Of a stretch of DNA of 64,000 nucleotides, positions 1 through 64,000 are shown piece by piece (position 1 is the stretch's first letter; every line of letters begins with the position of its first letter). A model generated the notes under the pieces. That model did not search any database, was not told where the DNA came from, and saw only the letters and a list, made by a program, of their open reading frames with translations. The position numbers and the translations under genes are program-made. Origin of the DNA: Marsupella aquatica (lineage: Eukaryota; Plantae; Marchantiophyta); NCBI GenBank assembly GCA_973895155.1, contig OZ316894.1, positions 8,208,234 through 8,272,233 of the forward strand, written 5' to 3'.

Positions 1-140
1 AAGTTTCCTTGATACTATACACTATTCACATCCATAATGACCAATTTGCTGGTTTGGGCTCAGATTGTACCTAAACAATCAAACAATTTATAGCACTATG
101 AAAAACATTATACATTTTAAGTATAGTCAAAATAAAATCA

Positions 141-3100
141 TTACTTCTTGTTGCGCAAAATCTGCTGAGGTGTCTTCTTCACCTTTGGCAGCATAGTAAC
201 TTTTTCTATCACCGAGGGTCTCTTTGAATCCCGTCGAGTGGCACGACCTGGAATGACCTTGGAACCAGTCTTAGGAAGCTCCATTCTTGTTGCCAGAGTC
301 GTTTGTGAACAATCTCCATGAGAAGTTGAAACTAATGGGATCCCCAAAAAAGGAGGTGGTAATTCATTCAATCCATCAGCGTAGGCTGCAGCAGATGCTT
401 CCTCTTCCCAAGGCGCAATTTTTCCCACCTCCGGTATGTCTTGATCTTCAAGGTTAGTGGCTTGTTGGATCCAAGGATGTTCTTCACTATCTACCAACAA
501 ATCACTCTCATTTGTTTTAGGGTCCATCGATGTGTGAGACACCTTTGGTTTTTCGGCCAAAATCATAACAGGATCCACTTGTGCATTGATTTCAACATTT
601 CTTGTCTCTAGAGGATCCATTTGCTCCCTTGCTAGGTTGCTGTCAACATTTCTTGGCTTTGTCAATGTGAAAGGCTCATCCAAAATATTAGCCTCAACCA
701 CTAGAGGATCCATCTGCTCCCTTGCTAGGTTATTGTTAGCATTTATTGGCTCTGTTGATGTGGGACGCACATCCAAAATGTTAGTCTCAACCACTAGAGG
801 ATCCATCTGCTCCCTTGCTAGGTTGTTGTTAGCATTTCTTGACTCTGTCGATGTGGGAGGCACGTCCAAAATGTTAGTTTCAACCATTGAAGGATCCATT
901 TTCTTCTCCACTGGATCACCATCAACATTTACTTGCTCTGTCGATATGGGAGACGTGCCCAAAATGTTAGTTTCAACCAGTAAAGGATCCATCTGCTCCA
1001 CCATTGGATTCACGACCAAAGCATTGTCTCTTATTGTTTCCTCGTTTGGAATGAAAGAATCATCTCTCTTCACACCCAAATCTTGGATGATTGCTTGTTC
1101 ATAATCACTTTGATAAACTGCACATGTATCTAGGGTAGCATCATTAAGATTAGACACGGGTGTATCTATAGAGTTAGTGATAGGGTTGGAGATTAGTTGA
1201 TACTCCTTCATCCAAGTCCATTTGTTAATAGTGCTTTTAGGTTCACTTTGAATGGCAAAAACATCAATAGGAGGATCTCCAACCATTTCACATACTTCTG
1301 TTGCATAATAGACATTATCTTGTAAATTAGTGATTTGTTCAGGGGTTTCCAAACCGGAGCGATGAGTCAAAGCTTCATGCCAATATGCTCTTGCTTTCCA
1401 CCCATGAAATTGAGCTTCGCTTCGAAAGAACTCATCCCAATCTATTGTAGAAATGTGATCTGGGCAACTGGTTTCCTGATCAGGAATATAATTTTCCCAC
1501 ACAAATTTGCGGACAATCATTCTTCGCTCATTTTTACTTTTGGTTTCATCAAATGCCACTTCATTTTTGTTTCTTTGATTTGATTCTTGCACCCCAGCAC
1601 GGCTACAATTTGATTGGATATTTTTAACATTCTTTGCATTTAGATTTGAGGTAGGGCATCTTCCTTTGGTCATTGAAACTCCTTGTTCCTCGACATTGAG
1701 CTCTGGTTCGGTTTGGAAAGCCCTGAACGAGTCAAGAATTTCCATTGAATCATTTGGTGATTCCACGTGATCCAACTTTAGTGGCTGCCAAGCATTCGGG
1801 GAATCAATGTTATCCTCTTCGTCCTCATCCTTGTTCTCGTCCTCAATAGAATTGGTTTTATCTCCTACAACGAAAACAACAAACAATAGATAAATATGGT
1901 GAACCAATAAACTTCTAATTATTTTTATTTATTAAATATTGCTATTAGTTTGCTTTGCCTAATTTCAATGACTACATGATGTATTAGACAAGTGTTTTCT
2001 ATATTATGTTAAGTACTAATCTAATTTTTCACAAAATTCCAGAGTAAGTTAATCTATTTATAGAATTTAAGCGATTCATTTGACAAGTTAAAACTATGAT
2101 TGGGTTGTTCAGTTTGTATTAGTATTTGCTTCAACTCTAGTTGGAATTATTATCCATTTGAAATGTTTGGACTATACCAAATAATAGGTTCTATATTGTC
2201 TTGATAAATTTATCTAACTTCACACATCCAACTTGTTCCAACCATGGTTCATTCTAATATTTTCATCAATCAATCATTCTATATCAAATCATGTACATCA
2301 TTCTCTTGAGAACATTGATTTATAATTCATGATTCATATCTGGCATATGACAAGTTTGGCTACTTAATTCATCATTAGCTATTGAATATGGTAGTTTATA
2401 ACAAATGGTAGTCATATTAACCTCCAAGTGGATCAGTAGGAACATTGGTTGGCATTTCGTAGACTTTGTCATCTGATTCAGGAATGTTGCCCAATCCATA
2501 TTCCTTGATCACACGAGCAATACTACTTTCACCAAGGTGTAAGGTATCTTTGCAAAGCTCAATAATGTCCTCTCTCATATTCTTCTTGGCCAAATTATAC
2601 TTCATCAATCTGGCAATATTTTTCTCTAAAATACTTCGAAGTTCACATGATGCTTCTTCAGGCTGATCATGATTAAACTTGTTTGTGGAAGAAAAGAACT
2701 GCGTAAGTCCTTCGTGATTAGACTCGTCACAATATGAACGTACCCGAGCTCCCAAGTTCTGCAAAACCATGAGACTGAGTTTTAATACTTGGGATTTCAA
2801 TATAGTTGAATAATTAAATGAACTTTCAACTGTAAGGTTTGGGGTTTAAAAACTCATACCAAAAGGGAGTGGATCAGATGTCGGCCATCTCCAAAACAGA
2901 CAGAAAACTTGTCAAATGAGACAAGTTGAGAAGTCAAGTTATCATAGAAACTCTTGCTTTTCTCCCCAAGCTGAGTCTGCTATGCAACATCTTCTGTTGT
3001 CTCTTCATAATTCTTCAAACATCCTGCTTTCTTAAAGCTTAACAAAATTTTTCCAGAAATCTCATCTGCCTCACATTCTTCAGTGAATGACACTTTGAAG

Positions 3101-5640
3101 AATGCATAAGTTACAAAAAGACAATTGACATCATAAATTGTCGATGTAGAAGATGACGGTCGAGATTGTGTCCAGTATTGTTTTGTGAATGCAACATAAT
3201 GTGGGTGTGCTGAAATGGCACTCATCACAAAGAAAGAGTCGATCGTAGATGATATCACTACCACGACATGAGATGGTTTGGACCCAATCATAGAAGCTGC
3301 ATCAAAGAATGCTTCATATGTCTTCCGTGTCATGGGACTTATTCCAGGTATCATGGTAGCATCCAAGAATATGAATGTTGCCATTTCTTTCAATTCCAAG
3401 ATGATTGGACGAAAAAATGCAGGAGTTCCAAATCCCTCATTTGAACAAAACCTAAGTTTTGAGTCAAGTTTCACAACCACCGGATTACCTTTTCCATCCA
3501 TTGAAGCCCTGATTGACCATATCAAACTCTTAAAAACTCCAGGCAAAAGATTTTGCAACTTGTCATTTCCAGTGTTCTTCGTTAATGATTTTGGGATTAC
3601 TGCAGGTCCAAGCGTAGTTCGAAGTTTTTCAACTTTATCTGGAGTAAGCTTAAAAAAAGCTCGCATTGCATTCACCTTCTCGATTCTCTGCTCCATGGGC
3701 AACGCTCGTAGTTTCCCCTTAGGCATATTATCTTTTGCAAGATATTTCAAAAGCAGTATCTCAAACTCCTTATCCTGCTTCTTTTGAACGCAATACTCAT
3801 CAAGAGCAATGAAATCTTCTTCGATAGGAACTGCATCTATCTTCTTTGCAATTCCGCTACTTCGTTGCTTCATTAGTGAGATCTTCTTATTGGTAAGAAG
3901 ATACCTTGCAATCTTCATCAACACTGCATCTTCAACACCAAGAAAATCCCGAAATGTTCTTCGTGCCACCTCCCAAGCTCCTCGAGCAGAATCTTTCTTA
4001 ATAACATCTCTCTGTAAGAACCCATTGAAAGCAACCAATTTTCCTTCTCTTGACATCTCATAAACTTTCATCCACAAGTTGAAGGTGGAATCTGTCATAT
4101 ATAAGATGAAAGGTCCAAGTTCACCCAAATTAAATTTTCCATTCTCCTCTTTAGCCCAAGGGATGACGATCATTGCTGCTTTTGAGAAGTGCTGTTCACA
4201 CACAACTAAAATCATTAGGTGGATACGAACCATGGTTAAAATCATTAGGTGGATACGAACCATGGTTCACACTGTTATACTTTTCACATTCTATTGCATT
4301 CAGATGCACTAGCAAAAGTTAAACAAGAATAAAAACAAACTTATGAAATATATGACTCTTACCTTCCATTTTGAATCTTTGGTGCTGTTTGTCTCTGAAG
4401 GAGGACATCCATAACTTTTCCAAATATCTCTGACCTATCTTGCAATCAAGAAAAATTGGGATTCATCCATCGCTGTGTGATGGACATGATTCAATGTCTT
4501 TGATAATCCCATCATTACCAGGTTCCCAGCCAAATCATATGGTGCCCAAAACATCACGGCATCAATTGTAAGGCATTTTTGATGAATAGCAGCATCCACT
4601 GATTCATCATTCAAAAGTAATCGGTAAGCTATGACTGTGTGCTGGCCTCCAATTATCCAAAAATGATAATTGTCAATTTGATCAAGGATCGGTGGGTGTG
4701 ACAATGGAGTCCCACAATAGCCAACTTCATTGCTCCTGCTCTCATCCCAAAGCACTGGGATGAGGAAATAAACCCGCTTCTCAAAATTTACCAACGACTG
4801 AAATTTCATCGAGTTGGCAAGGTCCCTTGAGTAATCAGGGTCATGTACTCTACATTTTACAACATTGGGTGCAATGTGGCATTTCGAATTTTCAACATTG
4901 AAAACTCTACTATCAAAGATGTTTGCTTTTTTATAAACACCATTGAAACTCTTGCAAAGATCTCCAATGTTTTCTCCAGTGATCACTTTTGGAAGTTCTC
5001 ATGTTTCAAACTTGGATTGCTTCTCAAGTTCCTCCTTCTTTCCAACACGAAATGTTTCCGGGAAGGTGCATTTTGCCCATGCCAAGATGGATAACATGTA
5101 CCTCTCGATGCTTGGGCCATTTATGAGTGTAGAAACCTTTGGGAATGTGGGATCCAAAATGGTTGAGAATGCCTCCGGAGATAATCTGCAATTTGCCTCA
5201 ATGTATGTTTGGTCAAACATCCCAAATACCTCTCTGGAGAAACAATAGCAAATCCTATTGTTTTGTGATTCATCGACGGTATCCTCCTCGACCAGAAGGA
5301 CCAAAGCCTCTTGACAGTCTTTCAGGTTGACATTTTTCTCATAAACACAACTGAGAATTCGAGAGTCTGACAATACCAAAGTCCCCTCTTCAGAAGCGAC
5401 GCACATCCGAAGAACATTCTTATCAAGCACCACTCCCCAGTGCTTCATATCTTTCTGTTCAACTCGGACAACAGTATCGGTGATGGTGGATTTCAATGTC
5501 ATCTTCCTCCCACGAAAATTAGTGATGGAATTCACTCCTGTGACACCCTTTCTAACTTTGGCTTTCCTTTTTTTTGGGCTTCCATCAGTTTTTTCCAAAG
5601 ACTTCCGCTTCTTCTTGCTAGTTTCTCCTTCGGATGCCAT
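141..5640 (-). pseudogene. Spliced gene A: ParB/Srx-like domain + degenerate beta-class amino-MTase fold + acidic repetitive tail (transposon accessory gene, disrupted)
   Basis: ORFs 4999-5640, 4435-4986, 2980-4263, 2417-2800 and 141-1907 join through a frameshift (~4990), in-frame stops (4435, 2980) and GT-AG introns (~4206-4362, 2759-2859, ~1866-2424). The ParB-like core KCRVHDPDYSRDLANSM...YHFWIIGGQHTVIA parallels QVRHIEPYFLTQL...YHYYVIGGNHSACA of gene B. The C-terminal half follows the strand/helix order of the gene B MTase. Confidence 0.65.
575..1010 (-). repeat. Coding minisatellite, ~93 bp / 31 aa unit, 4-5 degenerate copies
   Basis: Repeated NNLAREQMDPLVVETNILDVxPTSTE in ORF 141-1907; plus-strand ggatccat(c/t)tgctcc(c)ttgctagg recurs. 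Confidence 0.85.
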
Positions 5641-5837
5641 GACTATGTGCGTTCTCGCTCTGCTTCACAACAAAAACAAATTTGATCATAAGAATACTGT
5701 CGGCAAGATGTGTCAAGGATATTCTTTAAAGAACATGTTGAATGTTCAAAGAAACCAGATATTTTGAAATGTTTGACTTAATTTTCTCCCAGGGATAGCA
5801 TAGAGTAGTTTGGATTCTGGCAAAATGTAGATCATCA

Positions 5838-6835
5838 AACCATGGTTCATGCTGCAAGCTCTAAATCTAGATGAAATCAAAGATGACTAGGGATAGTGCA
5901 AACAAAGGTTCATGGAATAATATTTAGCTTTGAATCTAAATGAATTGAATCAAAGACTACTCGGACAGTGCAAACCAAGGTTCGTGCAAGATAGCTAGCT
6001 GTGACTGATATTTATTCTTTGTACTGCAAACCATGGTTTGCTCTGCAAATGGTTACAGGGAATGAACTTCAGGACAAATCAATGGGGACACTGCAAACCA
6101 AGATTCGTGCAATGAGGGCTTGTGATACTTATTCTCAGTAGTGCAAACCATGGTTTGCACTGCAAATGATATGACTTTCACGTTAAATGAATGGCAACAC
6201 TAACAATCAAAATGAACATGAAGTAATAAGGCTCGGATATCAATAGGTCCCTTTGTGCAACAAGGTCTAGAAAAATTGACTAGGAAGATAAACTTCAGAG
6301 CAAACCATGGTTCATGCCCTTGAAAGCAAAATTGAGCTTCATTAAGATTAGAAATTGGACTGGGTGGACATGCATGATGTGCAAATCCTTGTTTGTGCTG
6401 CAAGTACAAATGTAAATCCATTTGCTAGAAAATTGTTGGCTGGAAGGACAGCCAAGTCCAGATGTGAGTTGTGATAGTGGGAGTCACATATTACCCCTTC
6501 ACAGCACGAACCATGGTTTGTGCCACGATAGGTACAAGGCACCAGGTTTGGAAAATGTAATGCCTCAAAGGAAGGTGAGTTGAGGTCAGAGTGGTGGAAT
6601 TAGACTTAACATAAAGATGTGCAAACCATGGTTTGTGCTATATGAAATCATGGAAATCTATTTCAGAGACAGGGCCGACTGGGAGGATAATCGAGGTCAC
6701 TTGCTTCGCAGCACAAGCCATGGTTCATGCAGCAATTGATAAATGTATTGCCTCAAAGGAAGGCTAGCTCAGTTGACCACAGAGAGGCCAAGGGGACACG
6801 ATGTGAGAGACAGTTGAATTGCACATCATGGTTTG
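5838..6835. repeat. Cluster of palindromic AACCATGGTT (extended GCAAACCATGGTTTGC) motifs upstream of gene A
   Basis: Exact copies at 5838, 6029, 6146, 6303, 6509 and 6624 plus several near-matches; a perfect 22-bp palindrome AGTGCAAACCATGGTTTGCACT at 6140-6161. Confidence 0.9.
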
Positions 6836-9800
6836 AGCTGGAGGGATAAAATGCAATCCATTTCATAAAGTGGGATTGCTCGAATGATAGCTGACTTAGG
6901 AGTGGAGTGATTTTATTGGGACTCCACAACATGGAACGGATTCAGGAAATGCACTGGCCGTAACGACTTAGCTGCTGGCCTCAGGGATGATTTCTTTGAT
7001 AAGGTGTACAGTCCGTAACAGCTTACTTGAAGGATTCATGGATTGAGTTAGGATTGTGGGAAGAAGGGGATATTACAATCCTCCATAAACTTTTAGTTGT
7101 GACCTCCAAGTTTAGACTTTGGTTATTGTTAATGAACATAAAATGACCTTTAGGAATAGTCAAGCACAATAGGACAAATCTTGCTATGGCAATCTTCAGC
7201 ACACTCTGGACTACAGAGATTGAGGGCAGGTTACCTATGATCAAGTGCACTTCAAGTTAGCTCAGCAACCCTGCTCAGACCAGCTCAAGCCTCAACAACT
7301 CCGCGCTGATGGGGATTAGAAAAAGGGATATATGCCACGTTTAGGCCAGTTATTGAGATGAGAAGGGGTAGCTCGATCCACCTTCCTAGACTGCCAAACA
7401 CATCCAAGATCACACTTCATCATGTGCTCACAAAGCCAATATCAAAGGGTATATATTCAAACAGATATGCCATAACAAGAAGTTTCCAATTAACAAAGGC
7501 TCCAAAACAACGATAGAGACTTAAGGATGTCCAACAGTATAATCATGTAGCAGCACTTACCACTGAGAATAGTCCTGGCCTTCACACAGCATGTGAGAAT
7601 AGTCCTGGCCTTCCACGCCTTTACGCAGCATACTGCACCACACAAAGGAACAAAACCAAAAGTTGAGCATTAAAACTCTTACCAATCACAACGAGTTACA
7701 AGAACATGACTCAATACTGAGAGGCATGATCAACAAATGAGTCAATCCGCCCAAATAGCAAGGGCGGAGGTGACAAAGGAACACTAATTTAAAGAACAAC
7801 CACTTCTGAAGGGAAAAAAAGACAATCTGATCAAAAGCATGTGAGATTTGTAGAACCAAATGAAAACATACAACCAAAATTTAGTCTTCCTACCGCGTGC
7901 TTGGAAACTCTATTGTTGAGTGTTGCTCTAAGCTACTATCTTCCACATGGCTGCCAACAGTAAGCAACAACAGTTTGCTGCATTAATTGTTTGAATGGGT
8001 CTGTTTGCACAGCCAAGCATACACTCTGACAAGCATATTATCGACATGTAGCATCATAATGAAACTAAGGCACTTGATTCTTGTACACTGAACTGAGTAG
8101 ACAGCCGGGTAGACTGCAGACTGTGAGAGTGTGAATGTTAAATTAGACCAAGACGTGCAAGTTGGACAAATGAGTTCATGTTGTGACATAGGTAGTCGTC
8201 CCCCCGACCTCTCTACTCTACTCTACTCTACTCAATCACATATATGCCAATATATACATTATCGACCCTTACTGACTGAGATCAATTCCTAGATCTTAGA
8301 AGGCCCAGAATCTGGCCCAAAATATTTGATCTAGTCATTTTTAATTTACCTCAAACTAAGCCCTCGATATATCAGACTAAATATTCAGCTTCTTGCCATG
8401 ATCGATTGATTAGTTATGAATTAGCAGCAAATTTTTAGATTAATTTCTTAAACTCTACGTACGTCCATATACTAGTCTGAGTTGTCTTTGCACAGAAACC
8501 AAGCCTTGTGCTAAGAATGCTTGCAATTGATACTCATCCATACACAGTCCCAACAAAGATACCTCTCCTTGAGTGACTCGATCTACGGACTCTTTAGCAT
8601 TATTGACAGGGCTGACTTCTGGCACGTAGAGGCTAATTATATGCAGTTGCCCAATAATAGTTTAGTGCATACCCAAATCTGACCTGTGCTTTTACTGTCA
8701 ACGGCTACGCCTGTTGCTCACTCTATTGTGTTGAAGTCAAAGTTGTCTTGGACCTACATGTCCAGGCAACAAACTTTAGTATCACAAGGCCACCACTAAA
8801 GAAGATAAACAGTGAATATAATTTTCAACAAGCTAAAACAATGAACTGAAACTTTGGCAAACCCACCACAGTATTTAATTGCATGCAGCAGAAAACGATG
8901 AGATGCACATAAAAAACTTTACAAATTATATTCATGTACGTCTACAAGACAATTTATCAATGCCATTGCTCTTGGTTAGAACACATGTCGGAAGCAAAGT
9001 GATGAATCAATATGTAGAGTACATTATAGTTTCATAATTTGTGTTGTCTGACGTAAAACTAGGAGAGCAATATTCCTCTTCCAATCAAAGTGGTAAGAAT
9101 ATTAAAATAGACAGGGAAGTACCTTCCTAACAATCACATAACCTTGGTAATGAAAACCAGATCTACCTTCTGTTGTTGGTGAAGTACGTTGTTGGTGAAG
9201 TAGTAGTTTAACTCTGAATAGCATCCCTGGGAGGATCTCAGCACTAAATTACATATTTGACATGCAGCGCTCCTGTCCAATGGAAGTACAAATGACATCA
9301 GAAGAATAAAGAAGATGTGTCCATCTACACACAAGACAAATGTACTACTATTTTAATTTTATGCTGTGTAGCTATCCTTCTGATTACAGAATTGTTTTAA
9401 AATTTGGCACTTGTTAGATAATCTCACGCATGGATCTAGATTCTAGTTTTTGTCAGGCTGACATCGACATTGAGAATTAAATTCTAATCTATTGCAAGCT
9501 TTGTCAAACTTTCTAAGTTTGAATAACACTGTATGGTCAATTCGTCTTATCCTTGTTCCAATCAGATTGCTAAGAACGTTAAAAATAGATAGGGAACTAC
9601 TGTACCAGGCTTCCAACGATCACATAACCTTCAGAATAAAACCGAGATCTATACCTGTTGGGAGAAACTAGCTCTCTGGGAGAGGCGCAACAATAAAATA
9701 CATCGCCGACATGCAGCGCTCCTGTCCAACGGAAGCAGGCATAGTGTTAGGAGAATAGAAAAAATGTAGCTGTCATGCAGAGCTCCAATGAAAGCACGTA

Positions 9801-10189
9801 AATGTTACGGAGTAGGAAGATCTGGAAACCAAATGTGTCATTCTTTATACCATTGGAAAGAAGAAGTCAAGCCGCATCCAACAAACCTAGACACTCAGGT
9901 TTTGAGAGAAAGAGGAAGACGCAGTATGAATCGTAAGTAGGCAAAAAAAATGCAAAAATAACATAGCTAGACACAGAAAAATGCATAAATGTTGACTGGG
10001 TCAATGTGACACGATTTTCAATAATACTGGATGAAAACAGGCGATTAAGGCATCGTTGGAAAGGATTTTCAAATGCTTTTGAAACAAGCCCATGAGCAAG
10101 ACTTCTTGTTGAGTAAACACTGAGATCGGAAGACAAGTCAGAGAAGGAGATTGAAGGAACATCAATCCTCCATTACAACCGGGAGCCAG

Positions 10190-10815
10190 GAAGAAACGAA
10201 TAAAGAACAGTGCAGGTGATGGGAACTGCTAGCAAACCGCTGCGGCAAGGCTCTGCTTGGAAGAAACGAATGAAAAACAGTGCAGGTGATGGGAACTGCT
10301 AGCAAACCCCTGCAGCAAGGCTCTGCTTCACTTTGGTCGATATCAAAATTATACACATAGATGCAAAGTGACGACATACATTCCACATACAGGCTAGCTC
10401 ACCTATTCTCCATCACTTTCACATCAAGTCACCTCAGCGCAGCACTCACTCGGCGATTACTCACAGTCCTAGCACTCACTCAGCAACGACTCACAGTCCT
10501 GTATTCCAGCTCAATCTTGCCAAAACTTAGCTCAACTCCAGCTCACGGTTGAGTCCAAATCATTCTTCAGCTCCAACTCACAGTTCAGGGTCTCAGCACT
10601 TGCACCAAAGCACAACTTGATGTAGCTCTCGCTCCAAACTTTCCCGCAACTCACAAGATTGACCTTCAGATTTTGAGCTCCCACTATACTTGCTACTTGA
10701 CCTAGCAAACTAACTTGATGTAGCTCACGCTCCAAACTTTCCCGCAACTCACCTTACTCGTAAGATCGAATTCCAGATTTTGAACTCCCACTATACTTGC
10801 TACTTGACCTAGCAC
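10190..10815. repeat. Local direct duplications (~69 bp pair; ~40 bp blocks repeated ~105-120 bp apart)
   Basis: aacagtgcaggtgatgggaactgctagcaaacc x2; aacttgatgtagctcNcgctccaaactttcccgcaactcac x2; ctcccactatacttgctacttgacctagca x2. Confidence 0.75.
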
Positions 10816-13800
10816 GCCCTACCTTGCAGGCACTCACACAGCAGTGCGCACAAGAAATCCACTCAATGTGAACTTTTCACCCAAAACATGAGCGGGAGAC
10901 ATGCACTGAAAAATGGGACATTAATTCAAGTTAGAGGAAATGGAGGGAACCCTTGCCATCAAATTTGGCTTGGCCATAAGGAAAAGCGGAGGATGGCTGG
11001 CCATAGCTTTTGCACAAACTTAATTATTCAAAAGGTTTATTTTTTATTTTTCAGTAACCTCTTCATTCACTTATGATCAAGACATATATCCAATTGTTAT
11101 GGCAAAAAGTGATAAATTATGACTTCGGTAGTTCATAACTTGTTCTGCCCATAAACTGTCCACCCGCCTGTCCATAACTTGTGATGTCTGTATGTAAGCA
11201 ACTTTGAGACACATTATTTGAAACTTTGAGATGCCTTATTGGTTTACATGGTTCAAGGCCATATTGGTTAGTGTCACTACTGAAAAATATGACATTGGAA
11301 AGTGTGCCATTGGTTAGTGCCAACCTCCCTCAAAGTCTTGAGTTGGCACAAGTTGTTCAGATGGTCGGCACTAGACATTGATCGAAGATAATGGAGCCAA
11401 CTGTTACGTGGAAGTTCCCATTGATATAACCGTGCATCCTCTTACACAAAACAGTAGTCCAACTTACTGACACTAGAAGAAACCGGCCCGTTTTGAGACC
11501 TGGAGATGTGTGACTTGTCCAAGACCTTCATGAAATAGCGACTCCAAGGTTGTTGGTGTCATGTTAGTCACACCTTCTTGACTGAGTTTTGGTGAAGTTT
11601 TGCCAAGTCATGTTTACAACTTTTAGGTAAGTTGCAACTATAACTTAGTTAAGGCAATTAGGGTGAAGTTATACAAGTGACTCTACATTAGAGTACAACT
11701 TATGAGACTACTACATTTGAACCCTTAAACCTTAAAGTATGGGATCCGCGACCATATACATATGATTTTGGATACACCATATGTCATTCCACATCAATTT
11801 AATAATAGTTTAGTCATACCATTCTAAACCATAATTACTTGATCTTAGATAGCATTAGTTTTCTTTTAGGCTCATCATTTGTGCTCTTAATTAATGAGCA
11901 TGCAACAAGGCTATTTTAAGGTTAATCCTAGCCTTGTGCGTTCATTTAATCTTTGCTCATATTGTGTTGTGTCAAATTTTCTTTAGGGTTTACAGCTCAT
12001 GTCAACGCAAAGTGGTCGAGTGTCACTGGGTTCAGTTCTCTCACTAAGTGTTAAGGTATGCATTGTGCGTTGCCTTTGGATACGAGTTTAGGGTGCGCGG
12101 GTTTTTCAACAGGAAACACACCAGCAGAGTGCAAATGGGAGTTGAAGGTGCGCGGGAACTCGGAGGTTTTTGTCAAGGAAAAACTTGGATGTCCATTGTG
12201 CTTACCAACAACCATCGTTTAGGGCGAGGAGCTTTACGGACTTCCGCTTGTCGTGCTTGAGTGTACATCTGCCCTCTATACTTTTGGGAGCTTTGGACTA
12301 GAGCAGATGATCGGAAGCCTTGGACGAGAGACACAGACTCCAATATCCAGCTCGTAGATCAATCCGTGATTGATTTTGTCAGGTGTGCGACCTTCAAGCT
12401 CTTCTCCATTGTGCGCTTCCAGTTGAATGCTGCAAGGTCTGAATACTATCGGGAGCTCGCATTTGGGCCAAGGTTTAGGTATTTTGTCATTGGAGGACTG
12501 AGCTGTGGGTTTAGGCCGACTTACTATGAGCTTATGTTGTTGCAGCTGTGACCAATAACTGAGGAGCTGCGACCAGGAGCTTATTTTGTTGCAGCACTAC
12601 CATGGACAAGGGGTTGTGGAGGATCGGGGAGCTGCGACGTAGAACTGAGGAGCTGTGAAAAAGTGGGGAGTGATCTTGAAGGCCAACTATCTAGCGTGAG
12701 GTGGATCATCGTGGTTGCAACAGCGATCGGGCCCTTTTTTGCATTGGCATTGTCAGTAAGACAATCTGTGGACGCGCGAAAGAGTCGCAAGGAGTTGTTC
12801 TTGTGGGCAGAGATTGGAGTTCACATTTGGTAAGTCCACCTCAATAATGACATACATTATAGGTGGAGGCAATGTTATGGCCTCTTGTTGTCTTTAAACT
12901 CATTCTCCACTCACAAGAGAATGAGGATTGATTGTGTCCTGAGAAGCTTAACAATTTATGTTGTTGACATCGTCCACATTGAGTGACAGTGAGCTCAAGT
13001 CAGTGAGTGACCGATCGAAGGGGACATTTGTGCTCTTCATTACATGCTTGGGCAAGAGTGATTGATGTACTAATCGCAAGCGCTCCCAAGTATCCATTTG
13101 TCGTTAAGGCTTGAAGCTTCACCGGGAGCTGCGACCGTCAGTGGGGAGGAGTTGGAGGTTGTGTTGCGCTCGTACACAACCTCCAAGGTACAAGGCAGGA
13201 GTTGTGCAATTTAAGGTGAGAGTCAATAGCTTTTGGGATTCACCATCTTTCATCGTTGTCATCGCTGCTCTCGTCTATCGCTACGGCCGATTGCTGCTCT
13301 GCGTTTTTGCTATGGGTTGCCAGTCTGCCAGATGCTGAGTGAGACAGAGGCTACAACCTGGGTGCGCAGAGGTCCTCACTAATCCCATGGTTTACAGTTT
13401 GCAAAATGTGACAGCCCCAGTGCACAGTGAGGTATAGGGTGTGTGAGGTATAGGGTGTTCTTACTCGTGCTACAGTCGCTTTGACTTGCTGAGTTCCAGC
13501 AAATTGAGTTTTAGGTGCGGTCAATGAGAGTTGAGCTGTTTGAGCTGCGGTCACTGAGAGTTTAGAGTTTGAGCTGCGGTCACTGAATGCTGGCATTGAG
13601 GTGCACGCCCTTCACATTGATCAGTGAAGGCTACGGCCGGGGTGATTATGATAGTGATTCCAATGCAAACCGTCCAGGTAAGATTTATGTGACATTGTGT
13701 ACAATGAAAGTGGCCCTGCTTATTGACTGCTTAATGTTTGTGTTGCAACTGGCAGCAGATGCATGGAGTGCAGCGAAGGGAGGCGCTATTCATGTGAGCT

Positions 13801-15261
13801 GACAGGGGAGCTGGACTTGTGAGCCGTGGTTGCAGCTACGTCTTGGAGCTACGACCTATGAGTTATGGCTAGAGCTACGACTTGACCTGAAGGTGACGCA
13901 TGAAGAGTAATTTTGCAATCCATGAATGTTTGTACTCAATGTTATAGATGCATAGGGTGGGTGTTGCATTTTGTTACTGTAAAATGTCCGTGATGTCGTG
14001 AGATGTTTTGTTCCTTGGATTGAGACAATTCTTAGATCTCTGCATCAGCGATTATTGTATGTCATGTCTCACCTCAGATCATGAACGTGATTGGTTGGAG
14101 ACTATATTAATTGGGGAGGAGCTCCAATCCGTTGTCATTGCTTCTCAGTGGAGTGTTGTTTTAGTAAGCTACAGGGGGCAACAGAGCGCAAGTTGCTGCT
14201 TGCAAGTTCACGCCTGCTACCTACGACTTCCGCCTGAAAGGTATGACATTCACATATGTGCATTTCTGGTCTCCAGTTGATCAATGTACTTATTCCCGCT
14301 GCCTTGAAATGGACCTCAAATTTCCATGCTCCAATACGGTACTGTGATCGAAGCCTATCACGATGCAAAAACAGAGGAGAGGCAGAATCAGAGCCCGGAC
14401 ACCAACGTGTACAGATATCACAAAGCTAAAATAGAGGAGAGGAAGAATCAGTGCTCGGCTCGGACACCAAAGTGTACAGACATCATGAAGCTAACTACAA
14501 GCTAGCAGATAGGTCAAATGCTCCCAAATCGAGTCAGAGGAAAGTTACTAAGACTACCTTCACAACTCTCAAGTCTGGAAAGTAAAAATCAGCCTGAGAC
14601 ACGTAGCAAGAACTGTTGTCTGCTTTCTTGGGGATCGTCATGTGTATGTAATTGCATACACATTCTACCTGAGGGGAGTATGATTGTACACCTCAGGTAG
14701 AACCGAGTACTATCTATCGCATGATATAATTCCTCTACAATTTTGTATTAATGTTGCCTAAGTGCTTTGTTGTATTGTTTTGGTTGTAATGACGTCACTT
14801 GCATTTCATAGTCAGTCTTAGTTGGTTGGCTTGGTACTCATTTGCTTTTCACTCCCTCTGGCTAGTGAATTTGTCTATTGTTGCTGAGCCTTAACATTTG
14901 TGTTTCTGTGGGGCTGAGCAGAGTTTGTTCCGTCTAGAAGCTGCTGTACTGAAGTGATCAGCCTCCGGCTTGGAGGTGAATCTTCAATTTTTTGTGGATC
15001 CGAGTGACTTCTGTGCAGCTGAGTTTTGCTTTGTCGGGACGATTGTGTTTGGCTAAGATGCTAGATTGTGGCTTGTCTTCTTGCTTCCAGCTTGTGTATT
15101 TTCAATTAATAGAAGTTGGGAACGAAGTGATAATTGAATTTCCTTATATTAAGCATCTTCACCTAGAAACTCAATACATAAACTCCAGGATTCCCTCGGG
15201 ACATAAAATGAGCCAAATTGTCTCAAAATTGGGAACCTGCACCCGCACTACTCAAACAATT

Positions 15262-15594
15262 GTGTTGGGCTTGGTGGCCTTGTAAGTCTTCTTTAGCTTT
15301 CGCAATGGAGGTTGAATCTTGCAGTACGTCAAGGGGAACTTGATCTTTGAATCATGGAACTGCTTGGTACTTTCTCGCTTGCACAGAGAGACAGGGACTG
15401 TCGTAGTCTTCATGATCTGGATGCAAGGGAACCGAACTCTATGACAAGAAGCCATCTCATCATACATCTGCTCTGCAGCTCCGTTTCTTGTGGTATCACA
15501 ATATTCCTTGTACATGTTGTGATAACCTGTACGACTCTGATACGTGGACCCAGATACCGAAGTTCTTAATTGTGGTGGGCTTCTTTTCGAAGAT
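15262..15594 (-). pseudogene. RPL18A: Captured 3' exon of 60S ribosomal protein L18a (eL20), frameshifted
   Basis: [16 protein letters not shown] / [46 protein letters not shown]...[17 protein letters not shown]...YKATKPN; preceded by a CAG splice acceptor. Confidence 0.93.
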
Positions 15595-16602
15595 CTGGTA
15601 GACACATTATTCAGCATTTGCTAACTTCGAAACTAGAAGGGTAACACATTAAACAACAGAGAAACTCACAACATCCTCCTTTGGTCCTTCAGAGTCTGTA
15701 CTTTGATTCTGAAGTTTGACTGAGTTTTTGTTTACTAAAAGAATGTGACTGTGTAAGAGTTCCGTTTGGCAGTGGATTGGTTGAAGCACTTCATGCTAGT
15801 GTGTTGTCCACAGCTCTTCAACCAGCTTTCGTCTTCCTTGTCTTTCACCACTTACGATGACATCAATTCAGCTAAGACCATAGAAGGTTCCAAAGCATCT
15901 AACTTGTAAAATCGCATTCTGTTACATCAAGGACTAAGGTGTTGGGTGCCAAAGGAGACAGCACAACAAACACGCTGAAAAGACTTCAGGACTGGGTTCA
16001 ACAAGGTAGTGAAGGTGCTTAGAGCCATAGTAAGTATGCATTCTGTATCTTTCTCTATTGATGTGAGCTTGTGCATAATGGGAGTTGTAGTTGGCAAGAG
16101 TTCCAAATATGAATAGATCCAGAAGTATGTGATCATGTACTTGCTCTATAAAGTTCTGAAGATATAAGCATTTTCTGTTAGACCAGGCAACTTGGGAGTT
16201 GGTAAGTGTCACCTGCATCTGAGGGGCTACACCGGGGCATCAGTGGAGGTTCACTTGCACAACACGACAACCAGTGAATTTTCTCTCTGCTGCAACCTGC
16301 AAGGTGAGACTTTCGGTCTTTCTGGATGAAAAAACAGGAGTTTAATATGATTGATATACATGTCCGTCGAGAATATGGGTTTATCACCAAGCTCTTTGTC
16401 TTAGGAAACTCATAAACTCAGAATCAAATATGTACTATGCACGTTTCATGCTATGTGTATACTATGACCTGTAGTTGGAACCAAGACAATGAGTGGGAAC
16501 TGATTAGTTTAGGTGGTTGCTGTTGGCGAGGCAAGTCGACCTCCTGCTCACCTTGCTCATCAAAGGACGTGAACAGAGGACATCACAACGAAAGCAACAC
16601 TT

Positions 16603-17052
16603 ATGGTGAGGACCCGCAACGCTGAACATGTGCGACTTGCACGCAAGGCAGAGATGTTGCGCCTTGAGTATGTCAGACTTGGGATCCTTCCAGCCCAGTC
16701 TGCATGGTACTTTGAGTACCCTGTTGTTTCCAGGAACAACTACAGCCGGCCTCTACCTGCTTCAGTACCCTTCCCGACATCCTTGGTATTTGTGTCTCTT
16801 GTACATGACCCGCCACAAATTAGGTGCCAAGGGTGTGTACACAGTTGCCAATATGACTGTCCTGCCTGTAGGGCTTCTGGCCCAGAATTGGATGACCGTT
16901 CTCTTGGATGCCGATTTTTGCACAGAGCACAATGTATCATCTGGAACCACTCGCCATCCTGCAGTGTGCCTGGTGATGTCACTTGTCCTGCCCTCCCAGA
17001 CCCCACCACCGGTGACTTTGGTGTCTACACATGTTTGGATCACATGCTCTAG
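16603..17052 (+). CDS. Small Cys/His-rich protein, possible PHD/zinc-finger-like CACTA cargo
   Basis: 149 aa, ATG to stop; CxxC..CxxC..GCRFLHRAQC..C..C..CLDH pattern; same strand as the other cargo ORFs. Confidence 0.4.
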   Translation: MVRTRNAEHVRLARKAEMLRLEYVRLGILPAQSAWYFEYPVVSRNNYSRPLPASVPFPTSLVFVSLVHDPPQIRCQGCVHSCQYDCPACRASGPELDDRSLGCRFLHRAQCIIWNHSPSCSVPGDVTCPALPDPTTGDFGVYTCLDHML

Positions 17053-17750
17053 AGGACCACTTGTCACACCGCATGCACAGTCCAGATACCATTGACCTAT
17101 AGCTTAACACTCTGACTTCAACACAGAGGATATTTACTTAAAATTTTGATGTATGAGCAATTTTGGGTCCAGGGTTTAGAGTCAACAGTACATAACTTAT
17201 ATCCTATTATGCCTGCACTAAGCAAAATATCCTAATTTAAGAGGCTAGCAAACTCGCATAAAAGTCTCTATTGAAAGACTGCTTTCATGACTGCTTTAAC
17301 CTGGTGAACATTGCAACGTTGACTGAATTAATGGGCCATGTGATAATATGCAAAATGATTTATGCCTCACTTATTTGTCTCAGCCACTATCATAACCTAT
17401 TTAGGATGTATAAATTTCAACCCTTATGACACTGCTTCATACCAATCCTCTTCGAAGAATGCCTGTTTTACATGTCACGACTATTGTATGTGATTCAAAT
17501 GCATGAAATGTTGTTGCAGATCTCCTTTGGTGAATCATAGCCACAATTAAAATTGAGGTGTTGGTGGAGAAATTGTATTAGGGGATCAGTTTTGTGTGTG
17601 GGCTCAACATACCAAAAGTATATGTGCTCTGCATCCTTGTGTGGCCATTCCAATTCATTGCAGTAGCAAATGCCTTTGTACCTTAAATGCTAAATATATT
17701 TTACTTTCTGTGCAGTCTGCTAAATTGTAGAGTCTATCTCATGCGCAGGC

Positions 17751-18431
17751 ATGGCACGGCCTAAAATTCAAGCCAAAAAGCGTGTGATAGAGGTGAGAAA
17801 CACAGGTGTACTTGGGGCAGATGCTACTAACTTCTCTGCAAGTCAGATTTTCCAGAAGGCAGCTCATTGTTGTGCCATTTGTGACGATGGTGGGGGCCTG
17901 GTCATTTGTGAGGGCCCTTGCATGAGGCATTTCCACCTCAACCCGGAGTCTGACCTTGCTGCAGAAAACAACTGTCCAGGGGTGGGCCTCCCGTCAACAC
18001 ACCAGGGAGACTGGATGTGCACTGATTGTTTGGAGAAGCAGGCTAAGTGTGCACAGTGTGGGAAGTTGGGGTCCTATGAGGGCTCTGTTGATGCTGCAGC
18101 AAATGTTAGGAAATGTCCAGACCGTTTTTGTGTGAGATTTTTCTGTTTTGAGTGTTTGCCTGCTCATGCCACAGCTTGCCCACTTCATAGGTGCAAGGCA
18201 TGTGGTGAGCATGATGATGACTATTGGACTGACATAGTCCACTGTGCTAGGTGTCCCACTATGTGGCACTATCATTGCCTGAAAGATCATCAAGCAGAGG
18301 GTTATGCTTGTGACAGAGAAATCTATGATCACTCTGCACATGGTGTTGATCGATGGATATTTTATTGTCATCGCCATGCCATTGATCCTACCTCGCGCAC
18401 TCCTGTGAGAGATCACATATCTTGGCTGTGA
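17751..18431 (+). CDS. Stand-alone EDM2-type composite (triple) PHD finger protein
   Basis: CAICDDGGGLVICEGPCMRHFH...CAQCGKLGS...CPLHRCKAC...CARCPTMWHYHCL...IFYCHRHAIDPTSRTPVRDHI matches the recalled EDM2 pattern CAICDNGG..CEG.C.R.FH / CPLHKC / CRRCP.SYH.KCL / IYC..H.ID....TPVRDH. Intact single ORF after a splice acceptor. Confidence 0.85.
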   Translation: MARPKIQAKKRVIEVRNTGVLGADATNFSASQIFQKAAHCCAICDDGGGLVICEGPCMRHFHLNPESDLAAENNCPGVGLPSTHQGDWMCTDCLEKQAKCAQCGKLGSYEGSVDAAANVRKCPDRFCVRFFCFECLPAHATACPLHRCKACGEHDDDYWTDIVHCARCPTMWHYHCLKDHQAEGYACDREIYDHSAHGVDRWIFYCHRHAIDPTSRTPVRDHISWL

Positions 18432-19023
18432 AGCTGAACATTGTACATGCACAGTGCACCTGATGTGGATGTACTATTTTTTGAGATTGCAGAGATTCCA
18501 ATTTTGAAAAGGAGTTGGGTAGGCGAGTTTATATAGGCAGCACTTATCTTGTGCTCTGGCGTCAGTGGCTGGGTACATGCCTATACAAACTTATCCTTAC
18601 AAGCCTTCTTGGAAGTATTTAGGCTGAGTGGTCATTTTCATAAACACTTTCATCAGACTGCTAAATTAAAACAGGACTTCTAAGTTGTAAGCGTTTAAAT
18701 TATCAGGCATGCAATTAATCAAATTGCCCTATAAGTTTGTCATTGAATGTATCCTCCTTTACAACAAAATATGTATGTGCCATGACAAGTTGGTTGCACT
18801 TCATTTCACCACGGATATGGATTTTGTAGTATATATTCAAACAATGTCCTGCATCCGTGCAGGTGCCTAGTACGTATTGTTCACATATCCCTTGTACCTA
18901 TCAAAATCGGACCTGAGCACCAGTGGGCCAGATCAACTCAAAAAGCAGGAATTTTGTTGTCCTTGTATTGTCAGGTGAACCCATTCTTCCAAAATTCACT
19001 GTCATCATGTAGAGTGTGTGTAC

Positions 19024-19902
19024 ATGGAGCCTGGTAAACGTAGAAAGTGTGACCACCCAGCAGTGTTTACAGGGGTCAGAGCAATTTTGGTCCATGGCCA
19101 GCATGGGTTGACCAAAGTGCATTGGCCAACTGTACAGAAACGATTCTCTGAGCTCCATGGCACTGTAGTTCAGGACATCACTCCAGAGACTACACATGTT
19201 GTTGCAGGGACATGGCTATCAGTGATAAAGAAGTGGTCATGGTCCTACATGAATTCTGCAATTACTAAGCAAGGCCTAAAAGTAGTTGAGGCCTCTTGGA
19301 TCACAGATTCCATAGCACATAAGATTGTACAGGATACTGAGCAATATGAGTTGTGGGAGGATGAAGAAGCTTCTGCATCAGCTTGGGCTGAACAAGAAGT
19401 CTGGGAAGCAAAGGCACGGCTTGCTGATCTCCAATATGGACCTGTACTCAACAAAGGACAGAGCTCTACAAGGCTGAAGTGTATGTTGGCTGAGGAGACG
19501 AAGCAACCAACCCCCATTCTGAAAGGGCTGAGCATGGTATTTGTGGAGGCGGGAATTGGAGAGGTTAAGTGCAAAGTGTACAAGTCCACAGTGCTTGACC
19601 TAGGTGGGACAGTGGAGGAGAATATAACAGAGGACACCACTCATGTCATTACTAAGTCATATCCCAAAGCCTGCCGCAAGTTTGGGAAGGGAGACATTCG
19701 CTTTTATGTCATGTCCCATAATGTGTTTGTGGTTTCATATGCTTGGCTTGTGGAATCAGTAGCAGCTGGGAAGCGTCAAAACCCAATGGACTATGATCTT
19801 TTTGAGGCTGGCCACGGAAGGGTCAGGATCCTTACAGAGAGGACTATGAGACAACAAGTGAGGAATGGGTCATTAGCGATTCTGAATCAGAGTGAGGAGT
19901 AG
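19024..19902 (+). CDS. Tandem BRCT-domain protein (both domains resemble the DNA polymerase lambda/X-family BRCT)
   Basis: Two repeats: GTVVQDITPETTHVV...VVEASWITDS...QYEL and GGTVEENITEDTTHVI...VVSYAWLVES...DYDL; BRCT hallmarks GG/THV/WxxxS; intact ORF. Confidence 0.8.
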   Translation: MEPGKRRKCDHPAVFTGVRAILVHGQHGLTKVHWPTVQKRFSELHGTVVQDITPETTHVVAGTWLSVIKKWSWSYMNSAITKQGLKVVEASWITDSIAHKIVQDTEQYELWEDEEASASAWAEQEVWEAKARLADLQYGPVLNKGQSSTRLKCMLAEETKQPTPILKGLSMVFVEAGIGEVKCKVYKSTVLDLGGTVEENITEDTTHVITKSYPKACRKFGKGDIRFYVMSHNVFVVSYAWLVESVAAGKRQNPMDYDLFEAGHGRVRILTERTMRQQVRNGSLAILNQSEE

Positions 19903-20328
19903 TAGCATCAGTTTGGACACAAGTTTTTTTGTATAAATCAGATCATTGAAATAAATGTGATCTTTGAACTAATGTACCTTGTTATGGTTGGTGGCAGTTG
20001 GGCTTATTTTACTGTTGGCGGATTGTTGTTTCCTGCTGCCTGGGGGTGTCACTGTAAACGTACATGCAGAGGCGGTACATTTGAGGACAGTGGAGGAGGT
20101 GGTGACACCCTCCAACATTTAGGAATTTTGTGTCATTCACTTGACAATAGGTACACTACTTGCGAACCTGTTTTTTTCTTTTGGGGTGGTTTAGGGTTTG
20201 TGAGAATTTAGTACACGTTATGTTAACTCTTTTGGCAGATACAATCAGGGATATATGGAACACAAATACCACCATTAGGCATCCTTGTTCACTGCTGTCC
20301 ATGACTGCAGAGCTCCCAGCCTGTTACA

Positions 20329-23300
20329 ATGCACCCTGGTCACCACCCTCCCCAGACCCAGCCCAGGGCACAGGCACTGCCTTTGCATCATCCCACAAGG
20401 ATATCACGCCATGATAATAAGCTTTGGCAGCGTGAAAGGTTACGAACCAGACTTTCAGGAGCCAGTAGGATGAGATGTCCTTGTGCAATCTGCCAAGGAT
20501 CCCGTACCAGGGGTCTGAATGAGGTTTGGCGGCATATCGCGGTTCATGGAAGAGATCCACGACATCGAGTTTGGAATGATCCTGCAGAGGAAGATTCTTC
20601 CGACGAGGAGTGGAGGTTAGAATTTGATGCTGCCAATGCTGCAAGACGGGCAAGTGAGGTTCTGCCTGGTGCATTTGAAAATGTTGTAGCTGGTCTCTGT
20701 GGGTTGTCAGCTCTCCAACGGGATGGTGCTCAGGCAGCACCACGTGACGAAGGAATTCATGTGGAAGAGATGGTGAGAGACATCTTCCAAGACTTGGATG
20801 CATTTCATGATGGCTGGACAATGAAGAGGATACGGCTGCAGATGCAAGTGTGCCCCCTGTCGAAGAGCCTCTTGATGAGTTTGAGATAGGGCAGGAAACC
20901 CCTGGGCATGATGGGATGTTTGGCTCTCCCCTGCAAATACAGGAAGGCAGGAAGTCTTTGTACCCCGGTAGCAAATGTTCTAAACTGGGATTTGTCATCA
21001 TGTTCCTGAACATTTGCGGCAACCACAATGTCCCCAACATTTTGGTTTCTGAGTTGTTGGCATTCTTGCGAACAACTGTGCTACCAGATGGTAATATTTT
21101 GCCCAAGAACATGTACGAGGCAAAAAGATGCATATCTAATCTTGGATTGAACTATGATTCGATCCATGCCTGTCCTGATGGGCATGTTCTTTTCAGAAAG
21201 GAGTATAAAGAATCGTTGACATGCCCTAAGTGTGGGAAGCACAGGTATCGGAACTCAGGAAAGTCTATGGTTCCCGCCAAGGTACTTCGTCATTTTCCAC
21301 TCATTCCCAGACTTCAGCGGATGTTCAGAAGCCGTGCCATCTCGGAGATGATGACTTGGGCAACTGACAAGAAAAGTGATGATGGGCTACAACGACATGC
21401 TGCAGATTCAAGGCAATGGAAACTCATAGATGAGATGTATCCCGAATTTGCTGTTGAGCCGAGGAATGTCAGACTTGGGCTGTCATTGGATGGGGTAAAC
21501 CCATTTGGAGACAAGAACAACAAATTTTCGTGCTGGCCTGTAACTATTTTGAATTATAACCTTCCTCCTTGGATGACTACAAAGCGATTTTTTGTTCTGA
21601 TGGTCCTACTGATACCAGGGCCAGACAGTGCTGTATCTGCCAACATAGATGTGTTTCTGGCTCCCCTAGTGGAGGAATTGAGAAAGCTTTGGGAGGAAGG
21701 AGTTCTCACATATGATGTCCTACAGAGGCTTGGGAGGTTAAACCCATTCATCCTTAGAGCCATTGTCATTCTGACTATAGCTGACTACCCAGCCCATGGG
21801 ATGATATCAGGCCAAACAACAAAAGGATATTGTGCTTGTACTATCTGTGGGCGCAATGTCACCAGTGAGTACTCCAGAGCCCTGCAGAAAGTGATATACA
21901 TGGGCCATCGTCGTTTTCTGAAGGCAGATCACCCTTACAGAGAAAGACAAGCACTGATTGCACACTTTGGCAATGAGATTGAGCAACGTGGACCCCCGGC
22001 ACGAGTGACCAAAGAGGAGATCAGGCAGTGGGGAGCACTGAGGGATGACTATATCAAACGAGGGGGCAGGGAAGATGGAGTGAGTGATCCAATAAAGCGA
22101 TATGGTGTAAAAAGACTGAGCATATTGGACTTGGAGCTCAAGTACTGGAGGGTAAGCCTCTTGGAGTTGATGCTAATTGGGATACATGTTTTGGTTCAGA
22201 GCATGTGCATTCATTTCGAAGAGAGAGACTAAACTTGAGGCATTTCCTGACGCTTTTGCATTGCACGATGCAGGAGTTTGAGCCAAGCAAACATAACATT
22301 GATGTTATGCACATTGAAAAGAATATTTGTGAGAGTCTACTCAGATTCTTGTGTGGAGAGAAAGACAATGGTTCAGTGAGATTGGATCTTGAACAGAGGG
22401 GAATGAAACCCCATCTTTGGTTGAGGCCACATGCCCACAGAGCTGATGTGCTCTTGAAGTACCAAGCGCCCTATGTTCTGACAGACACAAAGTGGGAACT
22501 ATTTGTGCAGAGGTTGAGTTCTTTGAAGGTTCCTTCAAACTATGGCAGTGCTTTCAAGAAGCATATCATGACTAGAAAGCTTGGTAGTATGAAAAGCCAT
22601 GACTACCATATGTTGATGCAACATGTGTTGCCTTTATGCCTGAGGGGCCTGTTGCAGAAGCCTGTTCGTACTGTGATCATGCGACTCAGTGATGTGTTTC
22701 GTCGTATTTGTGTGAAGGTTTGGGATGAAACACACTTCCCACAACTGACAGAAGATGTCGCTCAGGTGCTGTGTGACCTGGAGATTTATTTTCCTCCCGC
22801 ATTTTTTGATGTCATGACCCACCTACTTGTCCATGTTGTGGAATACCCTTTGGAACGGTACATGAAGCTACTCAAAGGTCACGTGAGAACATATTACAAA
22901 CCTGAAGCAAGCATGGCTAAAGGTTACATCAAGGATGAGACTCTGGGATTTCTGACCGAATACATAGCACAATATGAGCATGTGAAGACCAGGGTGTGGA
23001 ATTCTGATGAGGAGGAAGGGGTGATAGGTGAAGTACTGGAAGGGGCTGCAACCACAAAGAACCTGACCATATCTATGAGAGACTTGGCACATGACTTTGT
23101 ATTGCACAACACTGTGGTGATGGAACCCTGGATACAGTGAGTGCATACATGTGCTATAATCCAGTTCATGAGCTTAAATGTTGTGTTCGTGTGGTTTTCT
23201 CCTTCAGCCTGTTCATGTTTACCCAAGCTAATGCTGTGTGGTTGTTCGTTCAGGGAGTATGAGTCATTGAAGGCGGCCCATCCCACTGCAGGAACAACTT

Positions 23301-24019
23301 TTCCAGGTTTCATGGAGTGGATCAGAGTGGCAATTAGAGAGCATCACGAGACCCACCCAGACATGGATGCAGATGTTTACCTACTGTCTAATGCCCCTAG
23401 CCTGAAAGTGAAGACTTACAAACGGATGAGAGCATATGGGAATCACTTCCGAGTGAAGGATGGTGACAGTGCCTACAGGGTGACGAATGACTGCGGGCTC
23501 ATCACTGTATTTGAGCAACAGAGCCACAATCACGACAGGGCCTGGATGGAGATGGGATATGTGGGAGAATTAGTTGACATATGGGCTCTGGACTATGGGG
23601 CGGTGTCCAGTCCTGTGATTCTTATGAAAGGTTCATGGGTGCGGCAGGATTGGCTTGGTAACAGGGCTACCATGAAGAGAGACAACGACGGTTTCTTGCT
23701 GGCCAATTTCAGAGGGAAATTGCCCGAATGGTCTGAGCCATTTGTGTTTCCTAGTCAGGTGGAGCAAGCTTTCTTCCTGGATGTGGAAGACTCCCCAGGT
23801 TGGCGTGTAGTGTGTCATAAACAGGCCAGGCAACGTCGGATGGAAGGATCAAACCTTGAGTTTCATTTACACTCTCATAGTGCCTTTGATCGTCGGCGTT
23901 CAGACCAAGTGCCTGTAGTTCATGATAGCGGGGACTTCATTCCTGTGACAAGGGTAGATGCATTTGCTGAAGGAGGCAAATTCAGAGATGCAGATGCCAA
24001 CAGTGTGCCTGTGCCATGA
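20329..24019 (+). pseudogene. CACTA TnpD transposase (Transposase_21, DUF4218, DUF4216), defective
   Basis: RCPCAIC N-domain; IHACPDGH, EPRNVRLGLSLDGVNPF, YNLPPW, ADYPA, IDVMHIEKN, MKSHDYH, FFDVMTHL, EPFVFPSQVEQAFF. Introns ~22152-22273 and ~23138-23253. Frameshift ~20812 and loss of the GPVxxRWM segment before YPLERYM. Confidence 0.92.
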
Positions 24020-24175
24020 GTAATGTGAATTGTTTGCATGGACATTAGTGAGGGGAAGGATGTGTAATAAAGTAATTCTGAAGCAACACAGATGTATGGA
24101 TGGATGCCTGGTGATTGTGGTTGCATTGTGTTATACGGGGTGACCATAGATGACATGTTTTTGTGGTCCAGTAGG

Positions 24176-27100
24176 ATGGAACAGAGTGACACAGAGATGT
24201 GTGAGTATGAAAGGAAAGCTATGGAACAACGAGCATACGTGAAAGCCAAAATCGCAGAACTGGATCTGGAAAAGGATGTGGCTGAATTGTAAGGGAACGA
24301 TTCTCAACTACACCCCTCCGCTGAGTTTGTGTGACATGAATAGTTCAATGTGGCACTGAAATTGTGACTGTATTCTCATATTGGAATGTCGCAGAGCCAC
24401 AACATTTTCAAAGAAACAAAAGGAGTACGCAAGAAGGGTGACCAGCACTATCTCTGGGCCTGTGCATCGGAGTGACAGGTTGAGCAAGAAGGTCGTACCT
24501 ACAATGGCAGAATGTGGAGATGACATTGATGCTGCACAGGTGGGTGCAGACACTAGACAAGAAGATGCAGATGATGAGTATTTTCCAGAGGAAATGGATG
24601 AGGATGGGGGTTATGAAGATGAATACATTGCAGAGCAGCCCCAAAAGAAACATGTAAGTAGTTTTCCCAACAAGGTTTTGAGTTAAAAACTCTTGTTTAG
24701 AGGTTTCATATGTTCAGTACTACACATATGTACCTTGCTTAGTTCCTGACATTGTAGTTGGTGATGTGATGCAGCGTCCTACCAGTTCTGTTTTGCCTTC
24801 GAAGCCTGTGCATGCACCATACCAGCAGGGGGGGCTGACCTCTGATCAAGGTTGGCGAGGTGGTAGTAGTGGTAGATCCCAGGCTGGTGCCCAATACTAT
24901 GGCAGGGGGCAAGCTCTAGGTTATGCCCGTGGTAGAGGCAGAGCAGGTCCAAACCCACAATCTCGTGGGTATGGACGTCCACCTCAACCATGGGGATGTG
25001 AGTATATATCTATATGCCAGTTCTTTGTGAAGGCATGGCACTCCTGAATTTCAGACTGCATATCAATTTTTGACATTGTTTGGGATGTATTGGATTCAGA
25101 CAACATGAAATTCTGTCCACCTGCCATTGCATGCAGATTCTGCCCAACCTGATTGGGCAAATGCTAGTAATGATCAGTTCCAATGTCCACAAGGACAGAC
25201 ATGGGTTGAACCAGGTTGGGAGGATGGTGGTGGGTCGTGGAATGAACAAGGTTGGGAAGGTGGTGAAGGTAATTGGCAGGGATATCAAAATTCAGTACCT
25301 ACAAACGCTGGAAGAGGAGCAGGTAATGTCTGATCTTGTCAGCAATGGAAGAACTCATTATATGTGGAGTCCATTCACGTGGGGGGGACTCTGCACATGT
25401 ATAATGATAGAAAATGTATGTGTGCAGGTTGGACAATCGAACCATCGACTCAAGTATTCACTAATGCCCCTATGCAGATGCAGCACGGAAGGGGGACAAG
25501 TATGTCGGTGAATGTTCAGTTGTTTTCCTACAGTTTGTACTTAGTTTTCAGTACATATGTTTGCACACACATACCTAGAAAGTGACATCATCCGGCCCCT
25601 GTACTAGGCTGGACAGGTGGTCCAGGGTCGCAACAATTTCAGAGTGCAGTCCCTGCACAGGCATCTACAGGCAGAGCTACAGGTATGTATGTTTGAAGAA
25701 TTTTTCTTGAAGTGAAGCATTGAATGTTGCCGTCATCCATTCTGCTATATGTAGTTCTCAAGCATGAATGGCATTGTATTTTCCCAGGTGGCTTCAGAAC
25801 CCCAGGTAGGGTGAATGAAGGGGTGGCCAATACAACGCCCAGTACTACCGAGAGCAGTGCACGAGGGGAGGTGACAAAGAAAGGGAACGTAAAGTTGAAT
25901 GAGAGACAATGGGTGGATGCTGAGTGTCCTCGCAAGAACCGATGGCATGCTGATTTGAAAGCTGAAGTATTGCGTTGGTTAGATGTGAGTGTTATTAATT
26001 TTAAAAAACAGCATCCAAAAGATTGGAAGACTGTATGTGAAAATGTTGCTGCCAAATGGAATTATGTGGGCAGTGATGATGGCGTGGACATAGGTTGCCT
26101 AGAGAGTACAGCAGGTAAAATTATCAAGCAAGAGAGGTGGAGAATGCATAAGGCTTGGAAGGAAGGTGGGGAGAAGCCAGATATGCCTCCACCAGCCAGT
26201 TGTGATGATAAAGTGTGGGCAAGGTTAGTAGCTTATTTTGTAACAGATGCTTCAAAAAAGAAGAGTTCACAGATGACCGAGGCCAGGTTGAGTGTTCAGA
26301 ACCCTAATCTGACAGGAAGGACCGGCACTGCACCGACAGCTAAACGTTTGGTAAGAATGAATGGCCTAGCTATGTAATTTATGCTACACTATGTACTATT
26401 TTTTAGTGTAAACCCATACATGTAAACTTTGTTTTTTAGTGTACGTTCCCTGAATATTGATCGATAACTTGTGTTTGCCATGCATGTGCAGAAAGCCCAA
26501 TTGGGGCAAAGCCCTTCAAAAGAAGAGTTGAGGGCTGAAATTGTGAACACCCGGGCTCAAGAGGGTGCATCTGAATCCTCCAAGCATGTAAGTTATATGA
26601 GTTCTGATTGGTAATTGAATGACCTGCGTTGAATTTTAGGTGTACACTGTATATAACATTGATTGTGCATATATTGCCCAACATTTCATATGGAGTGATT
26701 GAACCTATACCCCTGTGTCATGTAGGGAGGTGGATCTTCACTTACAGAGATAAGTGGTCGTTTGAAGGCTGTCGAAACATGTCTTCCAGAGATCAATGAA
26801 CGTTTGAATTCATTGACTGACTTGTTCCATGTGAACTTCAAGACATTAATGGAAGCTGTTGTGTCGGTGAGAGATAAAATTGATTCCAATTCTGCAGGAG
26901 TTCCACCATCACCACTTGAGGTGGCAAAGTCAATGCACTCTTCTGGCATGCCAACGACATGTAGGCTTGAAGGTAAGGCCTTTACAACTGTGTGGGATAT
27001 GATTATTAAATGTATAGTTTGAATTGACATTGTTTGTTGAATGTGTTATTTTCAGTAACATATATTGTGGTTGTTGTGTCCATAGAGAATAAGACAGGTG

Positions 27101-27882
27101 CTACAGAGAAGAAGTATGAGAACCTGGCAAATACTCGCTGTAATTTAGAGGCAACAAAGTTGCAGTCTGTACAAGAAACTTGTTTGACAGAGGGCAGTCA
27201 ACCATGTTTGGATGAGGATGACATTGGCAAGGGAGTGGATGATATCAATGTTGGGGCAAATGAGGATATCAGCAAGCATGACAATGATACCATTGAGCCA
27301 GATTCATGCTATGTAGATCTTGACTCCATTGCAGAGATAAATGATTTGCAGAATGTATCATTCTCAATGACAGGTGTGCCTCTTGTTGAGATAAATCCAA
27401 CCAAAGAGTTAGTTGGTATGACACTCCCAGGTGATGAACCTGCTACTGTGACAGTCCTAACAGAGGAACCTACTGAGCCTAGCTTCACTACTGTGAAGAG
27501 AGGAAGCATGCGCACACGAAGCAAGTCTGCTGGTGGGAGCAGAGCCACGTCAAAGGTTTCATACAAACCTCCAAGAACAGTGCTGGCAGAAAGATCTAAG
27601 GTGGAAGTGGGGAAAGCACCTAATGCTGAGGGACGAAGTGGCTTGTTAGCTGTTGATGAGAGTGGAACACGAGTAGTATTTGCCAGAGTGCAGGTTGGTT
27701 CCACAACGTTCCATGGCAAGAGGATTCCCCCAAGTTATTCAGTAGTGTTAGTCACATTACTAGTGAAACCTAAAGCTGTCCTTCCCATTCCAAACACAAA
27801 TGATGATCCTCCTCAAAAGACACTTGGAGATGCTGCAGGTTCTTTGGTATTATGGCCAAGCAAGTTCATAGAGGATCCATAA
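24176..27882 (+). CDS. CACTA ORF2 / TnpA-like multi-exon gene
   Basis: Multiple GT-AG exons; Transposase_24-like segment (VWARLVAYF...KKSSQMTEAR...LTGRTG) and C-terminal Tnp1/En/Spm-type domain (FHGKRIPPSYSVV...LPIP...TLGDAAGSLVLWP); exon boundaries approximate. Confidence 0.7.
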
Positions 27883-29279
27883 CAATGTCATGCCATTATT
27901 TGTTTGTAGTGTGAGTCATGTTATGTAGATTTTAGATGTCAAGAAGCAGTACAAGAATCATGTCCTCTTGGAGATTCATAGTATCATGCATGTGCTTTTA
28001 GTTATCTCATCCTACAGTCATCAATTATGAGTTCCTGTTTTGTCTAAATTACATTGATCACATTGTAAACTATTCCATTGGAATTCAAATGATCTTCATT
28101 TTTTAGCAAGATTGTGATTGTGTTTAATTCTTATGAATGTTTTATGTAGGATCTGCTTATATGATGCTTTGTTTCATGTGGATGTCATTCATGCTATGTT
28201 CATTTCTTGTATTCAATGTGTTATATTTCTAAAGTTAGAACATCAAGTTTCTATGTATTGTAATGTCGAGTGCTCTCTCTCCTTATGAACTGTCCCTCTG
28301 TGTTCATTAGTCATGGTTATAACTTGCATGTGAACCTTATTAGTTATAAACATGAGTATATAGAGTCCCAAATGGTTCTGTTGTGTGACGCGGGCCAGGG
28401 TCTCCATTGGTCTCTCCTGTGACACTAAATAGTCACACGCTAGTCGTTGTTGAATGCGGGTAAGTCATGTATGTGACTTACGATGTGACTCGCTGAAGTC
28501 TATATTGCAGTCACGTCGAAACAAGGCTAGACTCCACAATAAAGTCACAGATCAGTCACAAATGGGTATCAAGCAAGTTGCAAAGCCCAGTATCAATAGT
28601 GACTTCCATTTTTTGGTCTCAACTTTTGCAACTCCAAGGGTCACAGCGTGGGTCAAGTCACGTTGAGTCACAATGAAGTCACATGAGCCAAAATGAGTCA
28701 TATATTGCGGTCTCAGTTCACCTCGGATTCTTCTAGTGTGATCCCCAACATTTGGTCATAAACAATGGGTCACATTTGGGGAAAGGGTATATTAATTATA
28801 TTTGGCGCAAATTAATGTACACCATGAGATTAAATAACTTAAACCATGGCACAATTGAGTTCTTTAGGTATAGAACTAAATTGTAATGTCCTTATGCTAC
28901 TTATCATCAAATCCTTTTGACTTACTTACCACAGTCACATGAATGACTCTCCAATGAGTCAGGAGTAACATATCTTTTCATTACCTGAAAAACTCTTAGT
29001 TAACCGTGAACATAGTGGTTCAATGGGCAAAGGCAAGGGAGGGCCAAGAGGGGGTACCTCACTACATACAATAGTGTCATGTGCCAAAGAAAGCAAAAAA
29101 TAAATAGAGTTAGAGTGAAAAGACGCAAACATGACGTTTTTACTTGAAAAGTAGAAAAATGTGATTTTATAAAAGAATGAACAGTAAGCAGATAAGAGGG
29201 CAATGACTAAACTATTTTTTAAGTTGAAAAGGAGGAAAGAATCTTTAAAAAGTGATAGTAAATAAATATACACACTTTT

Positions 29280-30090
29280 TATATACAAAGGGACCAAACA
29301 GAGTACAAATGAACAAACAAAAGAGGACCCAAGTGGACAAAACCAATCGAAAAAGAAGTGAGCAAAAGGGAACCACTAAACACCAAGAAAGAGGAACTAA
29401 AAGTAAGAAATGAACAATAGGGAACCCCTAAAAACCAAGAAAGAGAGAGAGACTAAAACTAACCCAAGCGAACCGAGGTCCTCATCATTCCTACCGATTG
29501 TGGCAAAAAGCTAATGGTCCACATCAAGAGTCAAAACTAGATCGGCAAGTGGGATTGGAACATCCTCAAGGGGAGCTAGCCGCTGCGGAGGCACACTAGC
29601 ACCCACTGTAAGAGATCGACGATAGATGGCCCGAGCTTGAGCACGCTGTAAGGTGACTGAAATGCGTTGGCGAAAGTGCGTGGTCAAAATAGAAAGCGGG
29701 GGTCCGGTGGGACCCATTCGGCCATGAACATCCCGGGCAGCTTGCCGAAGAAGCCCATCAAACTGAGGATGAAGACGCCCAAATAGCTCCACAGCAAGGG
29801 GGAGGAAGCTGTCGGATGAAGCTCGTGCAGCATATTTGGCCTCCTTCGTTGTTGCCGCACGTGACGCTGCTGCCCCTGCCGTAGTTGCCGCTGTCCCAAT
29901 GATGTCTTGGCGCAATGGGTTTGCCACCACAACATCTGCCAAAGTACGTTGACCCTCACGGACCATGGTAAGATCCACCCGTAACCGCTGTGATGGAGGA
30001 CCAGGTAACTCGAGTACCACCTCCCACCGCACGCATACCAAAGAGCTAGAGAGAACCTGAGCAGTCGCGTCTCGCACAGCGTCGTGAACA
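29280..30090 (-). mobile_element. 5'-truncated non-LTR retrotransposon remnant (restriction-like endonuclease C-terminus, CRE/NeSL/R2-type) with 3' UTR
   Basis: HDAVRD...RVDL...LADVVVANP...KEAKY...FLPLAVELFG...RQRISVTLQRAQA in ORF 29511-30137; GC-rich coding part ends abruptly at ~30090; left boundary approximate. Confidence 0.7.
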
Positions 30091-31458
30091 ATAAAGGAAT
30101 AAGTGATAGTAAAGGAATGAAAGCGCAATGACTGCATTACATGACAAAAGAGAAAAGAATAATAAAAGAACTTAGTTAAATTCTTGACTTAGCACATATG
30201 ATAAAAGAGAAGACTCCGACACTGTCTCCCTCCTAGAACAAGTAAAAACAAATATTGTGTTTGCTGCATGCAGACAAACATACCCTATCTGAATCAAGAA
30301 AGAATAAAGATTATGTTTCATTTGCAAAGAGGTATGCTATCAAAATTTAGTATTCAATTTAAATACAATTGACTCCAAAGTACAAGAAGTATTAGGGGTG
30401 CAGAGTCGGGCTGGCAGTCGGGTGGAGACTAATACCTTCCAAACTTGGGCCTTTCCAGGTTTTGGTGATTGCTAACCCACAAGACATAAATAAAACCCTC
30501 ATAGAAACTGTCACAACAAGGTCACTTCTCAGGTCGCTTACGGAATGATGGGAATACATAACGCAGACTCTCAAGAGTTTGGCAATTGTTTCTGCTTGCC
30601 ATAGAGTTGTTTAGTTCGAGGATACTTCTTTCATTTCATAAAACTTAACCCAACTCAGATTGTTCATTGAGCTAACTTTGGGGAATGAGTATATAACTTG
30701 CCCACTTGAAGGGTGTTTTTAATCCCATTCCGACTAATTTTTATAATTAAATTACAACAAACCAACCTCCAAATTTATACAAGTTTGGGTTTATAAGTCA
30801 GAAAGATATTTCCAAAGTGGTGGCATATTAATCAGACTGAAGGGGTCTTATAATGTATGTGCCATGCGTCATTGTATAAGTGGTCCATGTGGCAAGGTCT
30901 CTTTGCAATATGTGGCAAATCCTTATATTTCCATTTTAATGGGTGCGCCTATCCTAAGGTAAAAGCAGGGGTAAAAGGGTTTTGGGGGTTTAGTGAGGGG
31001 GTAAGTTTGGGAAAGGCTTTGGTATGACAGATTCAGAGTTTTGTGGGGAGTGCACAGATCAAAGTCTTGAAAGGTCCAGATCTTTTGTCTTAGAGCCTAT
31101 ACCAGTTTTGGGGACCAGTTTGGCCAAACTGGTCATTCAAACATAATTATATAAATTGTATGTGTGACTGTATGCATCCTTTTGTTTGGAATACTTGTGT
31201 ATCTGGTATGCTAGCCCTATGTTGGGTTTTCCTAATTATAATTCCTGAATGGGTTTTCAAATATAGATTTCACCAGTTTTATAAGGCACCTAAGGGTGTA
31301 AAACGTTATCAGAAATTAATTTTTTACATATAACAACGATATACTTAATATACATAGAGTGAGGGCCCGGGCACAGGTCCCCCACCCCTAGACTGCCCCT
31401 AATCCCCATGACTAATCATTTACTTTAGGCAATCATTTCAATTTTTATTATGTGTGAC

Positions 31459-31483
31459 TTTAGGGTTTAGGGTTTAGGGTTTA
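31459..31483 (+). repeat. Interstitial plant telomeric repeat (TTTAGGG)3.5
   Basis: tttagggtttagggtttagggttta; further degenerate copies at ~32712, 33671, 34920-34952 and 35305-35330. Confidence 0.85.
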
Positions 31484-32523
31484 CATGATCAAATTGCATA
31501 ATGATTTGTGGACAAATAGAAAAATGACACTCCCCTTCTTTGACTATGACCCTTGGTTTCTTAAAAATAATATCAAGATTTTGGAAATTATATAATTTTG
31601 AGCAAAAGAAGAGGCCCTCTTGAAGGATATTTCTTGTCTCCCAATAGCTTTTGGTCACACAAAGATTCATTGAGCTAACTATCCCTAAGGAGATATTTAT
31701 AACCTCATGGATGTGCTTCCTACCAAAATACCCTTATTTTCACAACTACCCAGGGTTTTCCTCAAACTTTTCAAGTGTTAATCTATTATTGAGAACGTAC
31801 AATGCATTTGAGCTCCGTCCTGGTAATGCTCCTGGAGACCCTGAGCACTATGATTTCATCTCACAATGCCAAATTCAAACACAACAACAATTTGCAAACA
31901 CAACACCACATACTTACAAAAAGCCAAAACAGAGAGTCAAAACCTATATAGTAGAGTAACAAAGTAAAGACTTAATCACTATGTGGAACTTGTGGGGAAA
32001 CTTGGAGATAATAGTTATGTCTCTACCTAACAGATTGATCGCCCAGTGAGATCTTTTCATGTTGGTCCAGGAGTCTAATTCTGGATTTTGAAGTGTTGTG
32101 GTTAGAAATTTGTTCTCTAAGCCGTAGTATGCTTGTCACATTATAAGAAAGCTAGGTTCTTTTTAAGGTTTATCAAAATGCAGTAGTTCATCTGACAACT
32201 TAATGTATCTTGGTTCTGTAGGGGTGGTAGATGGTTCCTATGCGATGGTCTTCAAACGTATTGTTTATGGTCAGCTGAAGAACCAAGGTATAACCATTTG
32301 ATTCAACACAACTTGGAGTTCTCAATTTCTAGTACAGATTAACTAGACATATCAGGATTCAACCCCGGATTCAACTAAGTATCTTCAGTTGTGATTATTC
32401 TACTAGGGAGTTTGAGGTAAGGATCTCAATGGCTGGAAAGTTTCCCATCCTAACTTGCTCTGGGACTTGCTCTTGTACTCCATTTTTTTGCCGTTAGGCA
32501 TGGCATTGCTCTTACATAATTAT

Positions 32524-32711
32524 CCTTTTGATGGCTTTGATTAAAGCTGCTATTGCATACCCTTTTGACTGTGTTGCTTAAACCTGCTTCGCCAAAAGCT
32601 GCTGTTGCATAATTACCATTTTTATACAGTACTTGTTTTGAAAAAGACTTCAATTGTTTTCTACCAGCTTCACGATATGCAACAGCAGCTTTAATCAAAG
32701 CCATCAAAAGG
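32524..32711. repeat. 188-bp foldback / MITE-like element with 36-bp inverted arms
   Basis: ccttttgatggctttgattaaagctgctattgcata (32524-32559) versus its reverse complement at 32676-32711, 1 mismatch; partial third copy at ~32595. Confidence 0.8.
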
Positions 32712-34930
32712 GTTTAGGGTGTAGACTAGTGCTATCTCCTTGCTTTCCACATTCACAAATTATTAGAGTATCTACTTACAATAATGGACACTTACAATAA
32801 TGGACCCTTAATCTACTTTTACATGGTCCCCCAGGTCCATGAACACACCCTAATTTATTTTTACATCAAACTGCCAAAAGCAGAAGGCGCCCAACTGGGA
32901 GACACGATCCCACAGGCCAAAAACCCAATCAAGGGAGAACACAAAAAAGGCCAAAACATTTATCAGTTTAGGGTTAACACCAGGCAGGGTTTCCCGCACA
33001 AGAGGAGACACAAAAACCAAATTCTACCTATCCGCATACTGAAGAGCCTGGTCAAGCTCACGAGTAAACTGCATACTAGGAGGAAAGGGAATCCGACTAG
33101 TTGCTCGAAACCCACCTGCATCTCCCCTACAAAGATGGTTAGAACTCAATAAGAAGAACCCACTAACTTAAAGTATGGTTGGTTTATAGTGCCCCTAGCT
33201 AACTATACCATTTTTCAATAATTAGTACATGGTTGAATCTCAACAAAAGCTTGAGCAACCCCAATTTGCACCTTAAAAACTCTCAACCCAAACGGGCTTT
33301 TGACCCACAACAAATAATGGCCAAAAACTCTCTTAATGCGCCTTTGAATACTAATGTACCCAAGTAGAACCAAATAAACATAGTGAAAACTCAAAAAGAA
33401 TAACTAAGAAATTTAAAGTATGGTTGGTTTAAAGTTCCTCCTTCTTATTTGGCACGTTAAATTTGAATTCTCTTTGACCCTGAGTTCTCGGGACAAACTA
33501 TAAATTGTAGTAGTTTCACAAAAAACACACATAGTTGTATTTGTTTAGGTTTGGGTCTGGCATAACCATTGGCCCGGAACTTTGAAATGGACATGCCCCA
33601 AGGGCCCACACATGGGCCCACAATGAGGTTTGACTAAGGCTAACCCCAGGTTAAGGTTTGAATCAGGGGCTTTAGGGTTTAGACTAGTGCTATCTCTTTG
33701 CTTAGTTCCCACAGTCACTCACAAATTATCTACTTACAATAATGGACACTTACAATGCAATAACGGACACTTACAATAATGCCTGGACCCTTAATCTACT
33801 TTTACATTCTCCCCCAGGTCTATGAAAACAAAGGGTTCGCCAAGTAGAAAAGAGACCATCAATGAAATGATCAAGACAAGACTTGAACAGTGTCATTTGC
33901 AAGTTCCTAGCTTCATCCAAAATATTAATCATGTATTATCCATCTGGGAATAGTTTGATACAACATTTTGATCAATAATGGACTGTCTTGGACCTTAATC
34001 CGGACCTTAATCTTTTACATTTTGTCACCAATAATTTTTGCTTCTTTCAACAGTTGAAAATGTGCAAGGTTGAAATACTTTGGATATCAACATATGCTAA
34101 TAGCACTAACTCTTTATATCAAACTGCCAAAAGCAGAAGGCGCCCAACTGGGAGACAAGATTCCACAGGCCAAAAACCCAATCAAGGGAGAACACAAAAA
34201 AGGCCAAAACATTTATCAGTTTAGGGTTAACAGCAGGCAGGGTTTCCCGCATAAGAGGACACACAAAAACCAAACCCTACCTATCAACATACTGAAGAGC
34301 CTGGTCAAGCTCAGTCGTAAACTGCATAGGAGGGTTAAGCAAAGGAATCCGACTAGGTGCCCGAAACCCACCTGCCTCTCTCTTACAAAGAATGGTTAAA
34401 ACACAATAAGAAGAACCCACTAACTTAAAGTATGGTTGGTTTATAGTGAGCCTCCTAGCTAACTATACCATTTTTCAATAATTAGTACATGGTTGAATCT
34501 CAACAAAAGCTTGAGCAACCCCAATTTGCAACATAAAAACTCTCAACCCAAACGGGCTTTTGACCCACAGCAAATAATGGCCAAAACTCTCTTAATGCGC
34601 CTTTGAATACTAATGTACCCGAGTAGAACTAAATAAACATAGTGAAAACTCAAAAAGAATAACTAAGAAATTTAAAGTATGGTTGGTTTAAAGTTCCTCA
34701 TTCTTATTTGGTACGTTAAATTTGAATTCTCTTTGGCCCTGAGTTCCCGAGACAAATTATAAATTGTAATAGTTTCACAACAAACACAAATGGACCTTGT
34801 ATTTGTTTAGGTTTGGATCTGGCACAACCATTGGCCCGGAATTTTGAAATGGACATGTCACAAGAGACCACATGGGCGCCCACAATGAGGTTTGACTACT
34901 TGGTTAAGGGTTCAGGGGCTTTAGGGTTTA
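32712..34930. repeat. Tandem duplication of a ~0.96 kb unit (second copy has a ~0.28 kb insertion), junctions in TTTAGGG-like sequence
   Basis: Both units start tttagggt(g/t)tagactagtgctatctc (32713, 33671), share atcaaactgccaaaagcagaaggcgcccaactgggagac onward, and end aggggctttagggttta; the near-identical ORFs 32784-33152 and 34070-34399 reflect the duplication. Confidence 0.9.
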
Positions 34931-35179
34931 GCTAGGGTTTAGTTAGGGTTTAGGCTGAAACCCTTAAAAACCCTAAACCCTGAACCCTGAACATGAAAGC
35001 CTAGAACCCTAAACATTACTTAGGTTAACTCTATTTAACCTTAAGCCTAAACATCGATAACAGTCCTTAATCCTAAGATGCTCGGCGGGTTGACTATCAA
35101 AAATCTTAGGGAACCACGTGCGATCCAAAACATGTATTTTTCATAGAAATTAGCTAAGATGACTTTGGGTTAATTGTAC

Positions 35180-35680
35180 AAATAAATAATGGTTGCACAA
35201 GACTGAGAGAGGCCCTTGTAGTAAGTTAAATTAATAATGGTTGCACAAGGATTAAGAGATCAAGGGTTACCCTAGGGGTTAAACACATAATATATATAAT
35301 CAGATTTAGGGTTTAGGGGTTTAAGGTTTAGATATAATAAGATTAAGGGGCGGTTACCCGAGTAGGTTTAATAATTCATATGTGTTGTGAAATCTTAGGC
35401 GAGTATTACCCTTAGTTATAGGCTATTAAATAATGGTAGTAAAAAGAACAAATCAGGTTACCTTAGTAATTTAAATAAATTATGGTAGTAAAAAGATTGA
35501 ATGAGGTACCTTAGTAGGTTAAAAAATGATGGTAGTAAAAATATTAAATGAGGTTAAATAAATTATGGTAGTACAAATGGTAAATTTAATCGTAAAGGAA
35601 GTAAGTTACCTTAGTAGTAAATGTATAATGGGTGCAAATTAAAAGATTAGGTGAGGATCCCCCTAGCAAGTTAAAAATTT
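35180..35680. repeat. Degenerate ~47-bp AT-rich tandem repeats, possibly subterminal repeats of the family-A transposon
   Basis: Recurring ggttaccttagta..ttaaa(t)aaat.atggtagtaaaaa, 5 or more copies. Confidence 0.6.
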
Positions 35681-35996
35681 GTTTCAATTTACAAGCATAT
35701 AATTGAAAATTTTATTAATTTTACGGCCAAGGCCTTGTAAACTTTTCTCTGCTCGAAGGGTACCTCCGGGCATTTACAAGACAAGATATGATCAGTTTGC
35801 ATCAGATCGATTGGGCATGAGAATCAGTTACCGAAGGCCAAGGCAATCATAACCAGGTAAAAATTCAAAATTCAAAATTCCCCCCAAAAGTTTCATTTTG
35901 AAATGCGAACTTCCAGAATCCTCTTGTGGAGTCAAAAACGTTAAGTCTGTTTTGATCGTCTATGGAGTTCATTTACTAGGAAAGGGTTTTGATTCA

Positions 35997-36068
35997 GGAG
36001 AGCTACGAGGAGAGCGCTTCAAGCTGCGAGGAGAGCGCTTCAAGCTGCGAGGAGAGTGCTTCAAGTGC
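35997..36068 (+). repeat. 21-bp tandem repeat x3 in the putative 5' UTR of transposase A
   Basis: gaggagagcgcttcaagctgc repeated. Confidence 0.8.
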
Positions 36069-37924
36069 TGGGAGGGGATACCTCAAGAGGAGAGCTGGGA
36101 GGAGTTCTTAGAGTACAGATTGTTCAAGGAGATAGAGATTAACACGGGGATTAACATTGAAGAGTGATCGAGGAGATTAGACAGTCAGCCTTCATCAAAG
36201 AGTCATAGTGTGCGACTATAGAGGAACTGGCAAGAGACTGCACGAGTTATTTGTTGATGAAGATTGAGTGAACTGTCTAGAGTGGCAGAGAAGATATACA
36301 AGCTGTATGTGTCTTGAAACTATAAGTAACCATCCATTCGAGTTCTTCCTTTTTGCATTAGTTCTTCTTCAATCTTAGAATGAGAGATTGAATTGATGAA
36401 TTAGATTGTGATGTGTGAACTCAATTCACTTCATAATATATATGAATCTTGAACTCAAGAATCATTCCCTAACTCGAACTTAAGTGAGAATTTAATCATT
36501 AAGATTGTAGATTGTATTTGTAACTGAGTAATATATCCGATTCATTCTAATGTTTGATGAGGTTAATCTTTTGTTAACCTGTTCAACTTCAATCATAATC
36601 TACCTGAGTGTAGATTTTCACAAACTAACTAGCGTGACGGTTACTTGACATACATAATTTAAAATTGAACGCATATAAGCAAACAAAGATACTTGAATGA
36701 AAGTAACATATATGTATGTGCTTTCTCCTAGATTTAACACCAAATAACTTGTGGGAGAATGTTATTATGATAAGTATTTGTGGTTGGTACATGAGCCCTA
36801 CCTTTGTCATGTTGTGGTTTTCTTAAACAAATGACTTCTGAGGTGACTAGGAAACCTCTAATACTTCAAGTAGATGATCAAAATTTTAAAAAGTGACCAT
36901 GAACCATGGTTCGTGTGCCTAGTAAGAGGCTTATCTGATGGCATTAATTATCTAATACTCGGAGTGAACCAACTCTACACCTACATGTAAAAAGTGACTT
37001 CGAACCATGGTTCAAACCATATCAAACTAACTCAACTTGTAGATGGGAAAATGAAAGGTGAGTGCAAATCATGGTACGTAGCCCTTGAATTAATGAGCCT
37101 TATTTAACAGCATCATCTAAAACTAGGAGTAAATTACCAAACTGACTAGTATACTCCTAGCTAGAAAAATAAAAATGTGACTATGACCAAAGGCCACAAA
37201 CCATGGTTCATAGTCACATGATCTATATGATACATGAACCTCAGTCTCCTGCTTTGCTTAAGTATGATTATAACTCTCTTTAATATTGTTTACATTCTGG
37301 TCAAGAGAAACTCATACATAAGTCCAATAGAATACATTTGATAAAGACTTTCTTATGAATTCTAAACTGATGGAATTATTACACATCAAACAATTATAAT
37401 GCAAGATGACTTTCTCTTGTAATACTGATTTGCTTTTGTTTTAACATGTATCATTCATGGTGAATTTAAACCTAGCCTGAACACTGTTTCTTGATGACAA
37501 TACTATAAAAACACCCCATAAGAAACACTTCATATCTATAATATGATAAAAGATAGTCATGGTAATTATACGCCTTAGTACTTTTTTTATATTCTCATTA
37601 ATGGAGCGAACCATGGTTTGCAGTTGCCATCTTGTGGTAAGACATCATTTAAGTATGTAGTAGTTTAGGGTTTTGGGTCAAATGTACACAATGCTTCTTG
37701 AACTCAATGGTAAGTAACAACCTGCCAACTTAGTTGTGAGGGCTACTCATCTCAGACAATTACACGAGAGTTCAAGGCTATTGAGAAACAAGGGAAACAA
37801 AGTAGATCTGGAAAACTAAGACAAAAAGTATACGGTCCCTTGGGTATATTCAGAGAAAAAAACAACAACTATATCTTAGGAACAGAGGTTAACTTTGATT
37901 TGGATTGAATGTGCAGATAAAATA

Positions 37925-40900
37925 ATGGCGACATCTTGGATTATTGTCGGTGAAACCGTAGGTTTGTGCATATCAAATAAAATGGTTGCGAAGGGTATCA
38001 TTCAAAGTGTGGATCCATCTCGGATTTGCCATAATGTTCCTCTTGGGCCTCTTCAAGTTCTTGTTACTTTGAAAGAAGTATTTGATGGGGAAATTCAATG
38101 GGATCATGGTGAAAGCTTGGCTGACATGATAGGATCTTTTCTAGTCTGGAAAAAAGGTCAACTTCAGCAACTTGAAATGGTTACTAGATACCTACCTAAT
38201 ACCTCATACAAGAATGGAGCTTCAACGAGCAATGGAAGTGATACCAGCCAACCAGAGATCTCAAATGAGAATGAAGCTCAAGGAAACCAACCGGAGTGGT
38301 CAAATGAGAATGGAGTTGAATCTAGTGGAAATCCTCTTCGAATTTCATCCACAAGTTTATGGATGGGAATGGTTGTTAAAGTACTTGATGAAACACATTT
38401 TGCCTTTGCCATTGCAAGAGTAATGGCTGTTAATCCAGAAGTGACATTGGGAGATACTACTCTTCGAAATACACATGTGGGAATCTTGATTGATGAATAT
38501 ATTCAAGGTGCAACCAATGATCACCTGAAACATAGAGATTGTTTGAGGGCATGGCCATTGGATAGGCTCGTCACAAGTAACGGAAGGCTATTAGCCTCAT
38601 TTTTTGTAGATGCAGAGGAGGAGGATCTAGATGCTTCAAGTCGAAAGAGATCATACATTCCAATAACCAGAAAAAGAAAACAACCTTCTCTTTCTTTGTC
38701 AAAGAAAGACAAGTCCCTTTCCAAAGAAGATGTGGAGGAAATCAGAAAACAGAAATGTTGCCTTCGTCAGTGCTGCCATCTTCTTGACCCTCATGTGGCA
38801 AGGGGGATTAGGGAGAACTATTGGGAGAAATCATTTGAGATGCGAAAAGAGTATGAGATCAATGCTATTGTCAATATATTGGAACTATCTAATACTGAAA
38901 AACTAATCATCATTGAAGGGAAGGCAATATGCTTGGAGGGCATGGAGGATTTTGCACTCCAAAGGGCGAAGTCAATTCTATGAGCTCAGAAAGGCTGTGG
39001 GTAATGGGGTGAGGATAGCTTATCATGGAAACCAAGGAAAGAGAAGGATAACTGAACGAGTTTCTCAAGCCTATATGTCATTGCATGGGTTGATTGATGA
39101 GTGCGCAGATCTTCATCATGCAAAAATGAGGACGACTGCAGACAAGTCTCGACAAGTTTTAAAGGAGCTACCTACAAGTTATACTTGGGAAAGTATTAGG
39201 AACAAGCTCAATGCTACAAATTTAGAGCTTGGTCTTCAACCAATCTCCCAGTCCACATTGAGTATTTTACATCAAAAGTACTTCAAGGAAGTGACGATTC
39301 ATAAGAAAGGCAATAACTTTTCCAAGTGTACAACTTGTAGTGAGTTGATGCAACGGAAAGCAAATCTGACCGGTGTGAAAGAAGAGATTGAGATTTTAAA
39401 GAGGGATGAAATCGCTCATCATCGTGATCATACTGAAGGCAGATTATTATATCACTCTTGGAGACGCCAGTCTGTTGATAATCCAAAACAGGTCTTATGC
39501 ATAATTCATGATAAAATGGATCATTGTAAGACTGCACTACCAAGGATGCCCTTTTGTCCGAAAGAAGTGGATGGTGCGATTAAACTTCCAATTACCTTGA
39601 CTGGTATTTTGACTCATGGCCATGGTCCAAAAGCTATTGCTCAATATAATGTTGGAGTGTGGGCACCTGATGCCAATGCCACAATTGGTTCACTTGACAC
39701 AATACTTCGAATGTTGGAAAATCCAGAACCGATGATCAAATCTTTAGTGGAAGGGCCAGATTCCACAAAACTATTTGAAAACTTGCTTGAGGGGCAAGGA
39801 CCTATATTGGAGGGAAAACTTCGTGAAGCATTTAAGGACGAAATATCAAATCTAGGTAATTATTTCACTTCAATGCAAATAAGTGTTGTTATTTTTATGC
39901 CATATTCAGTATCAACCATGCTTCCTTTGTAAGTGATGTGACCTTCCAAGGTGTCAACCAGAGTTCATTGTCAGTTGACATAAAGATTGTTATTATTCGC
40001 TCATGTGAGAGTCATTTTCTTAGGATATATCCTTGTTTGTTATTTTATGTGATAAGTGCAAACCATGGTTCATTGATAGTTTATTTCAAAGTATGAACCA
40101 TTTTTTATTGTTAGTTTATTTGAGAGCACAAACCATGGTTCATTGTAACTAGCTTATTGAAAGTGTGACCCATGGTTTGTTGTTAGTGTATGCAAAACTT
40201 AGTGAGAACCATGGCTTGAACCGTTAACTATTTATTTCAGACTCGAAACTATAGTTCATTTGAGTTTATGTTCATAAATCGTTGCCCATGATGGTATATT
40301 ATTGGTTATTCTATATGTCTAAGAAAATATGTAGGCTCTATGAAAATGTTTTGGCTCTAAATTAATTATTGACCCTAATATATATGGTTCTTAAATTTTT
40401 GCAGCGAAGTCACACTCATTGGATGCGTCTACTACCTTCAAGCCTCTTCCAAGAGTTTTGAAGTTACAACTTGACAATTGTGCAGGAGATAACAAAAACA
40501 TATATGTGTTGGGTTATTTGTCCCTACTGACGGCAAGAGATGTTTTTGAAGAGATTCATCTGGGATTTCTCATGGTCGGACATACTCATGAGGATGTTGA
40601 TGCTATGTTTGGCCATTTCTCTGAAAGTTTAATGCGTAACCCAACCTATTCTTTGGCAGATCTAATGTCATTGTTAATGGGGGCAAGGACTCCACATCCA
40701 GTTCCCCATTTCGTGCAAGAGGTGCCCGATTTTAAATCATACTTGGAACCATACTTGCTTAAAGGAGGGGACTCATTGGTGGGGCATTTGCAACCACGAC
40801 TATTTCGATTGTATGTGCGTGATGATGGTATGCCATGCCTTCAATACAAAATGAAATGCCAAGAGGATGATTGGCTCCCAAGAGAAGGTATTGAGATGTG

Positions 40901-41702
40901 GTCGTGGACGGATGATAATAGTCCAAAACTTCCCGTAGGAGAACCAAAAAGATTACCAATGATAGAAATGGCCATGGTAGAGGAGGTGCGACAAGGACTA
41001 CATAAGCAAGTGAAATTTTTTAATTTTGTCTGCAATCGAACTACTTCAGAAGAAGGAAAGGGTAGATGGGTGGCACTGATACAATACTGGAATCAAATTA
41101 TCCATACTTTGGAGACAGAGGCGGTGCAATATAGATCTGGAGAGGAACACTTGGTTCATGGATTTTGGCCCATGTCAAAATGGAGAGATAGTGTTCCTTT
41201 GCAATACCGCAATGTGGCATGTGAGTTGGATGCAAAGATTGGGTATGTGGGACCAAGGAAAGACAAACCTCGTGAAACTTTTAACCCAAGGGTAGATATC
41301 ATGAAAGATAATTATATCTTGGTTCGGCCAGACACAGCTGACCTAGATATTTACCCAATTTATTTGGGCAAAGTGATTAGTAATGTGGAAGAAGGAGAGT
41401 TGAATGCCAACAATCAACTTGAACATGTGTGTATTGTGGAGTGGTATAGACCTTACATGCTAAGAAAACGTGGTCAGCCAGAATATGAGCCACGACAGCG
41501 GTGGTTAGATTGTTGGAATCAACAATGGGAACGTGATCCAGGGTATTCCACTGAGACAATAAGTGTGAACACTGTACTATGGTGTTTCAAGGGACGGACC
41601 ACAGCCAAAAGTGGCTTAGTTAGAATAGCAAAAAGTCATGCAATGAAAGCAAGAGACAATTTGAATAGATGCTTAGAGGATGAGGCAGCATCAACTTCAT
41701 GA
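37925..41702 (+). pseudogene. Transposase A: DUF7869/Sola-like RNase H-fold DDD/E transposase with N-terminal TnpA-like domains, CxxC motifs and a C-terminal BAH/Tudor-like region; one frameshift
   Basis: KCCLRQC, FSKCTTCSEL, IIHDKMD, LQLDNCAGDNKN, FLMVGHTHEDVDAMF; phase-consistent intron 39856-40404; +1 frameshift ~38933; superfamily label from memory. Confidence 0.75.
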
Positions 41703-42166
41703 TACTTAGACAGTGTAGTTTTATTAGTAGAAGGATAAGTAATTGTAAATCATCATCATCACCTTGTTATTTGGTTGATTTGACATATTAAAAAGGGGAG
41801 AGCAATTCTTCAATAAAATTCTTCTCTTCAACAATCACAAGAAAGCAACCTAGCATTGAATGATTTCCATATGTGGATGGTTATTCATGACTGGATCATG
41901 GATTATGCATTTCACTCTTACTAGTAAATTTATGCACATTAATGTGATTGCACACCTTGTACCACTTTATTCATTATTGGACCATGGATTGTGCATCTTT
42001 CATTCTAAATTGTGCATATTACAATAATTCTAATTATGACAATGTGTACCAATATATATGGTTTTTTGGTACATGCAAGTGTTAACTTAGTAATAATGAA
42101 TTTATTTTGCTTAAATATGATTTAATTGTAATTTCAATCAATCCAAATTTCACTAATTGTCCAGTT

Positions 42167-43711
42167 TTATCTAAATAGGGGTTTTGAGTTGTTGACTATC
42201 CTATGGAACATGCTGGTTCCTGGGTGTCCCAATCTCATGTGCCATGTCTCGGTGATATCTTTGGTTTCTACCCCTAGGTTGTAACTTTGGTTTTGAGTGA
42301 TGTAGAACCCTGAAGGGTGGGGAGAGATGGTTTCTCTAATGATTATCCCTCCTTCTGAGTGTGATGTTAGTTGCAATACTTCTTGTGAGTTTTGGGTGTT
42401 TGTTTGGATATGGTAGTTGTTGGCTCTAATATCTTGGAAACTTAAAAGGTTCCTTCTTGCTTTGGGGGCATATATGGCAGATGGGCATCTGATTATAGTG
42501 CCTCCCGGAAGAGTTAAGGTAGCTCTTCCGTGGCCTTCTTCTATTTGGCTTTCTCCGGTTATGGTGATGATTTGCCTTTGTGAGGGGATAATTTTGTGGA
42601 AATATTTTCTATCTCGGAGGATAGTGTGTGATGTTGCGCTGTCTATGATGCATACATCTATATCCTCTAGGTCCATTGGGGGGTCTACCATATGAATTTC
42701 TGGTATAATCTCAGGTGATTCAAGGTAAACTCCATGGGTTTCATATTTTGATCCATCCAAACTTTGCTTGTAGAGTTTCACAAGATGGGCTGGGGCATGG
42801 CATACCTTTTGGGTGTGACCTTTTGTACCGCACCTGAAGCATGTGATTGAGCTGTTTGAGTTGTTTCTTGGCTTCTCTTGGTAGTTGTTGCGGCCTCGTT
42901 TCCATGTGTTCCTTCCTTGGGAGTTGTTTCTTCCACGGCCCCTTCCTCGGTTGCTGAATCTGCTGGATCCTCCTCTGTAGGAGTAGTTTGATCGTCCTCG
43001 CATCATTCCTCTTCCCCTATATGAGCCTCTCCCCCTGAATTTACTTGTATTTCTATCATAAGGTGTGGTCATGTTAGCTTCTTTTTGTTTCTCGTTTATG
43101 ATTAAGTTCGTCTCGGTTGTAGCAGGTATGGGGAGTGTACCCGGGGGTCTATCCTTTGCATTTGTCATGAGTAGGATTGAGTTTTGTTCTGCCAAGAGCA
43201 TGTGTGCTATTAATGCTGAGTATTTAGTGAATGCCATATTTCTATACTGGTTTGAGATTACTAAGTTTGTAGGGTGAAATGTTGCTAGTGTCTTTTCGAT
43301 TTGTTGTTTATCATTCACTGGTTCACCGCACATTTGGAGTTCGTTCGAGATGCGGAACATCTCGCTGTTGTATAAGTCTACCGTTTTGAAATCTTGCACT
43401 CTTAAGGTTACCCATGCTTGTAGCGCGTTTGGTAAGTTTATAGTTGTTATGTGTTCAAATCTCTCTTTCAATGCATTCCATAGGAGCCTTGGGTTGTATA
43501 TCGTCTTGTATTGTTGTTTTAATGGTTCTACTAAGTGGTGTCTTAGTAGGACTAATGCTTGTGCCTTCTGGTATTGATCCACCCCAATATCCGTATGTAT
43601 GGTTTCTGGGATCCTCTTTGCCGTGAGGTTGACCTCCACGTCTATTGTCCAATCATTGTAGTTCTTCCCGTCAATTCTCAGTGCTGGGAATAACAGTTTC
43701 TCCATTGCCAT
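42167..43711 (-). CDS. Copia gag-protease-preintegrase fragment
   Basis: FPALRIDGKNY..W..D...LRHHL...LW..LKERF gag; CFRCGTKGHTQKVC zinc knuckle; IIDSATSHTIL protease; WHMRLGHPG; stops shortly after. Confidence 0.9.
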   Translation of the reverse strand: MAMEKLLFPALRIDGKNYNDWTIDVEVNLTAKRIPETIHTDIGVDQYQKAQALVLLRHHLVEPLKQQYKTIYNPRLLWNALKERFEHITTINLPNALQAWVTLRVQDFKTVDLYNSEMFRISNELQMCGEPVNDKQQIEKTLATFHPTNLVISNQYRNMAFTKYSALIAHMLLAEQNSILLMTNAKDRPPGTLPIPATTETNLIINEKQKEANMTTPYDRNTSKFRGRGSYRGRGMMRGRSNYSYRGGSSRFSNRGRGRGRNNSQGRNTWKRGRNNYQEKPRNNSNSSITCFRCGTKGHTQKVCHAPAHLVKLYKQSLDGSKYETHGVYLESPEIIPEIHMVDPPMDLEDIDVCIIDSATSHTILRDRKYFHKIIPSQRQIITITGESQIEEGHGRATLTLPGGTIIRCPSAIYAPKARRNLLSFQDIRANNYHIQTNTQNSQEVLQLTSHSEGGIIIRETISPHPSGFYITQNQSYNLGVETKDITETWHMRLGHPGTSMFHRIVNNSKPLFR

Positions 43712-45147
43712 CTTGGGGCTAATATGGGCTCGTGAGGTGTCGGGTGGGTATAAGTTTCTATTGTGCACTTATTGTGGTTTGTAATCACTAGGAATGGAGT
43801 TTTGCACTTAGCTGTTTTTGTGTGGTATTTCTTCGATGGTAGACTTGTCCTTATGGTCTCAGGCAGATCGTCTTCGTTTGCTCACAGGGAGGAGCTCCTC
43901 CTTTGATTCATCTTCTCGGTCTCCCGGTTCTCTTTCTGATTCTTCCTAGTTTCGTTCTTATGGGTCTCCATTCGAATCTGGTTCAATGGGGTCGATCGTT
44001 CTTACGCCGTCTTATCGTCTCTGGGTAATTCGTGAATCGTTTGCTGCTGTTCTGCTGGTCAATTGCTCAAGGCACCATTTTCCTTTTGATTGCTGTTCCG
44101 TGTTTCCTTCTTGTTTGTTTCGCTCGGGCCTGAGTGCAGATTGTGCTCCTGTCCTTATGAGTCCCCTTGCTTCCCTGCAGCTTTCTTTTGGTATCTACTT
44201 TTCTTCAGGTCTTGTCCCGGTATTGTTAGATTCTTTCTTCTTCGGTGGGGGGAATTGGGAATCGCTGCTTTTCGTTTTTTTTTCAATATAGCGTTTCTGA
44301 ATCTGGGGATTTGTTTGTTTCGATTTTGAGTAATTACGATCGGATCCTGGTCCGGGCCTCGATTTTCTTCTTTTCCCTTCCAACGAGTTCCAGCTCTTGT
44401 TTATGGCTGAGGCTATTCTGCGTTCCTCTCCAGGTCCTGATCTTTGCTTTACCTTCGGGTTCGCGCTCCCTTCTATTGATTTCTCAATTTCTCTTATCTG
44501 TTTTTCAATTTCCCGTGTTTGGGGTTACTCCCAGATCGGTCTCTCCTGCTCTGCTGTCAATGTCTGTGTGACATCAGGTTTCGATCTGCGCTGGCCTGTC
44601 CTCCTTTGCTTTCTTTACTTCGTTTCTTTGATTACGACATTCCTTCTTGTCTGCTTCAATTTTGTCTTTCTCTCTTGTTTCCTTTCGTTTCAATTCATTT
44701 GCATTAGGCTGCGGCTGGCCCTTCGTGTTTCTGTTTTCTACTCGAGGTTTCTATCGAGAAATGGCCCTCAAATGTGGCCAAAAGTGCTCAACTTTTGGGA
44801 AAAACTCTTCGGATCTCCCCTTATGGTTTAGCACCTCTTCGTGAAAAAAAAATTTGCATTCGTGCTGATAACGTGTTGCAAACCATATACTCCAACAATG
44901 TAATGAATCTTATTCATGTGTCCAATATATATACATGAGGTAGTTGAGTTAGATCTTGGTTAGATCTTAACTCAGGTTAAGATATCTAATCCTAGTTAGG
45001 GTATAACATATAGTACTATTAGTTTAAAATTTAGGGTCCTCTATTGTCTATAGTAGCATGAGGGAATAGTCATAGATGAGTTAGATCTTGGGCAAGCTAG
45101 AGCTAGTCCAAGATCCAATCACGTTGGAAAATAATCTTATCTAAACA
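42167..45147 (-). mobile_element. Truncated Ty1/Copia LTR retrotransposon, Bianca-like: 5' LTR 44874-45147, PBS 44861-44873, gag-protease ORF
   Basis: LTR TGTTTAG...GCAACA followed by PBS CGTTATCAGCACG; integrase core, RT and 3' LTR absent. Confidence 0.85.
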
Positions 45148-47742
45148 GCGGGTGCTTTCTTAGTCGCATATCCTTGTGCATTGTACGTTTTTTGCCTATT
45201 GAACCAAGAAGATGTGGCCAGTGTGGGTTTTGCCTTTCAGGTCAGAGTAATTTAAGGGTAAAAACAAGAAGCCTTAAGGGATGAGTCCAAAGCCTTATTT
45301 CTCTTTTCAAAATCTTCATGATATTAAAAAATGTATACCAAAAAACCACCAAAAAATGGTATGTATTTTCCAAACTAGACTCAAGAGAATTTTACCACCA
45401 AAATCTAAGCATATCTTATATGATATTCTCACAATTGTATAAACCTTGAAATATGCACTTTATAAAAGTAATCAAAATCAAACTCATCGATCAGAGTTTA
45501 AGTCAAACTCAAAGTTTTACAAAATATAACCCAACTTAAGCCCAAGTGGTTTCAAATGCTACGAGTCCCTCTATTTATCTAGTCTAATCCAAAGGGACCG
45601 CTTCCCCTTCCTCGGTTCCGGAAGCCCCTGTCGTCAATTCTGGAACAATTGTGGCATCGTCAACCACGCTATCCTCTCCGGCCTGAGGAATGTCTTCCTC
45701 ACTCTCCTCATCCATCTCCCCCTGTCCGTCTTCCTCTTCAATGTTATCTGCAAGGTTAAGAATCCTCCCTTTCAACACACTGCTCTGTCGCTCGTCAATC
45801 TCAATGGCAACGCAATGTCTCCCCATGGCCAAGGAGGAGGTTGTCCCAGTCCCTGATCCTGAACAAATATCCAAAACCCAGTCTCCAACCTGACTAAAAT
45901 GACTCACTTCCCAATCTAACAATGCACGTGGTTTCTGATAAACATTCACTGCCTTGTTATCCCCGTTGTGTTTCAGCTTCTTAGTCACAGCTGCGCATAC
46001 AACCACATTGTTCCTTGATTCATTTGTGTCAAAATTGAAGTGCTCCAATGACCGTTTACCATCCTGGCTGTGAAAGCCAATTGTAAAGCACTCAAAGTTG
46101 TTGTTCAATCTTGGTCCACCAGCATTCTTCACATTATCCTTAACCCTGAAAAGTCACAAAAAGTCAAGGAGTTATTTAAACTGAGAAACATGGTTCATGA
46201 AATCATGAATAACTAATAGTTGTTTTTTTCAAAAACAAATATTTCTTACCACACAATTCTGGAACCCTCCATTACACTCCGCTTTCAAAACGGTCTTGAT
46301 GGCCTCATATTGGTCAAGGCTGTGGTGAATGATAATACGCCACAACTTTGCAGTAGTAGCCACCTTGAACGATTGGACCATTTTTGTGATCTCCTCAGTT
46401 CCCCATCCAATAGTGTCTTCATGAAGACATCCAGGCAATGCAAACCCGTAGGGAATATCCACTAAAGCTAATGTGTAAGCCCGACCCGGAACCACCTCAT
46501 GTAATCGCTGAGCATCATGAGTAAAAATATCATAGTGCACATCACCAAACTCTGGATGCTCAAACGAATTTGGATGAAGTTCCCCCTCTTGGGTTTGCCG
46601 ACTAGAAGTCTTCATGGATAGCCAATTTTGGGCTTGCACAATATGCGCATTGAATTTGTCCGGGAATGACTTGAGATCTTTGCCTTCCTCATCTCCCTTC
46701 TTTTTCCGGGAGGTGGTATCTTTCTACAAAAAGGAACTGTAGAATTAGAAACAAGGATTCCAAATATTAAATGAATTCAAACAATCATTCGAAGAAAGGT
46801 GACAGAATCTTACCCATGTTTGGAAAACAGGTACGAAATTCTTAAGCACATTGTCTGTGCAATGCTCAGGGTACTTGGTTTTACAACCTGACCAACTCTC
46901 CTCGTGTAGACACGTGAGGAAGGCCTTCTGCACCTGCATCTGAAATTTGTGTCGAGTAAATTCGTGACCCATTTCCTGTAAAGAGAGTTCTTTAGTAAGA
47001 ACTCTCTGTAACACTGGGCAAATCATATCAGGATCTTTCAAGGCCTGCATGTGTCTCCACTCTGTTAATTTCATGTCCTCATAAGGCAATTTGGCATCTC
47101 TAGACTTAGAGACTTTCTTCTTGCCCTTGTCTCCTTTTTGACCTTTGATCTCACACATCTCCCACTTGTCACAAATCTGCCTCACAAATGACCACACAGG
47201 ATCTTGTCGGAATGCCAACTGAAATAGGTTATCATTGGCATTAAGAACCTCAGCATCCTTTCGTACACCCCAATCCTTGAGATTGATTTCAGTAGCACAC
47301 TCTTTCTTGAAATCCTGGTTGGACGACAATCCATTCTCAACAAATCTCATGTGAATATAATTTACTCTCTGGATTGTCGTCATCTGTTGTCGAAATTCAG
47401 AATCAATATTGTGACTCCACGCCAGGTTTCTTGCCTCTTGCACACTCAATCCCGCAAATATCCAAGATTGCACTCTCCAAAATGCCTTGTTGTTAGGGAA
47501 CTGAAGAGCAAGGTCTGCTTTGGCACAGGCTGAATGGTTGCCCCCAATCACATAATAATGATAATCAGTTTTCCTTGAAAAATCAAAGTCTTGCCTAGTA
47601 GCACACTCCTTCGGATCCACCAAGAGGACAAACGGAGCTGCAAGTGGACTGGCACCTACAGTCTTCATCCGCAAGGTCAATTGGGTCAAGAAATATGGTT
47701 CGATGTGTCGGACCTGGTAAATGGGCAAGCCCACAACCTTCT

Positions 47743-50700
47743 TGTGGTGCGTCCCATGGCTCCCTGAACCCAAGAAACCCCCCAGCTCAAGCCGATTCCC
47801 GCAGGTTTCGTGCTTGGCGAGGCCGTTTCCGCGGCTTAGCGGCATGGGACGCTGCTAACCTTCTACTACTACTATTAACATTTTACACACATATACTGGA
47901 CAGATCCTTCATCGGGTCATGAGATACGTAGCCGGCCTAATATAGGCCTTCCCCTGTCTTCCCCTGTCTTCCCCTCCGTCTTGTTAGGTATGTTTGGATT
48001 CCGCCGCCAGAATGATCCCCAATAGGCTTGGTTAAGCCGCTAAGACCTCTCTTAGCTCGACACATCCAACTCTCACTCCCCTGCTTACTTTCCTTCCTTC
48101 TGTTGATGTGGGCACTCTTCACACAAGTTAATGCGACACACAAATAGCAAAATGACTCATTTTGACTGAGTCATACCATGCACTTGCCATACAAACAGTA
48201 CATCTCATACACAAGTTCTGCGAACTAAGCCGTGAGGCCAACTCTATTCAGCTCTTAGGCATGAGGAAACATGAATATACACAAGGGTCACTGTATGACT
48301 AACCGAGAGCTTCTCGTACTACTTGATCCCAGCCCGGCTGGTGCAAACTAAAAACTTGCTAAAGAAGAGGCCCTGAGCTCCCCGCTGCCCAGGTACTTAT
48401 CCTGGTAGTGGATCCGCCATTCTTTGCATCGTAAGCCTAATCTACTTAACAGTAATCTACTTGCCCGAATCTACCTATGTACAGCAAGGCAGGAGCACAA
48501 GTGTTGCTCCTACCAGTGGGACCGCAATCCCACTAAGCTAAGTGTCAGGGCCGCTCCTGGTTCTGATCCTAATCCTAAACGTGGAGATCCGCGCCCGCCC
48601 TGCCCACTCACGCCTCCTCCCTCCACGTCCGCCCTCCCTAAAAGGAACGGCGCCCTTGCACCGTCACGACACCGGTGGTGGATCCTTAATGGACGCCCCC
48701 AACGCTTCCTCCTCAGCCACTGCCGTAGGCTCATTCCCTGACAGATTACCTGCCCTTGACTGAGTCAACTCTCCATCGGCCTGACTGGGTCCACCATCGG
48801 TGTCGGCATCGGCTCGAGAATCGGTTACGGCCTCAGCCTCGGCTACGGTCTCCCCGGCCTGCTCAAGAGGCGGATCTGGAATACTGGCCTCCTTACTGAG
48901 TAGTTCGGCTTGGGCCGCACCATCCCTACCTGTGATCATAGCGGGATCTATTGCCGTATTCATGTCGGAGGATGGTGCTGGTTCTACCTCTTTGGTCACC
49001 ACGGCTTGTGGAGTCGGATTACTCCTTGACCCTGAAGGTTTCCGCTTTTTCTTCTTTTCTGGTTCGGCAGCTGGTCCCTTCCCCTTCCCACTTACCTCCG
49101 GCACTGGTGCAGTTGGCGCGGCTTTTTCTTCGGCCAGTACCACTCCTGGTAACTTGGTTGCCCCAATTGGAGTTGGGCCTGATGAAGACAAGCACCTAAA
49201 TACTGCGGCTTGTTTCTTCAGCCGCTCTGTTTGGTTGTCGGCCCGCCGCTGGAGGTTCTCCATCTTCCTCGTGATTTCCTCCAACTCCTCCTGGGTCTCA
49301 TCCAGGTCCTTGCGTGCCTCCTCTAGTTCCTTCTGGGCTTCCTCCCGTTCTTGTTTCAAGGTAGTCCTCTCCTCCTGGGTTGCTTTTAGCTCCTTGTCGA
49401 GCTCTGCAATGATGACAGACTCCATCTGGTTCATCTTGGCATAAGTCTGTTCGAGCATCTCGTCCTTCTCCCTTAGGTCGGCCTTGAAGCTGGCCGTTAG
49501 GGACGCAAGCTCCTGCTGCAGCGCCATAATCCCTTGATAGGATTTCCCTAACTCGGCCTCCTTCTGCTCAAGGGCTCCGCGGATTTTCTCGAGCTCCCCT
49601 TTCAACGCCCATTCCTTTCTTTGGGTCTCCGCCATGGTCCGGCTGTTGGCTGTTATGTGGGCCTCCTCTGTATTCTTCAGCTCTTGCTTCCACTTCTCCC
49701 TCTCTTTGATCGTGTCGGCCAACTCTTCCTGCGTCTGAGTCAGTTTATCCTTGATATTCTGATTATCAGCCTGCGCGGTGTCCAACTGCCCCTGCATGAT
49801 GTTCAGCTCATGTCGTTTAATCCGCAGTTCATCTTGGGCTTTCTTGGCCGCCCTTAGATCTTCAATCTCGGCTTCCATCCTCCTAAGCCGCCGAATGACC
49901 TCGTCCTTCTTGCTTCTCTCTAAAGCCACCGCTTCTTCTAATTGGTGCTTCTCCAACTGCTCCCTATGGAAAAAGGGTCCTACCTCCAACTCCTCTCCAA
50001 AGATGCCGAGCGCAAGTTCCCCACACATCTCACCATACTCCATGGCTCTATTCTTAGCGTAGGTGGAGTAAGTAGAAGTGATCGGCATCGCCCATCGCGG
50101 CCTCTGCTCCCAAGCCGTCCTGCGGATCTCTTCAATCGTGGCTAGAGGTTTGCTTCCTTTTTTGGCTAGCCGCCTGATGTCCTCCGGCCAATCTCCTCCT
50201 GGTAAATCCTTTTTCTTAGCCAGGGCGGCCTCCTCCTCCTGCTTGATTCGCTCCTGAAATTCCTGCATCGTCTGTTTTATGCCGTCGAAGCTCGGGGGAG
50301 CAACATCTGGTGGGGGAGACTCAGGGCTACTCTGCTGGTTGGGGTCCCCTCGCACTACCCTTGGAAGTGTGGGGACAAACCGGCCACAGGTCCTTACTCC
50401 TGGAACGTGATGGTCCGACCCATAGCCGGAATTATCATGGCTGCAGTCCTCCACTGCCTCCTCTACCTCTTGGACGTCCGGCTTCTCCCTCTCCTCTTCG
50501 TCGGTAGGAGCTTCAGGCAATTCTGCCTCAGATTCGGAGCTTGAGGTTCCCACGTACATTCGAACACCTGGCTTGGATTCCGGCCTGATTCTCTCCTTGT
50601 CTCCAGCAAAGGGGTTTTCTCTCGTGAGCCAGTGTAGGCCTACCTCTGTAGTAGTGTCCTGCATTGTTGCCGTTGCCGTTGTTGTTGCCGATGCCGATTT

Positions 50701-52409
50701 CTTTTCTTTCTCCAGTAGTTTCAGCAGACTCTGCATGCCTGGTTGCTGCATCGGCAAGTCTTCCTTCCTGGGCCTAAACACCTGCTCGATCGTAGGACTA
50801 ACAGGTGGTTGAGGCTTCTCAGCCAACGGCCTCGGCGTTGGAGCTTCCTCGGGTGCCCTTACCTGCAGGGGAAGTACCGGGGCAAAAGTCTGACCTCTGG
50901 CATACCGGCACAACAGCGGCATGTGATAGCCCAGCCGCGACACGCTCCCCATGCCGATTACCTGCTGCTCCTCCTTTAAGATCTTCTTCAATTGGTTGAG
51001 GAGGTACCCGTTGTAGTCCCGGCTTGGGTCTGGCCTTTCTGCCAGATAGACCTGTGCCTTGCCGATCTCTGCCCTCGGCAAGTTACAATGCATGGTCACC
51101 CGCAAGAAGTCGATCATCTCTCCTATGTGCGGGTTGGTGCAGGTGTTCCGGAAGAAGCCATTCTTCGTTGATGGCCCGGGGAACGACCGGAACTCCTTGT
51201 CAGGCAAGGTCTTCCTGGTATCAACTTTGGTCTTATTGCCTATCGGCAGGCCAAACACTTCGGCAATTACCTTGGGAGTAAGATAGAAATCCTTCCCATA
51301 TATCCTCGTGCAATTGGTCTCGGGTTCCCATGACCCCACGAATTCTAATAGGTCTGACTCCGGTACCTCCGGCTTCAGCCATGGTAATCTTACAAAGGCC
51401 TCCAAGCCGGATCCGGCCATGAAGCCTTGGTACTTCTTGGTCTGCATGGCCGTAAAGCATGCATCCTCCTCCCGTGCAAAATGTAGTTGCACCTCCACCG
51501 GTAGGGTTGCCGCCCAGCCCTTCCAGGTGTCATCCCTGGTTGGAATGGCCTTGATGGGATCGACCTCCTCCTCTTCGGCTTCTCCCTGCCTCCTGCTCTG
51601 CTGCTCGGCTGGCTTCTTTGGTGCCGCCGACCTCGTTCTTTTTGCCGGGGTGGCTTCATCGTTGACGGCTCCCTTCCTCTTCATCTCTGCTGCCGTGGAG
51701 GTTTCTCCTAGCACCGTTGCCTGGGTCCACCTTTCCGTGCTACCCTTTAATTCCCAGTGTATGTCGTTGCAGTTCTTGATGGCCTCTCGGATGCCGACGA
51801 CGCTGTCTTTGCAAAACAGAAGATCGTCGAGTTGATTGGAAGTAGGCATCCACAGGAACTCGTCCTTGATGAGTTCGCCTCCTAAGAAAGCCGTCTTCTG
51901 CAGCTCCCACAATCGAGCGAGCTCCTGCCGTTCTCGAGCTGCCCTTTCTGATTCCTCGTCCTCGTAAGTCTTGATGTACTCAGTTGCCCGTTCGAACAGG
52001 CATCCCCAGAAATGTGCCGCTTGATTGACGTTGCTCATACCCTCCTTAGGTCGATCGTCGGTATCTACTCTCTCCCCGAGTGCTTGCCTAAGCAGCTGAC
52101 AGTAGTTGGCCTCCCGTAGTCGTCTGCCTAGTTCGTGCTCGCAAATGAGCCACCATCTCCTACAAGCGCTCCTTACCTCTCCTCTACCGGTCCTTCTTCC
52201 CGTTGATCCTTCCTAGCCGCCGACGCTTAACGCGCCCTAACCCTAATCGGGTTTTCACCCTCAGCCTTACCTCCGGCCTCGGCCCGGGTTCCATGGTTGC
52301 CCCTAATTGTTTATATTTTCCTTGTTTTGTCCCTATACTAAGGTGTTCCTAGGGTGCCTTCCTGCTTTACCCACTTAACCGGCCGAGTGATTCCTGTCTA
52401 GGCATCACA
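47743..52409. mobile_element. 4667-bp solo-LTR-like insertion with TG...CA ends and a 5-bp TSD
   Basis: Ends TGTGGTGC...GCATCACA (7/8 inverted); TSD CTTCT at 47738-42 and 52410-14; no internal LTR pair, PBS, gag or pol seen; more GC- and CpG-rich than its flanks. Confidence 0.88.
48664..52038 (-). CDS. 1124-aa retroelement accessory protein: plant-mobile-domain/transposon-protein-like N-region + long coiled coil
   Basis: Intact intronless ORF; LLEFVGSWEPETN...GKDFYLTPKVIAEVFGLP resembles PMD-type segments; ~250-aa E/K/Q-rich heptad region. Confidence 0.65.
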   Translation of the reverse strand: MSNVNQAAHFWGCLFERATEYIKTYEDEESERAARERQELARLWELQKTAFLGGELIKDEFLWMPTSNQLDDLLFCKDSVVGIREAIKNCNDIHWELKGSTERWTQATVLGETSTAAEMKRKGAVNDEATPAKRTRSAAPKKPAEQQSRRQGEAEEEEVDPIKAIPTRDDTWKGWAATLPVEVQLHFAREEDACFTAMQTKKYQGFMAGSGLEAFVRLPWLKPEVPESDLLEFVGSWEPETNCTRIYGKDFYLTPKVIAEVFGLPIGNKTKVDTRKTLPDKEFRSFPGPSTKNGFFRNTCTNPHIGEMIDFLRVTMHCNLPRAEIGKAQVYLAERPDPSRDYNGYLLNQLKKILKEEQQVIGMGSVSRLGYHMPLLCRYARGQTFAPVLPLQVRAPEEAPTPRPLAEKPQPPVSPTIEQVFRPRKEDLPMQQPGMQSLLKLLEKEKKSASATTTATATMQDTTTEVGLHWLTRENPFAGDKERIRPESKPGVRMYVGTSSSESEAELPEAPTDEEEREKPDVQEVEEAVEDCSHDNSGYGSDHHVPGVRTCGRFVPTLPRVVRGDPNQQSSPESPPPDVAPPSFDGIKQTMQEFQERIKQEEEAALAKKKDLPGGDWPEDIRRLAKKGSKPLATIEEIRRTAWEQRPRWAMPITSTYSTYAKNRAMEYGEMCGELALGIFGEELEVGPFFHREQLEKHQLEEAVALERSKKDEVIRRLRRMEAEIEDLRAAKKAQDELRIKRHELNIMQGQLDTAQADNQNIKDKLTQTQEELADTIKEREKWKQELKNTEEAHITANSRTMAETQRKEWALKGELEKIRGALEQKEAELGKSYQGIMALQQELASLTASFKADLREKDEMLEQTYAKMNQMESVIIAELDKELKATQEERTTLKQEREEAQKELEEARKDLDETQEELEEITRKMENLQRRADNQTERLKKQAAVFRCLSSSGPTPIGATKLPGVVLAEEKAAPTAPVPEVSGKGKGPAAEPEKKKKRKPSGSRSNPTPQAVVTKEVEPAPSSDMNTAIDPAMITGRDGAAQAELLSKEASIPDPPLEQAGETVAEAEAVTDSRADADTDGGPSQADGELTQSRAGNLSGNEPTAVAEEEALGASIKDPPPVS

Positions 52410-53480
52410 CTTCTCTCTCACTGGAGGGTAAAGTTGACCAATGTCAACGGTCACGGTCTCCTCTTGAACACCACATCTTCCCAGAATCTCCTCCTGGTAC
52501 AATACCCGTGCATCCATTGACATTGATTGAGCCTTTTGCTCCAAATGCGTTGGAATTTTCTCCAAAGTCTTCTTTTTTGACTTTGTAGCACTGGGCTCGG
52601 TAGGCTCAGGAGTCATAGCAGGTCGCTTCTTTGAAGAAATGCGAGTTCCAGTTGTACCTTGTGCCGACCCACCAGTCAAAGCCGTTCCCTGGGATGATCT
52701 GCCAACTTGAGATCCCCCTCCAGATGCTGCTGCTTCCCGGGAGGTTGTAGGCGCTACCACGGTCAAAATATCATTGGGTAAAATGCTAGGCCTGGATCCA
52801 GAAGGAACACCGAAAGCCCCAGATTTGGGTGGACGACTTACCCCCTTCTCTGCCGACCTTTTCCGAAGAATCTCTCTTGATTTTCGGATTGCACTCTTTA
52901 AAGTGCTAGCGTGAAATTCGAACACAAAACCGGAAATCTTTCCCGCGACGTCGTGGTAACGTTCCTCACTCGAAAGAGACTTGACAGTCTCAATGATGCT
53001 ATCGATGTCCTCATCGAGATAGCAGGTGGCAGCCGTTCCAGAAAACCTCTCCACATCCATGACAATCAAAGTTGATGTTTCCTTCGTTGTGATCAACATG
53101 TTCACAACTTCGTCACCCCATCGAAATACATCGATGCGGCCGTAATTTACCCACCCTAATGCCCCCGATGGAAGCCCCTCAAATACACACAGCATTAGGA
53201 AGGGCTTCTTCCATGTTTCCGTCCCTAAGGAAATCGTCCAGGATGAGTTGTGGAAGTCCGTCAAAGGATGGCGCGAAAAGATGTCATCCACCAGCTCTTC
53301 TTGCGACATTGTCATGTTTTTGCCTGATCTTCAAACCTGAGAACATACCACAAAATCAGTCCACTTCAACCCCAACCTGCGAGACAAAGTGCCACAGAAC
53401 GAAGGAATGTGCCAATAAATGGCTACTAAAGCCGTGTCCTTACGGATCTAACAATGCTCTCGACCACCCCAGGACTCCTA

Positions 53481-54015
53481 TCATGAATTCATGAAGGGAG
53501 TCTCCCTCTCGCTCCGACCTTCATGAATTCATGAAGGGAGTCTCCTCTCTCTTTGCTTGTACACCTCGGTGATGCAGAAGGCTATTTAAAATAGGGTTCA
53601 GAGGGGGGGTGACGTGAAGAAATCACCCAGGGCCTAAATTACTACCTAAAACAGGGTCGAAATGAAGTGCAACCGCGACAACTCGTGACACGTCGCCGAT
53701 GAGTGCTGAAAATGGCACGAAATTGGACAACGAGATTGTTTTTCACTCTTTTACAAAGGAAATCCAAATGACATTGAGTGAAAATGAATGGGCTGCCCCG
53801 TGTTCCTTGGTTATACATACTAATCATGGATCAGGCGCGACTTAGTAAAATTAACCCCGAATCATGATAAATCAATGTTTTCGGGCTAATTATTCATGAA
53901 TATTTTGGGATATTAACGTGAAAAAGCTTGCAAATTTCATGAATATTTGATATTTTTGAAGTTAAAAAGTCCCAACAATCCGTGAAAAACTATAAATAGG
54001 CTCGTTTATTCATGA
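53481..54015. promoter_or_regulatory. Bidirectional intergenic region of element B with a TCATGA palindrome cluster
   Basis: TCATGA at 53481, 53489, 53521, 53529, 53862, 53894, 53937 and 54010; 40-bp-period duplication of tcatgaattcatgaagggagtctcc; TATAAATA at ~53991 ahead of the transposase. Confidence 0.6.
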
Positions 54016-54095
54016 CTCTTGGTCATTATTTTGAGAAGATTTGTTAGATTTTACTGATTTTCTGAGTTTCTTGTCAATTTGCACTAGTTTTTCGA

Positions 54096-57000
54096 ATGGC
54101 GGCATGTTACGAATCAGATGATTATTCAGATGGAGTTTCTGATGATGTTTCATTGCTGGATGGCCCCTGCACAGTGGTTGGTCCAGATATCCCTGGAATA
54201 ACTACTGTTTTAGATATGCCACCCCCACCCCTATGAGCAAGTTAAAACGTAGTCCTTTACGACTTGCAATTAGTGGGAAGAAATCATTGGTCGGTGGTAA
54301 AGAGAGGTCAGGGAGCTCCTCTGACTCCTTGGAGAGTATTGGTCCCCCTGGACGTCAAGTTGTATCTCCTTTGTCACCAACAAAGGACAAATTGGGGAGT
54401 AATCTGGAAGGTTCAATGCCTATTTGGATGTCTGGGAAATGGTCTCATGAATTCATGAAGACTGGATTTGGAAAGACGAAGAAGGCACTAAGTGGGGAAA
54501 ATGATAGAGATTTTTGCAGTCTCCAAAGTGTTCAGCGGCTAAAGCAAATGCCAAAAAGTAAAACCTTTGGTAAGCCAACGTCGGAAACATTTCACAGGGG
54601 GATGAGGGAAGAAACTAGACGACCAGTGTTATTGAAAAGTATTCCAGAAAAGAATTCTAATGTGCGTTCCTCAGTTTTACCTAGGAGTCATGGTGTTGGG
54701 GCAGGGAGCGGATCAAGTCACGGAAACTCAAACAGGGAAACGAACCTGGTGGAGAGGGACCCTAGGAAAATATTGAAAGGGTCCCTACACGGTAATGGAG
54801 GGATTTCTGAAATACGCCCAGGTATTCCAAGGCTGCATAGAGTGAAGGAAGAGCCTCCATCTCCGGAGGCTGCAGGTCTGGAATCTAGGCATGTTCAGAA
54901 GCAAATGTTGGTGACCATTTCATCATCGAATGAAAGCGAGTCTTCGGAGAGTGGGGAGGATGATGATGTTCCGGTGGCATCTAGTCGTTACAAACGTACG
55001 AGCAACGCCACTTTGTGTGAAACAAAGTTGAAAGAGGAGGATATCAAGAAAACAAATAGTAAGTACTGTTGTCAGAGTCATTGTCTCCTAAGTCTATCTC
55101 CAAAAGAAATTCGTGAGGCGCGTTCTAAATTTTTGAGGCAGAAATCTTAGGATCGATCTTTATCTTTGCAGTGGCTTATAAAGCGAGACGGAAATGAAGG
55201 AGGGAGGCAGACTATATCTTACACGTTTGGTCAAAAGAGTATTTGTCGGAAAGCTTTCAAGCTTATATTTTGCGTTGGCAATCATAGATTAAATAGAATT
55301 TTGAAATTAGACAACCAAGACTTAGGATATTCTAAACCAGTTGGACGCCCTCCATCTGTTAAAAGATTAGTCTTGGTCAGTTGGCTTAGGTCATTTTTTG
55401 AGACACGCGTGGAAACATTGCCAAATAAAGAAGTTTCACATTTACCGGATAATTATTCAAAGCTGGAGGTATGGAAGATCTACGACTCCAACTATGCCAA
55501 GATTGATGAATCATCAAAAATATCCTATCGACAATTCTTGAAAGTTTGGGTTCAAGAATTTGGTCATGTGAAGATTCCTCCAGTCAATCGATTCAGTGCT
55601 TGCGCGGATTGCGAGGAGTTCAAATCAATTCATGACAAAGCTGTCTCGGAGACCGAAAAGAGTAAGTTACTTACAAGTTTGACAAGTTTTTGTTTCAAGA
55701 ATATGGCTTAACACATGATTTCTAATTTTTTTTGAAGAAACTAACAAGTTGTTTTTCCAGGGCGAGGGGAAATTATGTTACAAAAACATAGAGACCAACA
55801 ATCCAAAGAACGTGAGAAACTCGCGAAGCATCGTAAGAAATGTTTTTCAAATTCTGATAAATATTTGGGAGTTGTCATTGATGGGATGGATCAGAAGAAG
55901 ACAAGGTTGCCTCATTGGCCGCGGCCCCCAAAATTGGTGGACGAAACATGTTTGATCCAAATGCACGTTGTCGGATGCCTGGTTTTCAATGGTGCACTAT
56001 TTTCAAGAGTGTTTCTTAATTATCCTGTATTGCATAATGATGGAAACTTGACAGTCACAATCCTGCAAAGGGTGTTTCACGAATGGGAAGAAAAGCCTGG
56101 TGGCTTGCCGCATGTTCTCTATCTTCAACTTGATAATACCAGTAGAGAAAATAAAAATAATTTACTCTTTGCCTATCTTCATATGTTGATTCGAAGAAAG
56201 GTTTTTCAGAAAATCAAACTAGGATTCTTGTTGGTTGGACACACACACGACCAAATAGATCAAATGTTCAGTCGATTTTCTAAACGACTAGCAAGGTTTA
56301 AGGCATTCACATACGAAAGCCTATGTGATATTATTTGTGAATCATATCAACCCCAACCAAATATCACTCTAGGAAACATATGATTTCCGTCAATATGCCT
56401 TCTCAGATCCACCTTTAGTCATTGAAAGGATTCGAAATGTTACCTTCCACCACCAGTACAAATTTGCATTTGAAAAGTTGGAAAATCAAGTTCCAACCCA
56501 ATGGGGGAAGAAGTTTTCCACGGACTCAACTTGGAAACCTGACGGAGGCGTGAAATTTTTGAGGGAAGAGGAGCCAGAAAAGGTGATGGGTTGTGCTCCC
56601 GGATTACCCCTTTTCAAAAAGGGGGATAAGAACGTTACAAGGACTCAACCAAATATGTCTAGTTCTTCAAGAATGACTTTGAAAGAGATGGATGATTCGT
56701 TAAATGAGATTCAAAAGGGAATACTTGCAGTTGAAACTTTATTCTCAGAAGAGGAAGTGAACTGGTGGAGAATGTTTTTTGAAGAGCAACGGGAATTGAA
56801 TAAATCTTTGCTCCTTGATCAAAGACCATTGATTTTCCCTTTTCAATGGCCACGCTCCCAAAGGGAGATTGCTGTTGCTGCTGAAGTTCCCAGAGTCCTT
56901 GTCAATGAAGAGGAAATTGAAGAGAGAGTATACGGACCTACCAGAGATATATACGTGGGTCGTTATCGGAATCAAGGAAAGATAGATGCAGAGAAGGAGA

Positions 57001-57488
57001 ATATGGAAGGAGACTTTTCGGATCTTGAAGTCAACACTTATATTTCTGTTGCTGGAGAAGAATCGGAAACATTTTGGGTGGCCAAGGTGGAAAGAATTGA
57101 CCAGCGCGACGAGTTCAACATTCCAAAAATGATTTATGTTTTATGGCATGCTACAAAAACCGGGTCAGATCCTTGGAAAGCCAAGTACTTACCAGAAGTC
57201 TTAAACTACGAAAAGAAGAAAAGTGGTCGTGGGAAAGGAACTTTGAAACCAATATGGTTTCACCAAGAGCTTGATTTATCTTCAACGACTGTTTTTGCTT
57301 ACAACTTCATGTTGACAAAATCTGATACATTGTACAAAAAGACAGTAGATTGAATCAAAATCCGATTGACTGAATTTTTGGCAGAAGAGAAAGAGCAAGA
57401 ACAAGAGAATGGATCAACTAGAACCCCGCTAGGAGATAAATCTAGGGATATTTCGTTTCAAGAATTGAGGACTTCTGGATCTGAGTAA
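54096..57488 (+). pseudogene. Transposase B: DUF7869/Sola-like DDD/E transposase, several lesions
   Basis: YCCQSHC, FSACADCEEF, VVIDGMDQKK, LYLQLDNTSRENKN, FLLVGHTHDQIDQMFS, C-terminal FWVAKV. In-frame stops at 55148 and 57351, frameshifts ~54225 and ~56370, intron ~55662-55760. Confidence 0.78.
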
Positions 57489-59619
57489 TGAAAAGTAGTT
57501 ATTGTTTGTGACATTACCATTGAAAAACATGGATAACTTGAAATTTTACAAATTTTCAAAATGCCTTTACCACTTATTCATGAATTCATGGTTAAAGTTT
57601 CTTGAGAAATTTGTAGTTTAATATTATCTTAGTGGGTTGTGTTTCAATTCAATTAGATGGTGTCATTTCTATTCTCCTTGTCTTCTTTTCACAATAATGT
57701 GTATCAGGTTAAGTTGTAGTAATTTATTTTCTGGGTTTTAAATGACAATGGCTTTTGGAGGTGATTTAGTTGTTGTTTCAAAAGACACCTCGTGTAATTG
57801 TGAGACCATTGTAGATAATAGTGTTGTATTTGAGATCATTTATTGGTGGAATGTAACTTCAGATGAATTTGGTCATTTTTAGGTGTCAAAACATAGCTAG
57901 TTTATGTCATATTTTGTTCGCTCCATATTTTTGCTCTAAAATAGGTGCTAATTTTTGCACTTTTTGTGACTTTTTCGTTGTTTTTCTGATTTTTTGGCTA
58001 GAGTTCCTAAAGTATGGGCTTGTTACTCATCATTTAAGGCTTCTTGTTTAAACCCAAAATAAAAGATTTGGTGCGATTCAAGTTTAGGGTTAGTAGCCCA
58101 AAATGTGGTTTTGAATGAGTAATTTTTACGAATCTACTTTAAAGATTTCGTAATTTTAGAGATCAGTAAAAATTAGTTGTTGAGGACGAAAACCGCATTG
58201 GCTGGCTTTGGAACAAGGATACTAGCCCAAAATAATGCTCTTGACTGTTGTGATTTAAGGACTTTGTGTTCAGTTTAGGAATATGCACTGTCAAATCCGT
58301 ACAAAGGTAAGTACGTCAAAACCGAACGATAAGTTTTGGAAGGTGTAGAAACGGAAATCTAACGGGTTGAATAACGGGTAAAGAAATGTTATATCCCTAT
58401 GAAACAGAGCCTGGGTGCCATATTCTAATGATTATACAGATACTTTATTCTGATGGTGAGGCTTCACGATTATAGGGTGGCCACCTTTTGGACACCAAAT
58501 CGCCCTGGGTTAAGGTTCCCTAAATCCCATAATGTGCCACCTATCTTGTCTAAAGTTCAATAATGTGTTGTCAATATGGTGGACTGCAAACAACCCTTCT
58601 TTGGACGCAGACAGCACTTTTCATTCATGAATAATTCCTACATTCTTGGCCTAGTCCATCTGGGTCGCAACTCTCATAGGAGTGGTCCACATGAGCAATG
58701 TCTTCCAGTTTCAACCACAAATATTCAAGGAATGGGATCGAAAGAAAAATTCAGGGCCTTGATTGCAGACTGAGTACTATGACTGAGGAGGATGGGCAGA
58801 AGCGTGCCCATTCACAGCGGACCCATATTGGGAGAGAAGAAGGGTGGTCCGGATTATATACAGTGAGACGAGGGTTTGCAGCCATTGCACTTATCAAACA
58901 TTACGAAATTTATCAATAGTTTTAATAATTAATCAAATTCCAGGTATTTTTTAATTTTAATTTTTTTGTTGTTGTGCATTTTATTTTATTTTCAAAAAGG
59001 GAGCACGGCCCAGATGTACTTAAATTCCAGGTATTGGGAAATGCAACCTAATAGTATTTTCTTTTATCAGAATCCTGATAAGTGCAATTTATCAATACAT
59101 GCAACTTCAATCAGTCCACTATCACACTTAGGACAATTCCACAGACAATTCAAATGGTTGTACTAGCTAACTGTTAATTGCTATTTCTACATTGCACTTA
59201 GTTACTACTGTGCCTTATTTGCTAAAGATTTTAGCACTAATCAGGTATTGAGGGAAACTGTAATTTATTTGTTAAAAAGCGGGGTTAAAAGTACTGTTAG
59301 GCCTAAACTGAAAGCACTTGTTGTTGGACTTCACTATATAAAGCTGCACTTATGGACGTCTAACAGGTGTCACCTTTAATTATTGTCTTGGGGCTGCACA
59401 TTCCTACAAATGGCTATATATTCCATAGTATATGACCATGAAATATAATCTGTCGAATCTAATGCTTAAAACAGTTGTCTTATTGTGTCTAACCTTAGTT
59501 CTTGAAAGCAAAACAAAGTTTCAACAACTTAACTTTACTAACATTAATAGAAGTTTATTACTCTTCGCACCTAACATGAGCATGGAACCTGACCCTTCCA
59601 GAGCCATTTTTCCTTAGTG

Positions 59620-60050
59620 TCCTCATTTCCCCACTCATGGAAATCTTGATAATCCTGCAAAACTCCTCCCGGCCTCTTGGATGTGTCATTGATCATTCTC
59701 TGATAGAACCCAGCCCTCTGAGAGTCCTTCTCACCTATGCCCTCTGTTCCCACTCACGAAAATTCCAGCAGAACTGTCTGCAAAAGTCCTCCCCCATGGA
59801 ACGGGCCTTTAACAGTCCCTTTTGCTGCACCCTCTCTTCCCACTCATCCCTGGATCACCACTCTATCATGGAACAGGGTCCCCTTTGTTGGCGCCCTCTC
59901 TTCACCCTCATGAAAATCTTGGCTGTCCTGGGAATAGAAAGTCCTCCCTCTCACAAGAGTCATCATCCTTATGAGAGTCCCTTTTGCTGCGGACCACCCT
60001 CTCTTCCCAGTGCTCATGAAATCAAAGTCCTCTCTCTTGAATGGCAAATC
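59620..60050. repeat. Degenerate local repeats (C-rich, ~90-180 bp period)
   Basis: ttcccactca(t/c)g(g/a)aa(a)t and agtcccttttgctgc...ccctctcttccca recur. Confidence 0.5.
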
Positions 60051-63000
60051 CTTATTTCCGGAGGTCAAGCTTTTGACAAAAAATCTTGCGCGAGCAAAAA
60101 AGGGGATCCCACAAGGGGCCCATTGATAGATGACTAGCTTCGGTAATGCTTTTGCTTGATTGTGCCCTCAAGTTCATGTAAAGTGAAGTGTAGCCAGTTT
60201 CCACATATGAATAGTGAGGATTGCATCTTTTACTTGGAGAGCCATCAGATCTGGTGATTAACCCCATTCAAAATGAGGGCCGTTTGTTCTCCACAGCCAT
60301 TACTAATAGTTGCCAATTCTACCTCAATAAAAAGTCTTGAGTGACCACTTTTGGTTAAAATTTGTCAGTATTTGTTTTTTGGGTTTGTCTTTAGTATTAG
60401 TCACTTTCTAAGTCACCTAACCACATACTCCAGTAGCCAGAAAGTTATCCCCAGTGATGTCTTTAAACCAAGAGAGATTTAATGCTCTTAAATTACGTTA
60501 GGGAATCTTCATAGCAGCTTCTCCTTCATAAGGTGACAACCCAAATAGTACCTAAAGCTCAAAAGTTCATTTATGATAACAGTATACATGGGTCACACTT
60601 TTAAATGGATGCTGCCGGCCTGCCCATTTCAGTTGGATGATTTTATTATAGCCCCTTGGACCCCATGAGCGAAGATGCTCCAGTTTCTATTTTGGTGATT
60701 TTATTACAACCCCTTGGGTCCCATAAGATGCTGTCGCTTCCATTTAGAGAATTTTATTTTAACCACGTGCACTATCCATTTAGATGATAATAGATTCAAA
60801 TCATTTTTTTTCCTGAGTGTTGAGGTTTGTGTGTGTAATAGCTTCAGCGGTGAACCCCTGGTGAAACCCAACTTATGGATGATTGGGGGCTTGCGAAAAT
60901 CTGGTCTACTTATGAGCCTTGATTGAACTAGGAATGCCACTTGCCACCCTGAAAAGTGCTACCGCTGAGATGCACTTGCTCGAATGACTGATGTTGAGCA
61001 AATTTTGCACCTATCATAAATTTGTGCACTGTCAGGACCATTTGGAAATGTGGATTAAGGTTGCGTCTTCACCTTCTGTGTAGGTAGAATATATGGGCAA
61101 AATGGGATTATGGCAGCAAGAAATGATTTTCCCAACAATGCTCATCTAGAATTCCAGAGTCCAAGAACTTGGTAGAGGTTTGCATACTAGTGAGCTACGT
61201 TAAGTATACCATTTCGGTGCTAGAGTAACACTAGGATCCTCTCAAGTGGTTAGATGAGTCATAAGGCAAAACTTTCATGTCCTTGTGTAGGAAACCAAAT
61301 TTATTCTTCCTTACGTGGGGCTTTAATTTTTGTAGTTTGAGGTTGGTGTTCTTCAATCCATGGATCACTCCTGATATTCATAAAGATCTTATCACCTTTT
61401 CCTTTCCATATTTATATAAAGTAGCATGTTTGAATGTTGTGGCTCCCGTTAATTTATCGAATCTGTATGGCTGAGATCTGAGTGCTTTGTGGCTGGGATT
61501 CTATAAATTACCTCCCACATGTAGCAATTCCTATCCTACTTGCTGATATACTGTAGTTAGTATATTCGATTTGGACCATTGACTCATGTCCCATTTTCAA
61601 ATGTGCACACTACGGTAGTCTAGTCCTTGAGTTAGCGTTCATGTATTCGTTTGGCACTTTTCTCTTTCCCTTTCTCTTTTCCCGTTTGTAGTATTGCACT
61701 TGTCTGGTGATTGCCCTCTGTGTACCTCTTTAGTATTGCAGGTGTGTGTCCTCTTGGTACCTCTTGGTTTTCCTACTTTGTTTTTCCTCATTTATCAATT
61801 TTGGCGAGGTATCAATTTTGGCGGAGGTGAAATTTGGTTTTTTTTCGAGTCAAAAACGGAGTCAGAGGTGTGTCCACGAATACAAACGCGCCGCATCCTT
61901 TGTTTTTCGCCTTCATGCACTGAGGCCCCTTTCAATCTTTCATCCACCAGAATCAGTGGAGAGATCAAAAGCTACACAATCAAACCGCGTCCGTTGTTTT
62001 CTCCAACCGAGACTCTCAGATACTGGAACACTTGGCCTTGAGGAGCATCAGATAAGATATCAAAAGCTCCTTTCCAAATGCCAATTGATCCTCGCTGACT
62101 TTGAGGGCCTGCAGTGGAGAAGCAGCCAGATGGCGATGGAGGTGAGTAGAGCACAGTACATGGGCCCAGACAAGTGTGTTGCTGCGCCACCGGACTCACT
62201 AGCTTGAATGTGTCATGTTGTCAAGTTGCCATGCTATTTGTTGATCCGTTCCGAAGTTGTGAACATGACAACGATAACAGCCTGTGATCGAAAGGCAGTT
62301 TTTGGTCCGCTCATCAAGTGCCGTTGAGAACCTTGCAGCGAGCTTTTCAGGGTGATGTCACAGCTGGGAGCTCGCTGGGACGATATCACAACAGTCGTGG
62401 CGGATTGAGTTTCATAATGTATACATTTTTGGGTTAAGAGGTCGGGATTTCTCCGGACCTCGACTTCTGCCAAGCTAGGGGTAATTCCGACGACGCATCT
62501 TAATGCTGATATCTGTTTGGGCAATTTGCACGAGTATGTAGCTTAGGTGATCTGTCCCATGTTTCGAGGGGCATTTGTATCGACGACAGGCAGCTGCTTG
62601 TATGACCCAGCCAATTCCAGTTGGAAACGAGATGTGCACGCATCAAATTGAAACGTTGGCATGGGCGAGCAACATTGCGTTTTCTTCATAGTGAGAGGTG
62701 ACGAAATCTCAGTGGCGGTGGTCGTCTTATACATATGATCGAGGCATTTACTGAGCTAGATTCTGATTCGGTCAGTGGAGAAATTAACTTAGGCTTCTTT
62801 CAATTTAATTTTGCAGTGCTACTGAAAAAGACGATCAAGAGAATAATGGGATTAACGTTTGGCCAGTGGAGAAATTAACCTAGCTAGTCGAATTGATCTG
62901 TGTTTACTTCGATTGCGGTACGCGCTAGCACTGAGTGTAAAGATCAACATTGCACTACACGTACTCGCTCCTAGGTGACCTCCGTCACGCGTACACTGAT

Positions 63001-63235
63001 TACTTCGAAGTGCCTAGTTGGAAGGACGGAAGAGGTATTATTGCTGGGATTCTGCGCTTGCTGCTGATTACATCGACCGTCGGTCCAATTTTAGCTCAAA
63101 GTGGTGAGTTTCCCCTGGGCCGTAAATTGGTTAGATCGAGAGTTGGTGGCTTTGGTCGGCCTGGCCTCTACTCTCTGTGTCAAATCTAACGCTCTACAAT
63201 TTCCACTAAAACGTTTCCGGCAACTGTGCAAATCA

Positions 63236-63380
63236 CATTGCATTCTCTAGACTCAGTTGGAATATTTCAATTGTACAAGACTACTTTCAAGGTGATACAA
63301 CCTTAATCATTGCATTCTCTAGACTCAGTTGGAATATTTCAATTGTACAAGACTACTTTCAAGGTGATACAACCTTAATC
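63236..63380. repeat. Perfect 72-bp tandem duplication
   Basis: cattgcattctctagactcagttggaatatttcaattgtacaagactactttcaaggtgatacaaccttaat x2. Confidence 0.9.
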
Positions 63381-63559
63381 AGTTATCAAAGCCCATTATT
63401 GACGCTGTTGCCGTATCTTATTGTCATGGGCGACCCTCAAGGAGCTTTCAGCACGGATTAATATATAGGGCCTGCAACCTTAATTGACTCCTTCACGTCA
63501 AGCTGTGTAAGTTCATGGACGTGTAGCTAAATTACCCTGAATTGTGCGCTTGTTTATAG

Positions 63560-64000
63560 GTATCCAGAGGATGACTATGACCGCATCTGGTCAGCACCAG
63601 AGGATTGGGCCAAAGAGCTTCTGACTGTCAACACGAACCAATCTCGCTTCAAATGGGCTGAAAGAGCGACCACCAGTGAAGGTAATGGAAGATGCTTGGC
63701 ACTATTCGCTCAGGTTCAGTTACACTCACATATACGAAGGGGTCACTTCCGTTGGTCAAATTGCTACCTACAGCTACTTCCAGGACATCAGTGGATCAGC
63801 CAACGCTACCTACGTCAGAGGGATGCAGTACATCATCAATAGTTTGCTCATCGATACGTTCAATTTGACGTCAGATCAACCGTACGAGGTCAAAAGTTGC
63901 ATCCTGGATATCTACGATCGAAATAGCGTGACCATCGCTGTGCAAAAAGATCCTTTGTCCGATTTGGATCCCATCTTAAATGCCTTTGAGATCTACTTAG
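63560..64000 (+). pseudogene. Malectin-like domain exon (malectin-like RLK/RLP family), frameshifted; runs to the window edge
   Basis: After a TAG acceptor: (R)YPEDDYDRIW; then RPPVKVMEDAW and YFQDI...LDPILNAFEIY in other frames. Confidence 0.75.

Follow-up and report, generated by a model that had tools for sequence, protein, structure and literature searches.

Plant transposon counter-measures to silencing by H3K9me2 are known from few systems (VANC, TnpA). For TnpA it is reported that Arabidopsis Spm elements are activated while H3K9me stays on them (bioRxiv 10.64898/2026.08.24.746577), and accessory proteins of transposons are described as modulating integration or silencing (PMC13547354). 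On the side of the host, EDM2 is reported to bind H3K9me2 chromatin and to suppress proximal polyadenylation (PMC7529245), the latter as part of the AAE complex (PMC9292364; PMC10241880), and normally to promote full-length transcripts across heterochromatin (PMC9292364). In edm2 mutants the DNA transposon Mu1 is described as de-repressed and COPIA4 as repressed (PMC3632883). In a literature search, with most subscription papers, Repbase and supplements outside its scope, no paper turned up that describes an accessory gene of the EDM2 or BRCT type in CACTA; a Chlamydomonas preprint mentions PHD among the domains of transposons, in a legend only. An EDM2-type PHD accessory gene of CACTA is apparently undescribed so far. 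The window, which is the whole stretch of 64,000 nucleotides from Marsupella aquatica that was analysed, holds a CACTA element with a predicted gene of this kind (Table 1), and very probably it is a selected accessory gene of the transposon.

Table 1. Features of the CACTA element and its predicted genes, in positions of the window.
Feature	Position	Strand	Basis or remark
CACTA/EnSpm element	11471..28738	+	17,268 bp (~17.3 kb); TIR, TSD, empty-site joint (X1, X2), transposase domains
Target-site duplication TGA, left	11468..11470		
Left TIR and subterminal repeats	11471..11900		
Captured RPL18a (eL20) 3' fragment	15252..15617	-	Frameshift near 15546 in this copy
Predicted stand-alone EDM2-type PHD gene, 226 aa	17751..18431	+	ORF, Pfam, homologues, BLASTP, tree, ligand columns
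Basic N-terminal leader MARPKIQAKK, H3-tail-like	17751..17780	+	5/9 identical in register; significance uncertain
Predicted PHD module, counterpart of EDM2_ARATH 225-432	17871..18425	+	25/26 host Cys/His columns are Cys or His
Tandem-BRCT protein, likely second cargo gene	19024..19902	+	Pfam, relatives, run contigs; overlooked in the original prediction
TnpD-type transposase (Transpos_assoc, Transposase_21, DUF4218, DUF4216)	20329..24019	+	Pfam; frame broken in this copy at 20811 and by the 39-base gap at 22843
TnpA-like gene exon (Transposase_24, under curated cut-off)	25724..26377	+	Pfam
Right subterminal repeats and TIR	28300..28738		
Target-site duplication TGA, right	28739..28741		Also the 3 letters in common at the empty-site joint

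The PHD ORF is intact as originally predicted, with 226 codons in the standard code and no interruption, and it ends as described, with TPVRDH at residues 217–222, four more residues and the stop. It had also been called intronless. The frame is indeed open in the genome, but two AG acceptor-like sites lie closely upstream of the ATG, and therefore the gene may have an intron at its 5' end or an N-terminal extension that is added by splicing. The claim that the ORF consists of the composite PHD region only had to be given up, since residues 1–40 are a basic leader with no match in EDM2. Residues 41–225 were aligned by BLASTP with residues 225–432 of Arabidopsis EDM2 (EDM2_ARATH, P0160), with 64 of 211 positions identical (30%, E 2e-27) and the TPVRDH motif included. 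The stop of the ORF corresponds to residue ~433 of the 1297 in EDM2, and the C-terminal ELP/methyltransferase-like domain is absent; the RFD domain (PF12047), which Pfam finds in EDM2_ARATH, gave no match in the ORF. The ORF has the EDM2 trait of an atypical PHD repeat ending in TPxRDH, and without the RFD and the C-terminal domain it falls short of being a full member of the family.

Pfam gave three NSD-type PHD models, all under the curated cut-off, and the PDB sequence search gave solely the PHDs of AIRE, NSD2 and TRIM33. A fold model made from 6 sequences had a pLDDT of 45; a second model, with a pLDDT of 69.9, showed weak matches to PZP and NSD tandem PHDs (best E 5.6e-4). The NSD-like rows align solely up to position 169 of the 217 in the profile, which disfavours an NSD origin, and because of this short cover the module is taken as EDM2-type, in line with the family origin first proposed.

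The module is not an unchanged copy of the host one. Ligand columns were defined on 17 host rows, by a share of Cys or His of at least 85%, which gave 26 columns; 24 of them are unchanged in the ORF, one has changed from His to Cys and one is lost. The His-to-Cys swap is present in all 13 of the 13 family rows, and a segment of 19 EDM2 residues is deleted in the ORF. Among the 12 residues before the first Cys, 0–2 are acidic in 21 family rows as compared to 2–7 (median 6) in 17 host rows, of which the Calypogeia-type rows have merely 2–3. In PHDs like that of AIRE, acidic residues at the corresponding position make contact with the tail of H3. Since this acidic patch is lost, the same histone specificity as that of EDM2 cannot be assumed, and the reading of H3K9me2 may have been lost. 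Against a plain label of EDM2 reader count the lost patch, the deletion, the swapped ligand and a best host match that is Calypogeia-type.

The element borders proposed from the target-site duplication were confirmed. The element starts with CACTAGAAGAA at 11471 and its inverse copy ends at 28738, with 11 of 11 and 14 of 15 positions identical and TGA flanking each end; this is the sole CACT[AG] pair in the window with a 3-bp duplication plus at least 9 matching end bases. Contigs of the runs X1 and X2 run from 11467 straight into 28739 with 3 letters in common, and the X1 contig has 3 differences to the element flanks in ~730 bases. This joint and the near-identical flanks fix the borders exactly and make a recent insertion likely. 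The contigs without the element may come from another allele, or from a flank that is itself repeated. The subterminal repeat AGTCA[CT] was found 11.6 and 29.6 times per kb at the two ends as compared to 1.2 per kb inside, an enrichment of 10–25 fold for a motif that had itself been picked from an earlier result of the same analysis. Like a CACTA/EnSpm element should, it has CACT(A/G) TIRs, a 3-bp duplication, subterminal repeats, a TnpD-type transposase and a TnpA-like gene (PF02992, E 8.5e-71; PF13960, E 2.6e-18; PF13963, PF13952 and PF03004 under the curated cut-off).

Compared to the run contigs, the transposase of this copy has single-base differences at positions 20811 and 22264, plus a gap of 39 bases at 22843. 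The element is thus probably non-autonomous in this copy, and the single-base cases could be assembly errors. The captured RPL18a piece spans only about residues 70–176 of eL20. In the original prediction its broken frame had been set against the intact PHD ORF. The frameshift near 15546 is present here and in X1, but the extra base is absent from the X2 and X5 contigs, and the BRCT and transposase frames are broken here as well, so that the contrast is weaker than first claimed. An Rfam search of the element gave no match, and the 30 of 70 stop-free frames between 11471 and 17750 that were searched against Pfam gave nothing better than E 0.028. Positions 16443–17095, where the contigs of both X1 and X2 are the deepest of the whole element, hold two overlapping ORFs on the + strand (149 and 155 aa), one of them Cys-rich and starting with MVRTR, with no Pfam match; this is possibly a further repeat or accessory gene.

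Outside the element, the window holds two DUF7869 transposase-like genes (39075–41702 and 55775–56383, +), probably of other DNA transposons, and a fragment of a Copia-type gag-pol (42167–43711, -). An open frame of 1124 aa (48664–52038, -) lies in a GC-rich stretch; much of it is coiled-coil-like, and Pfam assigns it to no family with confidence. There is also a direct duplication at 32769–34898, with a spacing of about 1.26 kb and 89–98% identity, and AACCATGGTT-like repeat arrays at 5891–6863 and 39949–40195 are similar to the subterminal repeats of other DNA transposons.

Downstream of the PHD gene lies an ORF with two BRCT domains, which has full-length relatives at 61% and 54% identity. 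One base is missing at 19807 as compared to all four runs, so that the reading frame is lost here over the final ~27 codons, and the shifted frame past this position agrees with the acidic tail of the relatives. It is likely that this ORF is a second accessory gene. A search for its donor gave generic BRCT matches only; it may resemble the BRCT of plant DNA polymerase lambda. In near-identical copies the PHD ORF co-occurs with the transposase and the BRCT gene, and in X9 the only bins along the element with high cover are those of the PHD, BRCT, transposase and TnpA genes. The 93 contigs of X5 that align on a stretch of 1 kb fall in four identity bands. Single X1 contigs over 18485–24075 reach a depth of 1554–1782, as compared to 109–133 for the empty site and for 12685–14026; the runs were found using this stretch as query, and contig depth is a hint rather than a copy number. 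These depths suggest that the 3' 13–14 kb, in which the genes for PHD, BRCT and transposase lie, recurs as one unit, and that the 5' 3 kb belongs to one subfamily only. The contig depth of 11471–14640 in X1 is about ten-fold below that of the 3' part, and suggests a 5' end that is subfamily-specific or recombined.

A HMMER search through 1.84 billion representative proteins gave 249 matches, in which short PHD-only relatives rank above every long EDM2. Among ten of the long matches that were checked, two carry the name ENHANCED DOWNY MILDEW 2-like, and another falls in a cluster with EDM2_ARATH. The window ORF has 23 short PHD-only relatives, 8 of them full-length, at 37–82% identity; the homologues with matching ends are 82, 75, 53, 37 and 38% identical and 217–245 aa long. 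With the window ORF included, 9 of the 24 sequences extend from the leader to the end motif, 3 lack the start and 12 are truncated or lose homology midway, the partial members having been assigned by eye in the alignment. It is from this decay alone that a transposon linkage is inferred for the relatives at 37–55%. A shared-word search for longer homologues gave none among 341 candidates, while the HMMER search did find longer ones. Metagenome scans for family loci with flanks gave no usable stretch among 75, and in another scan 1 of 48, where a 19-residue match on a marine scaffold was dismissed as chance.

The phylogeny against host EDM2 places the PHD-only rows in one clade with a support of 100/100, both as 13 of 50 rows and as 9 of 30 rows in a second tree, minus 20 rows, after long-branch rows were removed. 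A first FastTree had omitted 24 low-coverage rows, many of them family members, and the trees were redone. In the free tree the clade lies on a long branch outside the streptophyte EDM2-type proteins, but a placement inside is not rejected either (p-AU 0.40). An origin as sister of angiosperm EDM2 was rejected (p-AU 0.008); the other sister placements were not rejected, with 0.35 (liverwort paralogue), 0.31 (Mesotaenium), 0.21 (moss), 0.17 (Marchantia) and 0.056 (lycophyte). When the family profile was compared with 20 host proteins, a Calypogeia fissa protein came on top with 146 bits, as compared to 106 bits for Arabidopsis EDM2, and the closest host match is thus a short EDM2 paralogue of the liverwort type. 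The Calypogeia protein likewise stops right after TPVRDH, which implies that the neat C-terminal end of the PHD ORF may have been inherited and not cut. We infer a capture long ago from a bryophyte-grade EDM2-like paralogue, and an origin outside the seed plants.

Eight liverwort- or moss-type EDM2-like paralogues (P0016, P0021, P0022, P0031, P0032, P0023, P0027 and P0078) have a C-terminal PHD module and no ELP tail. Seven other EDM2-like proteins are PHD-only and separate from the family (P0036, P0048, P0099, P0149, P0042, P0045 and P0106, the last from the grass Eleusine), and three of them begin with MARxK. All seven branch with seed-plant EDM2, and stand-alone EDM2-like PHD forms have therefore arisen more than once.

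Selection on the PHD ORF shows at the zinc ligands. None of the 26, 35 and 75 differences between the window ORF and the relatives P0001-3 falls in the 26 ligand columns, and over 12 relatives this avoidance has a P from 0.017 to 2e-10. All 6 of the 6 indels listed for 17600–18600 fall outside the ORF (P 0.03–0.01 for 3–4 independent events). Diverged copies align over the ORF but not over its flanks. In X9, 38 of 39 contigs are less than 95% alike, mostly less than 90%, and the depth is hundreds to more than 12,000 over stretches of the ORF, below 6 in the upstream flank and 0 downstream. Loose contig ends, read by eye, retain C90, C93, H173 and C176 and show synonymous changes; one X9 end has an in-frame stop, and one X5 contig and one X9 contig jump over part of the ORF. 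For close copies the count covers 26 differences in the ORF, with 28 more on that stretch outside it; 17 of the 26 are non-synonymous, and this is not clearly below neutral (P=0.077 versus naive neutrality). The pattern fits selection on an active lineage plus drift in individual copies, and at the protein level purifying selection is supported. The ligands are conserved across relatives at 37–82% and the indels lie outside the ORF, unlike in a recent, neutrally decaying host fragment, and the element has a transposase of its own, though a broken one here, unlike a Pack-CACTA.

The idea that the ORF is neutral Pack-CACTA debris, a recent host fragment that is open by luck, is therefore largely refuted already and highly improbable. 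The element does take up host pieces, as the RPL18a fragment shows, and the close copies do not differ clearly less than under neutrality, but against debris stand a long stem branch, ligands and ends that are retained although the family has diverged to 37% identity, a clade-specific deletion and His-to-Cys swap, and indels that avoid the ORF. The original prediction had argued against debris too, and there it was right: many copies were found rather than this one only, and the 23 short relatives make one clade with zinc ligands kept beyond chance. Its word domesticated is better replaced by recruited by the transposon, not by the host, whereas the accessory gene of a transposon stands. A host role would be implied if the PHD-only family were host genes, selected for the host, of which one member was lately taken up by a CACTA lineage. 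For this speak annotated genes of grasses, a liverwort and a moss that encode PHD-only or PHD-terminal EDM2-like proteins. Against it, decay is apparent in half of the relatives, copies diverged to below 90% are abundant in X9 and X5 and co-vary there with the transposase cover, and an NCBI or UniRef gene record was absent for 11 of the 11 family proteins looked up, which makes such a host family very unlikely.

Our preferred reading, tentative and held at somewhat less than an even chance, is that the PHD gene makes a small chromatin-binding adaptor with anti-silencing function, which would help the element's own copies to be transcribed or mobilised inside silent chromatin. As the transposase of this copy is dead, the protein would be supplied in trans by active copies, and as the N-terminal RFD and the long C-terminal part of EDM2 are absent, leaving no catalytic part, it would work by binding alone. 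TnpA acts under H3K9me, EDM2 acts at H3K9me2 and loss of EDM2 de-represses Mu1, and it is for these reasons conceivable that an element-made EDM2 PHD could occupy or divert the H3K9me2 sites that EDM2 uses. Against the adaptor counts that a pure blocker of these sites could harm the element, since host EDM2 favours full-length transcripts through heterochromatin. It is also possible, but rather unlikely, that a nucleosome-binding PHD protein, perhaps with the BRCT protein, steers or completes the integration of the transpososome in particular chromatin. A role as guides of integration has been proposed for chromovirus chromodomains and for the MBD in CopiaMBD (PMC6673714), a BRCT gene of the DNA-repair type adjoins the PHD gene, and the remaining long ORFs in the window with a curated-level family are transposon proteins. 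Those guides are fused to integrase, however, whereas the PHD gene is separate from the transposase, and survival bias also predicts insertion among other transposons.

The leader raises a further alternative, that the free N-terminus imitates the H3 tail and absorbs or redirects H3K4/H3K9 writers or readers, or folds onto its own PHD as a switch. Compared to the H3 tail ARTKQTARK (PMC9677696), 5 of 9 positions in MARPKIQAKK are alike (composition-shuffle P 0.001), A1-R2-x-K4 is retained although the linker behind it diverges, and the acidic patch is gone. Leaders with at least 4 of the first 9 H3 residues in register were found in 9 of 21 family proteins as compared to 8 of 162 others, a count for which the best Met was chosen in the family only and in which the family rows share descent. 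But all 8 background matches are EDM2-type proteins themselves, Marchantia and Calypogeia included, which implies that the MAR start may be inherited, and one PHD-only subfamily of 8 rows has no such motif. Because of these points the H3 likeness is a lead only. A plain nuclear-localisation signal would account for the basic leader as well, and the fold model has no confidence for residues 1–13. We regard the histone mimic as unlikely. Just as doubtful is a combined scheme in which a CACTA lineage of non-seed plants carries a two-gene module, an EDM2-derived PHD with an H3-tail mimic in place of the acidic patch and a tandem-BRCT protein, that would divert the H3K4/H3K9 machinery and DNA repair to the element.

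The preferred reading, the anti-silencing adaptor, would matter since the EDM2 family is a host factor that lets transcription pass heterochromatin; a member kept by a transposon suggests that the arms race extends to histone readers, and it offers a small intron-free reagent for a direct test. Compared to EDM2 and EDM2-like proteins (the ASI1-AIPP1-EDM2 complex), the ORF shares the atypical PHD repeat up to TPxRDH and 25 of the 26 Cys/His columns, but it lacks the RFD, the ELP part, the acidic patch and 19 residues, has Cys for one His and a basic leader, and is transposon-borne and multicopy. The host gene pieces within the CACTA ends are as in Pack-CACTA, where the RPL18a fragment fits, while this family has transposase genes, and both its PHD and its BRCT gene combine deep divergence with conservation. 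The TET/JBP genes in fungal EnSpm and other DNA transposons are reported as a similar case of an additional epigenetic gene on EnSpm/CACTA (PMC12730594), but there it is an enzyme in fungi and here a predicted binding module in a plant. In CopiaMBD, the chromovirus chromodomains and the PHDs of retrotransposons, a captured epigenome reader is likewise described under purifying selection (PMC6673714). Those readers sit in retrotransposon polyproteins, in contrast to the ORF here, which is a stand-alone gene of a cut-and-paste element and comes from a named family of anti-silencing factors. With the KAONASHI/VANC Ulp1 genes of the VANDAL MULEs, too, a DNA transposon of plants took up a domain of its host long ago and has retained it, and the anti-silencing link is reported for them (PMC13317346). 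They belong to another superfamily and have another domain, and VANC binds DNA sequence-specifically, whereas the PHD ORF is a predicted chromatin binder.
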